This document shows, piece after piece, positions 1-64,000 of a stretch of DNA of 64,000 nt (the first letter of the stretch is position 1; each line of letters begins with the position of its first letter). Both the position numbers and the translations under genes were made by a program. The notes beneath the pieces are model-generated. The model made no database searches. It saw only the letters and a program-made list of their open reading frames with translations, and was not told the origin of the DNA. Source of the stretch: Orbicella franksi (lineage: Eukaryota); the NCBI GenBank assembly GCA_964199315.1, contig OZ116698.1, positions 10,540,001 through 10,604,000 on the forward strand, in the 5' to 3' direction.

Positions 1-275
1 AGTGCTTTCATTTTAAGTTCGCTGTGCTTTTCCATTGTCATTAGTTTGGTACTACAACACTTGATTGAAAGGTGCTCCATATATATATAAAAATGTTATT
101 TAAAAGTTTAATTCTGTCTTCATGTTTTCCTATTTAATTGGAATCTAACAACCCCCAATCCCTTTTTTTTTAGTCAAAAAGATTCTGTCGCCGTAAAAAA
201 ATTCTTCGGCTTATGTTTGGCACCGTTAACTACAAGCCTAACATTGATCTCATTTTAACGAGTACTTTATTACAG

Positions 276-3200
276 ATGAAATCCAGTATTGTGAAACAGA
301 TATCGGCCATACGAGTGGAGACTGTGGAGAGGGTACAACAGACGTCAAACGTTATAGCAGAAGCGACGTCTGTCATTGGCGAGGTTACTGTTGAAGCTCA
401 GGTTTGTCTTTCTACCCTTATTTTCGTGTTTATTACCTTTTTTCTTATTGCTATAATGTTAATTGTGTGAACTGCTGGATTTACGAATCTATCAAGTACG
501 TTTTTCACCTTTTAACGGAAAACCACCTGTGACACACCACGTGTTGAGCAGTAAAGGCTGCGTTAGTCAAAACATTCAGTCGATTCTTCTCTCGAGGGTG
601 AAATCGTCCCTTGGAGTCAACTGAAAATGACGTCGTTAAAAGGTGACCTCCACTTCGTCGAAGCTATCTTCCATAACAAACAAAGGTGCTAACTGAAATT
701 CGTGTGGTGCATGACATTTAGAGACTCGAAGCTCACTGAGGGAGTCAGCCAACCTTTAACAGAGGGCGTTTCTTTCGTCCACGTAATTTGTTCCAGGACT
801 GACTGGACTGAACACTTCCATGATAATTCATTTTCAGAAAGCGGCGACAGATGCCCTCCAGTCGATGACCGAAGTATTGAAAAAGGAGTCTTCAGCAGGG
901 ATAAGTTACGAGGCACTATTTGATGGCGCGAGGAGTCTGGCTTCTGGTCTAGGTAGCGTTCTCAGGGTGTCATCATACATGGCCAGATCATACGCCATAA
1001 TTGACAGTCAGGTCGGTGGCCAGGATTCTTCCAATTTATACCGAAGGCGAAGGAGCTTCGTGGAATCGATACTTTCGTTTGTAGGTTTGAAAGCCCTCCA
1101 AAGACTGAAAAGAGATGCTGCAAAGGATCAGTTAGAAGCCAAAAGAGCGGTAAAGAAATGCTAAGTTTAAAATTTCTGCTAATGTAGTAAGAAACGTATG
1201 AAACCAAGAATAAGGGGCAAATGATGTAAAGAAACATGAGCGACCTTCAAACGTGGCGAACCATTGAATTGGAAGCGAAGGGCTGATGGGAGGGCGAAGC
1301 AAGAAACTAAAGTATGATGGTAAAATGTACATGTAATGCTGGAAAAAAGAGAAAGCCAGTTCCTTTTAGGGAAATGCTTTGTTGAGCTTAAGTATAGGGA
1401 GGCGCGTTGGCCTCGTGGTTAGTGCGCTCGTCTCCGGATCGAGCGGTCCGGGTTCGAGCCCTGGCAGGGAATACTGCGTTGTGTTTTTGGGCAAGACACT
1501 TTATTCTCACAGTGCCTCTCTCCACCCAGGTGTATAAATGGGTACCGGGAAACTTAATGTTGCGGGATAACCCTGCGATGGACTAGCATTCCATCCAAGG
1601 GGGAATAGAAATACTCCTGGTCACTCCATGCTACGGAAACCGGGTTAAGCTCCGGCCTGATGAGCCATCTAGCTCGTATGCAGACTTTATCTTGAGTGTA
1701 AATATCGCAACTTTGGAAGCATTGTAAATGGTTTGAACCCAGGAGTATCAGTAGTTCGTATAGTGTGATCGTCCGGGTGAGGGTAGTTCTGAAAAGAACT
1801 GTTGTTGGTGACTGACGTTTCGACAACCTGAGCGGAAGTCATCTTCAGAGTCAAGTGAATAGTTTTTGTCAGTCGATGATATTATAAGTCTGGTCCTTTG
1901 AACATGATTGTCCAGTTTAGCCGTGATGGTATTGGCTGAAAGACTCGTGTAAAGTTTGTCATCAGTCATTTGTGAGTTTCGATCCGTCTTATTGTTAGTC
2001 AAATTGGTGGGTTTTTGCTCCGTCTATTGTTGGTCAAATTAAGTCGGTCTGTTGGAAGTCCGTTTGTCGGTTTCGTTTCCGTCATGGATAAGTCGTTTGT
2101 AAGGCGCCGGTAGTTGTTGACATCTGTTAAGTGGCGTTTGTTCTAGGTTAGTGTACCAGCTTTCCAGAGTCAGTCGTTGAAAATAGTTTGTACTGTAGGT
2201 TAAGCACTGAGCAGAGTCCCAGTCAATGTTGTGGTTTGTCAGTTGATGATGTACAGCAATGTGATTGTTGGCATCACCATTTCTCGTGGCTCGTTTGTGT
2301 TCAGTCAGTCTCGTGTTAAAGTTTCTGCCAGTCTCACCAATGCAGGAAGCCTGGCAGTCGACAAAAACTATTCACTTGACTCTGAAGATGACTTCCGCTC
2401 AGGTTGTCGAAACGTCAGTCACCAACAACAGTTCTTTTCAGAACTACCCTCACCCGGACGATCACACTATACGAACTTTGGAAGCATTATTTGACTGAAG
2501 AGGGTTTCAAGCCATTTTCTGTCAAACAGCACCATTGCATGCTCTTTTCTACTTATGATGTCCGTTTTTAATTCACTAAGTTTGATCCAGTTTGTAAATG
2601 GAGATCTAACGAACAGTAACATCAGCAGAGGTAGCCAAATTTGTGAAGCCGAACACGTTTCTCAGTGGAACTTAATTGTTATGCCTTATTAAGTTAATGT
2701 TATCTAATTTGTAGTCTAAAGCAAGAGCTATTGGTATCCTAAATTCACTGGAGGAGGTCGGAAGCACGATCTTATCCCAAACCCTTGTCGGTGAGGAGCC
2801 GACTGAGCTATTAGCCCAGGCGGTGTCATTACTCGTGTCCAGAGAGGAGCCGGACTTACTCGCTGGTTCTGTTATGTCAACTGGCAAAGGAAGCAGTTTC
2901 ACTCTTCCTTCCGTTCCCAGCTTGTTTGATAATGGTACGCAGTTTGTGGATAGCAAGGTAGGCGAGAACTAGTGGATATGTAATATATCAAACATGAAAG
3001 ACCGTGTTCCACCATCCATATTTTCAGGCAAATTCCGAGAATAGCGTTGAAAATACGACGCGTAGCGAAATAGTTTTTACGAACTTAGAGGTATTTGAAA
3101 ATCAGTGAGGTCAAACACTGTCCTGAGTATTTCATATATCTAAGACTAAGGAGAAAAATTGTAAAAATTTACGCTACACGTAAATAACTGGATCAGATAT

Positions 3201-6200
3201 CCAAACACCGTCACGGTCATAATTCTCTTTGTTTAAGCCTGATGAATTATTAATGAGTTTCAGAACTTACATCAATATATAGAAACCTCGCATGTACGTG
3301 CCACATTGCCATTGTCCCATTTTAATCATTACAGCAACATTGTTTGTGGACAGCCAGGCAGGAGGAAACAAATGCCAAGTGTTACTTTTTTCACGAGATG
3401 ATAGATACCATTACCCCAATCATCAAGCAAAAGTTTATAGTTTGCAGATTATTGCTTCTATGGAAATCGAGTCCATCCCCGCCAGAATGTTCCATGATGT
3501 TAATACTAAATATTTGTAAGTTACGGATGACAGATAACAAAGGCTTCCTGACCAGTTACGGGAAATTATAATCTGGAATATTATTAGGGTAGGGTCGTAC
3601 AATAACTCTTAGAACGAGAGACGCCCCTTTAGAAGATTATGAACAAAGCCCATTGCTGAACTGCCTGATGTCACATCGGAAAACTTACCACTCATAGTTT
3701 TCTATTCTCTGCTCATGGCAGATCGTAACAACTAGCTTCGTGCCTTTCACGTGGGACCCCTCGGGAGCGCGAGTGACCACAGGAGTGTCAAGCCTTGAGC
3801 TAAAGAATAGCACTGGACATCTTTTGAAAATCACAAAACTGGAATCTCTGATAACTATCAAGCTTCCTTATGCTCACGATTTAACACACAGTTCCCAATC
3901 TCATTACGTTGGAGCCAGTAATACAGTTTTTTACAAGATCAATGTAACGCATTCAGGCATGGCTCTGATACTAAAGGTGCGTCCAGAAAACAACGTAACA
4001 GAGTTCTTGGTGTCAGTTAAATACGGGCAACGTCCGTCTCTAAGCAACAGTGACATCAACGCTACTGTTCCCAATTTTTCATCCTGCGTTAGGTCTTCAT
4101 CTGGTTACGTCAATTGTTCACGTGATCCTTACGTAGTGTTTGTTAGTAATGAGCTTGTCAGCCGGATAGGGTGTTACTTCATTGGGATAAAAATCAAGCC
4201 TAGGAGTGGGTCCAGGAAAAGGAGGTGCTCAGGAGAAGGGCGCTCAAAACGATCATGCGTACAATACAAGGAAGCCCCTGTAGCGGATGCCCCTAATATG
4301 GCACATTCCATTCATGCACCCAAGTACAGCAGAGGAGATGTAATTTACACCATGCAAGCGTTTCCAGCTGCTTGTCTTTACTGGAGTACAGCCGTGTCAA
4401 AATGGACAACTGAAGGATGTCAGGTAACATAAAGGATGGACTTGGGATGACTTCTGTTTTAAATCTTTGTAGCGTAATTGGGTCGTGCGGTTTTCAATCG
4501 AGTGTCGTAAAACCAAAAGCAAACCAAAAGTAAAAGTAATTGCATTATTACTTTCCACATTCAATCGAAAATCGCTCTCAGCACAAAGAGGCTAACGTAT
4601 TACCGCTATATTCAGTTGTAGATTGCTGAGATGTTTCTTTGGTGCCGCGCGGACTATTTTTGTCTCTAAGACGGCACAAAAGCTTTAGTCAAATTGAAGT
4701 CATTACTCAAGTGAGTCAATCGTCGGCTCGATTCAATTGTATGATTGTCAGGTTTATCTCCACGCTTGAGGAAAAAAGTATTGCTAGTGCACGTTTAGAG
4801 TGTTGTTATACTTGAGTACGAACATTACTTCGTTTCCTCAGTTTATTGAATGAGAAGCAATAAAAAGCAAGGGAAAAATAACCGTGTGGAACCTTCCCAA
4901 AAGTTTTTGCTCGGTCATTTTTCCCCTCGCTTCCACTACGATTTTCGCTGAGGGAACTTAAAAAAGAAAGTTCCTAGTCTCAATATCTTAATGTTGTCAG
5001 TAAATTCTAGCACTGTAAGTGTCTTTAAAGTCCTTTTCTTGAACCAATTTTACTGTCCAACAGGTAGCTGAGACGACAACACTGGATACGATCCACTGCC
5101 TGTGTAGTCATCTGACTTCATTTGGGGGTCAGCTCTTTGTGGCGCCGAATCCAATAGATTTCGATAAAGTTTTCACTGAATTTGATCGCCTCCCAGAGAC
5201 TGGGAATGTAGCTGTTATAATAGCTGTGAGCTGTGTATTTGGACTTTATCTGCTGCTACTGGTGTGGGCTCGGAAAGCTGACATGCAGGATGCTTTGAAG
5301 GTAGGTATTGTCTCGTTTACAGGAATGAATGTGTTCGTCTCGTTCACAGGAATGAATGCTTCTTCTTCTGAATACAAAAGAGACATCCATTTCTATAAAC
5401 GCATTCATTCCTGATTATTTCTCCTCTTTCCAGAAGAAGTAGCCATTCCAAACAAACTTGTTTGCTTGTCTTTTTTTACTTTTAGATCGGAGATAAGCCA
5501 TTTATAGGCTCCCTATCGCCTTGGTGCTATCGATACGAGATTCAACTATCCACAGGCATTTGGGCCAACTCGGGCACGAGTGCTAACGTGTTTATCGTTC
5601 TGGAAGGCGAATCAGGTTCTAGTAGACCTTATCAGTTGAAGGGTGGCTCAATCATTCCATTCGCAAGAGGAAGCATCACATCGTTTACTCTCTCGCTCTA
5701 CAACAATATTGGCCCCTTACGACGTGTGCGCGTATGGCACGACAACTCCGGCAAAAGCCCTTCGTGGTTCCTAAACACTATCAAGATTTATGACGCGTGC
5801 ACTCAGGAGGTTAAGACATTCATGTGCTTCACGTGGCTGGCTGTGGAGAAAGGCGATGGATTAGTCGATCGCACCCTCACGTCAGCCTCAACTGACTTAA
5901 AACGAATGATGTCTAAGGCGTCGTTTCAGAACAGGTTAGCCGAAGAATTCGGTAATGGGCATCTGTGGTTTTCAGTGGCGACCAGACCTCCGAGGAAACG
6001 CTTCACGCGCGTCCAACGACTATCTTGTTGTCTATCACTTCTGTTAACCACTATGCTAGCGAGTGCCATGTTTTATGAGTTCGTCCCAGGGCATGATCAG
6101 AATCAAGGCTCCCTTAGGTTGGGTCGTCTTGTTCTTAATCTCCGACAGTTGGTCATTGCGGTAGAGAGCCTTCTTGTAGTCATACCCGTAAATCTGTTGA

Positions 6201-9200
6201 TAGTAGGAATCTTTTGCCGCGTGAAATCAGAGAACGACATGCGTCAACGGAGGTACAGCGTAAACAAACATCTCAGTATTCATGCGGTCACGAAGAAAAC
6301 TCAGCTGCGGAAAGGATATAAACTGGTTCTGCCTCATTGCTTCGTTTATCTCGCGTGGCTTCTGTGCTTTCTATCGTCGGCGGTGTCCGCAACTTTCATT
6401 GTCTTCTACAGTTTACAATGGGGTAAAGATATAAGCGAGGAGTGGCTGATCTCCATTGTGATCTCTACGTTTATGGACATATTTGTTTCTGAACCTTTGA
6501 AGATCGTCGTCGTAGCATTTTTGGTCTCATACTTTTGCAAGTCAGACTTTGACGAAATCGCTGACACGCCCAGCGCGATCTTAAATTTTAACGACATCAG
6601 CAACACGACCGAAAGAGAAGAAGTCGATAACGAAGAAGAGATTGCCTTGCCAGAGCCTCCGAGCAAGCGGGAGTTACGCAGTGCGAGGGCATATCGTATG
6701 AGGGAGATGCGCATGTATCGCGCTATACGGAAGATAGTAAGTTATCTTGTGTATTTGTGGATTCTGATGATCATCTGCTATGGAGGCCGCAGTCAGGACA
6801 GTTTCTCTCTGACTACATCACTGCACAAAACATTTGGAGAGCTTAGCCAGGTATGTGATGTAAGTAAGCTTCATTCATGCAGTTCATCTCTTCGAACCCG
6901 GTCTCCAAGGATAAGAACAGGTACGGGAAGTAATAAGAGACCTGCAACTCGTTTCTTAAAAGCCCCCAGAACTTTTCGATATTCGGGCCCGCAAAGCCAT
7001 TTTTAGTTAATCTGTATTCAAAAACAGAGAGTTGTATACGCCTGAGACTTCTTTGAAGGGAACCGCTGTTCATATCAAGAATATGTGAATAAAGCAGCTC
7101 TGTAATCATTAGGTCTGAGATTTTGCTACGGCTTTCCGGGTGCAAAAACTTTTCGAAACCTTCGAGAAACGAACCCCAGGTTTCCAAGGATGGCAACAGG
7201 TACAGGAAGTAATAAGAGACTTGCTTTGTTGTCATTACAGCGCGTGCATCTGAAAAATCTACTGAACTGAGCGCACGTCTGTCCAATTTGCGCAAAATTA
7301 ACACTGGAGGAGCAAACGTAATACGGTAACAAGGGTACGAAAAAATCATAAGGTGAACTGTGGGTGAATAGATTTTCACAGGCATACAGCAACTATGAAG
7401 GTCTTATAATTAAATAAATGAAAGCTTAATTAAGGTTTCGAGAATAACTGTCATCGAGTTCTTCGAGTTCTTCTTGAAAATTTACTGAATCGTAATATAT
7501 TGGAGCTTTTAGCAAACTGCTACATTACCCTACCACACTGTTATTTCGCGTTCAGCTCAAAACTTGGGTCAACTCATTCCGAGGAAGACTTTCGCAATTG
7601 TATGGTTACTTTGCTAGTATGATAACTGACACACTGACACTCATATAACCAAAAAAACAAGCTCTCTAATGGCAGACTGCTGCATTACCCTAACATCCTT
7701 ATTTTGGCGTACAGCTCGGGTTGACTCATACGGGCGTGTTTAAAACACGAAATGGCACTATGGTTAGCCTGAATACCGCTCAGGTTAGCCTTAATAGCGC
7801 TGGGGTTAGTCTTTACATCATTAATGTGAAGGTGGTTAACCCTTAATAATTGTATGGGTTAACTGTATCTCATATTGTCAAGTGCCCTTTCGCCATTTCG
7901 CCATTTCGTGTTTTAAACACACCCAACTATACAGTGGGAGACTTTCCACGTTGTATGGTTACTCTACCAGCATGAGATCCGACACGCACACAAAAAGCCC
8001 ATTTAACTTACAGTTGTTTTATAGCAGTCTCCCCGCTGGTTTGTTCTTCCAGATTTCTTCGCATAAGACAATGTGGGATTGGATACTAAATATACTTATA
8101 CCTGGAATCTATGAGGACAGAAAAGATGTGGCGCTGTCGAACTCCACTCCGTACATTGGTGATGGTGAAGCGGTGCTTGTCGGGATGCCCCGTCTTAGGC
8201 AGCTTCGGGTTAAAGACGGTGCGACAGCAGATTTTGTTGAAAATGATAGAATGTTTCTGCTTTTAAAATAACCATTAATTGAAGGCAAAGACACTGCGGT
8301 TGTCAAATTCAGTATTAGTGGGACAATCATATCTGTGGTTCAGGCAATAGAAAGTTATTGTGGTAGCGGCCGTTGATCTTTAACAAGCGCATCAATGGAA
8401 AAAAAGTCATAGTCAAGTGCTTTATTTACTAAAATGCAGAAATGACTTTACAAACATAATCTACGTCCCAATCAGCTTACAACGTTATTCATTTTAATTA
8501 ATTTGAAGTAAACGAACGTCCCGACTTTTAAACCGTCTGGTTATTTTTGTTTTGTTGGTTTGTTGGTTGTTGTTTTTTCTTTTTGATAAGCCTTAAAGAA
8601 TTATAAATACTAAAGCAGAACACTTCACCAAGCATATATAAGGTGTAAAATTGGGTGACCTCGAAGCTAGTGTCCAATGTCTTGGACAAGATTCTTCACG
8701 TGCAGCAATCCATCTGGGTGTATAAATAACTAGTGCTGAATTGTTGAACAGATTTTATTAAACGGTGGGTGTACAAGATGCTATCAATATACTAATCTTG
8801 CTATGATTGATGGCTTGATAATTGGAGTTTATAAAGTGATAGGTCTCAGAATTGGATCAGAATTGGATCAGAATTGCCTTGTTTTCATGAATTCAAATTT
8901 GCCTCTATTCAGCTGATCACTGACTTGGTTGGCATAGTAACTGTCGTCTTTTCTTTGGCCATAGCAATTTTTTTTTCTCTTTAGCTGAGCTTTTCGTTAA
9001 CTCGCCATTTGTGCTTTTTTGTTTTCTTTAGATTCATGTGAAGTCGAAGAGGTAGCTAACACCCTATTCAACTCCTGCATAACACTATATTCATACATCA
9101 CCGAAGATAAAACGAAGTTCTACTTACCAAGATGGCGCCCGTTCCCAGCATCACAGAACATATCAGCTGAAGCGTTGAACAAGGTCTGCCCCAAGCCCTG

Positions 9201-10680
9201 GCGTTACTCTACAGCCGAGCAAACCCAAAGTCTTCCTATATGGGGAAGAATTTCCTCAATATATGGTCAGGGTGGTTACTTGGCAGAACTTGGCTACGAA
9301 AAAAACTCTGCGTCGAAAGTCATTTCTGAGTTGAACCAGTTTAACTGGCTTGACCGATTTACCAGTGCTGTGTTGGTTGAATTCACAGTTTTCAACTCTC
9401 GCGTAAGTCTCTTCAGCGCAGTTTGGATCCCGGTCGAGTTTTCACCAAGTGGTCACGTGGTTTCAAGTCACGTGATTCGTACCATTCACGTGTACAACGT
9501 TGGAGCTGGCTACAGTGCTGCTCTTCTTGTCTGTCAAATTATGCTGGTGCTGTTTATTATATACTTCATCTACAAGGAAACAAAGCAGATGGTTCAAAGT
9601 CGTAAGCTCTACTTCCTGCAGTTTCTCAACTGGGTTGAACTGGCCCAAATCCTGTCAGCTATTGCTTTTGTAGTCATCCACATCCTCAAAGAGATAGAAC
9701 TCTTCGCCAACACTGCAAAACTTCACGAGAATATTTTTCAGTTCATAAGCTTCGACAGAGAAGTACTCCTAGATGACATAGAGACGGCGTTACTGGCTTT
9801 GCTGATGTTCTTCAACACCTTAAAGTTACTGTATCTGTTTAGGTTCAACAATCATGTGAACCATCTGTCAGATGTAATGAAAGCATCCGCCCTGGAGCTT
9901 TTGAACTGCTCACTGGGATTTTTCGTGTTCTTGTTTGCTTTCAGTCATTTCGGATTTCTCCAGTTTGGAATGGAGCTGCAGGATTACTCTTCTCCAATAA
10001 ACTCTATCCAGTCTCTTCTCATTCAGGGAGTTGTGAGTGACAGAGCTGCACATCTTCAGGATTGTCATGCCATCATTGGTCCACTGTTCTTCATCGTTTT
10101 CAACATTTGTCTACAAGTGATCTGGATAAATATTTTCATCGCCATTCTAATTTATGATCACCAAACTGCTAAACGAGTCCCCAAAGCCAGATTCAACCTG
10201 GGACGCTTTATGATGGTGAAAATGAGAGAGCTTTTGAACTGCGGGGGAGACACGCCAAAGAGGCCAGAGAAAGAGGGAAGCATTAGAAAGAAACGAGTAT
10301 CATGGAAACTTCACGACGACAACAACAACAACAACGACAACAACAACAACAGCAACAACAACAACAAGGGAAATAAAAAGAGAAAGCCAAGATCCCAGAA
10401 AAAGTTGGCGGAAGTGAAGCCCGACCTAGTGAGCGAGTTAGAGAAACGGATGGCGCGAATAAATGATAGTTTGAATGACCTCTACGTTGACGAGTTCAGG
10501 GGGGATATCGACGTTTTGAGCATATGGCTCGATGCTCGTGCGCGAGGAAGGAAGGAGAGGGCTAATACCCACTCGGTGGAGGAAGGCTCACGAGTAGTCA
10601 AAGATGAAGGTCGAGGATTGTTTCCAGTGCCTCAGCATGCTCAGGGATTGAAGTCGACAAGTGTCGAGAGAGGCGTATAG
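276..10680 (+). CDS. Polycystin-1-like (PKD1L/REJ family) protein, paralogue A; 5' end lies outside the window
   Basis: GT-AG exons with consistent phases: 276-401, 838-1149, 2715-2957, 3722-4423, 5064-5300, 5486-6850, 8053-8218, 9032-10680 (TAG). The GPS motif spans a splice junction (CLYW..KWTTEGC|..CLCSHLTSF). It is followed by TM1, a PLAT domain (GTSANVFIVLEG..VRVWHDNSGKSPSWFL), RVQRLSCC, further TM segments, a TOP/polycystin channel domain (LGMPRLRQLRV-like, WLDRFTSAVLVEFTVFN) and a C-terminal coiled coil. Every exon has a counterpart in paralogue B. Confidence 0.93.
1397..1693 (+). mobile_element. tRNA-derived SINE (family 1), apparently full length
   Basis: Pol III A box TGGCCTCGTGG and B box GGTTCGAGCC. 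A central TTGGGCAAGACACT..TGTATAAATGGG segment resembles CORE/V-type SINE domains, followed by a CCCTGCGATGGACTAGCAT block and a short tail. It does not fold into a complete tRNA. Confidence 0.8.
1809..1853 (-). ncRNA. Minimal type I hammerhead ribozyme motif (Penelope pLTR copy 1)
   Basis: Exact reverse complement of the 2377-2421 motif. Confidence 0.75.
2377..2421 (+). ncRNA. Minimal type I hammerhead ribozyme motif (Penelope pLTR copy 2)
   Basis: TGACT-CTGAAGA-T-GAC(ttccgctcaggtt)GTC-GAAA-C-GTC-AGTCA. Stem I is TGACT/AGTCA, the core is CUGANGA and GAAA, stem II is GAC/GTC, and stem III is the loopless palindrome ACGT. Predicted cleavage is after C2416. Confidence 0.75.
2980..3266 (+). repeat. 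Interspersed non-coding repeat; second copy at 24795-25018 in opposite orientation
   Basis: Shares AATATATCAAACA.GAAAGAC, GTTGAAAATACGA, GATCAGATATCCAAACACCGTC and GATGAATTATTAATGAGTTT blocks with the reverse complement of 24795-25018. Confidence 0.75.
4487..4578. mobile_element. Internally deleted MITE-like element
   Basis: Imperfect terminal inverted repeats GCGGTTTTCAATCGAGTG / CATTCAATCGAAAATCGC around about 55 bp of filler. Confidence 0.5.
6943..7178. mobile_element. MITE-like element in a paralogue A intron
   Basis: Degenerate terminal inverted repeats CGTTTCTTAAAAG / CTTCGAGAAACG with AACTTTTCG sub-terminal motifs. No coding capacity. Confidence 0.55.
7732..7924. mobile_element. MITE with 25-bp terminal inverted repeats
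   Basis: GGGCGTGTTTAAAACACGAAATGGC versus GCCATTTCGTGTTTTAAACACACCC (one mismatch). The interior carries repeated GGTTA(G/A)C motifs. Confidence 0.75.
10312..10367 (+). repeat. Coding (GAC/AAC)n tract giving poly-Asp/Asn in the paralogue A cytoplasmic tail
   Basis: Translates HDDNNNNNDNNNNSNNNNK. Absent from paralogue B. Confidence 0.9.
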
Positions 10681-11473
10681 TTTCTTAGACTGCCTTAAAT
10701 GAAACTCGGAATTTAAAAAAGCTAATGGTGTGGAGCAGAAATTAAAAAAAAGAAAAAAACGAAACCGATGTCAGAGCCAATTTTGTTATAAATGGCTGAA
10801 TGTTCCTCTAAAGAAATCATAAGCAAAAACGTAACAAAAAAACAACATTACTAGATACAATTACACTCGGAGACATGCACGTTCTAAGTGCTTTTCTGTA
10901 AATGAAGTTACGCTTGCTTGTGTATTTCAGTTGTTTACCCTCACTAAGGCTACTTGCATACGCAAGTGCCGTTTTCATATGGTTCTCCACATTACCACTT
11001 TTTTGCACACTTCTACGTACAATAACGATGAAAAACACCGTTAGGGACGGACCTTTATCTTTTTGAGTGAGGCTTGTTCTTTCACAGCAAAAGCGGCTGA
11101 AAAAAAATCGTGTAAGGGAAGACATGGGGAAAAATATTCGAGAAAGTGCTTTCTACTACCAAGGCCCCGTTTTTGATGTTACAAAAAATCTTACACAAGT
11201 TATTGCCCACCAAAGAAATCATGCGTAACCTACGGAAGAGAAGAAAAATTCATGCCCCAGAGGATAGCCAACCCCAACCCCCGCACCCCCTATCTCCGCC
11301 TCGTCAAAAAATAATGGTCCGTCCCTTATTTTAGCTACTCCGATTTGGATATCACGAAGCATGTTCTCTTGCGTCACTGTTATCCATCGTTTCTATGTAG
11401 ACTATAGGCAAAGTGCGTTAGAGACATTCGTTTTCGAACAGGCTTGCGTTTCTCAATGAAAACGCGTTGCTGT

Positions 11474-11657
11474 GACCCAGAGCCTTCTCCGCTGAACATA
11501 TTGTGGTTTAACCCGCCCTTCAATGTTATCTTTTTAGTTGCAACAAAAGCAGTATTGCAATACCTCGTTAAAAATACCTTTGGCAATCCATATTTGTGCC
11601 AAGAGCCCGCGGCCAATCCAGCGGGCATAGAGAACCGAAGGGCTCTGGGGACGAGAT
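11474..11657. mobile_element. MITE remnant upstream of paralogue B
   Basis: Inverted ends CCCAGAGCC / GGCTCTGGG(GACGAGAT). Confidence 0.45.
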
Positions 11658-11669
11658 CAAATTTTCTTC

Positions 11670-11760
11670 AGAATTTTCCCGCCATTTTCCCGCGGCCTTT
11701 GCAGGAAAGAGGAATTTTTGGGGAAGAGAAATGTGTATTATTCGGCAGGTTTTACAGGTA
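11670..11760 (+). promoter_or_regulatory. Putative promoter and non-coding first exon of paralogue B
   Basis: Two tandem TTTTCCCGC(C/G) E2F-type motifs (11674-11694), then a strong donor CAG|GTAAGG at 11757/11758. A matching acceptor TAACAG ends at 12156, upstream of the signal-peptide ATG. Confidence 0.4.
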
Positions 11761-12256
11761 AGGACCATGTTCATTACTTGATTTCTCAGGTCTACTTTGT
11801 CCCAACTGACACACTGAAACTTTTAGTGACTCTGACGCTTCTTTGTATTTTGCTTGCCTGTCTTGTCGGTCTGCCAGTTCACGGACCTTCACGGCGCGAT
11901 GTGTGCAAGAGCCAAAACGTTAGAAAGGAGTGCAAAAAGCCGATTAGAATTTAATACTAGTACTAGCTACAATTTCGTCGTAGGCCGACTGTCGTGACTT
12001 TTGGGATAAAACCACAGCGTATTAAGAAAGTTTCGGAAATTATGATAAGGACACAAGCCCCGTAAATATGCAAGCTTCAAAAACATGTTGTGTCAACGGT
12101 TGTATGAACTGAATCAAGTCAAGAAATAATTGGTCATTCTTAAACACCTCTAACAGCTCCACTTGCATACTAGCTTTGAAGAAGATGTGCAGGCCTAGGC
12201 AAGTTGTGCCAGGAACATGCACTTTGTTGCTGCGAGTGCCAACTACACAATTTAAC

Positions 12257-15200
12257 ATGAAGCTCTGTTGCACTGTTATCTATATTGTGTGCATGACTTC
12301 AGAAGTTATGATGAATTCGCCCACTTCTCGAGGTATGACCGGTATTTTACCCAATTTAATTAATTTACACGATATATTGAACATAGAGGGTATTTGTGTA
12401 GTAACCATCGACCTATTGTATTCCCGCCCCCCGTGTATGTTACACCAAAAGATGAGCAAAGCTGTTCAGTTTAATTGCTAAAAATGTTGTGCCCTGTTGA
12501 CAGTGGTTAAACTATAACATTGCAGCAAATTTGGAAAGTTGGAAAGCATCCCCAAAGCATGAAAGGGCTAACTCTCAAAATGTCAGCTTTCCGAATTTTG
12601 TACTGCATTTAACCTACAGCTGTTAAATTAATTAACCATCTGTTGGACCAAAAGATACAATTTAAATTTTCAGCCTTTAGACTTCACAAATCTGTTCATA
12701 TTAAAATGTTGCTACCGTTTCTATCCATTTTGACTGTTAGTTTTAAAAAGCTGAGCTGATGTTTGGATACTTGAATATATTTCATCCTTACTCTTGATTT
12801 ACTTATTTCACTGTCAGCAAAACTAGAAAATTTGGACAAAGAACAGTTGTGTAGTTTATTGCATTCTGTTGGAACTTAGTTGACATTTCTAGTTATTATT
12901 GAAATAAAAGAGCAACAACAAATGAATAAACGGAAAGTCAATAAATATCCCCCATTGGCTGGCTTTATTCAACTTTCGTCTGAAAAACACTGGATTCCCA
13001 ATTATTTATTTTGTGGCCACAATTTACATACTCAAATGATATTTATGATAGCTGATTGAGAAAGAGCCATCTTATATGAACCCATTTTTTTATAATTACA
13101 TTACATTCATTTCATTACATTTAAAAAACAGGAACTTTTACACGCATACTGTAAAGTACTTACTTACATTACATACTACTTGACTCTACACCTACATTGT
13201 AGATTACACTACCACACACTACTACTTACTACCAAGTAAGTTACTTAATTACTTTACATACTACTTGACACCACTTTACATCCACATTGCATACTACACC
13301 ACTACACACTAATACACTACTTATACTTAACACCCAAAAAGGAAATAAATAAATAAATAAATAAATGAATAAACAAATAAGGTTTACAAGGCTTACAATA
13401 CTACATAAGCTTTCTAACAATACAGAAAAAAGTGTCTATACGATAAATATACAATAAAAAATATACAAATAAGTGTCTCTAATAAATGAGAGGGGCTTTC
13501 ACTTTCCTTCCTGGATTTTAAGTCAGTTGTTCTTTGTGGCCATAGATCGTTCAATGGATTCTATGTGATCTAATTTTATCATGAGATAACGTAATGATGG
13601 TAAATTATTGTTCAGACAGCTGTTGTAGATAACTAGTTTTCCAGCGATGGTATGATTTAAAAGCAACCAATGAGACCTTTTTTGCGACAATCCAAAAATT
13701 ATGTCACAGTTGTTTAGAGAATCAATAGTAATGTGCGAGGATTTAAGCCAAAGAACAACAGACATCCAAAATGCTACAATGAAATCACACCTGCAAAAAA
13801 GGTGCTCAAGAGATTCATCTGGAATTTTGCAAAAAGTGCAGAGGGGTGAATTCATTTTCATTTTGTATAAGGATTTGTTAGTATAAATTATTTGATTTAT
13901 TTACTCATTATTTTATGAACCTCTTAGTTATAGTTTTTAATACTTTTAAAATAATTTAGAGTAGAGTTACTTGAGAAAACTTTTTACTCGAGTGGCGGAA
14001 TGTAACTGTATTTAATATATACACAAAGCTGTGGTCTAAGGAAAGTTACAAGGAACCCAAAAGATTCCTAACTATGAAATCCTGGGCGCTCAGCACTTAC
14101 ATTTGTATGAAAAAGGTAAGTTTTTTCAGTCACTCAAAGACAAAAGTTAGTCACCTGTGGCACCCAGGCACTTCTAGGGCACAGCCCTGATACAAGTAAC
14201 AGATTTGACATTGATATTTAACTTGTTTTATACCCAGTACCCAGTGCTCCTCCAGCTAATGTCCATCTGCAGTTAGTGGGTTTGTCATCAATCACTGTGA
14301 AGTGGGAACCTGTTCCTAAAGGTTCAAGAAATGGTTTCTTGAGAGGATACCGAGTGAGATATCGACAGACTTTCAGCAATGGAACTGACGGTGAAATCAA
14401 AACTCTATTCATGATGTGGGTTGTCACTAAAGCCACTTTAACTGAACTCGAGAAGGCTTCTGTATACAAAATTGAAGTAGCTGGGGTTACGTTAGCAGGC
14501 ACTGGGGTTTATTCAGAGCCAGTCACAGCTCGGACACGTAAGCTCAAAACTGTTTAATTTTAAAATTGAATGGAAGTACTTGAAATCGTAAAGACATTCA
14601 TGCCAACGTTTCCTTCCTGTTTCAAATCAATGTGCTTGTTTTATTTTGCAGATGATGATCCTTGTACCTCTGGTCTGTGTCTTAATGGAGGCACATGCAT
14701 AATTGACCAATTAAGTGACTCCTCCAGTAATTTGTTCCACTGTGCATGTGCTGTGAATTTCACTGGTGAACTTTGCTCAGACTTCAAGAGTGGTAAGTGA
14801 AATTTATTACTTATGGCAAGATATGGTTGGAATAACCATTGCTGATGGAAACACACCTCAATCCAAGTGGTAAAGTTTATTACTTTTCAGTCTAGTCAGG
14901 GTCAGTTTCTTAGGTCCATACCAGTTCAATATTTCTGTACTCCTTCCTTTGTTCCTTAATTCTGTTTCTTCGTTCTTCAATCCCCAGAGTCTGTCACTCC
15001 TTCCTTCCTTCCTTCCTTCCTTCCTTCCATCATTCCATTCTTCCATTTATCTATCTGTCCATCTATCCATCCTTAAATGTTTAGACGACACAAACCTAAC
15101 ATTCTCAAGTTTCAGTCTGCCAGTTTTGCAAGATAAAATGAGTAAGGATCTTAAAGAAATTGCCATCTGGCCTAATGTGAACAATCTTACCCTTACTCTG

Positions 15201-18200
15201 CTGAAGACAGATTTCATTTTAAGAGATCGGGTCTAGACAGAGAATTGCTGCTCTTGATGGTAATATAGAACTTTCCTTGTCCAGTAAGGATATAGGGCAA
15301 GTGGAATCCACTAAATGCTTAGGTGTTAGTATTGATAAGAACCTGACGAAGTATGGCCACTTGCAAAGCATAAAGTGACCTCTAATTTAAGAATTCTGAA
15401 AAAGGTTAAGCCATTTCTAAAAAGTGAGAACCTTGTTTTATAAAGGTCAATTATTGAACCTTATTTCAGTTACTGTTGTATAGTGTGGGATTCAGTAGGT
15501 GACACTTAAAGCAACAGTCTCTAAAGGCTTCAAAACAGAGCAGCTCATATTATCACTGGTGCTTCATGTTCTAAACCCTCTAGGGAAATTTTTAATGAAT
15601 TGGGCTGGACCCAATTAAATTCCATGAGGCGATTTCACAAGGCTATTTAATGATGTTTAAAATTGTTAAAGGCCTGGCACCTCCATACCTTACCCAAATG
15701 TTTACTTTTAATTACACATACCCTAAATAATTAAGGTCTGAGATCTTCCAATTTCGACCTTGAACTGCCTAAATGTAGAACCAATTGTTACAAGAATAGC
15801 TTTGCATTTAGTGGCGCTAAGGTCTGGAATGCTCTCCCTCACCATCTCAAAGAGGAAACATCTTTGAATAAGTTTAAAAGTGAGTTAAAAAAAGGTTTAC
15901 TACTGGCATCAGTTTAGACAACTAAATAGTTAGCTTCACCTCGTAATATTTGCTTCCATAAGTTGCTTATATTTCAAGCTACTTGCTGTAATAAACTAGT
16001 GATGTATGTAATTGGGAATTGTACAGATTTTATGGAAACCAAATTTTAACTTGTACATTTTAATTTGATAAAGCTCCTTGTTTAAATAAAAGATTCCATC
16101 CATCCATCCCTTTTTATTTATTTATTTATTAATTTGTAGAACTTATTTATATATATTTAATTAATTAATCATTCATGTGTGCATTAATTCATAATTCATA
16201 TTTTATAATTTTTGAAACTTCGCTTTTTTATTTATTACTATTTATGGCATTTCAAAGTCATCTTGACTCAATTATCACGTGGAGAAAATAATGGGGTTAA
16301 GATGACTCCTAGTCTCCTTTCATTTACTTTTGTAAGTAATTGTGGTGGAGCTCCTGTGCACCAAAGGGACGTGAGCAGAGCCCCATGCCTTACAAAATTT
16401 GTCACGTGACTGTCTGTATGTGCGTACATACATCCATCTGTATGCCAATACCTTGAAGAAATAAGAGAGTAGCACCATAATATACCATAGCTACATCTTT
16501 GATTTTGGGCATCCATGTTATGGTTAACTGACAGCTGTCAAAATAAGCTATCTGTTGACTAGTATCACGTGACCATATCATAGGCTCAGGTTTAGAGCTC
16601 ATCAAGGTCACATGTTTTTTTGAAGTTGACCGCTGACCAGAGACTAGTTTTTTTTTGATTGGATTGCGGGCTCAATTCAGGTTATTACCCTGGGGGAGAA
16701 GGAGGGAATATGTGCAAGGCAAAATTTTGATGCAAATTAACCCCTGGCACATTGTTGACTTTTCTTCCAACATGTTCCTTGCACAATCGTCTTGTCAGTT
16801 TTTAAAATTTAACTGGAAAAAATGACAAAACCACTAGCTGACCAATTAAATGCTCACAATTGATCATTTTTTGAGTTTCTGTTCCAAGAAAAACAAATAC
16901 TCTTGTTTCTTTATGGTTAATTAGTTATTGCAGTCAGGAGCTCCGCTTTAGGCTTGGCTAAATCTATGTATAATTTATTCATTATATATTTACTGATTTA
17001 TTTATATATATTTACTTCAATTAGACCTTCCATGCAACAGCCCAAATGTGAGTCTCCCTAGTTTATCTCCAGATGTTTCTTCAGCCTTGGACATTTACCG
17101 TTCAAGCCAGTTTATAATCCAGTCTGATGTAGGTCTCGATTGTGAGTTGTCTCCTAGAACCACATTCATATGGAATGTTTACCAACTTAACGTAGAAGAG
17201 ATACCAGTACTTTCAAGAAACAGCTCCCCTGAGCTGCGAATCACCCCACGTTTATTACCAATAGGTGTTTATTTGGTGCGACTCACTGTTAACATGCTGG
17301 AAACACCGGTGTTTGGGGTCGGTCAAGGTTATTTCAAGGTAATCAGTAGTCCTCTGGTTGCAATCATTGCTGGGGGAAGCAAGGTGGCAAGAGGATTCAA
17401 TAGGACTCTTGTTTTTAATGCTTCCATGTCATATGATCCTGATGAGGGGAATCAGCATTTATTAAGTAAGTAATTTAATTTATTAAATGGTTGCCATTTT
17501 ATAATACTGATGTAATTAATTCTGTAAATAACGTGCAAAAAAAAGTTGTCTGATTGATTGATTGATCAGACAATCTCTGTAGTTTTGGTGAATTCACAAT
17601 ATTAATGCTTGACTTTCACGATTTAACATATTTGGACTTGTACGTAGAATTAATGATAACTTACGGAATTAGCACTTTGGACTACTTGCACTTATAAATG
17701 AAAGAATGCACTATCGATGACAGACTGACAGGATGATCAAGACAGACTACTGGAATAAACTGACTGACTGACTGACTGACTGACTGACTAACTGATGAGA
17801 CCTGGACTAAATGAATGAATGACTGAATGAATGAATATATGACTGACTGACTGAATGAATGAATGAATGAATGAATGAATGAATGAATGAATGAATGAAT
17901 GAAAGGGAAAAGGAGTGACACATTATATTAATTAATTATTGGTGAATTCATCAATAATTAAAAGATTATCATCATCATCATCATCACCACCACCACTAAT
18001 TTTACTTTTGAATCTTTCACAGCTCTCAATTTTACATGGTTGTGCAGACAAGAGTCAGGTCAAGGAGGCTGCTACAAGACTGGTGACATTAAGGTAGAAT
18101 CCAGTGAACCTTTACTGAAATTAAACAGCAGCCTGATGATGGAGAACAGTTCATACTTTTTGACAGTTTTTGTTAAGAAGGATGTGAGGCAAGTTGAATA

Positions 18201-21200
18201 CACTCAGGAAGTGTTTATTGTTCCAGGTGATCCACCAGAAGTACAGATAAGGTTTGTTACATGTACGTAATAGTTAATTACATTGCATTAAATTAAATTG
18301 TAATAAGGCTAACTCATTATTCTTGTTTTGATCTAAATTACCTAAAGAAGACATCACATAAAATTATAAAATTAAAAAATTGAAATTTAGAAATAAAAGT
18401 ATAAAATTTTGCTAAATTATATTTTCTGGGGAATCATCTGCACAGCATTGTCAAGGTAACTGGGTTACTTGCAATACCATTTAGGAGATAAAAAATTATC
18501 GCATACTGCAATATTGTACTTCAAAATGTCCTTGTGGTGATGCAGGCATATGCAGAGTATGTTTTCAAAGTAAGCCACTATAAACAGGAACGTGCCATCA
18601 GGGAAAGGAAACTGAAGTTTTAATAATTCCTTTGTCTTAGGTGTGGCTCTTAACTGGGTAACATTACTTGTAAGAGTGATCGTTAACAGAGTTAACTGTA
18701 TTGACTGCTGTGCAGTGTTACCTTTGTTAGGAGTGAAACTGAACAGCATCCATGCCCCTCAAAAAATGTATTCTGGTACTTTGTAGGAATTTAAGTCTTT
18801 TAATATTGAAGCCCCCTCTGGCATGGGGTGGGAAAAGGGATTGATACTGATAGGCCTGAGGCCAGACAATTGTGGAAGTAAAACTATAGAAAAAATTACC
18901 TGGTTCTAAGTTCCTCATAAAAAAACCCAGTAATTTTAAAAGACAAGGGATGCCTTAAGCTGCCTGTACCATTGTTTACTGACAGAAAAAAAATTCTTTA
19001 CTGACAGTTTGAAGGCGGTTATGAATTACTGCGACAGTGGTTTAATCATGGAGAGCTTGAGGTCAAATAATACCTTTTTGAAACATCTTATTAGCCCATT
19101 GAATGTTATCTTTATTGTTTCCTTCTTTGAGTGGTAATCACTTGGAAAAATGGGTCAACCTTGGAAAAAAACACTTAGAAACATCAGCTAAAAAGACTTA
19201 ATATCCCCCCCGTGGGACCCCCCTATGAAAAGGTTGGGTATCTCAAAGTCTCGCTTAGAGTGTAAATCAAGGATTTTGGTCTCAATTTAAGGGTGTTCAG
19301 GATGAAACGCCACTATTGTAAACTGTCAAAGCATCTTTTAGGGTGCACTCGAAGAGATGACAATTAAAAAACATTTTTTCCGTTTTTAGGCAAGATTTTC
19401 ACCACTCTCTGTAGTCCGGTCTACTAGCTCGGGCTACCTTCCCGAATAGCGGCTGGAAATCAATCCTATCTTTTAGGTGTCAAATAAAGCTCGAGCCACG
19501 CCCAGAATTGTTCTCCTTTACGGGTTTAATTCAAATTTTCTGACAAGCATCCTCGACTTTTAATATGGGAGTTCCACCGGGCTAAAAATTCAGCCAATCA
19601 GAGTCTCATTCTGTATTACCTTGTAATTTAACAGCTGCGTGGATAACTGTGATGTTAAAATGAACCCATCCGGTAGAATTGCTCTACAAGGAATCTGTGC
19701 GGGCGCTTCGTGTGGAGGCACTCTTACTTACAAATGGTCCCTTTTCCAAGACACAAGCAACACCTCCAACAAGACCCACTGGGCTGAGATCTCGGAAATA
19801 CAGCAATTGTTAAGTACCAGATTGTCATCAACAACCCTGGTCACTTACCCTCGAATATTGGCGCCAGATGTCCGGTACAAGTTTGTGTTGACTGCCCAAC
19901 GGCAAGGTGGATATCCGGGATATTCCGAGTACAAGGTGACTGTCAACAGTCCCCCTGTCGGGGGAACGTGTGAAGTCAGTCCAGCATCCGGGGTCACTCT
20001 TACAACAAAGTTTACTTTTACGTGTACTGACTGGCAGGACCCTGATCTTCCGTTGCAATACGAATTTGTTTACTTCACAAATAACGACCTTCTGAATGTG
20101 GTCTACCAAGGGGTGCAAACGAGTAAACAGACGAACCTTCCTCTTGGGGAAAAGGCAAATAACTTTACTATTGACTTTCGAGTGCGAGTGGTTGACATGT
20201 TTGGAGCCTTTACTGAAGTGACGATTCCTGTTCAGGTAGGAAAGACTTACCACTGAATAAGAAACTTTACAACACAATTTGAAACTCTTCAAAGGCCCTG
20301 TGCACACTAACGCTACCACAACCTCGTCTCCAGATCACTACCGTATTCGCAGCGTTTTTCCTTCTGATACGCTGTGAGAAAACAATTCAACCGTCATTGA
20401 CGCATGTTACAGATTGACGCGAGAGCGAAGTTTGCCGCATTTCTGATTTCAGAATGTCTCCTTTCTGTACAGCGTTTTCAAAATTATGCTTTATATGCGA
20501 TAGGCGCCTACCAGTTTTTTTGTGTGAACGGCAGAACTTTAAGAAGTTGGCTTTTTCAAACGATCGAAAACGAATTAATCTGGTTGGGGCCAACGTTTAC
20601 AGAAAAGTGCATACCTATAAGGAGGTTTGACAATTTTTGACAATGCTCAATGCTACGTTTTGAGTGTTTCGTTTCAACGGTTTTGGTTTGGCTGTCGCAT
20701 AATAAGTGTTCAAGCTATTTTTTTCGAATGAAATTCATTATGATTCCCTTCCAAGGATGGGATCTGTAGAGTGTATACAGGAAAGAGAAGTTGACAGGAT
20801 ACAATTTCAAGCGAAAAACACCTTTGTTCAAGACTATGTTATAAAAGTGTTGTCTGGATGATTCAACATCATTGTTCTCAAAATACGTTTTGATTAGTCA
20901 TGATCAGTTTTCTTCCGAATGGCTTGGTTCAAGTAGCCGCACTGTAATACTGACCTGGCGTTGTTTTCGGTTGAATAACAGGTGACGGAACCCAGGCTCG
21001 AGGCGGCAAATCTGATGGACGTTGTCTCGAACCTGACAACTGGAGACGGAAGTGAACTGACTTCTTTAATCCAGTCAGGTGACCTGTCAAGTGCTGTTCA
21101 ATTGGCTACAGCAGCCATTGCGGCCGTTGATGTTGCTGCACAAACTCAGACAGAGAATCAGGATGATCAGACTGAGAAAAGGATTGCGGTAATTCTCGTT

Positions 21201-24200
21201 GAGGAAACTCGACCTTTTTATAAACTGCAGGGAACGGGGACTGTGGTGTTGTAACTGCTTCTGACCAGTATTACAATGGCACTTGATTGTTGTCTAGCAG
21301 TTACTCAGGCAATGACAGACCATGACGAATGAATCGTTTTAGAAACTAACACGAAAGGTTTTTGAACGAGGTATAGGTCAAGAGTCAAGTACAAATTTGC
21401 CCCGTGAAAACGAACATTCAAACAACTAGAGGCACGTTTTCAATACGCCAGGCATCTGTTCCTGCTTTGGGATTTTGGGATAATGTTATGTTAATACTAT
21501 CTCAAACTTGGTGACAAAATTGCTATATGTGCGGCCAGCAACCCGTACATATAAAGAGCTTTATTAGGATATAATAATACAGGTTAAGAGTGCATCACAC
21601 ATCGGAAATAACGACAAACCCAACTTGCTCATTCTGTCTATTCTAAAATGAAACCTGGTGTACTATCAACCCTATTTTTTTGCACCAGGTCTCTCATCTC
21701 GAAACAACGGTATTAAGATATCTTATACCCAGCACTAAATGATCTCCGGTGCAATAGCGTAGCGCATCTTTTCTCGTATATTTTTTTCTTGGCAGATGAA
21801 ATCCAACATCGTGCAGCAGTTATCAGCTGTTCAAGTAGAGACTGTGGCTAGAGTCCAGCAGGTGTCAAATGTGATTGCTCAGGCAACTTCGGTCATCAGT
21901 GAGGTTACGGTCGAAGCTCAGGTAATTAAATGACACTGGAACGGTATCATAATCACATTGCATCGGTTTATTGATGATAACGAGACAACACATCTCGGAG
22001 GTAGTCTTCTTTGCAACTAACAGCTGTGTTTCGTCCACCTGTTGACATTTCTACTGCTGCTGATCACTTCAAAAGCAATGATTTAATAGCCTATCGTTTT
22101 TCCTTTTTCTTGTCTACTTTTCAGAAGCTTGCAACAGACGCTCTTCAAAAGATGACTGTAGTGTTTAAAAAGGAATCTACTGCCGGGGAAAGTTACGAGA
22201 CGCTATTTGATGGTGCCAAGAGTCTAGTGACTGGTCTCGCAAGCATTCTACGAGTGTCATCACATGAGGCAAGAGTATACGATTCTGAGTCGCTCAATGA
22301 GTCTCCCACCAGGGACAGCTTCATAGCCGCGCCAGATGCGCAAAACTTACGCAAATACCAGACTGAACGAAATTATGGAAAAATTAAGACTTCATTGTTA
22401 TCATATCTCTTATTAAAAAGGATGAAAAGAAATGCAGATTATGGAGAGTCTGAAGCACAGCCGCAGGTATGGTTTTTTATTGAATAGGACAGCGATATGA
22501 TAGTAATCATGGGAATAATGAAATAAAAGAAACGAAACGACGAAAAAGCAAGGTGGATAGGACAATTCCAAGCACTCCCATATCCAAACCCTATTTATGA
22601 CAATGTTGTGTGACTAAGTCGTTTAGTCGAATAAGGTTTTCTTATATTACATGCATTTTCTAGGCTAAAAACCAAGTAGGGAGTATCTTCTACGCTCTGG
22701 AGGAAGTCGGAGGCACGATTTTGTCCCGAACTCTCGTCGGAGAATCGCCGAGTGAATTTTCAACGCAGTCGATGTCTCTGCTTGTTTCCCGAGAGGATCC
22801 TGGCTTGCTAGCTGGTTCTGTTTTGTCCAGCAAAGGGAGTAGTTTCACTTTACCTTCAATTCCAAACTTGTTTGGTAGTGACACGCAGTTTGTCGATAGC
22901 CAGGTAGGCACGAACTAGTACTGGTAATATATACAAATGATGTCATGGTACCCTCGAGCACTATTTATTATTGTTAGCTCTTTGTATATTCTGATATCTT
23001 GCTTTTGAAATTGTGATCAGTTTCCCCAAATCAGTGTTTTACCGTGATGTTAAATGTAACGCGCAACATCTATTTGATTATTTTCGGTTTTCTCAGTTGC
23101 TCTAAAGGTAAAGGGCAGTTAAGATTAACTGTGTATCTATGTAAAAATGATATGCCTTAGTGAATAGTTATCTGTTGCATACTGAGATACTGAGAGTAAG
23201 AGTGATTTTGGGAAATGTTTTTGGGAAAAAAAATGCCTTGCTTGTTTTGCACCAGTGGTGATTGTTTTCCCATATCTATGTTATATCACGCAAAATCGAT
23301 GAAACCGGTTAGATTACGTTCAACGAATTAAAGATGTGTTTTCTCTCGGCACCTGACAGATGACTACAACGAACTTCATGCCTTTCTCCTGGGACTCCTC
23401 TGGTGCACGAGTGACTACAGGAGTGTCAAGCCTTGTACTAAAGAACAGCACTGGACATGTATTAAATATGACAGAACTGGAATCTCCGATATCTATCAAG
23501 CTTCCTAACACTCATGATTTGACAAACAGTTCCCGATCCCATTACGTTAAAACAAACAGAACTGTTTTCCACAAGATCAATGTAACGCAGTCAGGTATGA
23601 CTCTGGTGCTAAAGGTGCGTCCAGAAAACAACGCAGCAGAGTTCTTGATGTCGGTTAAATACGGGGAACGGCCGTCTCCTAGCGACAGTGACCTCAATAA
23701 GACAATACCTGATTTTTCATCGTGCGTGTCTATTTCATCTGGGTACGTGAACTGCTCAAGCGATCCGTATACAGTGTTGGTAAATAATGTTATCGCTGGG
23801 AAAATAGGATACTATTTCATTGGGATAACAGCTAAGGCAAAGATTTCTGGAACATCTCGAGTCAAGCGCTGCCCAGGCCCGGGACGGTCAAAGAAGTCTT
23901 GTGTGCAGTACAAGGAGCCGCCCACTGCAGGTGCCACCTATCACGAACCTCAGTACCTCACTGGAGATGAAAACTACACCATACAAGTGATACCAGCTGC
24001 TTGTCTGTACTGGAACAACGAAGCGTCTGAGTGGACAACAGAAGGATGTGAAGTGAGAAAGGGACATTATTATAACTGTGTAGAAGTAGAAATTGGTCAT
24101 CACCCCAAGTCGGTCGAGTAGGTCCTGTCGTGCCCTTAACTATAGTAAATATACTATAGAATGTCGCGATTTTTTCTGTTTAAACAGTGATGCATAGTTT

Positions 24201-27200
24201 AAGACCTTTTTGCGCTGATTTGCTTGAATTAAGCAACTTTTAGCATTGCAAGCCTTCTCCTCTCACCCTCCTTTCCCTTCACACACGCATCTACGTCTGC
24301 ACTTACCTTCAGTGGATTGTGTACTTTCAGGCAGCTGAGACAACAACCCAAGACTCCATTCACTGCTATTGTAATCACCTGAGTTCTTTTGGAGGTCAGT
24401 TGCTTGTGGCGCCGAATCCCATAGATTTTGATCAAGTATTTACTGAGCTGACTCGCCTTTCAGAGACTGGAAACGTAGCTGTTATAATAGCGGTAAGCTG
24501 TGTATTTGGACTCTATCTGCTGCTCCTGCTCTGGGCTCGGAAGGTTGATAAGCGCGATCTTCTTAAGGTAAGCGGATTTTTTTTTTTTTTTACTTTTTTA
24601 CAACACTATTCGAAGTCATAATGCAATATTTAGAAGGTATGTAATAGTCAATAGATAGCAATTAACTGCGAACAGTTAGGGGAAACAAAATCGTAGATAT
24701 CTTAACTACAAATATCATAACGTAGGCATGTCTCCATTCAGACTATTCTAGTATCCATTTTGAGGGGCTATTTATTTTTATCATAGTTGTTGCATTCTCA
24801 AACTCATTAATAATTCATCAAGTTTAAACAAAGGAAATCCTGACGGAGACGGTGTTTGGATATCTGATCTTAATTAGAGTTTTTTCACTTTTTTACTATT
24901 ATGATTCTCTGTGTTTGAACACATTTCCGAACACCTCGAAGGTGGTGAAAAATATTCGTATTTTCAACTCTTCTTGGTGTTTGGAAATGTGGTCACAGTC
25001 TTTCGTGTTTGATATATTGCGTGAGATCACTGTTACGCCTCTTGGAGTATTGACCGAAATTTTATTTCAGGGCAGGAATGTATAGAATAATTACACTTGG
25101 TCTTGCTTCATTTTCTTTCTGTTTCCTACCGCAGGTGGGTGGGAGAACATTCTTAGGTGTTCGTTCAGCTTCGTCCAACGTCTACGAGATACAGATATCT
25201 ACTGGCATTTGGCGTAACTCCGGTACTACTGCAAAAGTATTTATTATGTTGGAGGGCGAGCTCGGTTCTAGTCGACCTTGCCATATGAAAGATGACTCGT
25301 GCATTGTGTTCGCAAGAGGGAGCATAATCTCGTTTGTCCTTTCCACCCAAATCAACATTGGTCCTGTTCGGAGTGTGCGCGTGTGGCACGATAACTCAGG
25401 CACCAGTCCCTCGTGGTTTTTGAACCACATCAAGGTCTGTAACGTAACCACTCAGGAGCACTGGAACTTTCCGTGCTTCATGTGGCTGGCTGTGGACAAA
25501 GGTGACGGTTTAGTCGATCGATCCCTTAGTTACTCTTCAACAGCCGATAAAGGAAGGGATTTTACACTTTTTGTGCAGAATAGGATAGCTGAAGAATTCA
25601 GCGACGAGCATCTGTGGTTTTCTGTCGCAACAAGACCTCCGAGATACCGGTTTACTCGAGTACAGCGGTTGTCATGCTGCCTGTCGCTAATGCTGAGCAC
25701 CATGCTGGCTAGTGCCATGTTTTACGAATTTGACAGCGGGGCGGACAGTACCCAGGGCTTTCTTAAGTTGGGCCGTTTTGTCATAAACCTGCAAGAGTTT
25801 ATCATTGGGTTGGAGAGCCATCTTATTATTATACCAGTTAATTTGCTGATCGTGGGAATTTTTACCTACACAAGGTCACCCATTGAGAAGAAACGGTTGC
25901 AAAAGAGAACTGATAACTCATGGATACCCGTGAGGAAGAGATGTCAATTTTCTCTTCCACACTGGTTTATTTTTGTTCCCTGGCTACTTTGTATTTTGTT
26001 ATCGGTTTGCTCGGCTGCTTTTGTTGTCATGTATAGTTTACAATGGGGTGCAGACACTAGCGAGAGTTGGCTGATTTCAGTGGGGATGTCACTTTTTATC
26101 GACATATTTGTATCAGAGCCTCTAAAGATCATTTTCGTTGCCTTCATGCTGTCGCATATTTGCGCGGCAGGGCGGGCTGATCAGTCCTCTCAGACGAAGT
26201 ACCTAGTCGATACGGTTACTGATATCGACGATATCAAACTAAGTGGGATAGACAATGAAGAGGAAGATGTTGGCATACCGAAGCCGCCGAGCAAGAGACG
26301 ACTACGTCATGCGAGGACCACTCGAATGAGAGAGCGTTATATGTATACAGCTCTAAGGAATATGGTGTCTTACATTGTGTATTTTTGGATTCTGATGGTT
26401 GTCTGTTACAGGGGACGTAATGAACACGGGTACCTGATGACCTCGTCCATGAAGAAGACGTTTGGAGAGCTTAGCAATGTACGTGTACGCTACAGATAAA
26501 CGTCTTTGTAATTACGGTCTCTTAATTTTATGGGAAAACATGGCAGCTCAAAAGAGTACGTCATCCCTTTTCCTGTGACCGTATATCGCGCAACACCTTA
26601 TGTCATTGTTCATGTGAAACGAAAACTCTTATCATTTAGACTGACATTCTTGTAACCAGCATCTACACCTGCATTATTTTTTAAAGTAAATGAAACCTAT
26701 CTTTTGCAAGTTTAGGTAGATAATTTTCTAGTCATTGTTTTATATCAGCATTTTATAAAGCTAGCATTATTTCCTTTCTGTTTTCATGTTTAACCGTTTT
26801 CTAGATTTCCAGTCACATGAACACGTGGGACTGGGTACGAAACGTTCTAGTACCGGGGCTCTATGATGACGGAAAAGACCTTTCATCAGTTAGTTCCGGT
26901 CCATACGTCGGCGATGGTGACGCGGTTCTCGTTGGTATGCCACGCCTCCGACAGCTAAGGGTCAAAAAAGGTATGTAATAGTTGTTTTTGCTCACAAATT
27001 CGAGGAGATCTAGATATTTTCTCCATAGATATTTGCTAGACAACGCGGATGTATGAGTTGGTTTACTCGGTTTGGAATATTTACCTTTTTCCGAAAAAGG
27101 AGCAGTACCGTTTATAAATATTTGGAATACGTAGAGAAAAGGTAGTCTCTCGGTCGAGTTTTTGGCTCCGTAAACCAGTCAGGTATAACACTATACCACC

Positions 27201-28884
27201 ATGCCTATTTGTACAAATAACTAGAAGTTATATACCCTTGCTTTGTATTAGAGGCGGATGTAACCAATACGAGCAGTCGAGTTGAGGATAAAACAGCTAC
27301 TGACTTATTTTTAACAGTCTTCAGTCTGTCCTCGTGCGAGTTCAGTGTAGAAATTCAGTGAATAAATTCCACCTGTTAGACGCATACTTCTTTTTATTAA
27401 TGATGCTTCTTTTCATTGAAGATTGCTGCTACGTTGTAGATGAAGTACGAGGCCTGTTCAACTCGTGCGTTGCTTCGTATACATACAGTAATGAAGACAA
27501 GACCGCCGTCTATCAACCAAAATGGCGCCCATTCTCTTCGTCGGAAAACATGTCAGTTGCCCTGCTTGACCAGATCTGTCCCAGCGCGTGGCGTTATTCA
27601 TCCCCCACGGAAACACAGATTCTTCCTTTTCGTAGTTATGGTCCAGGAGGTTACCTGGCAGAGCTGGGCTACGACAAAAACACTGCGCTGAAAGTGATAT
27701 CCGAACTAAGCATGTTTAACTGGATTGACAAGTTTACTAGTGCTGTAATAGTTGAATTTACAGTTTTCAACCCTCTTGTGGGTTTGTTCAGCACTACATG
27801 GATACCTATCGAGTTCTCACCAAGTGGTTATGTGGCTTCTAATCACGTGATTCGTACCATGCACGTGTACGACCTTGGTGGTGGCTACAGCGCTGTTACT
27901 ATACTCTGTCAATTATTACTGGTTATTTTTATTATGTACTTTATCGTCGTGCAAACGAAGCAGATGATTCAAAACATTCGGCTTCACTTCTCTCAGTTAA
28001 TCAACTGGCTGGAACTTGCGCAGACTGTAACAGTCATTGCTTTTGTTGTTACTCACATTTTAAAAGAAACAGAGCTCTTTGCAAACACGGCGAAACTCAG
28101 TAAGAACATTTTCCAGTTCCTCAACTTCGATAGAAGCGTTTTTCTTTATAACATGGAATCAGTGTTCCTGGCCTTACTGATGTTCTTCAACACTTTTAAG
28201 TTACTGTATTTACTCAAGTTTAATCGCCATGTGCAACATTTGTTCCATGTAATGAAGAGGTCTGTTCTGGAACTCATTCACTGCTCGCTTGGATTCGCAG
28301 TGTTTATGTTTACATGTATTCATGTAGGATACCTTGTGTTCGGGACGCACCTTTACGGATATTCTTCTCCCTTCAACGCGTTACAATCTTTCCTCGTCCA
28401 GGGAGTCATCAATGGCGAGGTTGACCATTTCCACGACTGCTGTGCAATTATTGGTCCTGTATACATTTTAGCTTTAAATCTGGGTGTTAATGTTGTCTGC
28501 ATTAATCTCTTCATTGCTGTTCTTATACAGAATTATGGAATTGTTAAACGACTTTCCAAAGGTAAATTTAGTCTTGGAAATTTCATGATTATAAAGATGA
28601 AAGAGATACTTGGTTGTATTGGAGATCAATCAAAACCACGCAAGAAGAAGAAACGCACAAAAAGGCGAATCCCTAAAATCGAGGTTCCTGACATTAAGAT
28701 CACGGACGATGCATCTGAGCTGGTGGATGATTTAGCGAGACAGACGAGACGGATCAGACAAAGCCTCAATGAACTGTATGCCGACGACTTTGGCGAGGAC
28801 TCCGACTTGTTTTCTTTGTGGCTAGAAATTCACACGAATGTCAAGGAATCATCTGAGGATGCAGGATACTGCGCGCTTGCGTAA
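12257..28884 (+). CDS. Polycystin-1-like (PKD1L/REJ family) protein, paralogue B: signal peptide-FN3-EGF-REJ-GAIN/GPS-TM1-PLAT-TMs-polycystin channel, about 2201 aa
   Basis: Exons: 12257-12332 (putative signal peptide, least certain), 14238-14537 (FN3), 14652-14792 (EGF, 6 Cys), 17025-17465, 18023-18251, 19635-20235 (REJ: CTDWQDPDLPLQYEF), 20982-21188, 21796-21921, 22125-22466, 22664-22903, 23360-24052, 24331-24567 (GPS CYCNHLSSF, TM1), 25135-26478 (PLAT, TMs), 26805-26970, 27422-28884 (TAA). All are GT-AG with compatible phases. The summed length is 6606 nt, a multiple of 3. Confidence 0.92.
13090..13870 (-). mobile_element. 3' fragment of an L1/Tx1-clade non-LTR retrotransposon
   Basis: ORF 13523-13861 has the C-terminal zinc-knuckle pattern CTFC..DESLEHLFCRC..FW followed by IIFG..LLNH..GKLVIY. 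An AT-rich, low-complexity 3' tail lies to the left. Confidence 0.75.
14997..15072. repeat. (CTTC)n/(CATC)n microsatellite
   Basis: Direct inspection. Confidence 0.9.
15075..16095 (+). mobile_element. Decayed CR1/L2-clade LINE, 3' part of the reverse transcriptase ORF
   Basis: Frameshifted remnants of MF(A)DDT, KCLGVSID, EPYFSYCCIVWD, QNRAAHIITGA, MFKIVKGLAPPYL, YKNSFAFSGAKVWNALP. Confidence 0.85.
17760..17902. repeat. Compound (GACT)n(GAAT)n microsatellite
   Basis: Direct inspection. It explains the low-complexity ORF 17682-17921. Confidence 0.95.
19205..19581. mobile_element. MITE-like element with CCC(G)GGG-type ends; related copy at 61873-62087
   Basis: Ends are CCCCCCCGTGGGACCCCCCTATG and ATATGGGAGTTCCACCGGG. 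The reverse complement of about 19495-19560 aligns with about 61905-61960. Confidence 0.6.
24795..25018 (-). repeat. Second copy of the 2980-3266 interspersed repeat
   Basis: Reverse-complement similarity, as described for 2980-3266. Confidence 0.75.
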
Positions 28885-31102
28885 CTAACACAGTTAAATG
28901 ATGGCCTGTGAGTTGGATTTTAGGCATCACTTCTGTAAAGAAAGCAAGTTAGTGGAACACGAATATTTTCCTCAAGTGGACATAATTATGGAGTTTTTTA
29001 GTCTTCAAATCTCCTCCAGGAAAACGAGCTTTGGTCAGCTACTTACTTACCAATTGGTGATATGAATGAAGTACGGTATTGAGATCTTTTTCAAATGACG
29101 GGATGAAATCGTTTCTGTTTTATGATTTGTGAGGACGTTTTCTTCGTCATGCAAAACATTCGACCGTTTCTTGTTTAATTAATTCTTTTAGATTCATTTA
29201 GTGTTTTCATTCAGTTCTAACGGTTTTTACAGTTGGTGTGTTGTCTTGAGATTTTACGGACTCAACCTATGTAGATGTAGAATTTAGCCCAGATAATTCC
29301 AAGCAACCTATCTAGACAGTTGTGAAAACTGATCTCCGGAAGACTGGTTAAAGTTGGAAGCGGTTTTATCAGTAAATGTCTGTGTTAGCTTGTGGCTGCA
29401 GATAAACTTATGTGTTGTCCATCTCTGGCTTTGGGAGATCACACACCGCTTGAAAGGTTTGCTTTCCTAAACTAATAGCATATTGGTAACACAAAAGTCC
29501 AAAAAATGACTAACATAATCAGATATTGTAAGTCGTGAGTGTTATTATATAACACTCCCATAAAAATATAAAAATATCGCAAAATGGCGCTATTACGTTG
29601 GCAAAATAGTGCTACTGTACTATACGAAGATTATGCTCGATAATCCCCCCCCCCCACCCCCTGTACTGTTATACTTGACAACCCCTACTGCACGTGAGAA
29701 AGAGCGGCAGAACTAGAGCCTGACTAGTTTCTAGCTTTGTAGTTATCCACACATAAGAACAGGTAACCTCTTCCTGCAGCTTTGTAATTTATTTACTTTC
29801 ATAAATTCTTTCTTAACACTCAATTTAAATAACCTATCTAACAATAAATATATAATTTCTCTTTAACAAAGAAATGTTTTCGAAAGGATTTAACTTAAAA
29901 TAAATATGGAATCAGATATGCATCCTTCAAGAATTAAGACCTCGAGAGGTCGAATAAAATTAAGAATATTACAATTTACATTTTTCCCCAAACGGCGAGC
30001 GTCAGCTGTTTAATACTTGGTAACAGATACGATAACCTATAAGTAAGATATGTTTTTGGTTTGGTTTGTGATCAAGATTTCCCAATTTAAATGTGCATTG
30101 TACAATTCAATTTGTTAGCTAAACGTATATCTAAATTGTGATAACAGTGCTTTAGTATCGGGCCAAATTTGAAAATGTCATATTTCTTCCATCCTTTCGC
30201 CGCTTTCCATCAATTTCGTGGTAAACAGATACCACACAAAAAAAGGCGTACAAAAAGCATTAAAAAGAATTACCAGCAACAAAGGCCATGAAAAATAACA
30301 TATAAAAATAATTAAAACATAAAAACTGGTTAATCTCCATTGAGACGCGCAAAGAAACGCTAATGCAACTGTCTTCTTGTTTTTAATATTTGGAAAAGTT
30401 TTGGATCTTTCACGAGGATTTGCCCTAAAACAGCAACTTCTCCCTCGAATAAAATTAATTTGGGATACCTACCACTGTACCATAATGCCTTTTATTTTCG
30501 CGAATATAGCAGTTCTAAGTCACCTCATGAAAAATATTTTATTGCGTTTTATGTCAAGTAAGAAAACAGACTGCGTTTCGCTAGCTTTGCTCGCAAAAAT
30601 GAAAGGCATTAATAACATACTTCACCCTTACATTACTTTCTATCATCTCGTCACTTAGACAATTTTGTTTGCTCTCTGAGATTGCTCTACAATTTTCAGT
30701 TTTTTTTTTCTTCTATGGACTGAAGAGTTAGCTCTCTTGTGCTCAACACAAGTTTAAAATATCTCTAAGTAATTAGCTGCAAAATGTAAGAGCTGGCTTA
30801 GAAACTGCTTATCGAATTAATTTCAAATACAATGAATCTTAAAGTGGTCAAAATATCATTGTTTCCGACCCGTCATTCAGTATTTTGTAAATGACAACAC
30901 AACATTTAAACTTGCTACAATGGGCTTAATCCTCTGTAATAGCCTATTACTGTAAAACGACATGTTAAATGGACATTGTGAATGTTACGTTTTGTGATTA
31001 ATCCATAACCTTCGTTCATTTTCATATATTTCTGTTTTTTATTTTCACTCACTCAGGATTGGTGGCCGTGTTTTCTTAGTTCGTCTGCCTGCGTCAAGCT
31101 TA

Positions 31103-34100
31103 TTATGGAATCCCCGCAATTTCCCGCGGTCTCACATTTTCTTTAAACTGCCCTACGATGTTTCCCGGAGGAAAGTACCGCCCGACGACAACATTTCTCC
31201 CATCGGGGGCAACAGCCATTCCCATGCCAAACTCCTCTGTCCCTACCCAAACTAACTGGGTGAAATGGCTCGTATCAGAAGTGTAGCCAGGGCAGTCGAA
31301 GTCGTAATCTTGCACCTCATCGTACCACATGTCAACCGCCCCACGGGCGGAGAGCGAGCTATCCCATGTGTATGCCAAGTTCTCCCCGCGGTCTTTTTGT
31401 CCGCTGTGCGTCAGCGAATTGGTCTTAACCAGGCGCTCTGCGTAATTCTGCGCTTCTGCAGCCAGCAGTGGAGACCAGCGCAACGGTGGGGCGTTGTGAA
31501 ATGTACGGTAGTAATTATGTGAGATGACGCACTCAGTTTTAAATTTTTCTGATGATGTAAGAAGATTATGAGATGAGTTTACACAAATGAGAATGTGAGT
31601 GATAAAATAAAATAATAAAAAAATAACCTTTTTACCCTCGGCAGTGTTTAAAGCATAAAAGCTAGTAGGGCCGAGGAAACAACAGACACAAATAATTCAA
31701 ATTGAACATAAAATCGTTAAGCATCCCAACTGGCCGGATGTAAACCATTTGGCTATTTGCAAGCGTGGCCGAGGATTTGAACTTGGGGCTACTCTGAAAC
31801 AAATCCAGGTAGTGTCGAGAGAAGAACTCGAACCCGGGACCGCTTGATTGCGAGTCCGACGTGCTGACCACTCGGCCACACTGCCTCCACAGTGATGAAA
31901 TATGAAGCGCAAGTGTGCGAAAGTAGAAGAGACCCACTTAGGTAGTAGGGGTTTTTTCGGAGACTTCAGAAAGCAACTAGTGTTTTTACTTTGGTTTATA
32001 TAGAGGTGGTCTTGCTCTGCAGTTATTTGTTAGACGCGGACATCACAGCAAATTGCCTCCAAAACCTGAGCGTAACTGTTTTGCTCCGTCATTAGCCAGT
32101 CCCGGTGGATTTAGCTGTAGTATTGTAGCTGTGCCCAAATATCGAATTAGCATTTAAAACGCTTATTCTACTTGATTTAGATTTTAATAAAAATTACTTA
32201 TTGCATATCGCTCTTGATCTTTAACCAGTGGTCTGAAATTAATACGGCTTTCACCAACAAAGTCAGATTACACTGTTACTTTACGCACAGTGTACAGCAC
32301 AAATGTAACAAATTGTATTGAATGGCGGACATTCAATGCCTTCAAGCTTGAAGTTTTGCAAATCATCAAGTCTATTTGCTACCGGCAGCCAGCAAATCAA
32401 AGACCGAAATGCGCATTAGTGTGCAAACTCTAAGTTATTCATTGTCACTACCTCTTTCCGCTGGTGTTACTGGCGGAAGACCCGATCTTGAACGTCTCCT
32501 TGCACTTGATCTTCGTCTTTTCAGTCGACCTGACGAATCTCTGGGGGCTTTAATATTGTCTTTAAACTCTCCAACGATGTTTCCCGCCGGTTTATACAGT
32601 GCTGCAACATATTGCGTTCCATCGTCAGCGACACACTTCGCTACACCCAACTCGCGCGAGGAGGCCCAAACGACTTGCGTAAAATTACCGCACTTGGCAT
32701 TGTAAGCTGGGACTTCAAAATTGTAATCCGTGGTTTCTTTATACCACATTTCGACGACTTCAGAGCCATTTAAATCTTTCCCGTGTACGCTCAAAAGGTT
32801 TTGGCCTACTGCTTTTCCGTCGCAACGTTCGAGACAATTCACCGATGCCATATGTTCCGCCCACTCTTTTGCGTCAGCGGCCAGCTCGTCAGACCATGTC
32901 AGCGGTTTAACTCTGTGTTGTCGGCGGTACAAGTTGTGTTCTAGGAGACAGTTTTGCTCAAAGTCGTCTAATTCTGTAAAAAAAACAGAAACTGTGTTAC
33001 ATATCAAGTGCTTAACATTTAAAACTTCAGTTGAAAAGAAAAGAAATCTAACCTTCCAAATCAGCAGATGGGGTCGAGGACAGCGATCCTTCACTTGATA
33101 TATTTTGTTCACCGGAAGAGTCACTACTTAAATTCTGCTCCGTTTTTTCGTCTTTCGTTTTACTAGACTCAGAGACGTCTTTCTCTTTAGCAGGTTCTTT
33201 AGATAAACTCACGTCCTCTTTGTCTCCTCTTTCGCCAGAAGTGTCTTCTACCGTAGTCTCTGCAAAACTTTCCTGAGTTGTTATTTCTTCTTGTTCTCTT
33301 GAAAGGCTTCCAGAGTGTTCTTGGCATTCGCTGCTAATTTGGTAATCCGCCTTTTCTTCCTCCTTAGCTTGAACTTCAATAGACTCGGCTGCTTGTCGAA
33401 TCGAAGATGACGTCATGGTCTCGCCTAATTCATCTTCGTGTAAAGTTTCTTCACTACTAGAATGCACATCAGAATGGAATACATCCTCATCTCCTTCTTC
33501 TCCTTGGAAACCAGCATTTTCGTCATCACAGTCTTCATCAGACTCGACTTGGCTCAACTTCTCCTCTAAGATAACAAATGACTCCAGCCGCTCGTATTCT
33601 TCCAATTGACGCTGTTCCTCTTCATCCAGCTCGTCTTCCGGGGAATCATCGATTTCAAATTCTGGAGATTCCCGGATTTCCTCCAAGGCCATGTTTTCAA
33701 ATCCTTCTTCGAAGAAACCTTCTGGAACGGGCTCCTTTTCGGCTTTAAGGTCATCCTTGACGGATTCTACAACGTTGTTCTCAACATCATTTTCCTCTTC
33801 AGGAATGACATAGATCTCTCGGTGGTCCGGTATATCTTCTTCACCAGAAGATTCAAACTCATCACTATATCGCACCAGTATGAATTCTTCAAGGTTTTCT
33901 TCTAAGGGATCTCCCTGTCGCACGTAAGTTTCAGTGTACGAGGCTTCGCTTTCGACTTCCTCATAAGCTGGTTCTAAGCTCTCTGTCGATGACAGCTCTA
34001 CATAATAGCGTGTGGTAGCACTCTCATCATCCTCGTACAGATCAACTTGGCTCAAGTCGAGCGGTTGCCTTCGCGGTTTTGTTTGCGCTCGTTCGGGGTT

Positions 34101-37100
34101 TTCTTCATCGACCCATCTTTCGGAAATTCCTGTGTCGTCCGTTGTTTCATGCTCTTCGTCTTTACTCGACACGCCTTGTCCGTCTGTTTCTCTAGAAGCT
34201 GAGATATCTACTTCTTCTTCAAACACTGCATAAACCGCGCTTGGTTCAACTTTCTCGGCAGGCTCCCGAACTTCTTGAAACGCTGATACTTCCAATTCCT
34301 CTTCCAACTCGGGTGAATGTGTTCTAAGTTCAGTAGTTTCAACTGGCTCACGTTCAAGGTTTTCCTTGACCGGCTCATCACTACGTTCATAAGCTGAAAC
34401 TTCAACTTCCTCTTCAAACGTAGACGCTTGCATTGTGCTGTCGTTGGTTTTAGGAGACGTCTGTACTTGTTCCTGTACTTTTTGCATTTCCAGTTCTTCC
34501 TCATAAATAGGTTGCACTTCGCTGATCTCCACTTCTTCCTCAAAGAGTGGTTCCTGTTGATAACCTTCAGGGACATCGCTCTCCTCCTCTCGGTCAGGTT
34601 GGTTTACTTCTTCTAATGAGCCTTCCTTCTGTGCTTGCTCGTGAATTGGTCGTCCTTCACTGATCTCTACCTCTTCCTCGTAGATAGGTTCCTGTTGATC
34701 GCCTTCGTAGATATCGCTCTCCTCCTCACGGTCACTTTTGTCCATTCCGTCCACTGATTCTGCCTTGGAAGATCTCGACTGGCTACGATCTATACTTTCC
34801 ACACCCTCCCCACGGAATTCTTCCTCTGACAACGCTTCATCCATACGCATGATGTCAATTTCCTCTTCAAACTGTTCCCCCGCCGACTCTTCCTCAAGAG
34901 AGGCCTCGTCATCTTTCAAAATAACCAACACGTCATCCTGTGTTACAACCTGTTGAATTTCCTGAGCGTCCTTAACTTCAGAGTGGACAATGAAACTCTT
35001 CACAAATGTGGTCTCTCTTTCCACGGTTACACGTGGGTTCATCAAGGGAGTCTGCTGCTCTACTGCCTTGTATTCCATCACTTCGGTTTTAAGAAGGCGA
35101 ACTTCCGTTTCGTCCTCCGAGAGTTGTTTTTCGAACTTCGCAGATTCTTGATCTTTAGCTTCTTTCTCCAAAATACCCTCACTCAGTTCATCAGTTGTTT
35201 TAAATTGACGTACGTTGTCGCTCTTTTCCCAAGAAGTTTGGTTACTTGTTTGATGAATTGGAGTAAAAGATACTTCCTGAAATTTCTTGACTTCCTCGTG
35301 AAGTATACCTTCGCCTCCATTTTTCTCTGCTTTGTAGCAGATTTCCTCGCTTGCAAATCCAGTCGCAACGTAGGAGTTGGTAGAGGATACCTGACGCGTT
35401 GTTTTCGTTGCAAGAACCTCGACTTCGTAAGATGTTTCCATTTTCCTTGCTTTTTCTCCCATAAAGATTTGTTCCCCGTGTTTTGTCTCTTTACTTTCTA
35501 CAACCTGGTAGCCTGTAGACTTGATTTCAACTGATCTTTTTTCTGTCTCGCTTACAACCGTGAACGTCTGGATCTCACTTGCGAATCCTTTTTCTTCATT
35601 AGGCTCAGAAACTCGGCTTTCGTCCTTAACTTCAATTTCCCAAACCTTTTCTTGGATTTTTTCTTCTCCACGCACACTACGTTCTTGTTCAACGGTTCTT
35701 GTGTAATGTTCAACGCCAACGAGAGGCTCTTGTGCGGCGACTAATTGTGCGTTGTCAGTCTCGTCCCAAAGTTTGTCTTGTTGTTCTGCAATCTGCGGAC
35801 CACACCTGACTTTTTCCGAAACAACGGGTGCAGGCTCCTTTGAACTGGCCAAAGAAGTTTCACGTCCAAAGACCCCCTCCATTTCTTCATATTCTTCCAA
35901 AAAGTCTCTTTCACTTAAGTCGTCATCCTCTTCTGCACCAGCATGGTAGTCAGAGTCGGAGAACTCCGCAGCCGTCTGTAGTGGGGGCTCAGAGATGACG
36001 AAACTAGTCTCTGTTTCTAAAGGTTCCTCGACTTCGTGGTACGTCTGAGCTGTTTCAATCACAACTGATTTCTCGTTCAAGACATTTTCTTCGTAGATTC
36101 CCTGTGGTGACAGTTCTTCTGTTATGTACAGGGATCGTAACCCTTTGGATACTGACTTCTCCGAGATGTAGTCACTTTCCTCGTATGGTATAGCATGGTA
36201 AGTTTCGGTACCGTATTCTTCGTTGATTGTTTCATAATCTTGGAAATCTCTGAGTTCACTGGAGACGTGCAAAGGTGACGACGAACACTCAGATATCAAT
36301 TCTGACGCGGAACCCTCTTCGTTTTCTTCAAAAGGCTCAGCAAATTCCCTTCGTTCTTCTACATCTTCTATCTCTAGTGTAAACTCCGATTCGCAGGAGT
36401 CTGCTGTCACATGGGAGTGAGAAACTTCTTGGTCTTCCGTCGGATATGAGACGACTGTTTCTCCGTTGTCTTCGTATCTTTCCTTCTCTATATCATAGTC
36501 GTCTTCTGGCTCTTCTTCTACATAATAGGCATCATCTTCTTCATTTTCTGATAATTCACCAGAAAGGTTTACAAAAATAACGGGCACCTCTGTTTTTTCC
36601 CGTTCGTCGTACTGTTGCGCTATCTCGGTTCTTGTTTCGACCACTTCTGTGGATTCCTGCTGTGCGGCATCGATTTTAAGTTCCAATGCAGCGGCAGCAA
36701 TGCTCAATAAAGATTGTGGAGACTTCAGAACTACAGTGATAGCTTGCACCTCCGTTTCCTCAATCTCTTCAGCGCACGCTCCTTCGTCTGGTTTCTCCTC
36801 CTCAGACGATTCCTCTGGTGGTTCAATATTTGACAATTCTCCAGCTACATGAAATGAAGGCTGGGTTGTTTTGAGAATTTGGGTTGTGGTTATCAATTCT
36901 TGGCTCTCCTCATACGCCAAACTTTCTTCCACTTGCAAAACCTGTTCCAAAGCCTGATCGTGGGTGTCAATGTTTTTTATTTCTCCGGCAATGTGTGCGC
37001 TTTGTGATGGATCAATCAATATTTGAGTACCACAGATGCTCTCAAATTCTTCAAACTGTTCGCCAAAATCGGACTTGGGGGATTCATCGTCAGCTCTTAC

Positions 37101-40100
37101 TTCTAAGAGCTCTGAGCTGGTAAACTCGCCAGTGACATAATCGTTTTGATCTACAATCTCCAGGGAAACATAATCGTAACTGGCCTCATCATAAGTTTCT
37201 TCCAACTCTCGAGCGTGCTCTGCATCTAGTGTTGCCTCTTCATGTACTTCTTCAACTGTTAAAATGTCGAATGCTTCACCAGCAATGTCCATGGGAACGG
37301 AAGGTGTGGTGATCGTCACTTCATCCACAGACGAGTCTTCCTCCACAAAAAGAGACGCCCGTTTGTTTTCATCACTTGTCACCTCTGCAATCTCTTCAAA
37401 ACTTTCCATGCTTACACTCTCGCCAGCAAGGTGCGTTGGAGATGACGGTATATCACTTATCAATTCGTCTACTAGTGTTTCCTCTTCTGCAAACATTGAT
37501 GCTCGTTTACTTTCTTCAAAGAGTGCTTCCTCGACTTCTTCAAAGCACTCAATATTTTGGCTTTCTCCGTCAATTTGTTTTGGTGAGGAAGGAGTGTCAG
37601 TTTCAACTTCAATAACATCTGTACCTCCTTCTACATACAGTGATGCTCGCATGCTTTCTTCAGAAGGTTCTTCATCGACGTCTTCAAATGATTCAACATT
37701 ACTTTCTCCTGCAATGTGCTTTGGCGAAGAGGGAGCACCAGTTTCAACTTCAACATCTGTATCCTCTTGTAAAAATATCAATCCTCGTCCACTTTCTTCA
37801 ACGGGTTCTTCGCAAATTTCTTCAAAGGACTCGGCATAATTACAAGTTTCGCCTGCGACGTGTTTCAGCGAAGAGGGTGTATCAGTTGTCACTTCATCAA
37901 CAAGTGGTTCTACTTCAAAACAAACCGATGCTCTTTTGCTTTCTTCAATGTGTTCTTCCTTAATTTCGTCGAAGGGTTCAGCTTGTCGACTTTCGCCTGC
38001 AATGTGTTTGGGCGAGGAATGAGTGTCAGTTGTGACCTCATCTACAATTGATTCTACTTCTCCTCTTTTGCTTTCATTGATGGGCTCTTCATTAACTTCG
38101 TCAAAGGATTCCGCTTGTCGACTTTCGTCCGCAATATGTTTGGGTGAGGAGGGTGTACCAGTTGCCACCTCATCTACAAATGGTTTTACTTCAAAAAACA
38201 CTGATGCTCTTTTGCTTTCTTCGATGGTTTCTTCATTAACTTCGTCAAAGGATTCAGCTTGTCGACTTTCGCCCGCAATATGTTTAGGTGAGGAGGGCGT
38301 ATCAGTTACCACTTCATCCACAAGTGGTTCTACTTCAAAAAACACTGATGCTCTTTTGCTTTCTTCGATGGGTTTTTCATTAATTTCTTTAAAGGATTCA
38401 GCTTGACGACTTACGCCTGCAATATGTTTGGGCGAGGAAGGAGTGTCAGTTGTGACTTCATCTACAAGTGGTTGTACTTCAAAAAACAGCGATGCTCTTT
38501 TGCTTTCTTCGATGGGTTCTTCATTAATTTCGTCAAAGGATTCAGCTTGACGACTTACGCCTGCAATGTGTTTTGGCGAAGAAGGAGTGTAAGTTGTCAC
38601 TTCATCTACAAGAGGTTCTACTTCAAAAAACAGCGATGGCTTTTTGCTTTCTTCGATGGGTTCTTCGTCAATTTCGTCAAAGAATTCAGCTTGTAGACTT
38701 TCGCCCGCGATGTGTTTTGGCGAGGAGGGAGTATCAGTTCCAACTTCATCTACTAGTGTGTCTACTTCTAAAAACACCGATGCGCCATGGCTTTCTTCCG
38801 TCGCTTCCTCATGAATATCCTCAAAGGTTTCAACATTTCGGCTTTCTCCTGCAATGTGTTTTTGCGACGGAGTGTCTCGCACTACCTCATTTACAATGGA
38901 GTCCTCTTCCTCAAATAAGGAAGCACACTGTTCTTCTAGGGTTTCGTTTTCTTCTGAAGCAACCTCTGTTTGTTCGAGGGTTGCACCTTGTACAGCAGTA
39001 CATCTTGGAGAAGAGGGAGTTTCAGTCGCTCTGTCTTCTGCTACTGCGTTCTCGTCCATATATAATGATGCTGGCCTGCGTTGTTCAGCTTGTTTCACCT
39101 CAATGATTTCCTCTGTGCGTTCACTTTGTCTACTTTCATGAGAAATATATTCAGAGGAAGAAGGAATAAAATACACTGCCTCATCAACTGTTCCATTTTC
39201 CTCAACGTAAAATGAAGCTTGCGGAGTTTCTTCGTTTGGACTTGTTTCTGTCACAGCCTCCTCGAGGCGTCGAGTTTCAGCAGCTTCATCTGCAAATGTT
39301 GTGTCGTCTTCTTCCAGGCGACGAAACATCTCTTCAAAGTTAATCTCAGATTGAACATCTCGACGGACGTCGGCCTCGATATGCTCTGCAATCTCTGGTA
39401 ACTCAATCACTCTTGATGATTTAGGTGTATGATTATAATGTAACGGCTCCACTGACTCGTCAAAAGAGTGCGTTATGTCAGATGAGACGGTAACTAAACC
39501 GAATTCTAAACCAGTTTCCTCAAGAACCTTCGCGCGCTCTTGATCGTAATCACGAAGAGCGGCTTCACAAGACTGTTCTTCCATGGAAGTATCAGTCCTG
39601 TCCTGAGTGATTTCGTCCTGTGACTCTTCTTTTTCAATTGAACTCTCCAACCGGACCTCTAACTCTTTCAGGTCCATTGCGTTTTCAGGCGGACGATCTC
39701 GTCTACCTGATTCAATAATGGTCTCGCGAACAAGTTCAACTAAATCTACAGGTTTCGAGGTTTTGCACTCGTAGTGTAGAGATATGTCTGGCTGAGATTC
39801 CTGTTCTTCTTCCAACGCGCTCGTTAATACAAGTCCAATGTCAACACCTACTTTTTCTATATCCGCTGTACGTTCGCTTTCATGATCTCTCAATACAACC
39901 TGAACGGTGTCCAGAGACTCGGTTGTCTCAAGACGTTCCATACTAGTTTCGTGTATTTTTTTCGCTTTTTCATTTTCTGTCTCGCCATTTTCGAGTTTTT
40001 TAAACAAGGCTTCAAAATCTATTTCCGATTCTACGCTGTCTTTAAGAAAGGCCTCGCAGATCTCTTCAACTGGTGTTCTTTCCTGTTGTTGCTCACGATC

Positions 40101-43100
40101 ATTTCTGTTGTTCATAAGATTTTCCACAAACTTTCCTTCCGTTGTTTCGTGAAAATCGGAAATTTCGTCACTGGCCCCTTCACTTTCGAAAGTCGACGAA
40201 ATTCCCATTCTAGAAATAAGGTCTTCCATTCGAATATTTACGTGATCTTGTTTTACCGCCAAGTAACAAAACTCAGGATCTGACGTTCTTTGAAAAGATG
40301 CTTGTGGCACCTCAATTAGCGCCTCGCTAGTTTCAAAACGTTCTTCACTGTACTCATCTGGCACATCTTCCATGAAATTCGGTGGTTCATCTTCGCACAA
40401 TTTGAAAGTTTCAGTTTTTTGAAATTTCGTAGCGGTGCTCAATTTCGTTGACGCGTAAACAGTTTTTGTTGAAGATCGTGGTTGCTCTTCCTCCTCCGTA
40501 ATATCAGCATACTGGTGTGACGCATCCTCGTCAGAAAAATCAAAGATCTCCATAGCAGATGGCTCTTCTTCCATAAATTCGTGAGTTACGCAGACGCTGT
40601 CTTCGAACTCATAATCTTGAAGGCCCTCATGCCTCGTTTCACAATTTGTGTAATCCAGCACGTCCTCTGCGTCCGATACACTTACCAGACTTTCATTTTC
40701 GTCTTCGCCCTCGTCGTCGAATATTTCTACGTGTGACTCTGCTTCGTCTCCTTCTCTGTGAGCAGGAAATACGTCATCAAATTCCAACTGGCATTCGTGC
40801 TCTTCTTCCATTATTTCTTCTTCTTCCTTCCTTTCTTCTTCTTTGTGAAGCGATTGCCTTTTCTTTAGAGAAGCCAGTTCTTCCAGTTCTTCTTGAATGA
40901 GACTTCGCCTAAGTGACGATTCTGAATTGGAGGGCGATTGCCTTCCATGTTGATACGTTTCAAAGAAAGCTATTTTGGAGAGGACGTTTCCTTTATGCAT
41001 TTCTGGTTCGGTACCATCCGAGTCTAATGAGAGAGAACGTCGAATTTCACAGAAATGTTGGTAAAGATCGTCCTCGGGATCAGAAAACAAATCAGCCTCT
41101 TCCAATTCGGCCTTCTCCGTATGTACCAATGGTTCCTCAGTCACGCAAGTAAGATCTGAAGAGAAAAGGCACGATGTTACAAGCTAACAGGTAAAGATTG
41201 TCACATTCAAGAGAAAAAAGTATGCTTGCGGTAAGTTGCGTTTTGAAGAGGTCAGAAGCCATTACAAAATAATAAAGGCAATGAGATCTCTAATGATGTA
41301 CATAAGCTGCAAAACTGGAATTTACTTTTCATGCAATACAGAATGGCCTCTCCTTTAATTTAGATTTGGAAGCTATTATAATGCCTCTCGGAATCCGCTT
41401 CAGGAATGCTTGTTTTCTTACCGTCTTCTTCTGTCGCGTTATCCATTTCATACGCTGTCCTAGCATCTTCTTCTTCTTCCTGCTCTCTTTCATCTTCTGG
41501 TTCGTGATCATTCTCTTCCTGGGCGGTCTCCTCTGCAACTCCTTTCCTCTGAAGAGTGGGACTGTTAGGATCTATCCACACCAGGCGGGTGAAGTGATCG
41601 CTTACAGACAGTGTGTTTGCAGAATCTTGCTCGTCGGCCCTGTGGAGGATATTCTCGTTCTCATCAAACTGGTCCAAGTCACTGAGGGGGGAAAGTGTCA
41701 ATGACACTAAATCAGCATATCGGCAAACTAAGGGATGAAATCTGATATCATCCATCAAGCGCATGGAAATATAGGCTCCTAAATTCTTAAACCCTCTTCT
41801 CCTCTTCCTGTTTTAAAGACCATTGTTCCCTTCAAACAGATATAGGAACTGGTATATTCGTGTTAGATCAAGGCTCCGTTAGAGAACAGTCATTAGTATA
41901 AAAACAACGGAAACAGATATAACAACACAGCTGTTCTCCTTTTCATGTATCTGTATTTCTCATCTTGGGAAAATGTCAATATTTTTTTCTGGGGGAGGTC
42001 ATGGGTTATGAATAGGCAAGATGAGGAGAATTTAAGATTAATCACTACTGGGAATTAAACTAAATGTAAATACTTCTGCTACAAGATTGAAACCAATCAT
42101 TTCTGAATTTTTTTTTTTTTAATAACCGCGCTAAGTTAGTGATTAGCTTGTTAGAGAATTAAAGAAATTTGAAAGTTGTTTAACTTCGTGTAGTTATATT
42201 CGTCACATCTTAAATATTATGTTAAGAGTATTATAGGGAAACAAACGACTTCATTAATTTGATTCACTTGTCGTTTGTATAAATAATATTATTGGATTAT
42301 TGTATTAAGTTATTTTCTATATTTTTGTAAGAAAAAGACGTTAAGTAAATGTTAGGAAGAATTATGCTTTTTTAAAACTTATTGGTTATAACGTTTTTGA
42401 AGACTATTATATAAGTTTCAGCTAGCTGTTCAAGTTAGATACTTATTTGTTATGTATTTAGTTTCCCAAGCGTTACTTCGCGTTAATATTTTTTAACGTT
42501 CATTTTGTTTTAACAGGGAAAACAAATTTAATTCAGTTTGAATTTGTTTAGATAAAATCGCCACCTACCACAAGTAGTAAGATATTACTTAGCAAAGAAT
42601 GATGAAACAGCGAACGAAAGAAAAAGAACAAAATAAGTATGAAAATATGAGTCCAGTCAGTGGAGGCAAATGAGTCGTCAGTGACTAAAACGTAGTTGAG
42701 AAGGTCAACGGAGGGGGTTAGTGAATGTTCAAAAGGCAAAAGAAACGTTAATCGGTCATCAGTGAAACTGTCCGAAGTCAAGGGACGTCGAAATTGTTTT
42801 CAGAGTCAGAAAGTAACGAGAGTATAAACGAGCAAAAAGGACGAATGGAATATTAGACAAGATCATTCACCCAAAGCTTAAATCAAAATTACAAAGAAGA
42901 GTTTAAAGGTTAGGTTAGGTAGCCTTTCCCATCACCTCGAACGCCGCCAAGTCTTTTGGTCGTGTGCAGCGAAAGGCGTTATCAGATTGAAGATGTCAGA
43001 GTGATTTAATAATGTCACTGTTTTAAAGGGTTTAGTCAAGTTCGATGATTAGAATTTCCGAGTAAAAGAGTTAAGGAGTGTTTACTTTTGGCTTATAACG

Positions 43101-46100
43101 CGAGTGTTTAAAACATCTTATCATGATTGGCGTGAGCAACTTCAGACTACGTTTACAAGAGAGCAAAAGTTAGCGAATTCTTCAGGTATCTGGAAAATCC
43201 TGGCCTCGGATTCGCCGGGTTTTTCTTTATTTTCTTGGTTTTGTTTCAGTGATTGTTTGTTTTTTCAGATGGGTGCTTTTATTTGTCATATTGAAATTCG
43301 GGAATCAAAAGAAAATTTTACGCTGAAATGTTTGTGGTAACCAGCTTTGTAATAAATGCGGTCGCGTATCAAATATAGTTAACAATAACAGCACGTGATT
43401 ACCCTTCAATCGCTAACTTTATGAAATTCACCAAACTTGTCTCCCGAAACCTTTATGGCATTGTAAAAAAAAAAAAAAATAGGACAATGGTGATCATAAC
43501 ATAAGACGAAATAAGGGACTACTCAAATCCAGGAATTACTTGTCTCAGATCTATCAATTACTTTATCAGTCCGCTCCAATGTAGTAGGTTCCGTGTTAAA
43601 CGGTATACGTACAACTACAAAAAGAATAATAAAGAGTTATCTTAATTCGTCGGCATCGTACTGTGTCTTGTAGTATAACCGCATAAAGGTGGGGCAACAA
43701 AAAGGCTGTTTTTTTTTTTTTTTTTCTCAATTCTGATTTCATCTTCTGACAGGGAACTTTTCTCGCGAATATGAAACTATTATAAAATCAAATTTTCATT
43801 TCATCGGCCTATTCAGACTGGCCTTTCTTGAGCAGTATAAAACAATGATGACAAGTAACACTACCATTTGCTGTCATTCTGGTATGTTTGGTCTTATAAC
43901 TTGGAAGTTTATCGGTACAGACTCTTTTAACCATGTATGCATGAATTGGGGGAACCTTACCATGGCAATGGCGAAGAAAAGAAATTGTGCCAACAATAAT
44001 TTTAATGCTTACCGCGAAGTACACAAACTGGGCTATAAGAGATAACAGGAAGGAGACGGGAATATTACAGTCCCAAGAAACGTATGTTACCCACCCTCAC
44101 CACATTCGTTTTGTCTGCCGAGGCATGAGCCAGTGCTCATTCAAATTCATTTATATCATACTCCTGAGAGGACAGGCAATCACACATGGAAGCTGGTTTG
44201 CGCAAGCTAAAATAATGACCATAGTTCAACTCTCTACCTCTGGGGATCGAGCCCTATAAATTAGAGAACTTGAATTTTCATTCTTTTTCAGGGGAAGTTC
44301 TTCCCTGCACGCAACCAAACGAATTCTCTTGGCTATACCTACGCGTTATGTAACTACCGCACAAAAAGAGAAAGGTTAGCAGCAAAATTTCACAAACGGA
44401 TCCGTACGGTTGACGCCTTGGCGCGCGTTAACTTGCGAGACGGAACGGACAAGAGAGGGAACAATTTAATGATTTTACTAAGGACATCCGAATACCGCGC
44501 GACTTTTGCTCTCGTGTCAACGTACTCCGTGAGGGATCTGAGCAAGGCGGACAAACGAGAGTTCATACCTCCAACTTAAACTGGCGGCCATACTGAGGGG
44601 AGGGGAAAGGTGACAGCTGTTTCGACACTGGTCCAAGTCTTCTAATAAACGGTTTAACAGAAACTTTGCGCGGGTAAGTCCACTCCCCTGAGGTGCTTGA
44701 CAACTAAAGTGGCGACACAAATCAACATGTTAACCAGCTGTTTGATCAACGGCCAATATTCGTCTCTGCTAAAAGAAACCTTCGTCATTGTTATTCCGCG
44801 TTCACGTGATGATAAAATACTGTTTCCGAGGTTAAAGCCTGTTAAACGGTTTTGGGGAAGCAAAGATTGTCTACGTCCCGTGCAAAGCGATAAGTTTGCA
44901 AAGAAACTACTCTGTCGCATCCGCAGGAAAGTGAAATACTTATCCATCGGCCTTCAACCCTACTTAAAAGTTGTGGTGGAAATATTGTCGTTTTGTCCTC
45001 CATTTATACGCAGTAAGCAACGAATGTTCAGTGTTAAACAAAATAAAACACTGTGACTTCAAACTCAAAAGCGTGTGTGAAATCAAACCACTGGCATGTT
45101 GTACGCGGCTGCATGAGTGTTGTGATTGGGTGGTTTAAAGGCACATGCATACTAGCCTAGACGCTATGTATGTGCATTAATATTTGTTACCTCCTCTTTG
45201 TAGTGTCGCCCGCTAACTCACCAAACGTCTGCGTATCTGGAGAAACAAGAGAAGTGATAATTCATATTTCGTGCACGAATAACGTACTGGAAAATGTAGT
45301 CGATTTTGGTTGGAGAAAAATTGGTGGAAAGTCGTACAAAGGATGCAGGATCATTTCCAAAGTCGGCCTAAATAATAAACCTAGAGGTAATTCAAGATTG
45401 CCGAAATACAAGATCCTTCGAAAAGTTTCGAAGTTTGCCGAAGGCTACCGAACAAGTCGATCGATGACGCTTGATGAATCCAAGCCCTTAAGTAATTACT
45501 GTATGCGTATAAATACCTAAACGAATAGAAAAATCCCCTCCCCTGAAGAGACTTTCGTGTATTTTGCGGGACCATTAGTACCTTTCGCATTACCAAATCA
45601 AGAGCCAATAAGGCTAAAGGTAGCAGAGCAAACGCATCTTGAAGCTAACAATTGATGGGGTCTCGCGTCGTGGCCGAACCATGAGAGATCGCGAAAAACA
45701 TGTCATTTCTAAATCAAAAATATAATCCACACCTTCGTTTTCCCAGCTCAGAAAGCTGTTGGTGGACTTGCTGTCGGTTCGCACTCGGTATCTGTATTCA
45801 ACATGGAATATCATTGGTTCACAGCTGCCTCTCTCGTGTCCTCTTCGCTTGACATTCTGTACAAACAGCCCGTCTATGTTACCTACAGGCTCGTACCGTG
45901 CCACCACTACAGTCACGCCTTCCGCCCCGGTCGCTTTACCCACGCCAAACTTACGACTGCTCAGCCACACCAGCTGGCTAAAGTCAAGTGTCTCGTTACT
46001 GAATCCGGGACTGTCGAAATCGTAGTTCAAGATTTCTTTGTACCAGAGCTCAGAGACCTGGGAAGAGTAAGGGAAAAAAATGGTTTTCGTTATCTTAATA

Positions 46101-49100
46101 TATACGCACGACCTGATCACGGGATCAGGTTTAACAAGTGGTCAGATCGTGCATCTCCAAACCGAGGCAACGGCGTCGCTTAGGTCAGAATGATGTTCAA
46201 GCTGTTATTTTCTAATGCAGTTTAATAGTTTTTTCCTCCATAAGGAGCTACAATGTTTTGAGACGTGTCTAATGATAAGCTCTCAATTACAAGCCGTTAA
46301 ACACATTTCATTTATGCTGTTTTGTTTTTGCGCTGAATTTCCATCGACAGCAAGTGCTGTGCAGCTAATACGATTGCACGTTCGCCAATAGTCAGCCAGT
46401 GCAACAGTGACGAACAATTCCCTAAGACCCGTGTTCTACAGTATTCTATTACCTTAATCCCACTGATGTGCGCCTTGTCTAGCACCGCCACACTGATCCC
46501 TATCCGCGAGTTATCCAGTCCCTCCATGGCGCCCGTCACAAGCAGCCGCTCGGCCCAGTACTGCGCCTCATCTGTTAGGGCACTGCTGAGAACTAGCGGT
46601 GGAGAGCCATGGCGGGCTCTGAAGTAGTTGTGTGTCACAAGGCATTCCAGGCGAAAACTTTCTAAATCTAACGGAAAATACAGAATCAGATCCTAGACCC
46701 ACACAGGCCGTCGAAATCTAACGTTTCATTGAGATTTGGATCGACATAATTGTAAATTTTCGGATTCGTATTGATTTTATCAGTACGAATGCCACGTTCC
46801 ACGCCATCTTCTAGTCCTTTGGAAAGATCATGCTGCTTAGCAACCTCTCTGGTAAAAGAGAAAAGGGTTCTCGTCAGAGAAGGGACTCTCGTCCAAAATG
46901 AGACCAGTTTTTCTTTTACTGTATACCACTGTATTCAGTGAGACTTATTCTATTGTTGTACCGACAAATTCTCAGAAGTAACCTCAAACGAAATGTGTGG
47001 TCGTCAGAAATGAGAATTTGTATTTTGAGCTTATGATTGAAGGGGTTGAAACTGAAAGGGATTGGAAGTTACCACTCACCAGGAGCGGGCGGTACAAAGC
47101 CCTTTAGTTCTTTACTCTTTCTCTCTCTAACAGCCGACCCCATACGAAGAACGTTATCAGCAAATGACCCCTCCATGTTCCCAGGAGGCTCATAAAATGC
47201 TACCACCACGCAGAGATCTCCATCAATGGCCCTACCGACTCCGAGGGACTCTGAAGCGACCCAAACGACCTGCCAAAAAAAAAAAACAAAATTTGTTAGA
47301 ATTCAATGCGGCAAATATACGTGCTGTAAGAAGGTATCTTTACTCAAATGTAGGAGTGGTGATCTTACTTTATTTTATGACAAAAAGAAGGGTAGAGTAA
47401 AAAATAAATAAATGAATAAACAGTTGCGGAAACACTCCAGAAACGCTTTCAGATCACTGCTGAAGAACACAGTGAGCCTTCATGCCAATTTACGGAAGTT
47501 CCACTTGCAGCACATTATATTCCCTAAGGAAAGATTTAGAGAATGTGACATTACCTGCGTGAAATTTGACGTATCTTCGCTATACCCTGCGCTGTCAAAG
47601 TCATAATCTTCTATTTCATCATACCACATGTCCGTCGTCTCCCGGCCAGAAAGCTCGCCGCCCATCATTCCCGCCAAATTCTCACCCACTGTGTCGTCAT
47701 CGTTGTGCCGGAGCTCGCCACTTCGCGCCAAGTTCTCGGCCCACTGCTGTGCTTCCCATGCGAGCTCCGCTGACCAGTGCAAAGGAGCCGCTCCATGTCT
47801 GAGCCTGTACTCGTTGTGCACCGAGAGACATTCCTCGTGAAACTCTTTAAGTCCTGGGTCAACGAGTGAAATTAATTTGTTGCGAAAGCTGGTTAGAAAA
47901 TAGTTTGGTAGGATGTTTATTTACAAGATGTCACCCGATAAACATTGAACTAAATACATGTTTTCTCTCGGTAAACCTTGAAACAAAGTGTACTAGTCAG
48001 TACCGATTAAGGTGGCTCCCTATAGTTTTACGATCGCACGAGCGCTGAGGAAGTAATCTGCGCGCGCTCAAAGGAAACGTCAGTGTTTTTCGATATTTTA
48101 TTACGTCAACATGAGCACAAAAAAGCAAAACTGACAGTGAGTTTTCTCGCGTTTCCTTCGGTGAAATTCCGTTAAATTTGGCAGATTGGTAGTAAATATT
48201 TTATTTTAGTCGGAGCTCGTTTTTCAGGGAAATCTATAAGACCAGATTTTTTGCAGCGGTAAAAGACATAAATTTGAAAATATCGAAAAAACTGCCTCTA
48301 CAAACCCTACTTTATTCGTGTTTAAAATTCGTATCCCGCTGGAAGCGATGTGATGTAAACATTTTGGAAGATTTCACCGTAGGAAATTCATGAAAATCAC
48401 AAATAAAGCCATAAAACAGTAAAAAATACATTTGTTTGAGCATTTAAAATTCAAGACTAAATCCCAAAATTTTAACAGAGATGATAGCAAAATACTATTT
48501 AATCATTGTTTATTATATGTATTAAGTTTGAGAGGACTAGGTGTGAAAAGCGAATGCGAAACAGCATTCAAAACATAACACTTGCGCGCGCAACGCCATA
48601 AATGATTATCCTATGGAGACACCTTAAACTCAATAAGAAAAATAATGAGATGTACATATACTATCATTCGAGAATCTATTTCGTGGTTCAAGTAAAGTCA
48701 TTATCACAAGCAACTCGAACTACCACAAACATTTCTTAGCGAGCGGTTGAAAATTGAGCACACAATGAGAGACGTCTGTTGTCATTAAAAGTTAGTTGCC
48801 ATGTCATTTTTTAACGGCAAAAAATAGAAACATGCTTTCGCGTACGTGCTGTAAGCAATGTGTCAGCGGATCTTTGTTTATTTCCTCGTTAGGGTAAGTT
48901 ATATTTAACTTGACTGACATAAACATTTGATGAATTGATCAACACTGTAGTATTTAATGGAAGGGTAATGCTTAAAAAGAATTCAGTATAGTCATTTTTT
49001 TATACCCGTTTTCTCTTATAACTTATCTGTGAAGCCGCAAATTCACTCTCTTCCCTATATCACCGCATACACAGTATCAAAAACAATCAACATTTCCCAA

Positions 49101-52090
49101 AACTTGCTAATATAATTTTATTCGCGCAAATACCACACAAAAATTTTTAATAATGAATGGTTTTAACAGAAACAATGACGCCAGTGTAGTGGCTCGTTTC
49201 CAAATCAATTGTGTGCGTGGGGTTTTTATTTTTAATTTTTTAGACTCAAAGTGGGAGAATTTCCGTTTCACAGTGTTTACGTTCGGGATAAGCTGCGGCA
49301 GTTAAACTTCAAAACGACTGCACCGATTGAATAGAAGTTTCGATAAAAATAAAGCTCAAGATGTAACAGCACTAAGCTGCTCTGTCGTATAATTGCATAT
49401 TCAGTTCCACTTACAGCAGGTACAGGTGGTATAAAGAATTGAGCCCGAATCCAGCCTTTGTTTTTAACCGCTGTAGAGATGAAATATCTATGGCGCCATG
49501 TTTCTGATTAGGAATAATTTTTCGCGAAAATAAGGGAAAAGACTACAGAAACGTGTCGTTAGTTTTGCAACATGTTCCTTTCCTCAAAAAAAAAAAAAAA
49601 TGGACCCTCAAACACTTAAAATCTGTATTATAAAACGAACATTTTTAAAATTCACAGACAATTTTCAGTGAGATGAAAGCGTCACTGCCACTCTGTGGAA
49701 ATTAACCAGAGTTCTAATCGTTGCGAAACCAACCAAATTTCCACAAAACTCAAATAAATTAGCTTGAGTTGTTTTGACGGTCAACAATCGTTTCAACTGG
49801 TGGATGGAAAATAATTCGTTCATAACATATGCAAAACAAATAAATTTCAATTCGAGGAAGTTCGAAAAATTGTCTGAAGCATTCGCAAAGGCTCACAAGG
49901 AATCTCTTAGTTGGTTTCTTATTATTTGATCCATCGACTCATTCCGAAGAAGACGAAAACCAGCTTTTTCTTTTCTAGATGCAACAGGTGATCAATAACG
50001 ACAATAGGTTTACCTCAGTTCCCTTAATCAACCTCCCGTACAACAAAAACGAAAACAAAGAACAGAAAAGAAAAAGCTAAAGAGGAGATTCAAAATGACA
50101 AAAAAAACCAACAACAACAACGAAGATATAATCGGAAAGTCCTAACGTTTCCACAATATAGTTGAAGAATTACAAGTTACTGACCTAAAGAGGAATTCTA
50201 GAATTAAATGCAAATTTCACCACTTTAAGAACCTATTAAAAAATTGGTCAAAACAACTCGATCGATAATAAAGATTCGTTTTTCCCTCATTCATTGTTAA
50301 CTAAACCGGTGCAAATCTTTATCCAATAAAAGGAGAATCCATCGAGTAAAGTTTTTCGCTAAACCGCTTTGAATAAAGCATCAGTACTTTAAAGACCATG
50401 AAAGTGACATATTTTTGTTTTAATGCAAATCGATTCAAAATCTTAGCGGACAAACCTAGTAAACCAAAACAAAGCGAGACAACTTCCGCTGAATCCGGCG
50501 CAATGCCCAAGCAAAGTCAAATATTTGCAACACTCTACAAACTGACTGAAGAGTTATTACATCGGCGGAGTCGCGTGCTCAATCGTTGCTTTAGAATGTT
50601 CGTCGATTGCCTATTTCTCGAGAACGTCGACCGACCACGTTGTTGTTGTTAAAATTAACGAATTGATCAACGGTGTGTGCAGTTTTCATTCATTTTAATA
50701 ACATAAAGATCCTCCCAGAGGCTGAGTTTTGATTGAATATACGTAGAAATAGTTTGCTGCGACAATCTGTATCCGAGACGCGCTTTTAAATTGACGTCTG
50801 AGTACCCGAGCAAACAACGAAAATCGCATGATTTTTTTCCCCTCTTGTCGACAATGAATTTCAGTGTCGTACATGTTAATAGCATGCGAACGTCGATAGA
50901 AAATATATTCCCTAAATATTGCGCTCATGTCTAATGGCTTGGAGACCGTAATGACAAGGAAAATCGAGAAAATTCAATATTATAAAGATATTAAACGTGT
51001 TTCAATTTTTCACTTCTACATCAATCGAATGAATTAACGTTCTCGAATTGTTTTATTTATTTCAGGCAGGCTAACTTGTGAACAAAATGCAAATGAAAAA
51101 TCTAAAGCACAGCGGTCGCCATACGAGAGCGAAAAAATAATGCCATTTTCTTACCAAGATAGAGTCTGCTCCAGCGTGTATCATACGCCAGTGGCTGTTC
51201 GTTATCTTGCGTGCTTCTTGCTTTCTTCACGTTTCTCGCCACATCTTTTTTGTTCATTGGGGGAAAATACCGTGCCACCACGATCTGTTTTCCGTATTTG
51301 GTGACAGCCGCTCCCGCGCCAACCTCGCGCGTACCCTCCCATACCACCTGACAGAAAGAGCGCGTTCGCGAGCTAACACGCGGCTTGTTATGACCAAAAT
51401 ACTTTCCCTCTTCGTACCATATTCGAGTCACCTTCTGTCCGTTTAGTTCTGAGCCCCACAAGCAGACGAAGTTCTCGCCGATGTCCTTCTCGGAGCTGTA
51501 TCTGGGTGAGCCGGTACTTGCGAGATGCTGTGCCCAACTCTGCGCGCTCTCCGCGAGTCTAGATGACCAGCACAGAGGCGGTGTTCCATGGGCTGCGCGA
51601 TAGAAGTTGTGGGCAGCTACGCATTCATTGCGAAAGCGCTGCAAGTCTGAGAATAAAACGAACATGGGGCGTTAGCTCATGCGAAGTTATTGACCAGCGA
51701 TCTACGGAACGCCTGAAAACTGACAGAATGACAAACTACAGAAAAATCGTGAACTCCCATGGCGGTTACTTTCCTCATTCACCGCTCAGTCAAATTTGCT
51801 CGACTAAAGCTGACCCTGACTAAAAATTGAAAGCCTCCTCGACGATCCTTCGAACAGAGCTTTCAAACGACAAAAATCTCACTCGTAAACTGAGTGTTTG
51901 ACTCCGAATCCGTGTCAAATGCCAACATAGTTCCCTATGAAGTGTTATTAAGCTTCTGTAGTCTTCAATTCGATTTTCCAGACTCGCGCGTGAGCCAGCC
52001 AAACCAGAACTGACACCGATCACAGAGCGAAGGGAGAACAATTACAATAAGAATACTTCCATCATAGCCCAACTCACCGCTTTTTTCCAT
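31103..52090 (-). CDS. Giant multi-CAP (SCP/GAPR-1-like) protein: CAP1-CAP2-CAP3-decayed CAP-acidic region-CAP4-CAP5, about 3692 aa
   Basis: Minus-strand exons: 52078-52090 (MEKS, least certain), 51155-51646, 47555-47853, 47080-47269, 46453-46667, 45733-46057, 45222-45236, 44569-44641, 41422-41807, 33053-41155, 32452-32973, 31103-31548. All are GT-AG with compatible phases; total 11079 nt, a multiple of 3. Each CAP shows HN.(Y/F)R..H...PL, G.N/S, WY.E and F.Q(V/L)VW..ARY.P-type motifs. No signal peptide. AATAAA lies about 60 nt past the stop (31038-31043). Confidence 0.85.
31645..31888 (-). mobile_element. tRNA-derived SINE (family 2)
   Basis: Minus strand: GGAGGCAGTG, A box TGGCCGAGTGG, B box GGTTCGAGTTC. 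The body (CTGGATTTGTTT..GTTCAAATCCTCGGCCACGCTTG..) is unrelated to the SINE at 1397. Confidence 0.8.
33053..41155 (-). CDS. Single 8103-nt exon encoding a Glu-rich, probably disordered 2701-codon region of the multi-CAP protein
   Basis: Uninterrupted ORF (track ORF 33048-41144). Acceptor CTTTTCTCTTCAG and donor G|GTTAGA, phase 1 at both ends. Confidence 0.9.
37200..39140 (-). repeat. Coding tandem array, 144-bp (48-aa) unit, about 13 copies
   Basis: The HIAG-equivalent anchor recurs at 38995, 38851, 38707, 38563, 38419, 38275, 38131, 37999, 37855, 37711, 37570, 37426 and 37282 (spacing 144, once 132, once 141). Consensus TPSSPKHIAGESRQAESFDEINEEPIEESKRASLFFEVEPLVDEVTTD. Confidence 0.95.
48011..48623. 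mobile_element. Non-autonomous DNA transposon, Kolobok-like
   Basis: TTAA|GGTGGCTCCCTATAG ... CTATGGAGACACC|TTAA: imperfect TIRs with RR..YY ends and a TTAA target-site duplication. A piggyBac would end CC..GG. Confidence 0.65.
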
Positions 52091-52216
52091 TTCGGACCGG
52101 CATATGGACGGCGAAAATTACTCGATCCGAATTGAGAAATTTCAGACTGTCTCACTCGAAATTCAACATATTCAATTCATGAAATTCTGCCGCGGTCGAT
52201 AAGCAGGTGGTGTGGA

Positions 52217-52226
52217 GTCACGTGAC
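52217..52226. promoter_or_regulatory. Palindromic GTCACGTGAC (CLEAR/USF-type E-box) upstream of the multi-CAP gene
   Basis: Exact 10-mer about 130 nt upstream of the proposed ATG at 52090. Function is not demonstrable from sequence. Confidence 0.4.
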
Positions 52227-54605
52227 AACAAAGCGGTCATTACGCCGCGTCCTATCTGCTTCTTCAGCTCCCAAAACAAAAACCTAAAGATATAATTTAT
52301 GGAGTCGGGAAATATCTCTTAGCGCGGAAGACGTACCGATGAAAATCCCATCTAACGCCCTCACTGTGTACAAAAGGAAACCCGCGCCATTTTTCTTCAT
52401 GAAACTTCAACGTAAAAATCCGCTTTTAAAAACATCACGGATTTATTTGTGTACGATTTCGTCTCAAGAAATTTAAAAGCGAAATGGGTGAAATGCGTTG
52501 AAAGGAAGCGTGCACTCGAGTACTGTGTTCATTAGGGAAGTTCCTGAAACTTAACTCCAACAATATGTCATTTGACTGAAAATACATGTAAATAGGAGTT
52601 GTTGATGCTAATATCGAAGAACACATGCTCGATTTAGCATTGTACATGGCCACTTTTCACATTTTTACATAACGAGGCGCAGTTACGACAGTTTTGTGAA
52701 AACAGCAAATTACGACGGCGACAACAAACGCTTTATTTTGATAAAACATGGCCTTCCAACCAGTAGGGGTAAAGAAGTTTTTCGATTAAAATCCTTTTTT
52801 AAAATATTTTCGTGTGGCGATGCCGATCGACAACCGCAACAGAGTCACACCCGAGTTACTGAAAAATTAATATTTGGCAATCAGTTGGCAGCGATAAATG
52901 CCGTAGCGGTTTTAGCCAGACGTATCATAAACGAAAAGTCGAGATGATGACACAACATTAGTTCAAGAGGAAAAGCATTTTGCCGAGAATAGTAAGACTG
53001 TTTTGTATGCAAAACAGATCGAGTTTTTAAAGTTTTTGTTGGAAAGGCTATTGTGTATAACTTATCTGATTTATGCGAAAGTGAGCGGATAATTTCTAAT
53101 CCTTTGTCAGCATCCAGCCAATTGTAATCATTAAGAACTGGACTTGAAAATATTAAAACGAGGTATTGCGAGGTGACAAACTCGCGATCAGCTAAGCACG
53201 AAACTGAGAAAGCACTCATACGGTCCGCGCCGAGTGTTCTTAACTCAGGAATCGTGTTTTTGTAAGTGGCAAACAATGCTTTCAGCACTAAACTGAAAAA
53301 CAAAATGACAAACAATCCGTGGGGCGTACCATCAATTATTCAAAACCTGAAATGACTTTCAGTTCGCAAAAAACTTTCACAACCATCAAACCTGCCACTT
53401 GGCATTCTTATTTTGAAAGTCATATTAGCAGTTGTCAAGGTTTCAGTGGATGTCCTTGACAACTGCACCTTAACACCGCAAAGACGACGCTTTGAAAAGA
53501 CCTCAAGATAAAACGAATGACGAATCTTACGTCCCATAAGAATTTTACGCTGAAGTGACTCCAGGAATAATTACGAAAAATCTTCAAAGCGAGATTAATT
53601 TTGTAATCAGTAGAAGCTGGCAAGAAAAAATACAAGGTATGAATGATAAGAAGATAACTTGAAATAAATATATGAAATTCCCAGCTGTTAAGGGCTTATT
53701 TATCCGAGCAAAGTGTCAAAATGTTTTTATTTCCTTTCCGTACAAACATTTTATTTGAAGAATGTAGTATTAGAAAGCAAGGCTCTCGTGGTGTTAATAA
53801 TAGCTAAGGGTAGTTTCATTTATACACATCCATACCATAAATACAAGCAATAATAAAGGATTTATTGAGCAGTAGATGTCCAGATTAAAGTGCTAAAATA
53901 CGCCATGCAAGCGAGATACGGTATACAGATATATGAACAAGAATCTATTAAATATTTTTAGACACTGTTTACATATCATAGTCAGATTTCAAAAAGTGCC
54001 GTTCATTATGCACTCTTAAAAAGAGAAATTAATAAGCTGACATCGATTACAAAGCTTTTACAGGTTTTGCATTTTTCTATGAATTCACATTTGGAAACAT
54101 TTGTTCTATTGGGAAGATGTACAAAGTAAGGAGAGTAACTAACTGGATGGTTTGAATGATTTCTTAAGCGGTGAAAACCGTAACGCTGGCGGATTTTTTT
54201 AAGCTAGAGGGTGTCTCGCCCAGGGGTACAAACAGACATTTTTTTTTTTTTATAATATCCACGATAAAATATTTTGTCTGTTATTAACGTCGAGGAACAA
54301 TTATTTAAATTCAAAACAGGCCCTATCTTGGGCAGACTAGTAATAAAAGTATCATCATCATTGCAGGAGTCTCTAAAGGAGGTAAATTTCGAGAAAGAGT
54401 TAAACTTAAAACAAGCCGACAAACCAGGAATGTACGTGCAGGAGTTCAGTTCATCACGTAATTCATGATAGCAGACTGACGTCACAGCAGGACCATGGGA
54501 ACGAGATTCCAAGTTGTTTAGAAGAGGGGAGAAGGGAGGGGGCTGTTCAAGACTCTGCTGCGAGTGCCTTCCGGGTGCCAGAAAACAGCCAGCATAGAAC
54601 ACCGC

Positions 54606-55012
54606 TAGGGTTTTACACATTATGCTGACATTTTTCACTATTATGCTAATGCTCGATGCTCAAAGAGTATCATTATTATGCTCAAAAAGCGCCACTGTTA
54701 TGCACCATTGTGCTCACATAAATATAAACGTGAGCGACTCAATGTAATTTTCCATTGCTCTACCTTGCTCTACAGTAGACTTACGTAAATAATTTTCTAA
54801 TGAAAAAACTCTTTCAGGTGCGGCAGAAGGGAATTGAATTAGCAAAACCTTCTTGCATGGTGAAGCACAAAGCTACAAGGTCGTGACAGATTGCTGTTGG
54901 CCTACCCAAGGCCTAGAATCGACCAGTTTCTCTAAATGTTCCGGCATAGTTCTCGCTTCTTTTGCCTCACTATTATGCTCAAAATAATGCCGGCATAATG
55001 TGTAAAACCCTT
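54606..55012. mobile_element. hAT-like MITE
   Basis: Perfect 19-bp TIR AGGGTTTTACACATTATGC / GCATAATGTGTAAAACCCT. 8-bp flanks AACACCGC / AACAGCGC (7 of 8 identical). Sub-terminal TTATGCT repeats. Confidence 0.85.
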
Positions 55013-55827
55013 AACAGCGCACACGACCAAAACGCAACCGATCAGAGGAACCCCTAGCATGCACGAGGCAAAACAGAGAGCGCTAACGCTGAACAGTACG
55101 CGATACGTTCTGATTCAAAGGCCCTTAACAACGTAGAAGTAACATGTTCAGAAGATAAATTCTCTTAACTTGTTTCCACACATTTTACTTGGCAAGACCA
55201 AATTTTAAATCGACTTTTCCCCAGATGATCAGGACATAAATTCCCAAGACCTAATTTGCCTCCCTTCTACCTAATTTGCTTGTAAAAGGTAGGGAGAAGT
55301 TAGATATTTACCACTTCTGGGGCTCCTATTATTGCCTGTTTTCCAATGTGAAAGCAAAGAAGCCCTTTGGGTTGTGCAGGAAATCTTAAAGTCCACTCAG
55401 TTTCAAGAAGAGTAATACAACTCGCATTACTTTAATTTTCAATTTCAATTTCAAATTTATGCTTGTACGGCGTTTCTGGACGTGCTGATGACTACAATGA
55501 TTATACAAAAGAAAGCACCTCAACTGCGACCTTTGAGACCTTGAGGAGAAACAATTTTTGTTGACAATTTGTCGTCTAAAATAAAAACAAAACACAACTG
55601 GGTTTTCTACACTATACACGTTAAAAATTCAAGACAGTATTTCAGCAAGTTACAAATACACCATACACTATTGCAAATGGACAACAAAAGTTCACACCAA
55701 AAGCAGAGAGTGCAAGTGGGTCAACACTTATGTATAAGTATAATGAAAATACGCAGTAACGCCTTATTAAAGTGAAACATAATATACATTTGATTCCTGG
55801 TGTACAAATATACAGGGCCATTTTTTA

Positions 55828-58800
55828 TCACCCAGTGCTTTTAGAGAGGAAATGTTGTAGTGATGTTTGTATTTCTTCCACTTGTTTCACGATCTTTGTC
55901 GAAGGTACGAACTGCTTTCTGAGATCAAGGATTGTTGAAAGAGGAATCCTCATATTTGTTATGGCTTCCGTGTAAAGTTCGTCTCCCTGAGAGAAAAATA
56001 AGTAACAAGACAAGTTAGTCACGTCAATCCCCTCCATCATAGGGAATTAAGCCTTTTGAGGCTGCCGAAGAAATTCCTAAGTGTGGAATCCCAGCAAAAG
56101 CTATCTGGATGTAATTTTCAGGGGGTGTTCGACTTTCGATTTTTCCCACCGGAAAATTCTATGTATTTGTCTCACTGGAATTTTGCAATCTTTCGATATA
56201 GAGTAGGATAGAGGGTTAGTGCAGTAAAAAAAAAAATCATGCTACAACTGTGACTCACACAGCTCTTGAAACAAATTGAACTGTATATCCTAAAAATTAC
56301 GGCTTGTTTCCCTGGAAAACCTGACCAACCAAGCAAGGTTGTTGAAGAGACCTGATTTAACGGTATTAAGATTTGTAAACGTGGTTTGGAGGTAATTATA
56401 GAGCTAGTGAAACCAGATAATCTCTTCCAAATATCAGTTATCTGAGCCCAAAAAGATACTTGTAACACAAATGTGAACCCGAAGGGACACTGAAATAGTT
56501 CGAAGTATCCCGGGGGAATATCTCAGCTCTTACCTGGCCTTCACATGACAAATCCGGATGTCGTTTTAAGCGCTTTGGTTCAGGCTGCAATAGAGAAAGT
56601 TCCATCAGTCGCCACATCAGGGAAACGACCAATCACAAGTTCAGGATCCGATGACGTAAGTGCCTCGTCTTTTGAAAGTGTTTCTTGATCGTGAAATACC
56701 AAACAACGCAACACGATCTTATAGCCAAGCTCCTATCTAGTTCACGCACACAACGCAAAACATAACGCGCAATCGTAGTTCGCAAGGTGACGCGAGGTAG
56801 AAGCAAACTTGCGGGGGAAACGAACAGAATACAATACAATACTGATTTAATGTGAATATACGCTCAAGTATGGTGGTGTACTACAATAGTTCACCAGCTA
56901 GTTTACAGGTATATCACAAGAAAAGAAATATTTAAATAAAGTGAATATGGAGTGACAAAATTTGGCTAAAATAAGCTAAAATATTGATAATACGTACGAA
57001 CTAATACGATTACATGGCTCGTACTCTTTTGAGCTATTAAAATTCCATGACTTTCCTAGACCTTTTCCACGACGTTTCTGAGTTGTAATGTAATTTTCCA
57101 AGACCTATGTTTAGCAGTTGTTTTCAAAGTATTGTCAAAACAATCTATTATTTAAGGTATTTTCCCACATTATGACGCATAGAATGCATGCTAGTAATTA
57201 TTTTTTACTGGAATTAAAACCGGGTTTCTGACTCCTCTGTTATTTTTTCAACTTTTGATCTTTTTACCTTTTTTCTCGGGAAGTATATTGCTTTTCGATG
57301 ACTTTCCATGACCCACACTTCAACTTCATGACTTTCCAGGCCTGGAAAATCAGGGGAATTATAAAATCCCATGACTTTCCAGGTTTTCCATGACCCGTAC
57401 GAGCCCTGGATTACAAATTAAATAAATTAAATATCTTCAGTTTTGGCCCAATTTCCTAACCTCTACGCTTTGGCCTGCACTTGCATCACGTGGCCGACCA
57501 CTTGTGCCCGTACGTGGAATCTCTTTCTTTACTAAGTCGCTGGGATCTAAGCGCTTGCTTTTCCTTTCTACCTCTGCCTCCAACTGGCGTTTAAGGAACT
57601 CTTTATCCTGTTCCTAATTACCTCTGTTAAAGAAAATCACCAAAGGAAAGACATTTTTGATCGGAGTGGTTGTTTGAGAAATCCACCTCTGACTATATCA
57701 ACCTCTCAACCTGTCACGTTGGGATGTTTCCCTCACTACAGTTGTTTGGGTTAAGTTGTCACGCAACGCTACATTCTGCGTGACTACTCCAATAACGACT
57801 GGGAGAGAGCACCTTCATGCCCATCTACAACATTTGCTTACTGCATTTATTCATTGGATTAAGGATACAGTCATATTTCCAGTGAACTCCGTGTGCTTAA
57901 AGGGAAGCTGAAAAATAACAAAGGCCAACTCCATGAGATCTCCTAGAGTCTATTCGTTGCCATCTGCTAGGTTTCACGTCAACACGCCACTGAGACTTTT
58001 TAAATAACGTCTTTCTTCCTTAACCAGTGAAAGGACACTGCATTAGTTGGTGAGAAAAAGACTCAAATCAACTTGCACTAGCTAGATCACAGATGAATTA
58101 ACCGCTGTTTTAGATCATCAGCTGATGACGTTTCGAGCTTTATATTTCCCTAAGGATTTTCCCTATCAACTTGAGGAGTGCAGCAATGTACAGTGAATTT
58201 TGTCTTCCCTGAGAAGGAGAGAACAACAATTGTTTTCAGGCCCTTTGACGTTAAATTATTTCAGCAAAAGAGGAAAGTTCTCTTCGCCCCATCCCTTACA
58301 TTCGTCTGCGTACAACTATCTGTAAAGAGAAGAAGGTTGGCGAGGCAGGGGAAAGGCTTATCGCTGGGATGGAAGCAAACAAGGGTACTAGGGTACAACT
58401 AGGATATTTCTGTTACAAGATTATATTGGACTTTTGTCAGCACCATTCACACGGTAATAGATACGACATTTGAAAATGATTGAGATTGATGCTTTGGTTG
58501 TAAATACAACGAAACTACATTAGATTTTGGTGATCTTAACTTAGCCGGCAAAAAACGAAACAAGAAAACCAACCTGATTTAAAAAGTCCGAGAGACTCGG
58601 AAGCAAGCTCGCAGGAACACAGTCCCCCATCACGTGAGTATACCGAGTGACCTAGTGACAAACACATGCCCATCAAATGAAGATCGTCACACAAAAAATT
58701 GTTTACAGGTTAGTTACCGTCCCAAATTTCACCGAGTCTACAGCTATCATCAGAAAAGGTAGGTTAACCTCAAGGGTTTTACAAGCTGATATTTCTCTTT

Positions 58801-61800
58801 TTCTAAGTTGCTCAAAAGCAAACAGCAGCTCTTTCAGTACTTAAACAAGGATTGCAGTTCCTCTGAAAATGCAGTCGTAAAGAGAAAGCGGTCAAAAAGT
58901 GACTTTTAATAGGTCACAAACGAGAGCGCTGGGAAGAAAGGAGAGTTAGAAGTCGAGCCCCACCCCCCCCCCCCCTCCCCTTCCCCAACCCCGCTAGCTC
59001 GTTCCTCTCGTTCGCAGGTGAATCTGCTCGCAGCTTGTGGATGCGAAATGGGACACTTTATAAGGGAAAGAGAAGTTTCATCCATAACAGTTCTTCCTTC
59101 AGCATACCTCCGCGAAAGCCTTGACGCTTTGAAATGCTCGCTGATGAACTAACCAGTGTCTGTCGCTGACCAGCGAGGAAAACATGGCCGAAATGTCACC
59201 AAGCACTGCAGGCTAAATATGGAAAAACATGATAATCAGACAAAAAATAAATTAGTTATATTTAGAGTGGAAGCCGTATCAGCCCTAGCTGGTTTTCACG
59301 GGGATCCTCTATCCAGGACGAGTTGGAATTTGAAAATGCCTCGACTAACAGTAACAAATCACAATATGACACCAGCTTCTACCAACAGTAGATCGCAACA
59401 AACACAGTAATTATACTTTGATTTTGTGCAACTGTAAATTCTCTGGAAATTTTACCGAAAAATAATGTAAGTCAAAAATAATGTATGTTAAAACATGGAA
59501 TTTCTGAAAGAGATTGCAGTCTTTCTTCAGTAAGAGTCTGTACAGTTTTAGAAACATTTTTAGCCTTTTATTATATATTTTAGGTCAGCGATATGATATT
59601 AACTCACTCGTTGACAGACATTTTGGGTCAACCTCCCACCTGAAGGTGTTCTGGGATATCCTTATTGCCGCATTTCCCAAGAAACTGTGCGGCCGCTTCG
59701 CGAAGTTCCAGACTGGGCCAGTTACCAAGAAGACTTCTTACACCACTTATTATCTGAGTTCAAATCAGAAAGCTACAAATGTAAAAATACATTTTCACTT
59801 TCTTCTCTCTGCAGAGGCTGTTCGTATACGAGTGCATAATTATAGCAAGACTGGGCTGAGGGAAATCCCCATACGAACCTGAATTCTTTTCTCCATGTGC
59901 TTAGTTTGCCAGCTGATTAGCAACAATGAAAAACATTATGCACCCTTTTTACGGTAAAAGTGGCTATGTACAAAGTTACCTAGAAACTCGAAGAAACCCG
60001 CCTTAGAATATACGTTTTTTAAAAAGCAAAAACCACTAAAGGAGTGATAGTAAAAAAATAATTTTTTTTTTTCAAGATGAGTCATCTTTGATATAGCTCC
60101 TATAATATTTCTATTTTCCATTACAATATGATCGAACGTATGTAGGGAAATTTCCAGCAACGTTGTAGTTTCTGAAAGAATTTGCATCGCATCCACCTTG
60201 AATTTTACTGTAAAAAAATAAACCGTGAAAAGGGCTGTTGTTATCTTTTATCACAAATTAAATGGACTAGAGAGCTCTGCAAACACAATTAATGTCGACA
60301 ACGACGTACTTTATAAAAGTATGTTGTACCTTTGCGTAGTCTTCGGGTTGGATCTGAGGAAGCAGAGTAGACGATAAGTCCATTAACTCACACCAGGTCT
60401 TGATACCAAGTCGCTGAAAAAGAAAAAACAAGTCGCACCTCTAAATTCAAATATCGGCAACTTTTAATCAGGTACTTTCCACTCTTGTACCTTTACGGGC
60501 ATTTAGTTTCAAGACATTTATATGTAGTCAGCAAACTAAAAAAACTTGGTATACGAGTGCACTTTGCAAGGAAAGAAGAAGCAGCTGACACATCTTGATC
60601 GTAAGCTGAAATTTCCGCGAACATTTCAACAAACGTCTTCGAGGCTTGCCGCTACGTTGGAGACAAAGTTGTTTTTAGTCAATTAGGTTGACTGACTAGA
60701 CAAGCAGTGACGTATCAACGGTCACCGGTGAAAACACGTTCTGAAAACTCAAAAGAGCTAACGCTATCTGTGATTTTGGGTCCAACGCTGTTTTGTAAGA
60801 GTACACTTACTTTTACATGCTCTTTCCCTTGGCTGCAGCGAGACCACAAGTTGTTGATGAGCCCCATCACGGCCGAGTGGTGAACAGGAGGGACATAACC
60901 TACTGCCTGAGGAAGGCTGTACACACGGCAGAGGCAACACAAGTAGCGGGACTTAGGAAGCAATCAAATACAATAGACACAATCAGTAGAGAAGACTACA
61001 CAGTAACGACTTGATTTAAACTACAACGACGACCAAAATAAGGTAACGAGATGAGATCAGAAGATATGCGGAGCAAACTTGGATGGAAATAAGAATGAAT
61101 AAGGCGAGGTTAGGTAGATTGCATGAATAAGGCAAACATTCTGTACTGAAAAATTCTGAAAAAAAAAATGACTTACTATTATTGATACTCACTCAGCGCT
61201 TTGTGTCGAATAAAACACTCCTCTAATGACCGACCTGACCAGCATCATTTCTTATAACAGGAACCCCTACATGTATTGTAACCTCATCACAAATTCTAAG
61301 ATCGAAGAAGCTGCTACAGGCAGATCGACTGATTGATGAAAGTTCTAAGAAACGTCAAGACAAACCGAAAAAATATGAAAGATTTTTTTTTACTGATCTA
61401 AATGCTGCAGACTGAAATCGTGTGTGTTCTAGGGGATAGACGGCAGACTGAGAGAAAGAGGCGTCTCTCCCCCCAGTCCTCATCTCAACTCACTCAATAC
61501 ACAAATCATTCACACTTGTGTTAAAGCTACGGTGTTTCATACCTGGAGGTCGTCGTCTTTAGGTGGTTTACTCGTCGTAGTCCCTGCCGAGTGACAAACT
61601 TTAACGCACAGAGGAACAAGAGCACGGCAAGCCTAAAAGTCAAGGAAATTTCGTTAACAATTTTTCACAGTTATAACCTTCCAGTGGAATCTAACTTAAT
61701 CTGCTAAAGCTAATTCCACTTCAGCTAGCCTTTGCTATGCCAATCTGCGGATAGACGAGGCTCTTGACATCAATTAGAATACTTTTGCTTTACTATTCCG

Positions 61801-63944
61801 ATGTTTTGATTTCTCACCCAACCCCACTCGTATTCTGTCTTTGCTGTGCTCTCTCTCTCTTTCAGTTTCTGTCCGGGGGAAATCCCACATGAAAAGGTCT
61901 AGGCTGTTCGTCGGAAAATTGGAATAAAACCCCTAAAAGACACAAATCTGACCGTGGCTTTATTTGACTCTTAACAAAAGATACCACTTTCAAAACGGTC
62001 AGGCAGCGTTTTTTAACATTATTTCTTCCAGTGCATAAGACCAAAATCTGCGATGCAGGAGCTCTCCAAATGGGAGTCTCCCCTGGGCATTTCTGTTGTT
62101 GTTGTTGTTGTTTTTTTTTACCTTTTTCTTGACGCTCTCAGGCATGTCTTGCAAAGGAAAAACGCACCATGCGGAGACGTTTTCTTCCTTTGATGGTGGA
62201 AAAGAGGTAACAAGAGTTTCCTAGAAAATTGAAATGTTTTTTAAGCATAACGGAAATGCTACGAATACAAAACTTAAATATCCTGCTCATGACAGAAAGG
62301 AAAGTGAGAAACTGTTTAAGAACTAACCATCAACCAACCGCGAAAATTAAATGTAATTTGTATCACATCCACGTCTAGTCTACAAATGTATATCTAATGT
62401 GAATTCAGAGAAACAGTTGAGCAAACTGCAGTTCACTAAAATTACCAAATTACGTTTATTTATAGCACTATAGCTAGGCATAAGTACGTATTCAGCATCA
62501 TGTGGTGCGATTTACGAACGCTTTATTATTACACTGTACATACTTGATGTTCAACAGCCATAAGACGAGCCAGACGCTGAATGAGCATTGACAAGTGGAG
62601 ATAAGCAGCTTCCGCTGTAGGTAACTTTAACAGCTGTAAAATAAACCTGGCGTTAATGTTGAAAGACGTTTGTCCGATGAAGTGTTCATGGTGAGGTTTA
62701 AAAGAGTGAGGTATAAAAGGCAAGAGTGTCTCACTGCTTTCCCTGTTGACAATCATCTTCCCTATTGAGCTGAACTACTGGAGGTCTGAGGTTTTAGCAT
62801 GACGACACCTTAAAGTTGCTTCATGAAGGGGATGATTTCACACAATTCAAGGCACAGACTTACTTTGCAAATTTCAGCTGAGCTAAAATCAGGTGATGGG
62901 TGTGTCAAATTAAAACAGATGCACGTGAAACAATACTCTTAGATCGGACAAGTAATGTGAATTTGACTAAGACTAGGAATTGGGTGAGCCTTTTACCCTT
63001 GACCACATGCAACAGGGAACTCCTCGTGCTTGTTTTCCTTTCAATTTTTTTAATGGCATGATGTTAATTCAGAGATTTTAAGCCTTACCAGTTGAGTAAG
63101 AACTGACACGTGTCCAGCACACAGTTCAGCAGAGCCCCACCTGGTGATCGAGACAGCAGAGTTCTAATTATGTTAAATGCGCCTCCTGAGGTCACATATA
63201 TGACAATAATTGTGACTACAGTGACTTACGTCTTGAAATAGTCAAATGATCAGTGACTGAATGCCTGAGCGTTACCCTTGCGCAGAGTAAGACAAGAAGC
63301 AATATTCACGCAGTGTGTTATAGAAAGTAGCCCCAGCAGGATTGATATAACACATTAAACACATCCACTTATTACCTGGCCATGAAGCACCAAACATCAT
63401 TAGCAAGCAATGCACACAGTAGATCATCTTGAAGGACATGCTCCAGTAGACACCTTTCCTGAAAGAAGAGGAAATTTACAGACGATATCCACACAACAGC
63501 AGCTACATGTAGTAGGGTCATTCAACCAGCAGGAGGGCAGCTGGTTTTCACAAGCGGGCAAAACTTTTTCCAACTGAACATCTTTTCAAGAAAAACAAAA
63601 ACTTTCCTATAGATAGTCAAACCAGGTGGGCAAAATCATCCTCACAGCCAGTCAATTTGCCAGGGGTCTGGCCCTTAATGAAACCCATCAAACCTGGGTG
63701 TGACATCAGTGAAAGTCTTACTACCTCCAACTGAGACAAAAACTACATGTCTTACCCCTTGACAGACACACAAATTCCCAACCTCATCGCCCACCCCCCC
63801 CCCCTCCCTGCCCCTCCACCTTCTTCCTTCATCTAATCACAGTCCTAATCAATGGTACTCACCACAACAGAGAAACATGTTGCCGGTGTAGAGGCTACAA
63901 GTGAACACATTCTGGTACAGACATGCTCATAGAAAGTTACTTCC
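55828..63944 (-). CDS. FIRRM: FIGNL1-interacting regulator of recombination and mitosis (C1orf112) homologue, 3' portion; 5' exons lie beyond the window
   Basis: Exons: 63863-63944, 63376-63458, 63089-63140, 62544-62633, 62122-62220, 61543-61632, 60811-60951, 60330-60413, 59640-59753, 59108-59212, 58574-58651, 57869-57907, 57461-57613, 56534-56584, 55828-55986. All are GT-AG and phase-compatible. The spliced protein reads ..LLANDVWCFMARWGSAELCAGHV..LHLSMLIQRLARLMAVEHQ..MFSSLVSDRHWLVHQRAFQSVKAFAE..PEPKRLKR..DELYTEA. This is colinear with vertebrate C1orf112 as I remember it (DVWCFLARYGTAELCAHHV; LADRSWLLEQHTLEAFTQFAE). No database search was run. Confidence 0.85.
57013..57408. mobile_element. 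MITE with CAGGG-type (hAT-like) ends
   Basis: CATGGCTCGTAC / GTACGAGCCCTG inverted ends (one mismatch). Multiple internal TTCCATGACTTTCC repeats. GATTA on both flanks. Confidence 0.7.
57614..57868 (-). other. U12-type (minor spliceosome) GT-AG intron in FIRRM
   Basis: 5' site GTATCCTTAA. Branch-like TTCTTTAAC (57626-57634) with its A 13 nt from the 3' end. No polypyrimidine tract next to the AG. The flanking exons join in frame. Confidence 0.8.
61873..62087. mobile_element. MITE-like element related to 19205-19581
   Basis: Ends CCGGGGGAAATCCCACATG and ATGGGAGTCTCCCCTGGG, plus the shared internal block. Confidence 0.55.
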
Positions 63945-64000
63945 CTGTCAGCAAAGAAAACGTAAAGGATGTTACTTTATCCTATTCAAATTTACTCATG

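Follow-up and report, generated by a model that had tools for sequence, protein, structure and literature searches.

The 64,000 nucleotide stretch of Orbicella franksi DNA analyzed here (GCA_964199315.1, OZ116698.1:10540001-10604000; the window) contains on its minus strand, between an ATG at 52090 and the end of a stop codon at 31103, five CAP domain coding segments of the GAPR-1 type and a very long acidic open reading frame. A preliminary description had read these as one giant intracellular protein, with three CAP domains at one end, two at the other and an acidic spacer between them, and had compared it to a molecular ruler or tether. The locus thus raises the questions of whether these parts form a single gene, whether such an arrangement is found elsewhere, and what a protein built in this way might do.

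Structure and transcription of the gene

Translation of the exon model gives 3,681 amino acids without internal stop (417 kDa, pI 4.3), compared with 3,682-3,684 amino acids for isoforms X2 and X1 in the RefSeq record of Orbicella faveolata ("titin-like," XP_020612380-84, isoforms X1-X5). The preliminary description, which had put the length at about 3692 residues, is confirmed in this respect. The protein runs CAP1-3, a spacer about 2,880 residues long (2,700 of which are supplied by a single exon), and CAP4-5, the latter two joined through a polybasic linker; all five CAP pieces lie on the minus strand, as do all features given below, in the 3 + 2 layout and at the positions first proposed.

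The coding part of exon 1 (52078..52090) reads ATG GAA AAA AGC G and is followed by a GTGAGT donor; it encodes M-E-K-S and ends in phase 1, and upstream of this ATG the stop-free frame extends only 27 nt. The RefSeq X2 start (MEKSDLQRF) matches the model, and the Stylophora, Montipora, A. digitifera and Actinia proteins begin with M-[E/D]-K-[S/G]. RefSeq X1, X3, X4, and X5 begin instead with MFVLFS, from an alternative in-frame ATG at 51665. The CAP1 exon (51155..51646; 492 nt, phase 1-1; Pfam CAP E=7e-15) is separated by a 3.3 kb intron from the two CAP2 exons (47555..47853, 299 nt, Pfam CAP E=7e-14, and 47080..47269, 190 nt; 489 nt in total, phase 1-1). The CAP1 donor at 51155 is joined to 47853 in cDNA contig L001, and the first CAP2 exon has GT-AG junctions in L001 and L002. 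CAP3 is also split, into exons at 46453..46667 (215 nt; Pfam CAP E=5e-6; junctions seen in cDNA) and 45733..46057 (325 nt), which make up a 540 nt module. A 46 nt linker micro-exon (45191..45236), present in L001 and L002 with GT-AG borders, and a 135 nt cassette exon encoding 45 amino acids (44569..44703), present in L002 and RefSeq X1-X3 but missing from L001, X4, and X5, are followed by a linker exon (41422..41681) that has two acceptors, 41681 in RefSeq X1 and 41639 in L001 and L002. The introns ahead of this linker exon are 2.9-3.6 kb long, and it encodes the conserved stretch F-T-R-L-V-W-I-D-P-N-S-P.

The giant exon (33053..41155) spans 8,103 nt (2,701 codons), lies within an open frame at 33051-41183, and is contiguous in three cDNA contigs. 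It is followed by the CAP4 exon (32452..32973; 522 nt, phase 1-1; Pfam CAP E=4e-18), near whose end the conserved polybasic linker R-L-K-R-R-R-S-S-A-R-R-R-S-R-S is encoded (32483-32527), a 903 nt intron (31549..32451), and the CAP5 exon with the stop codon (31103..31548; Pfam CAP E=8e-20, GAPR-1 1SMB E=9e-34). The 3′ UTR (30701..31102) reaches at least to 30701, where L001 and L002 end.

Contig L001 (10,890 nt) joins CAP1, CAP2, CAP3, the micro-exon, the linker exon, the giant exon, CAP4, CAP5, and the 3′ UTR; L002 and L003 are consistent with it, and every junction from CAP1 to the 3′ UTR is present in the assembled cDNA contigs with GT-AG borders, so that the gene is transcribed and spliced to a message at least 11 kb long. 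This full-length chain combines short-read assemblies with junction reads, and exon 1 lies outside its RNA-supported part. Depth of polyA reads on the giant exon is about 5-13 (run X24), like that on the CAP4 and CAP5 exons, and in the 3′ UTR region (30800-31193) it is 9-15. The joint between the giant exon and CAP4 (33053>32973, a 79 nt GT-AG intron) is crossed by eight polyA reads and occurs in one Logan contig and in all three cDNA contigs, and that between CAP4 and CAP5 (32452>31548) is crossed by seven reads and is present in L001. The 903 nt CAP4-CAP5 intron is retained in L002 and L003; its read depth is 0-1.3, versus 4-9 in the adjoining exons. It contains a repeated element (about 31740-31900), and loose ends and very high contig depth are found at 31744-31888.

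CAP1-3, the giant exon, and CAP4-5 are thus parts of one transcribed gene, as had been proposed. The contrary reading, in which three separate genes (CAP1-3, the acidic ORF, and CAP4-5) have been joined in error by annotation, could appeal to the long introns, which might conceal promoters, to L003, which begins within the intron ahead of the linker exon, and to an Actinia isoform (X6) that lacks CAP1-2. Against it stand the cDNA junctions and the reads that cross the last two of them, the lack of any in-frame ATG ahead of the domain in the CAP4 and CAP5 exons, the phase 1 common to all modules of the exon model, and the preservation of the layout in at least six genera; it is close to refuted, and we give it almost no weight.

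The giant exon is of phase 1-1 in the exon model, as the preliminary description had noted, and its skipping would keep the reading frame. The short isoform envisaged on this ground is found neither among the five RefSeq isoforms nor in the three cDNA contigs, and the RNA reads have no loose ends at the CAP4 acceptor that would indicate skipping; in the data seen, inclusion of the giant exon looks constitutive.

Five CAP domains with position-specific character

Pfam family PF00188 matches five stretches of RefSeq X2/X4 with 273 bits in total, above the curated cut-off. As single exon pieces CAP1, CAP2, CAP4, and CAP5 match at E values of 7e-14 to 8e-20; CAP3, whose halves are weak alone (27.7 and 19.4 bits), is the most degenerate of the five. 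The domains are GAPR-1-like, as first described, in that GAPR-1 (1SMB) is the best solved-structure match for four of the five, CAP1, CAP2, CAP4, and CAP5 (E 3e-23 to 9e-34); CAP3 has no separate solved-structure match. The second-best solved match is the CAP domain of yeast Pry1 (PDB 5ETE, 5JYS), which differs in being a secreted glycoprotein with one such domain; the aromatic loop pattern required for Pry1 sterol binding, Y-x-F-x-x-x-x-[Y/F], is retained in the alignment by CAP2-5. An AlphaFold2 run on residues 1-660 with an eight-sequence alignment gave no usable multi-domain model (pLDDT 33, pTM 0.26).

GAPR-1 (GLIPR2; PDB 1SMB, 4AIW) is a single domain of 154 amino acids and about 17 kDa, whereas the coral protein has five domains in 3,681 residues. 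A signal peptide is missing from both, and the preliminary description had said so for the coral protein. Its N-terminus is hydrophilic, and the highest 19-residue Kyte-Doolittle window is 1.46, none reaching 1.6; the protein has neither a membrane-spanning segment nor an amphipathic basic one. This lack of a hydrophobic window, together with an N-terminus that aligns with GAPR-1's own start, is the evidence for non-secretion. Within that alignment Glu2 of M-E-K-S is opposite Gly2 of human M-G-K-S, on which GAPR-1 is myristoylated. Residue 2 is Glu in Orbicella, Stylophora, and Montipora and Asp in Actinia, and the A. millepora X1 protein, with a different predicted start (MLQS), is likewise without Gly2; the absence of this glycine had been correctly noted.

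Human GAPR-1 is basic, with a pI of about 9.4, whereas four of the five coral domains are acidic. CAP1 alone is basic (pI 9.7, net charge +10), and CAP2-5 have pIs of 4.3-5.8, the lowest being that of CAP2 (4.3). GAPR-1 docks through Lys7 and Lys33 (PMC13690689); in the alignment CAP2 alone retains Lys7, and no domain has Lys33. The two membrane- or lipid-binding heads imagined in the preliminary description, an idea that borrows from GAPR-1, are not supported by these substitutions, by the missing Gly2, or by the presence of only one basic domain. The CAP tetrad His-Glu-Glu-His, which lines the central cavity and in which His54 and His103 bind Zn (PMC6900432), is complete in only one of the five Orbicella domains. 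CAP5 has the His54/Glu65/Glu86/His103 of GAPR-1, but in Orbicella the corresponding residues are Y-E-E-S in CAP1, H-E-E-N in CAP2, G-I-E-D in CAP3, and R-Q-E-N in CAP4, and the His pair is gone from all four. The complete tetrad occurs in corals only in CAP5 and in Actinia in CAP4, not CAP5; tetrad states are conserved per position across species. Each domain contains one to five Cys, and the CAP disulfide pattern is absent.

The acidic spacer and its conserved motifs

The giant exon product is 21% Glu and 7% Asp, with a net charge of −537 and a pI of 4.1, and carries a tandem array of 48 amino acid repeats; the acidic, repeat-bearing spacer of the preliminary description is therefore real. 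No Pfam domain is found in the giant ORF or in the linker exon. A fossil sixth CAP domain in the linker was considered and rejected: the CAP HMM built from 25 domains gave only 0-3 bits, the hhalign probability was 2.7% over 10 columns, and two correctly ordered motifs, H-x-S-P-P-L and H-F-T-R-L-V-W, are not significant. Composition and one AlphaFold2 run suggest that the spacer is mostly disordered.

The core of the repeat array (37299..38729) holds some 11 strong copies, flanked on both sides by weaker ones; TRF reports a period of 144 nt and 7.1 copies. The consensus opens P-S-S-P-K-H-I-A-G-E-S, and S-F-D-E-I/V is present in each repeat. By HMM there are 16 copies in Orbicella, nine in Stylophora, 15 in A. 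millepora, 10 in Montipora, 24 in Desmophyllum, and none in Actinia.

Several short spacer motifs are conserved beyond the corals. Near the N-terminal end of the spacer (40758..41102) the alignment shows E-E-A-D-L-F-S-D-P-E-D-D-L, V-L-S-K-I-A-F-F-E-T-Y-Q, and E-C-Q-L-E-F-D-D-V-F-P-A-H. The most conserved island (33417..34064) equals the CAP domains in conservation, with 70 invariant columns among 30 sequences and a sliding identity of 0.74-0.89 over four orthologs, versus no more than 0.72 against Actinia. It includes the E-E-F-I-L-V-R-Y segment (33795-33890) and an invariant block of 25 residues (33534-33608), Q-L-E-E-Y-E-R-L-E-S-F-V-I-L-E-E-K-L-S-Q-V-E-S-D-E, that is identical from Actinia to corals. 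AlphaFold2 predicts a helix over this block only (pLDDT 86-90) and disorder in the remainder of the island. In the block only eight of 25 third codon positions are the same in Orbicella, Stylophora, and Actinia, whose longest stretch of identical nucleotides is 8 nt; since the protein is the same while synonymous sites vary freely, the constraint acts on the protein. A miRNA site in the block, considered because the Nematostella "titin-like" gene NVE12992 is listed as a conserved miRNA target (PMC7935066), was rejected for this block, as the third positions vary and the longest identical stretch is so short. A search of the ESM Atlas with the island returned only low-scoring disordered look-alikes (best score 0.70).

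Relatives, age, and possible function

RefSeq/GenBank models of this gene, called "titin-like" or "GAPR-1," are available for at least seven species of coral as well as for Actinia tenebrosa. The 3 + 2 layout is shared with Stylophora (XP_022779870 and its isoforms), Acropora, Montipora, and the anemone Actinia, and five CAP stretches occur in each of the Orbicella, Stylophora, and Actinia proteins; D. pertusum has an ortholog of the spacer (P0011). The Actinia spacer as query found no further anemone orthologs in the searched length range. When the 25 CAP domains are clustered, they group according to position and not by species, so that the five-domain layout is older than the anemone-coral split. 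The layout, the character of each domain position, and the short spacer motifs are all conserved in stony corals and Actinia tenebrosa. "Titin-like" is a misnomer: at E<=0.01 Pfam finds CAP alone in the Orbicella, Stylophora, and Actinia proteins, with no Ig, FN3, or kinase domain, and the label is probably due to the low-complexity stretch rich in Glu.

The preliminary description knew of no protein with this layout. The gene model, with this layout, was already in public annotation; literature searches, among them searches by RefSeq accession (Orbicella, Stylophora, A. digitifera), brought up no paper describing it. Coral papers that mention GAPR-1 cannot be linked to this gene. Multi-CAP proteins of GAPR-1-like type do occur in other taxa, all uncharacterized: Hydra vulgaris LOC105846415 and LOC100206500, the fish Brienomyrus (LOC125746656), the lungfish Protopterus (LOC122790830), Octopus (LOC115217114), and the alga Haematococcus. 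These have five to nine tandem CAP domains in 900-2,200 amino acids, the domains lying close together, and lack the acidic spacer. One Hydra protein has a 590 amino acid gap, but its start is signal-peptide-like and its spacer is Ser/Pro/Asn-rich, not acidic. The conserved coral spacer motifs are in none of these multi-CAP proteins, and the two Hydra proteins were rejected as orthologs on these grounds.

Extended, charged, disordered spacers are familiar from the giant-exon ankyrins (480-kDa ankyrin-G, 440-kDa ankyrin-B), neurofilament-H/M tails, and the PEVK region of titin. The likeness is one of design only, a very large exon or segment placed between folded ends, without sequence or domain kinship, and ankyrin giant exons are alternatively included, whereas inclusion looks constitutive in the coral data. 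Coral acid-rich proteins and skeletal aspartic acid-rich proteins (CARPs and SAARPs) are also highly acidic and disordered, but they are secreted, Asp-rich, and far smaller, whereas the giant protein is Glu-rich, has CAP domains and no signal peptide, and is also found in a skeleton-less anemone.

The reading that we prefer, at about even confidence and from sequence features, is that the protein is probably cytoplasmic and serves as a scaffold or spacer of great length, with CAP clusters as its end modules. CAP domains bind lipids and sterols, have a caveolin-binding-motif loop, and form dimers (PMC4921858); given these properties and the sterol-loop pattern kept by CAP2-5, the clusters at both ends could be binding or self-associating modules. 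The polyanionic, mostly disordered spacer would hold them apart, with an end-to-end distance of some tens to more than 100 nm on a contour of about 1 micrometre (a polymer-scaling estimate), and would display conserved docking motifs, including the invariant amphipathic helix, to partner proteins.

More specific roles can be weighed against this scaffold reading. A membrane-to-membrane tether or ruler, in which lipid-binding CAP clusters are set at a distance by the acidic exon, is a reasonable guess by analogy with GAPR-1, though on balance unlikely. Negatively charged lipids and phosphatidylinositol are known ligands of GAPR-1 (PMC4921858, PMC13690689), and the basic CAP1, the conserved polybasic CAP4-CAP5 linker, the sterol-loop pattern, and a two-headed layout older than the anemone-coral split would all suit such a role; but the acidic CAP2-5 should repel anionic membranes, and the myristoylation site, nearly all of the docking lysines, and any membrane-spanning or amphipathic basic segment are missing. 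GAPR-1 is also a Beclin 1-binding regulator of autophagy (PMC13690689), which makes conceivable a platform whose CAP domains bind Beclin 1 and whose spacer carries many LIR-type motifs for ATG8. The giant exon encodes 43 aromatic-x-x-aliphatic cores, against 24 ± 4 in shuffles (about 1.8-fold), an enrichment inflated because repeat copies are not independent. The acid-flanked cores L-E-F-D-D-V, E-E-F-I-L-V, and E-S-F-V-I-L are kept in all five species, and S-F-D-E-I/V adds one per repeat; yet E-S-F-V-I-L lies within a confidently predicted helix and not an extended strand, Lys7, which GAPR-1 requires for Beclin 1 binding, has given way to other residues in all CAP domains but CAP2, and Actinia lacks the repeat array altogether. 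We regard this platform as rather improbable.

Still less can be said for the spacer as a bulk polyanion, that is, a calsequestrin-like Ca2+ or cation buffer of high capacity and low affinity, or a charge reservoir, for which the CAP domains would be only anchors. Corals handle large Ca2+ fluxes. Asp and Glu make up 28% of the 2,700 residues, and 101 Ser/Thr-x-x-Asp/Glu sites could contribute phosphate charge; conservation falls, however, on invariant sequence-specific motifs and not on composition alone, no ER or secretory targeting signal is present, and the protein also occurs in a non-calcifying anemone, so that this role appears quite doubtful. Unconventional export to the extracellular or skeletal matrix or to mucus would agree with the extracellular action of most CAP proteins, with the many coral skeletal proteins that lack signal peptides (about half of coral matrix proteins are without secretory signals, according to a preprint), and with the D. 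pertusum spacer ortholog. The protein's CAP domains, however, belong to the intracellular GAPR-1 type and lack the disulfide pattern, and an anemone without a skeleton has the protein too; export seems very unlikely.

CAP proteins form a widespread superfamily whose molecular function is poorly understood, and nearly all work has concerned small secreted proteins or single-domain GAPR-1. A non-secreted 417-kDa protein with five diverged GAPR-1-type domains suggests a structural, multivalent intracellular use of the CAP fold. At its boldest, and as a long shot judged from sequence, this ancient giant cytosolic protein could be an organelle tether or autophagy scaffold of a new class, in which a polyanionic spring would keep two lipid- and sterol-binding CAP clusters about 100 nm apart and would recruit conserved partners through its invariant helix and LIR-like motifs; the CAP fold would in that case gain a structural, intracellular use. 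The loss, position by position, of Zn-binding histidines and docking lysines provides natural variants with which to dissect the features of CAP domains. For coral biology, a large and strongly expressed gene stands under a misleading "titin-like" name, a label that can misdirect expression and proteome studies.

Gene structure, transcripts and splicing

The giant minus-strand ORF (33048–41144 from its start codon, 33051–41183 from stop to stop) is 99% identical to the Orbicella faveolata protein "titin-like isoform X4" (XP_020612383), which is 3,639 aa long and carries PF00188. RefSeq isoforms X1–X5 range from 3,625 to 3,684 aa, and the gene model is already in public databases, where the names of the sequence and the model are misleading; literature searches found no publication on the protein or its architecture. 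Spliced together between the ATG at 52090 and the stop codon that ends at 31103, the exons total 11,046 nt and translate without internal stops into a protein of 3,681 aa (417 kDa, pI 4.26). In this exon model the CAP1 exon (492 nt), the CAP2 (299+190 nt) and CAP3 (215+325 nt) modules, the giant exon (8,103 nt, residues 660–3359) and the CAP4 exon (522 nt) are all in phase 1 at both ends, as the preliminary description had proposed. RefSeq X2 and the orthologous N-termini of Stylophora, Montipora, A. digitifera and Actinia support exon 1 (M-E-K-S) as the probable start of the coding sequence, and in alignment its residues pair one to one with those of the human GAPR-1 start M-G-K-S; four RefSeq isoforms use an intron-1 ATG instead (M-F-V-L-F-S). 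No 19-residue Kyte-Doolittle window exceeds 1.46, so by this simple measure there is neither a signal peptide nor a membrane-spanning segment.

Three members of one 90% protein cluster map to JGI contigs of 10.9–12.5 kb (L001–L003), which align to the window as spliced cDNA. The minus-strand blocks of L001 are 51275–51154, 47854–47553, 47273–47080, 46668–46451 and 46059–45733 (CAP1 to CAP3), followed by 45238–45190, 41641–41422, 41156–33047, 32975–32452 and 31550–30701 (linker to 3′ end). With overlaps refined, all eight script-resolvable junctions are canonical GT-AG; the ninth, which joins the giant exon to CAP4 in L001, was read directly as G-A-A-G/G-T-T-A-G-A ... t-t-t-a-c-a-g/A-A-T-T-A-G. 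Raw polyA RNA-seq reads aligned to 30800–36700 (run X24) gave combined depths of about 3–14 (mostly 5–13) over the giant exon, 7–9 over the CAP4 exon, 4–5 over the CAP5 exon and 9–15 over the 3′UTR; junction 33053>32973 is spanned by eight reads and junction 32452>31548 by seven, and a Logan contig from a separate run contains both joints. The locus is a single transcribed gene, its full-length chain being given by short-read assemblies. We hold with very high confidence that the five-CAP structure belongs to one gene, and a chimera of separate genes is nearly excluded.

A short isoform made by skipping the giant exon, which had been suggested as possible, did not appear: at the CAP4 acceptor in run X24 no loose ends are reported, hence no alternative upstream donor at three or more reads, and the giant exon is present in all five RefSeq isoforms. 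The linker before the giant exon does undergo small-scale alternative splicing, with a 135-nt cassette exon (44703–44569; in L002 and RefSeq isoforms) and alternative linker-exon acceptors 42 nt apart (41639/41681; in cDNA contigs and RefSeq isoforms), all frame-preserving. L003 begins within the intron that precedes the linker exon.

The CAP4–CAP5 intron (31549–32451) is retained in two of the three cDNA contigs (L002 and L003), so that the protein would end after CAP4 (...P-A-E-R-G-S-D-N-E, stop) and lose CAP5, the only Orbicella domain with the full His-Glu-Glu-His tetrad of the CAP cavity. CAP5 is likewise missing from the GenBank model of A. cervicornis and from Actinia isoform X5. PolyA depth in this intron is 0–1.3, against 4–9 in the exons, which indicates that the retained form is a minority form or an unspliced precursor. 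The intron also holds a repeated minus-strand element (about 31740–31900) that includes a tRNA-like stretch and may be a tRNA-derived SINE; ARAGORN called no tRNA in it. RNA-run contig depth over it reaches about 570 with many loose ends, which suggests that other genomic copies are transcribed. Two tandem polycystin-1-like genes on the plus strand (3740–10680 and 19639–28884; REJ, PLAT, polycystin domain and PKD channel), with large exons, run towards the 3′ end of the CAP gene in convergent orientation.

The five CAP domains

Pfam bears out all five minus-strand CAP domains of the preliminary description: CAP1 (51105–51671, E 7e-15), CAP2 (47483–47920, E 7e-14; its second exon, 47072–47302, has no match alone), CAP3 (46315–46692 plus 45617–46141, two weak halves), CAP4 (32438–33127, E 4e-18) and CAP5 (31106–31696, E 8e-20). 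The top solved match for CAP1, CAP2, CAP4 and CAP5 is human GAPR-1 (1SMB), followed by yeast Pry1; CAP3 is too degenerate for a separate match. A fossil sixth domain at 41422–44703, where short H-x-S-P-P-L and H-F-T-R-L-V-W matches to the CAP profile lie in the right order, is suggestive and not significant (0–3 bits; hhalign probability 2.7%).

Aligned with orthologues from four corals and Actinia, the domains have tetrad states specific to their position. CAP1 has Y-E-E-S in the corals and Y-E-E-P in Actinia, CAP2 has H-E-E-N in all five species, and CAP3 is degenerate; CAP4 has R-Q-E-N in Orbicella and Stylophora, S-E-E-R in Acropora and Montipora and H-E-E-H in Actinia, and CAP5 has H-E-E-H in corals and H-E-E-N in Actinia. 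The Zn site formed by His54 and His103, which controls GAPR-1 oligomerisation (PMC6900432), is thus kept in one domain per protein only. GAPR-1 docks to membranes through a myristoyl group and Lys7/Lys33, and its binding of Beclin 1 requires Lys7 (PMC13690689); the coral and Actinia protein has Glu or Asp at position 2, and of the five Orbicella domains CAP2 alone keeps Lys7 and none keeps Lys33. The loop pattern Y-x-F-x-x-x-x-[Y/F], needed for sterol binding by Pry1 (PMC4921858), is retained in CAP2–5 and absent from CAP1. Domain pI values are 9.7, 4.3, 5.8, 5.2 and 5.5 for CAP1 to CAP5. The CAP4–CAP5 linker is conserved and polybasic (R-L-K-R-R-R-S-S-A-R-R-R-S-R-S), and its segment at 32483–32527 is the sole strongly basic one besides CAP1; R-R-R-S-S-A-R-R-R-S there is reminiscent of a nuclear localisation signal and also of a phosphorylation cluster for basophilic kinases.

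The spacer and its orthologues

The giant exon encodes 21% Glu, 7% Asp and 10% Ser (net charge −537), and neither it nor the linker exon contains a Pfam domain. Spacer identity to orthologues is 0.2–0.5 over most of its length and higher in islands. The best of these (residues about 3041–3240, 33417–34064) is as conserved as the CAP domains, with 70 invariant columns among 30 sequences; it holds E-E-F-I-L-V-R-Y...H-R-E-I-Y-V-I-P-E-E and a 25-residue block, Q-L-E-E-Y-E-R-L-E-S-F-V-I-L-E-E-K-L-S-Q-V-E-S-D-E, identical in the five species examined in detail. Only 8 of the block's 25 third codon positions are identical; synonymous sites are free to vary, and the constraint therefore acts on the protein. 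In the AlphaFold2 prediction from the 30-sequence alignment, a helix on this block (pLDDT 86–90) is the only part that is not disordered. The spacer also carries a 48-aa repeat array: Orbicella has about 11 strong copies, other corals have 9 to 24, and in Actinia the array is not detectable.

Orthologue searches, bounded by length windows and word indexing, found the 3+2 layout in RefSeq or GenBank models of Stylophora pistillata (3,449–3,508 aa), Acropora millepora and A. muricata (4,143–4,249 aa), A. cervicornis, Montipora foliosa and M. capricornis (up to 4,430 aa) and the sea anemone Actinia tenebrosa (3,217–3,754 aa); the spacer also matches a Desmophyllum protein and many unnamed giant ORFs in further coral assemblies. 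In a tree of 25 CAP domains the clades follow position, each uniting Actinia with the corals, so the five-domain arrangement arose before anemones and stony corals diverged, and the architecture is deeply conserved. The spacer is a single exon in Orbicella and in Stylophora (7,590 nt), whereas in Actinia (21566–32462 of its locus, L005) it is spread over three or more large exons (426, 677 and 1,770 aa); either corals have therefore lost introns or the anemone has gained them. Besides the form without CAP5, one predicted Actinia isoform lacks 537 residues around the conserved island. Going by the RefSeq name "titin-like," Nematostella NVE12992, listed among conserved or shared cnidarian miRNA targets (PMC7935066), could be a member of this family, and so, by its RefSeq name, could an entry in bioRxiv 10.64898/2026.03.24.713908.

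Possible roles and family relationships

We infer that the protein is cytoplasmic, that its spacer is disordered and that it works as a scaffold or spacer; taken as a whole, this reading has about an even chance of being right. The stricter version in the preliminary description, in which two membrane-binding heads work as a ruler, is improbable, and we place it lower because the GAPR-1-specific membrane determinants are absent and four of the five CAP domains are acidic. Rival readings make the protein a cation buffer, a product of unconventional export or an autophagy platform. Aromatic-x-x-aliphatic cores are about 1.8-fold more frequent than in shuffles, and three acid-flanked ones are kept in all five species; these LIR-like cores would be compatible with ATG8-type motifs.

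Other multi-CAP GAPR-1-like proteins occur in Hydra, mormyrid fish, lungfish, amphioxus, octopus, tick, fly and a green alga, but they are shorter than the coral protein, with tightly packed domains, and the motifs of the coral spacer occur in none of them; the Hydra protein with an internal gap has a signal-peptide-like start and a Ser/Pro/Asn-rich spacer. The coral and anemone protein is a new architectural variant inside the CAP/GAPR-1 family rather than a new kind of system.

What the first reader, a model, noticed from the sequence alone, without database searches (positions are those of the whole stretch)
37200..39140. Each 48-aa repeat packs an acidic F-x-x-I/V (LIR-like) core between a proline-directed and a PKA-type phosphosite
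Eleven consecutive units keep F-x-x-I/V (FEDI, FDEI, FDEI, FKEI, FDEV, FDEV, FDEI, FEEI, FEDV, FEEV, FEEI) in acidic context. Most also keep P-S-S-P (P-x-S-P MAPK-type consensus), and six keep K-R-A-S-hydrophobic (PKA consensus). One unit reads EFFDEID, close to the FFAT motif EFFDAxE. Mammalian GAPR-1 binds Beclin 1 and restrains autophagy (established). A GAPR-1-like protein with a multivalent, phospho-tunable ATG8-binding array would be a new kind of autophagy scaffold. Caveat: such short cores arise easily in acidic sequence, and tandem copying alone propagates them.
Basis: inference. Interest (0 to 1): 0.75.

Follow-up and report, generated by a model that had tools for sequence, protein, structure and literature searches.

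The report
Conserved docking-motif repeat in coral giant protein
A stony-coral gene for a giant cytosolic protein carries a disordered 48-residue repeat that corals have kept for hundreds of millions of years. Its acidic F-x-x-I/V core is real and selected, but nothing yet shows that it binds the autophagy protein ATG8 rather than another partner such as the phosphatase PP2A-B56.

Summary
The minus strand of 37305-38870 encodes eleven 44-48-residue units. Each has F-x-x-I/V, most have P-S-S-P, six have K-R-A-S-hydrophobic, and one reads EFFDEID.

The array lies in an 8.1-kb acidic exon of Orbicella faveolata "titin-like" XP_020612383. That protein has 3+2 GAPR-1-like CAP domains and no signal peptide. 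The exon is present in spliced polyA RNA, and the units are predicted to be disordered.

Every stony-coral ortholog found has the array (about 5-24 units). A sea-anemone ortholog has none. A profile of the unit found nothing else among 1.8 billion proteins.

F17 and I/V20 are more conserved than their neighbours. However, the S-S-P-K-H-I/V-A-G-E and R-A-S-L-F/Y blocks are better conserved. The aromatic residue survives in only 26% of the most diverged units, is never W, and is replaced mainly by T, V, L or I.

All eleven cores also carry E at +5. F-x-x-[IV]-x-E-E therefore fits the PP2A-B56 docking motif as well as a LIR. The FFAT-like unit is confined to Orbicella and close relatives. The PKA-type arginine is lost in Acropora.

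Verdict: a lineage-specific multivalent docking and phosphosite array whose partner is unknown. The ATG8 reading is possible (about 15%) but not singled out.

The parts
37305..38870 (-). Eleven well-formed 44-48-residue repeat units (ORF residues 759-1280). Each has the blocks P-S-S-P-K-H-I-A-G-E, F-x-x-[IV]-x-E-E, K-R-A-S-L-F and V-D-E-V-x-T-D-T.
   Evidence: The F-x-x-[IV]-x-E cores lie at 38808-38825, 38664-38681, 38520-38537, 38376-38393, 38232-38249, 38088-38105, 37956-37973, 37809-37826, 37671-37688, 37527-37544 and 37383-37400. Median dN/dS among units is 0.30. Tandem Repeats Finder gives a 144-nt period.
38871..39164 (-). Two degenerate upstream units (ORF residues 661-758). They keep P-S-S and A-S-L-[YF] but have T or no aromatic residue at the F position.
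   Evidence: Similar degenerate N-terminal units occur in Desmophyllum, Stylophora and P0015.
37161..37304 (-). Degenerate terminal unit (ORF residues 1281-1328, begins PSVPMDIAGE). It has no F core.
36216..37010 (-). Three dispersed relics of the first block downstream of the array: SAHIAGE (about 36972-37010), SFHVAGE (about 36828-36866) and SPLHVSSE (about 36216-36284).
   Evidence: Comparable dispersed S-P-x-H-[IVL]-A motifs are all that the sea-anemone ortholog has.
33053..41155 (-). Giant acidic exon (about 2700 codons, 21% E, net charge about -537) that holds the array.
   Evidence: ORF. No Pfam family. Splice acceptor and donor read. RNA contigs run to 41156 and continue into the upstream exon, and no joints lie inside the exon between 35500 and 41156.
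45734..51665 (-). Exons of the three N-terminal CAP (GAPR-1-like) domains: 51153-51665; 47552-47854 with 47081-47272; 46450-46668 with 45734-46057.
   Evidence: Exon mapping of P0043. Pfam CAP in 3 stretches. Best solved match is GAPR-1 1smb/4aiw.
31106..32974 (-). Exons of the two C-terminal CAP domains: 32453-32974 and 31106-31549.

Best explanation
The stretch encodes a 48-residue tandem repeat that is intrinsically disordered and, as far as the databases show, restricted to stony corals. It sits inside the roughly 2700-residue polyanionic spacer of a giant cytosolic protein. That protein has three N-terminal and two C-terminal GAPR-1-like CAP domains.

Each unit is a cassette of short conserved islands separated by variable acidic spacers:
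1. S-S-P-K-H-[IVL]-A-G-E, a proline-directed site.
2. An acidic F-[DE]-E-[IV]-x-E-E core.
3. [KR]-R-A-S-[LMV]-[FY], a basophilic-kinase (Kemptide-like) site.
4. V-x-E-V.

The most likely role is a multivalent array of docking sites and phosphosites that concentrates one or more cytosolic partners along the spacer. Copy number (about 5-24) is reset by unequal crossing-over in each coral lineage.

Shown here: the repeat, its transcription, its predicted disorder, purifying selection on the units, and which positions are constrained.

Inferred: that the islands are partner-binding motifs and phosphosites.

Not resolved: the partner of the F core. Its consensus fits a LIR and the PP2A-B56 LxxIxE-type motif equally well. 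It is also the island that decays first in diverged units.
For: - Identity and architecture: 99% identical to O. faveolata XP_020612383. CAP domains 3+2. Nearest solved structure is GAPR-1. No signal peptide.
- Transcription: 14 RNA runs hold the stretch. Contigs of four of them, from three studies, cover 35500-41156 with no joints and are spliced to the upstream exon.
- Disorder: AlphaFold2 on three units with a 42-row alignment gives pLDDT 35 throughout.
- Selection: median dN/dS among Orbicella units is 0.30. Several synonymous codons are used at invariant or nearly invariant positions P1, S3 and V42.
- Cross-species retention: arrays occur in all scleractinian orthologs, including Desmophyllum, Stylophora, Acropora and Montipora.
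- Conserved columns across 365 unique units: 1-10, 13, 17, 20, 29-34, 41 and 44.
- Non-homogenised arrays still keep the islands. Montipora and Stylophora units are only 0.32-0.38 identical to each other.
- Restriction: the unit profile finds only these proteins among 1.84 billion. The Actinia ortholog lacks the array.
- Core ambiguity: WxxL fits 225 of 365 units and the loose B56 pattern fits 222 of 365. The B56 rules come from PMC10970375.
Against: - No partner was identified, and no binding or phosphorylation data exist.
- Every island drifts in some lineage: R30 and H6 in Acropora, F17 in the species of contig L015 (P0192) and in P0018/P0019. The constraint could therefore be a looser hydrophobic and charge pattern rather than pocket-specific motifs.
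- Concerted evolution inflates apparent conservation inside each species.
Confidence: 0.6

Rival explanations
1. The F-x-x-I/V cores are LC3-interacting regions, so the protein is a multivalent, phospho-tunable ATG8/GABARAP-binding scaffold linked to GAPR-1-type control of Beclin 1.
For: - Core plus upstream E and S/T fits [FWY]xx[ILV] in 225 of 365 unique units. The stricter xLIR pattern (written from memory) fits 120 of 365.
- The units are disordered and cytosolic.
- The genome has ATG8-family loci on four contigs.
- GAPR-1 binds Beclin 1 and restrains autophagy (PMC9273008).
- Phosphorylation around LIRs tunes affinity (PMC8786283).
Against: - The aromatic residue is the least persistent key position (26% in the most diverged quartile).
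- It is never W, is Y in only 5 of 365 units, and is replaced by T, V, L or I.
- The residue at -1 is P in 61 of 365 units.
- E at +5 is as conserved as the core, which a LIR does not require.
- No binding evidence exists.
Confidence: 0.15
2. The core is a PP2A-B56 docking motif of the LxxIxE class. The array recruits B56 holoenzymes next to the proline-directed and basophilic phosphosites of the same units.
For: - F-x-x-[IV]-x-E is present in 11 of 11 Orbicella units.
- Column 22 is E in 309 of 365 units and D in only 10.
- E23 follows in 61% of units.
- Published rule: [LMFI]xx[ILV]xE, E6 invariant, acidic residues at P2 and P7-9 raise affinity (PMC10970375).
- The L, I and M replacements seen at position 1 are allowed by this motif.
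Against: - F at P1 is a low-affinity determinant. With V at P4 (4 of 11 Orbicella units; 69 of 365 F-V-E units) binding should be weak under the same rule.
- T and V at P1 are common in diverged units.
- E is abundant everywhere in this exon (21%).
- No binding evidence exists.
Confidence: 0.15
3. There is no specific partner. The units are sticker-and-spacer or polyanion modules, acting as an entropic tether, a cation buffer or a condensate former. The motifs are hydrophobic stickers carried along by tandem copying.
For: - Hydrophobic class is kept at columns 7, 20, 33, 41 and 44 in 74-99% of units at every level of divergence. Column 17 is hydrophobic in 304 of 365 units (my sum of the counts).
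- Every exact motif drifts in some lineage.
- Copy number varies about 5-24.
- The anemone ortholog manages without the array.
Against: Specific non-hydrophobic residues (S3, P4, H6, N13, R30, A31, S32) are among the best conserved columns. A pure pattern model does not predict this.
Confidence: 0.2
4. The EFFDEID unit is a FFAT motif that binds VAP.
For: Unit 806 matches positions 1-4 and 7 of EFFDAxE within an acidic tract.
Against: - Only 1 of 11 units has it.
- E-F-F-D occurs in 6 of 365 unique units, all from Orbicella or orthologs at least 65% identical to it.
- Position 5 is E, not A.
Confidence: 0.02

Closest known systems
Canonical LIR/AIM motifs of autophagy receptors, including the multi-LIR receptor RTN3L
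   Same: An acidic [FWY]xx[ILV] core in a disordered cytosolic region with S/T nearby. Several copies in one chain, as in RTN3L with six LIRs (PMC5517149).
   Different: - No ATG8 binding has been shown.
- The aromatic position is not the best kept and never swaps to W.
- The copies here are units of one tandem repeat rather than independent motifs.
PP2A-B56 LxxIxE docking motif
   Same: [LMFI]xx[ILV]xE followed by acidic residues, lying next to CDK-type and other phosphosites (PMC10970375; PMC8786283).
   Different: F rather than L at P1, and V at P4 in a third of the units. An array of 11 or more copies is not described for B56 clients, to my knowledge.
KNL1 MELT-repeat arrays (from my own knowledge, not checked here)
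   Same: Tandem units in a disordered scaffold. Each unit bundles phospho-dependent docking motifs, and arrays expand and homogenise independently in each lineage.
   Different: The sequence, protein and process (kinetochore) are unrelated. The likeness is in how it works only.
GAPR-1/GLIPR2
   Same: CAP domains without a signal peptide. GAPR-1 is the best solved match.
   Different: - Five CAP domains instead of one.
- No glycine at position 2 for myristoylation.
- A 2700-residue acidic spacer.
- The repeat itself has no counterpart in GAPR-1.
Titin PEVK / E-rich region (source of the NCBI name 'titin-like')
   Same: A long, disordered, glutamate-rich repeat region.
   Different: No Pfam or profile match to titin. 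The name reflects composition only.

Membership tests
Canonical LIR (ATG8-interacting motif) | Aromatic W/F/Y at the first core position | tested here: inconclusive
   F in 11 of 11 Orbicella units. F or Y in 242 of 365 unique units, never W. Retention is 26% in the most diverged quartile.
Canonical LIR (ATG8-interacting motif) | L/I/V at the fourth core position | tested here: met
   I, V or L in 324 of 365 unique units.
Canonical LIR (ATG8-interacting motif) | Acidic or phosphorylatable residues just upstream, in an accessible disordered cytosolic segment | tested here: met
   E15 in 68% of units. Column 16 is S in 146, T in 28 and P in 61 of 365 units. pLDDT 35. No signal peptide.
Canonical LIR (ATG8-interacting motif) | Binding to the LIR docking site of an ATG8-family protein | not testable with these tools
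   The one complex job gave no verdict. Peptide binding assays are needed.
PP2A-B56 LxxIxE motif | [LMFI] at P1, [ILV] at P4 and invariant E at P6 | tested here: met
   Met in 11 of 11 Orbicella units. My broader pattern, [LMFYWIC] at P1 with [IVL] at P4 and E at P6, fits 222 of 365 unique units. Rule from PMC10970375.
PP2A-B56 LxxIxE motif | [quoted passage not shown] | tested here: inconclusive
   I at P4 in 7 of 11 Orbicella units. The stricter ELM-type pattern (written from memory) fits 139 of 365 unique units.
PP2A-B56 LxxIxE motif | Binding to the B56 groove | not testable with these tools
FFAT motif (VAP binding) | E-F-F-D-A-x-E core with a small residue at position 5, conserved in orthologs | tested here: not met
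   One unit of eleven. Position 5 is E. EFFD occurs in 6 of 365 unique units, all from Orbicella or close orthologs.
PKA-type basophilic site [RK][RK]x[ST]-hydrophobic | Two basic residues at -3/-2, S/T, hydrophobic at +1 | tested here: inconclusive
   Six K-R-A-S-hydrophobic units in Orbicella. Fits 175 of 365 unique units. R30 is present in only 1 of 11 and 1 of 18 Acropora units.
Proline-directed site (P-x-S-P / S-P) | S/T followed by P, with P at -2 for the MAPK type | tested here: met
   S-P in 268 of 365 units and P-x-S-P in 184 of 365. S3 is kept in at least 90% of units at every level of divergence. Phosphorylation itself was not tested.
GAPR-1-like (intracellular CAP) proteins | CAP domain, no signal peptide, N-terminal myristoylation | tested here: inconclusive
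   CAP domains 3+2. GAPR-1 is the best solved match. No signal peptide, and residue 2 is E, not G, so there is no myristoylation site.

The most novel reading that the evidence does not exclude
The central units are genuine LIRs whose affinity is set by the flanking proline-directed and basophilic phosphosites. This giant five-CAP protein would then be a coral-specific multivalent ATG8 scaffold that couples GAPR-1-type Beclin 1 control to autophagosome membranes, possibly in handling of symbionts. A variant of similar novelty: the own CAP domains bind the repeat cores, as GAPR-1 binds a short Beclin 1 strand, giving a self-associating tether.
Probability: 0.15. Interest if true: 0.75.

Novelty: new variant of a known kind. 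Interest (0 to 1): 0.42.

Why it matters
The host protein is an undescribed giant intracellular multi-CAP protein found in stony corals and in the one sea-anemone ortholog recovered. I found no paper on it. The repeat is a stony-coral innovation: it is transcribed, kept under purifying selection, and has clear candidate docking sites and phosphosites.

If a partner is found (ATG8, PP2A-B56 or the protein's own CAP domains), that would give the first functional handle on this protein. It would also provide a natural example of a tandemly amplified short-motif cassette. The analysis here defines which residues to mutate to tell the candidate partners apart.

Tried and rejected
- Complex prediction: one repeat unit with a full-length GABARAP stand-in. 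The stand-in was P0119, 81-88% identical to the coral's own three GABARAP exons. Score 0.03, no verdict, controls not run. The tool is untested on peptides, so this is no evidence either way.
- Pfam on the giant exon: nothing.
- ESM Atlas look-alikes of five units: no usable hit.
- Hydra LOC100206500 looked like a distant ortholog by its CAP domains. It has a hydrophobic, signal-peptide-like N-terminus, many CAP domains and S/P-rich linkers, so it is not comparable.
- P0197, a weak hit of the unit profile, is an ankyrin-repeat protein and a false positive.
- Papers that mention GAPR-1 in corals concern other, small or secreted CAP genes. None describes this protein.
- Gamma-ear/GAE 'acidic FxxPhi', clathrin-box, RVxF and 14-3-3 readings were considered from memory and not pursued, because the consensus did not fit by eye.
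- Plus-strand ORFs across the array (for example 37264-37839) are antisense by-products of the repeat. They were not tested further.
Full report
WHAT IS THERE

The minus strand carries one open frame from 41144 to 33048 (2698 codons). It is 21% Glu, has a net charge of about -537 and matches no Pfam family. Reading the splice sites gives an exon of 33053-41155.

Inside it, ORF residues 759-1280 (window 37305-38870) form eleven consecutive units of 44-48 residues. Tandem Repeats Finder sees the youngest seven as a 144-nt period at 82% identity.

- The eleven F-x-x-I/V cores appear in the stated order.
- P-S-S-P is in eight of these eleven units (variants PSQK, HSSP, PSSL).
- K-R-A-S-hydrophobic is in six units.
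- EFFDEID is in the second unit.

Two degenerate units precede the array (38871-39164) and one follows it (37161-37304). None has the F core. Three isolated S-x-H-[IV]-A-G-E relics lie further downstream.

WHOSE GENE

The exon is 99% identical to Orbicella faveolata XP_020612383 'titin-like isoform X4', 3639 aa. Exon mapping places three CAP domains upstream (45.7-51.7 kb) and two downstream (31.1-33.0 kb). Pfam finds CAP in 3+2 stretches, and the nearest solved structure is GAPR-1 (1smb/4aiw).

The N-terminus conserved among corals starts MEKSDLQRF and runs straight into CAP1. There is no signal peptide and no Gly2 for myristoylation. The protein is therefore expected to be cytosolic, which any short-linear-motif reading requires.

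IS IT EXPRESSED

Fourteen RNA runs hold 63-94% of the array's 31-mers. Contigs of four of these runs, from three studies, cover 35500-41156 with no joints. They break only at the near-identical central units. All four continue at 41156 into the same sequence, which is the upstream exon. The array is therefore part of a spliced mRNA and is not spliced out.

FOLD

AlphaFold2 on three units with a 42-row alignment gives pLDDT 35 everywhere. The units are predicted to be disordered.

DISTRIBUTION

All 41 scleractinian relatives that contain the array region have it, with roughly 5-24 units. They include Desmophyllum, Stylophora, Acropora and Montipora.

A profile of 78 diverse units, searched against 1.84 billion representative proteins, found only these proteins and their fragments, plus one false ankyrin hit.

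A search with the C-terminal CAP pair recovered a true ortholog in the sea anemone Actinia tenebrosa. It has 3+2 CAP domains, an acidic spacer and colinear conserved islands. It has no 48-residue array, only two dispersed S-P-x-H-[IVL]-A motifs and one EEFEEVDE. The array is thus an innovation of stony corals, built from elements that may be older.

One deep-branching relative, on contig L015, has CAP domains about equally distant from robust and complex corals. It has only about six units, and the F position there is L, V, T or F.

WHICH POSITIONS ARE CONSTRAINED

The analysis uses 365 unique units with position-based weights.
- The best columns are P1-S-S-P-K-H-[IVL]-A-G-E (columns 1-10), N13, [KR]29-R-A-S-[LMV]-[FY]34, V41 and V44.
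- F17 (2.07 bits) and [IV]20 (2.05 bits) stand out against their neighbours (0.7-1.3 bits).
- They rank only about 16th-19th of 48 columns.

Binning units by their identity to the consensus on the other 27 columns gives the following:
- An aromatic at column 17 is kept in 93%, 87%, 55% and 26% of units, from the least to the most diverged quartile.
- In the most diverged quartile, S3, hydrophobic 7, E10, S/T32 and hydrophobic 33 are still kept in 87-91% of units, and I/V/L20, E22 and F/Y34 in 74-81%.

Column 17 is never W, is Y in 5 units, and is otherwise T (39), V (20), L (17) or I (16).

In arrays whose units are old (mean pairwise identity 0.3-0.45), the aromatic survives in 7 of 10 units (Montipora), 5 of 7 (Stylophora), 4 of 12 and 4 of 11 (P0018, P0019).

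Within Orbicella, median dN/dS among units is 0.30. F18, E16, E23, E28, V42 and E44 of the alignment are invariant.

Shuffling each unit's inter-block residues gives a WxxL core in about 10% of units, against 86-90% observed in the two consensus-like quartiles. Outside the array the exon has WxxL cores at the composition-expected rate.

In short, the F core is real, selected in the central units and older than any single array. It is not the deepest or strictest element of the unit.

WHAT THE CORE COULD BIND

The consensus is E-[SPT]-F-[DE]-E-[IV]-x-E-E.

- As a LIR. It fits [FWY]xx[ILV] with upstream acid or Ser. WxxL fits 225 of 365 units and xLIR fits 120 of 365. LIR definition and phospho-tuning are in PMC8786283.
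- As a PP2A-B56 site. It fits [LMFI]xx[ILV]xE with acidic P2 and P7-9. The published rule makes E6 invariant and asks for L at P1 or I at P4 (PMC10970375). E at +5 is present in 11 of 11 Orbicella units and 309 of 365 overall, with D in only 10. The loose B56 pattern fits 222 of 365 units and the stricter one 139 of 365.

The two readings cover the same units and decay together, so sequence alone cannot separate them. The substitutions seen at the first position (L, I, M, C as well as T and V; almost no Y, no W) lean slightly away from a LIR.

Other motif claims:
- The -1 residue alternates S/P/T, so a conserved phospho-switch there is not supported.
- The FFAT-like unit is a variant confined to Orbicella and close relatives, with E at position 5.
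- The K-R-A-S-L site is Kemptide-like in robust corals and Montipora. Acropora units read K-E/Q-A-[ST]-M-S-F.

A third possibility is that the islands act as hydrophobic stickers in a polyanionic tether without a dedicated pocket. The strong conservation of S3, P4, H6, N13, R30, A31 and S32 argues against a pure pattern model.

BACKGROUND CLAIMS

GAPR-1/GLIPR2 binds Beclin 1 and negatively regulates autophagy (PMC9273008). Multi-LIR receptors exist already, for example RTN3L with six LIRs (PMC5517149). A multivalent ATG8 binder would therefore be a new instance rather than a new principle.

No paper on this coral protein was found.

VERDICT

Best reading (0.6): a stony-coral-specific, disordered, multivalent cassette of docking sites and phosphosites, with partner unknown.

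Rival readings, not mutually exclusive with each other or with that best reading:
- LIR about 0.15.
- PP2A-B56 about 0.15.
- Partner-less sticker or spacer about 0.2.
- FFAT about 0.02.

I confirmed that architecture here.

Noticed in passing
window 3740-10680 (+) and 23360-28884 (+): Two tandem polycystin-1-like genes. Large plus-strand ORFs carry PLAT/LH2, Polycystin_dom and PKD_channel domains in the same order in both copies.
   Followed up: partly
window about 39.3-40.1 kb (-), ORF residues about 375-640: The giant exon holds a second, older internal duplication of about 200 residues. Each copy contains an S-E-I-[DN]-F-E-[AE]-[LM]-F-[KR]-[KR]-L-E island. The same island is conserved in the Actinia ortholog (ESEIDFEEMFERLEKGE), so it is older than the 48-residue array.
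   Followed up: no
window about 33.9-34.6 kb (-), C-terminal part of the giant exon: Islands such as EEFILVRYSDEFESSGEEDIPDHREIYVIPEE and LEEYERLESFVILEEKLSQVESDE are nearly identical between Orbicella and the sea anemone Actinia, despite the otherwise fast-evolving spacer. They are candidate functional motifs or a folded element.
   Followed up: no
window 44571-44705 and 41423-41683 (-): NCBI isoforms X1-X5 differ by including or skipping a 45-residue exon (44571-44705) and by a 14-residue stretch at the start of the next exon.
   Followed up: no
window 37750: RNA contigs from two runs (one labelled 'organism B', one a coral metagenome; about 99% identical to the window) carry an in-frame CAA insertion inside the array, plus about 45 substitutions over 5.6 kb. 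This points to a sister Orbicella species or a divergent allele with the frame preserved.
   Followed up: no
L015 10001-17085 (ENA ERZ25071792 contig): In a deep-branching coral relative the giant exon is called as two genes (820 + 1528 aa), separated by about 35 nt. This could be a stop, a frameshift or an assembly error. That species has only about six units with a poorly kept F position.
   Followed up: partly
G000 C3:28965896-28973271, C10:26573069-26574526, C4:25109340-25115724, C13:6649994-6652970: ATG8-family matches lie on four contigs of the coral genome. The C3 locus is a three-exon GABARAP 81-88% identical to invertebrate GABARAP P0119.
   Followed up: partly
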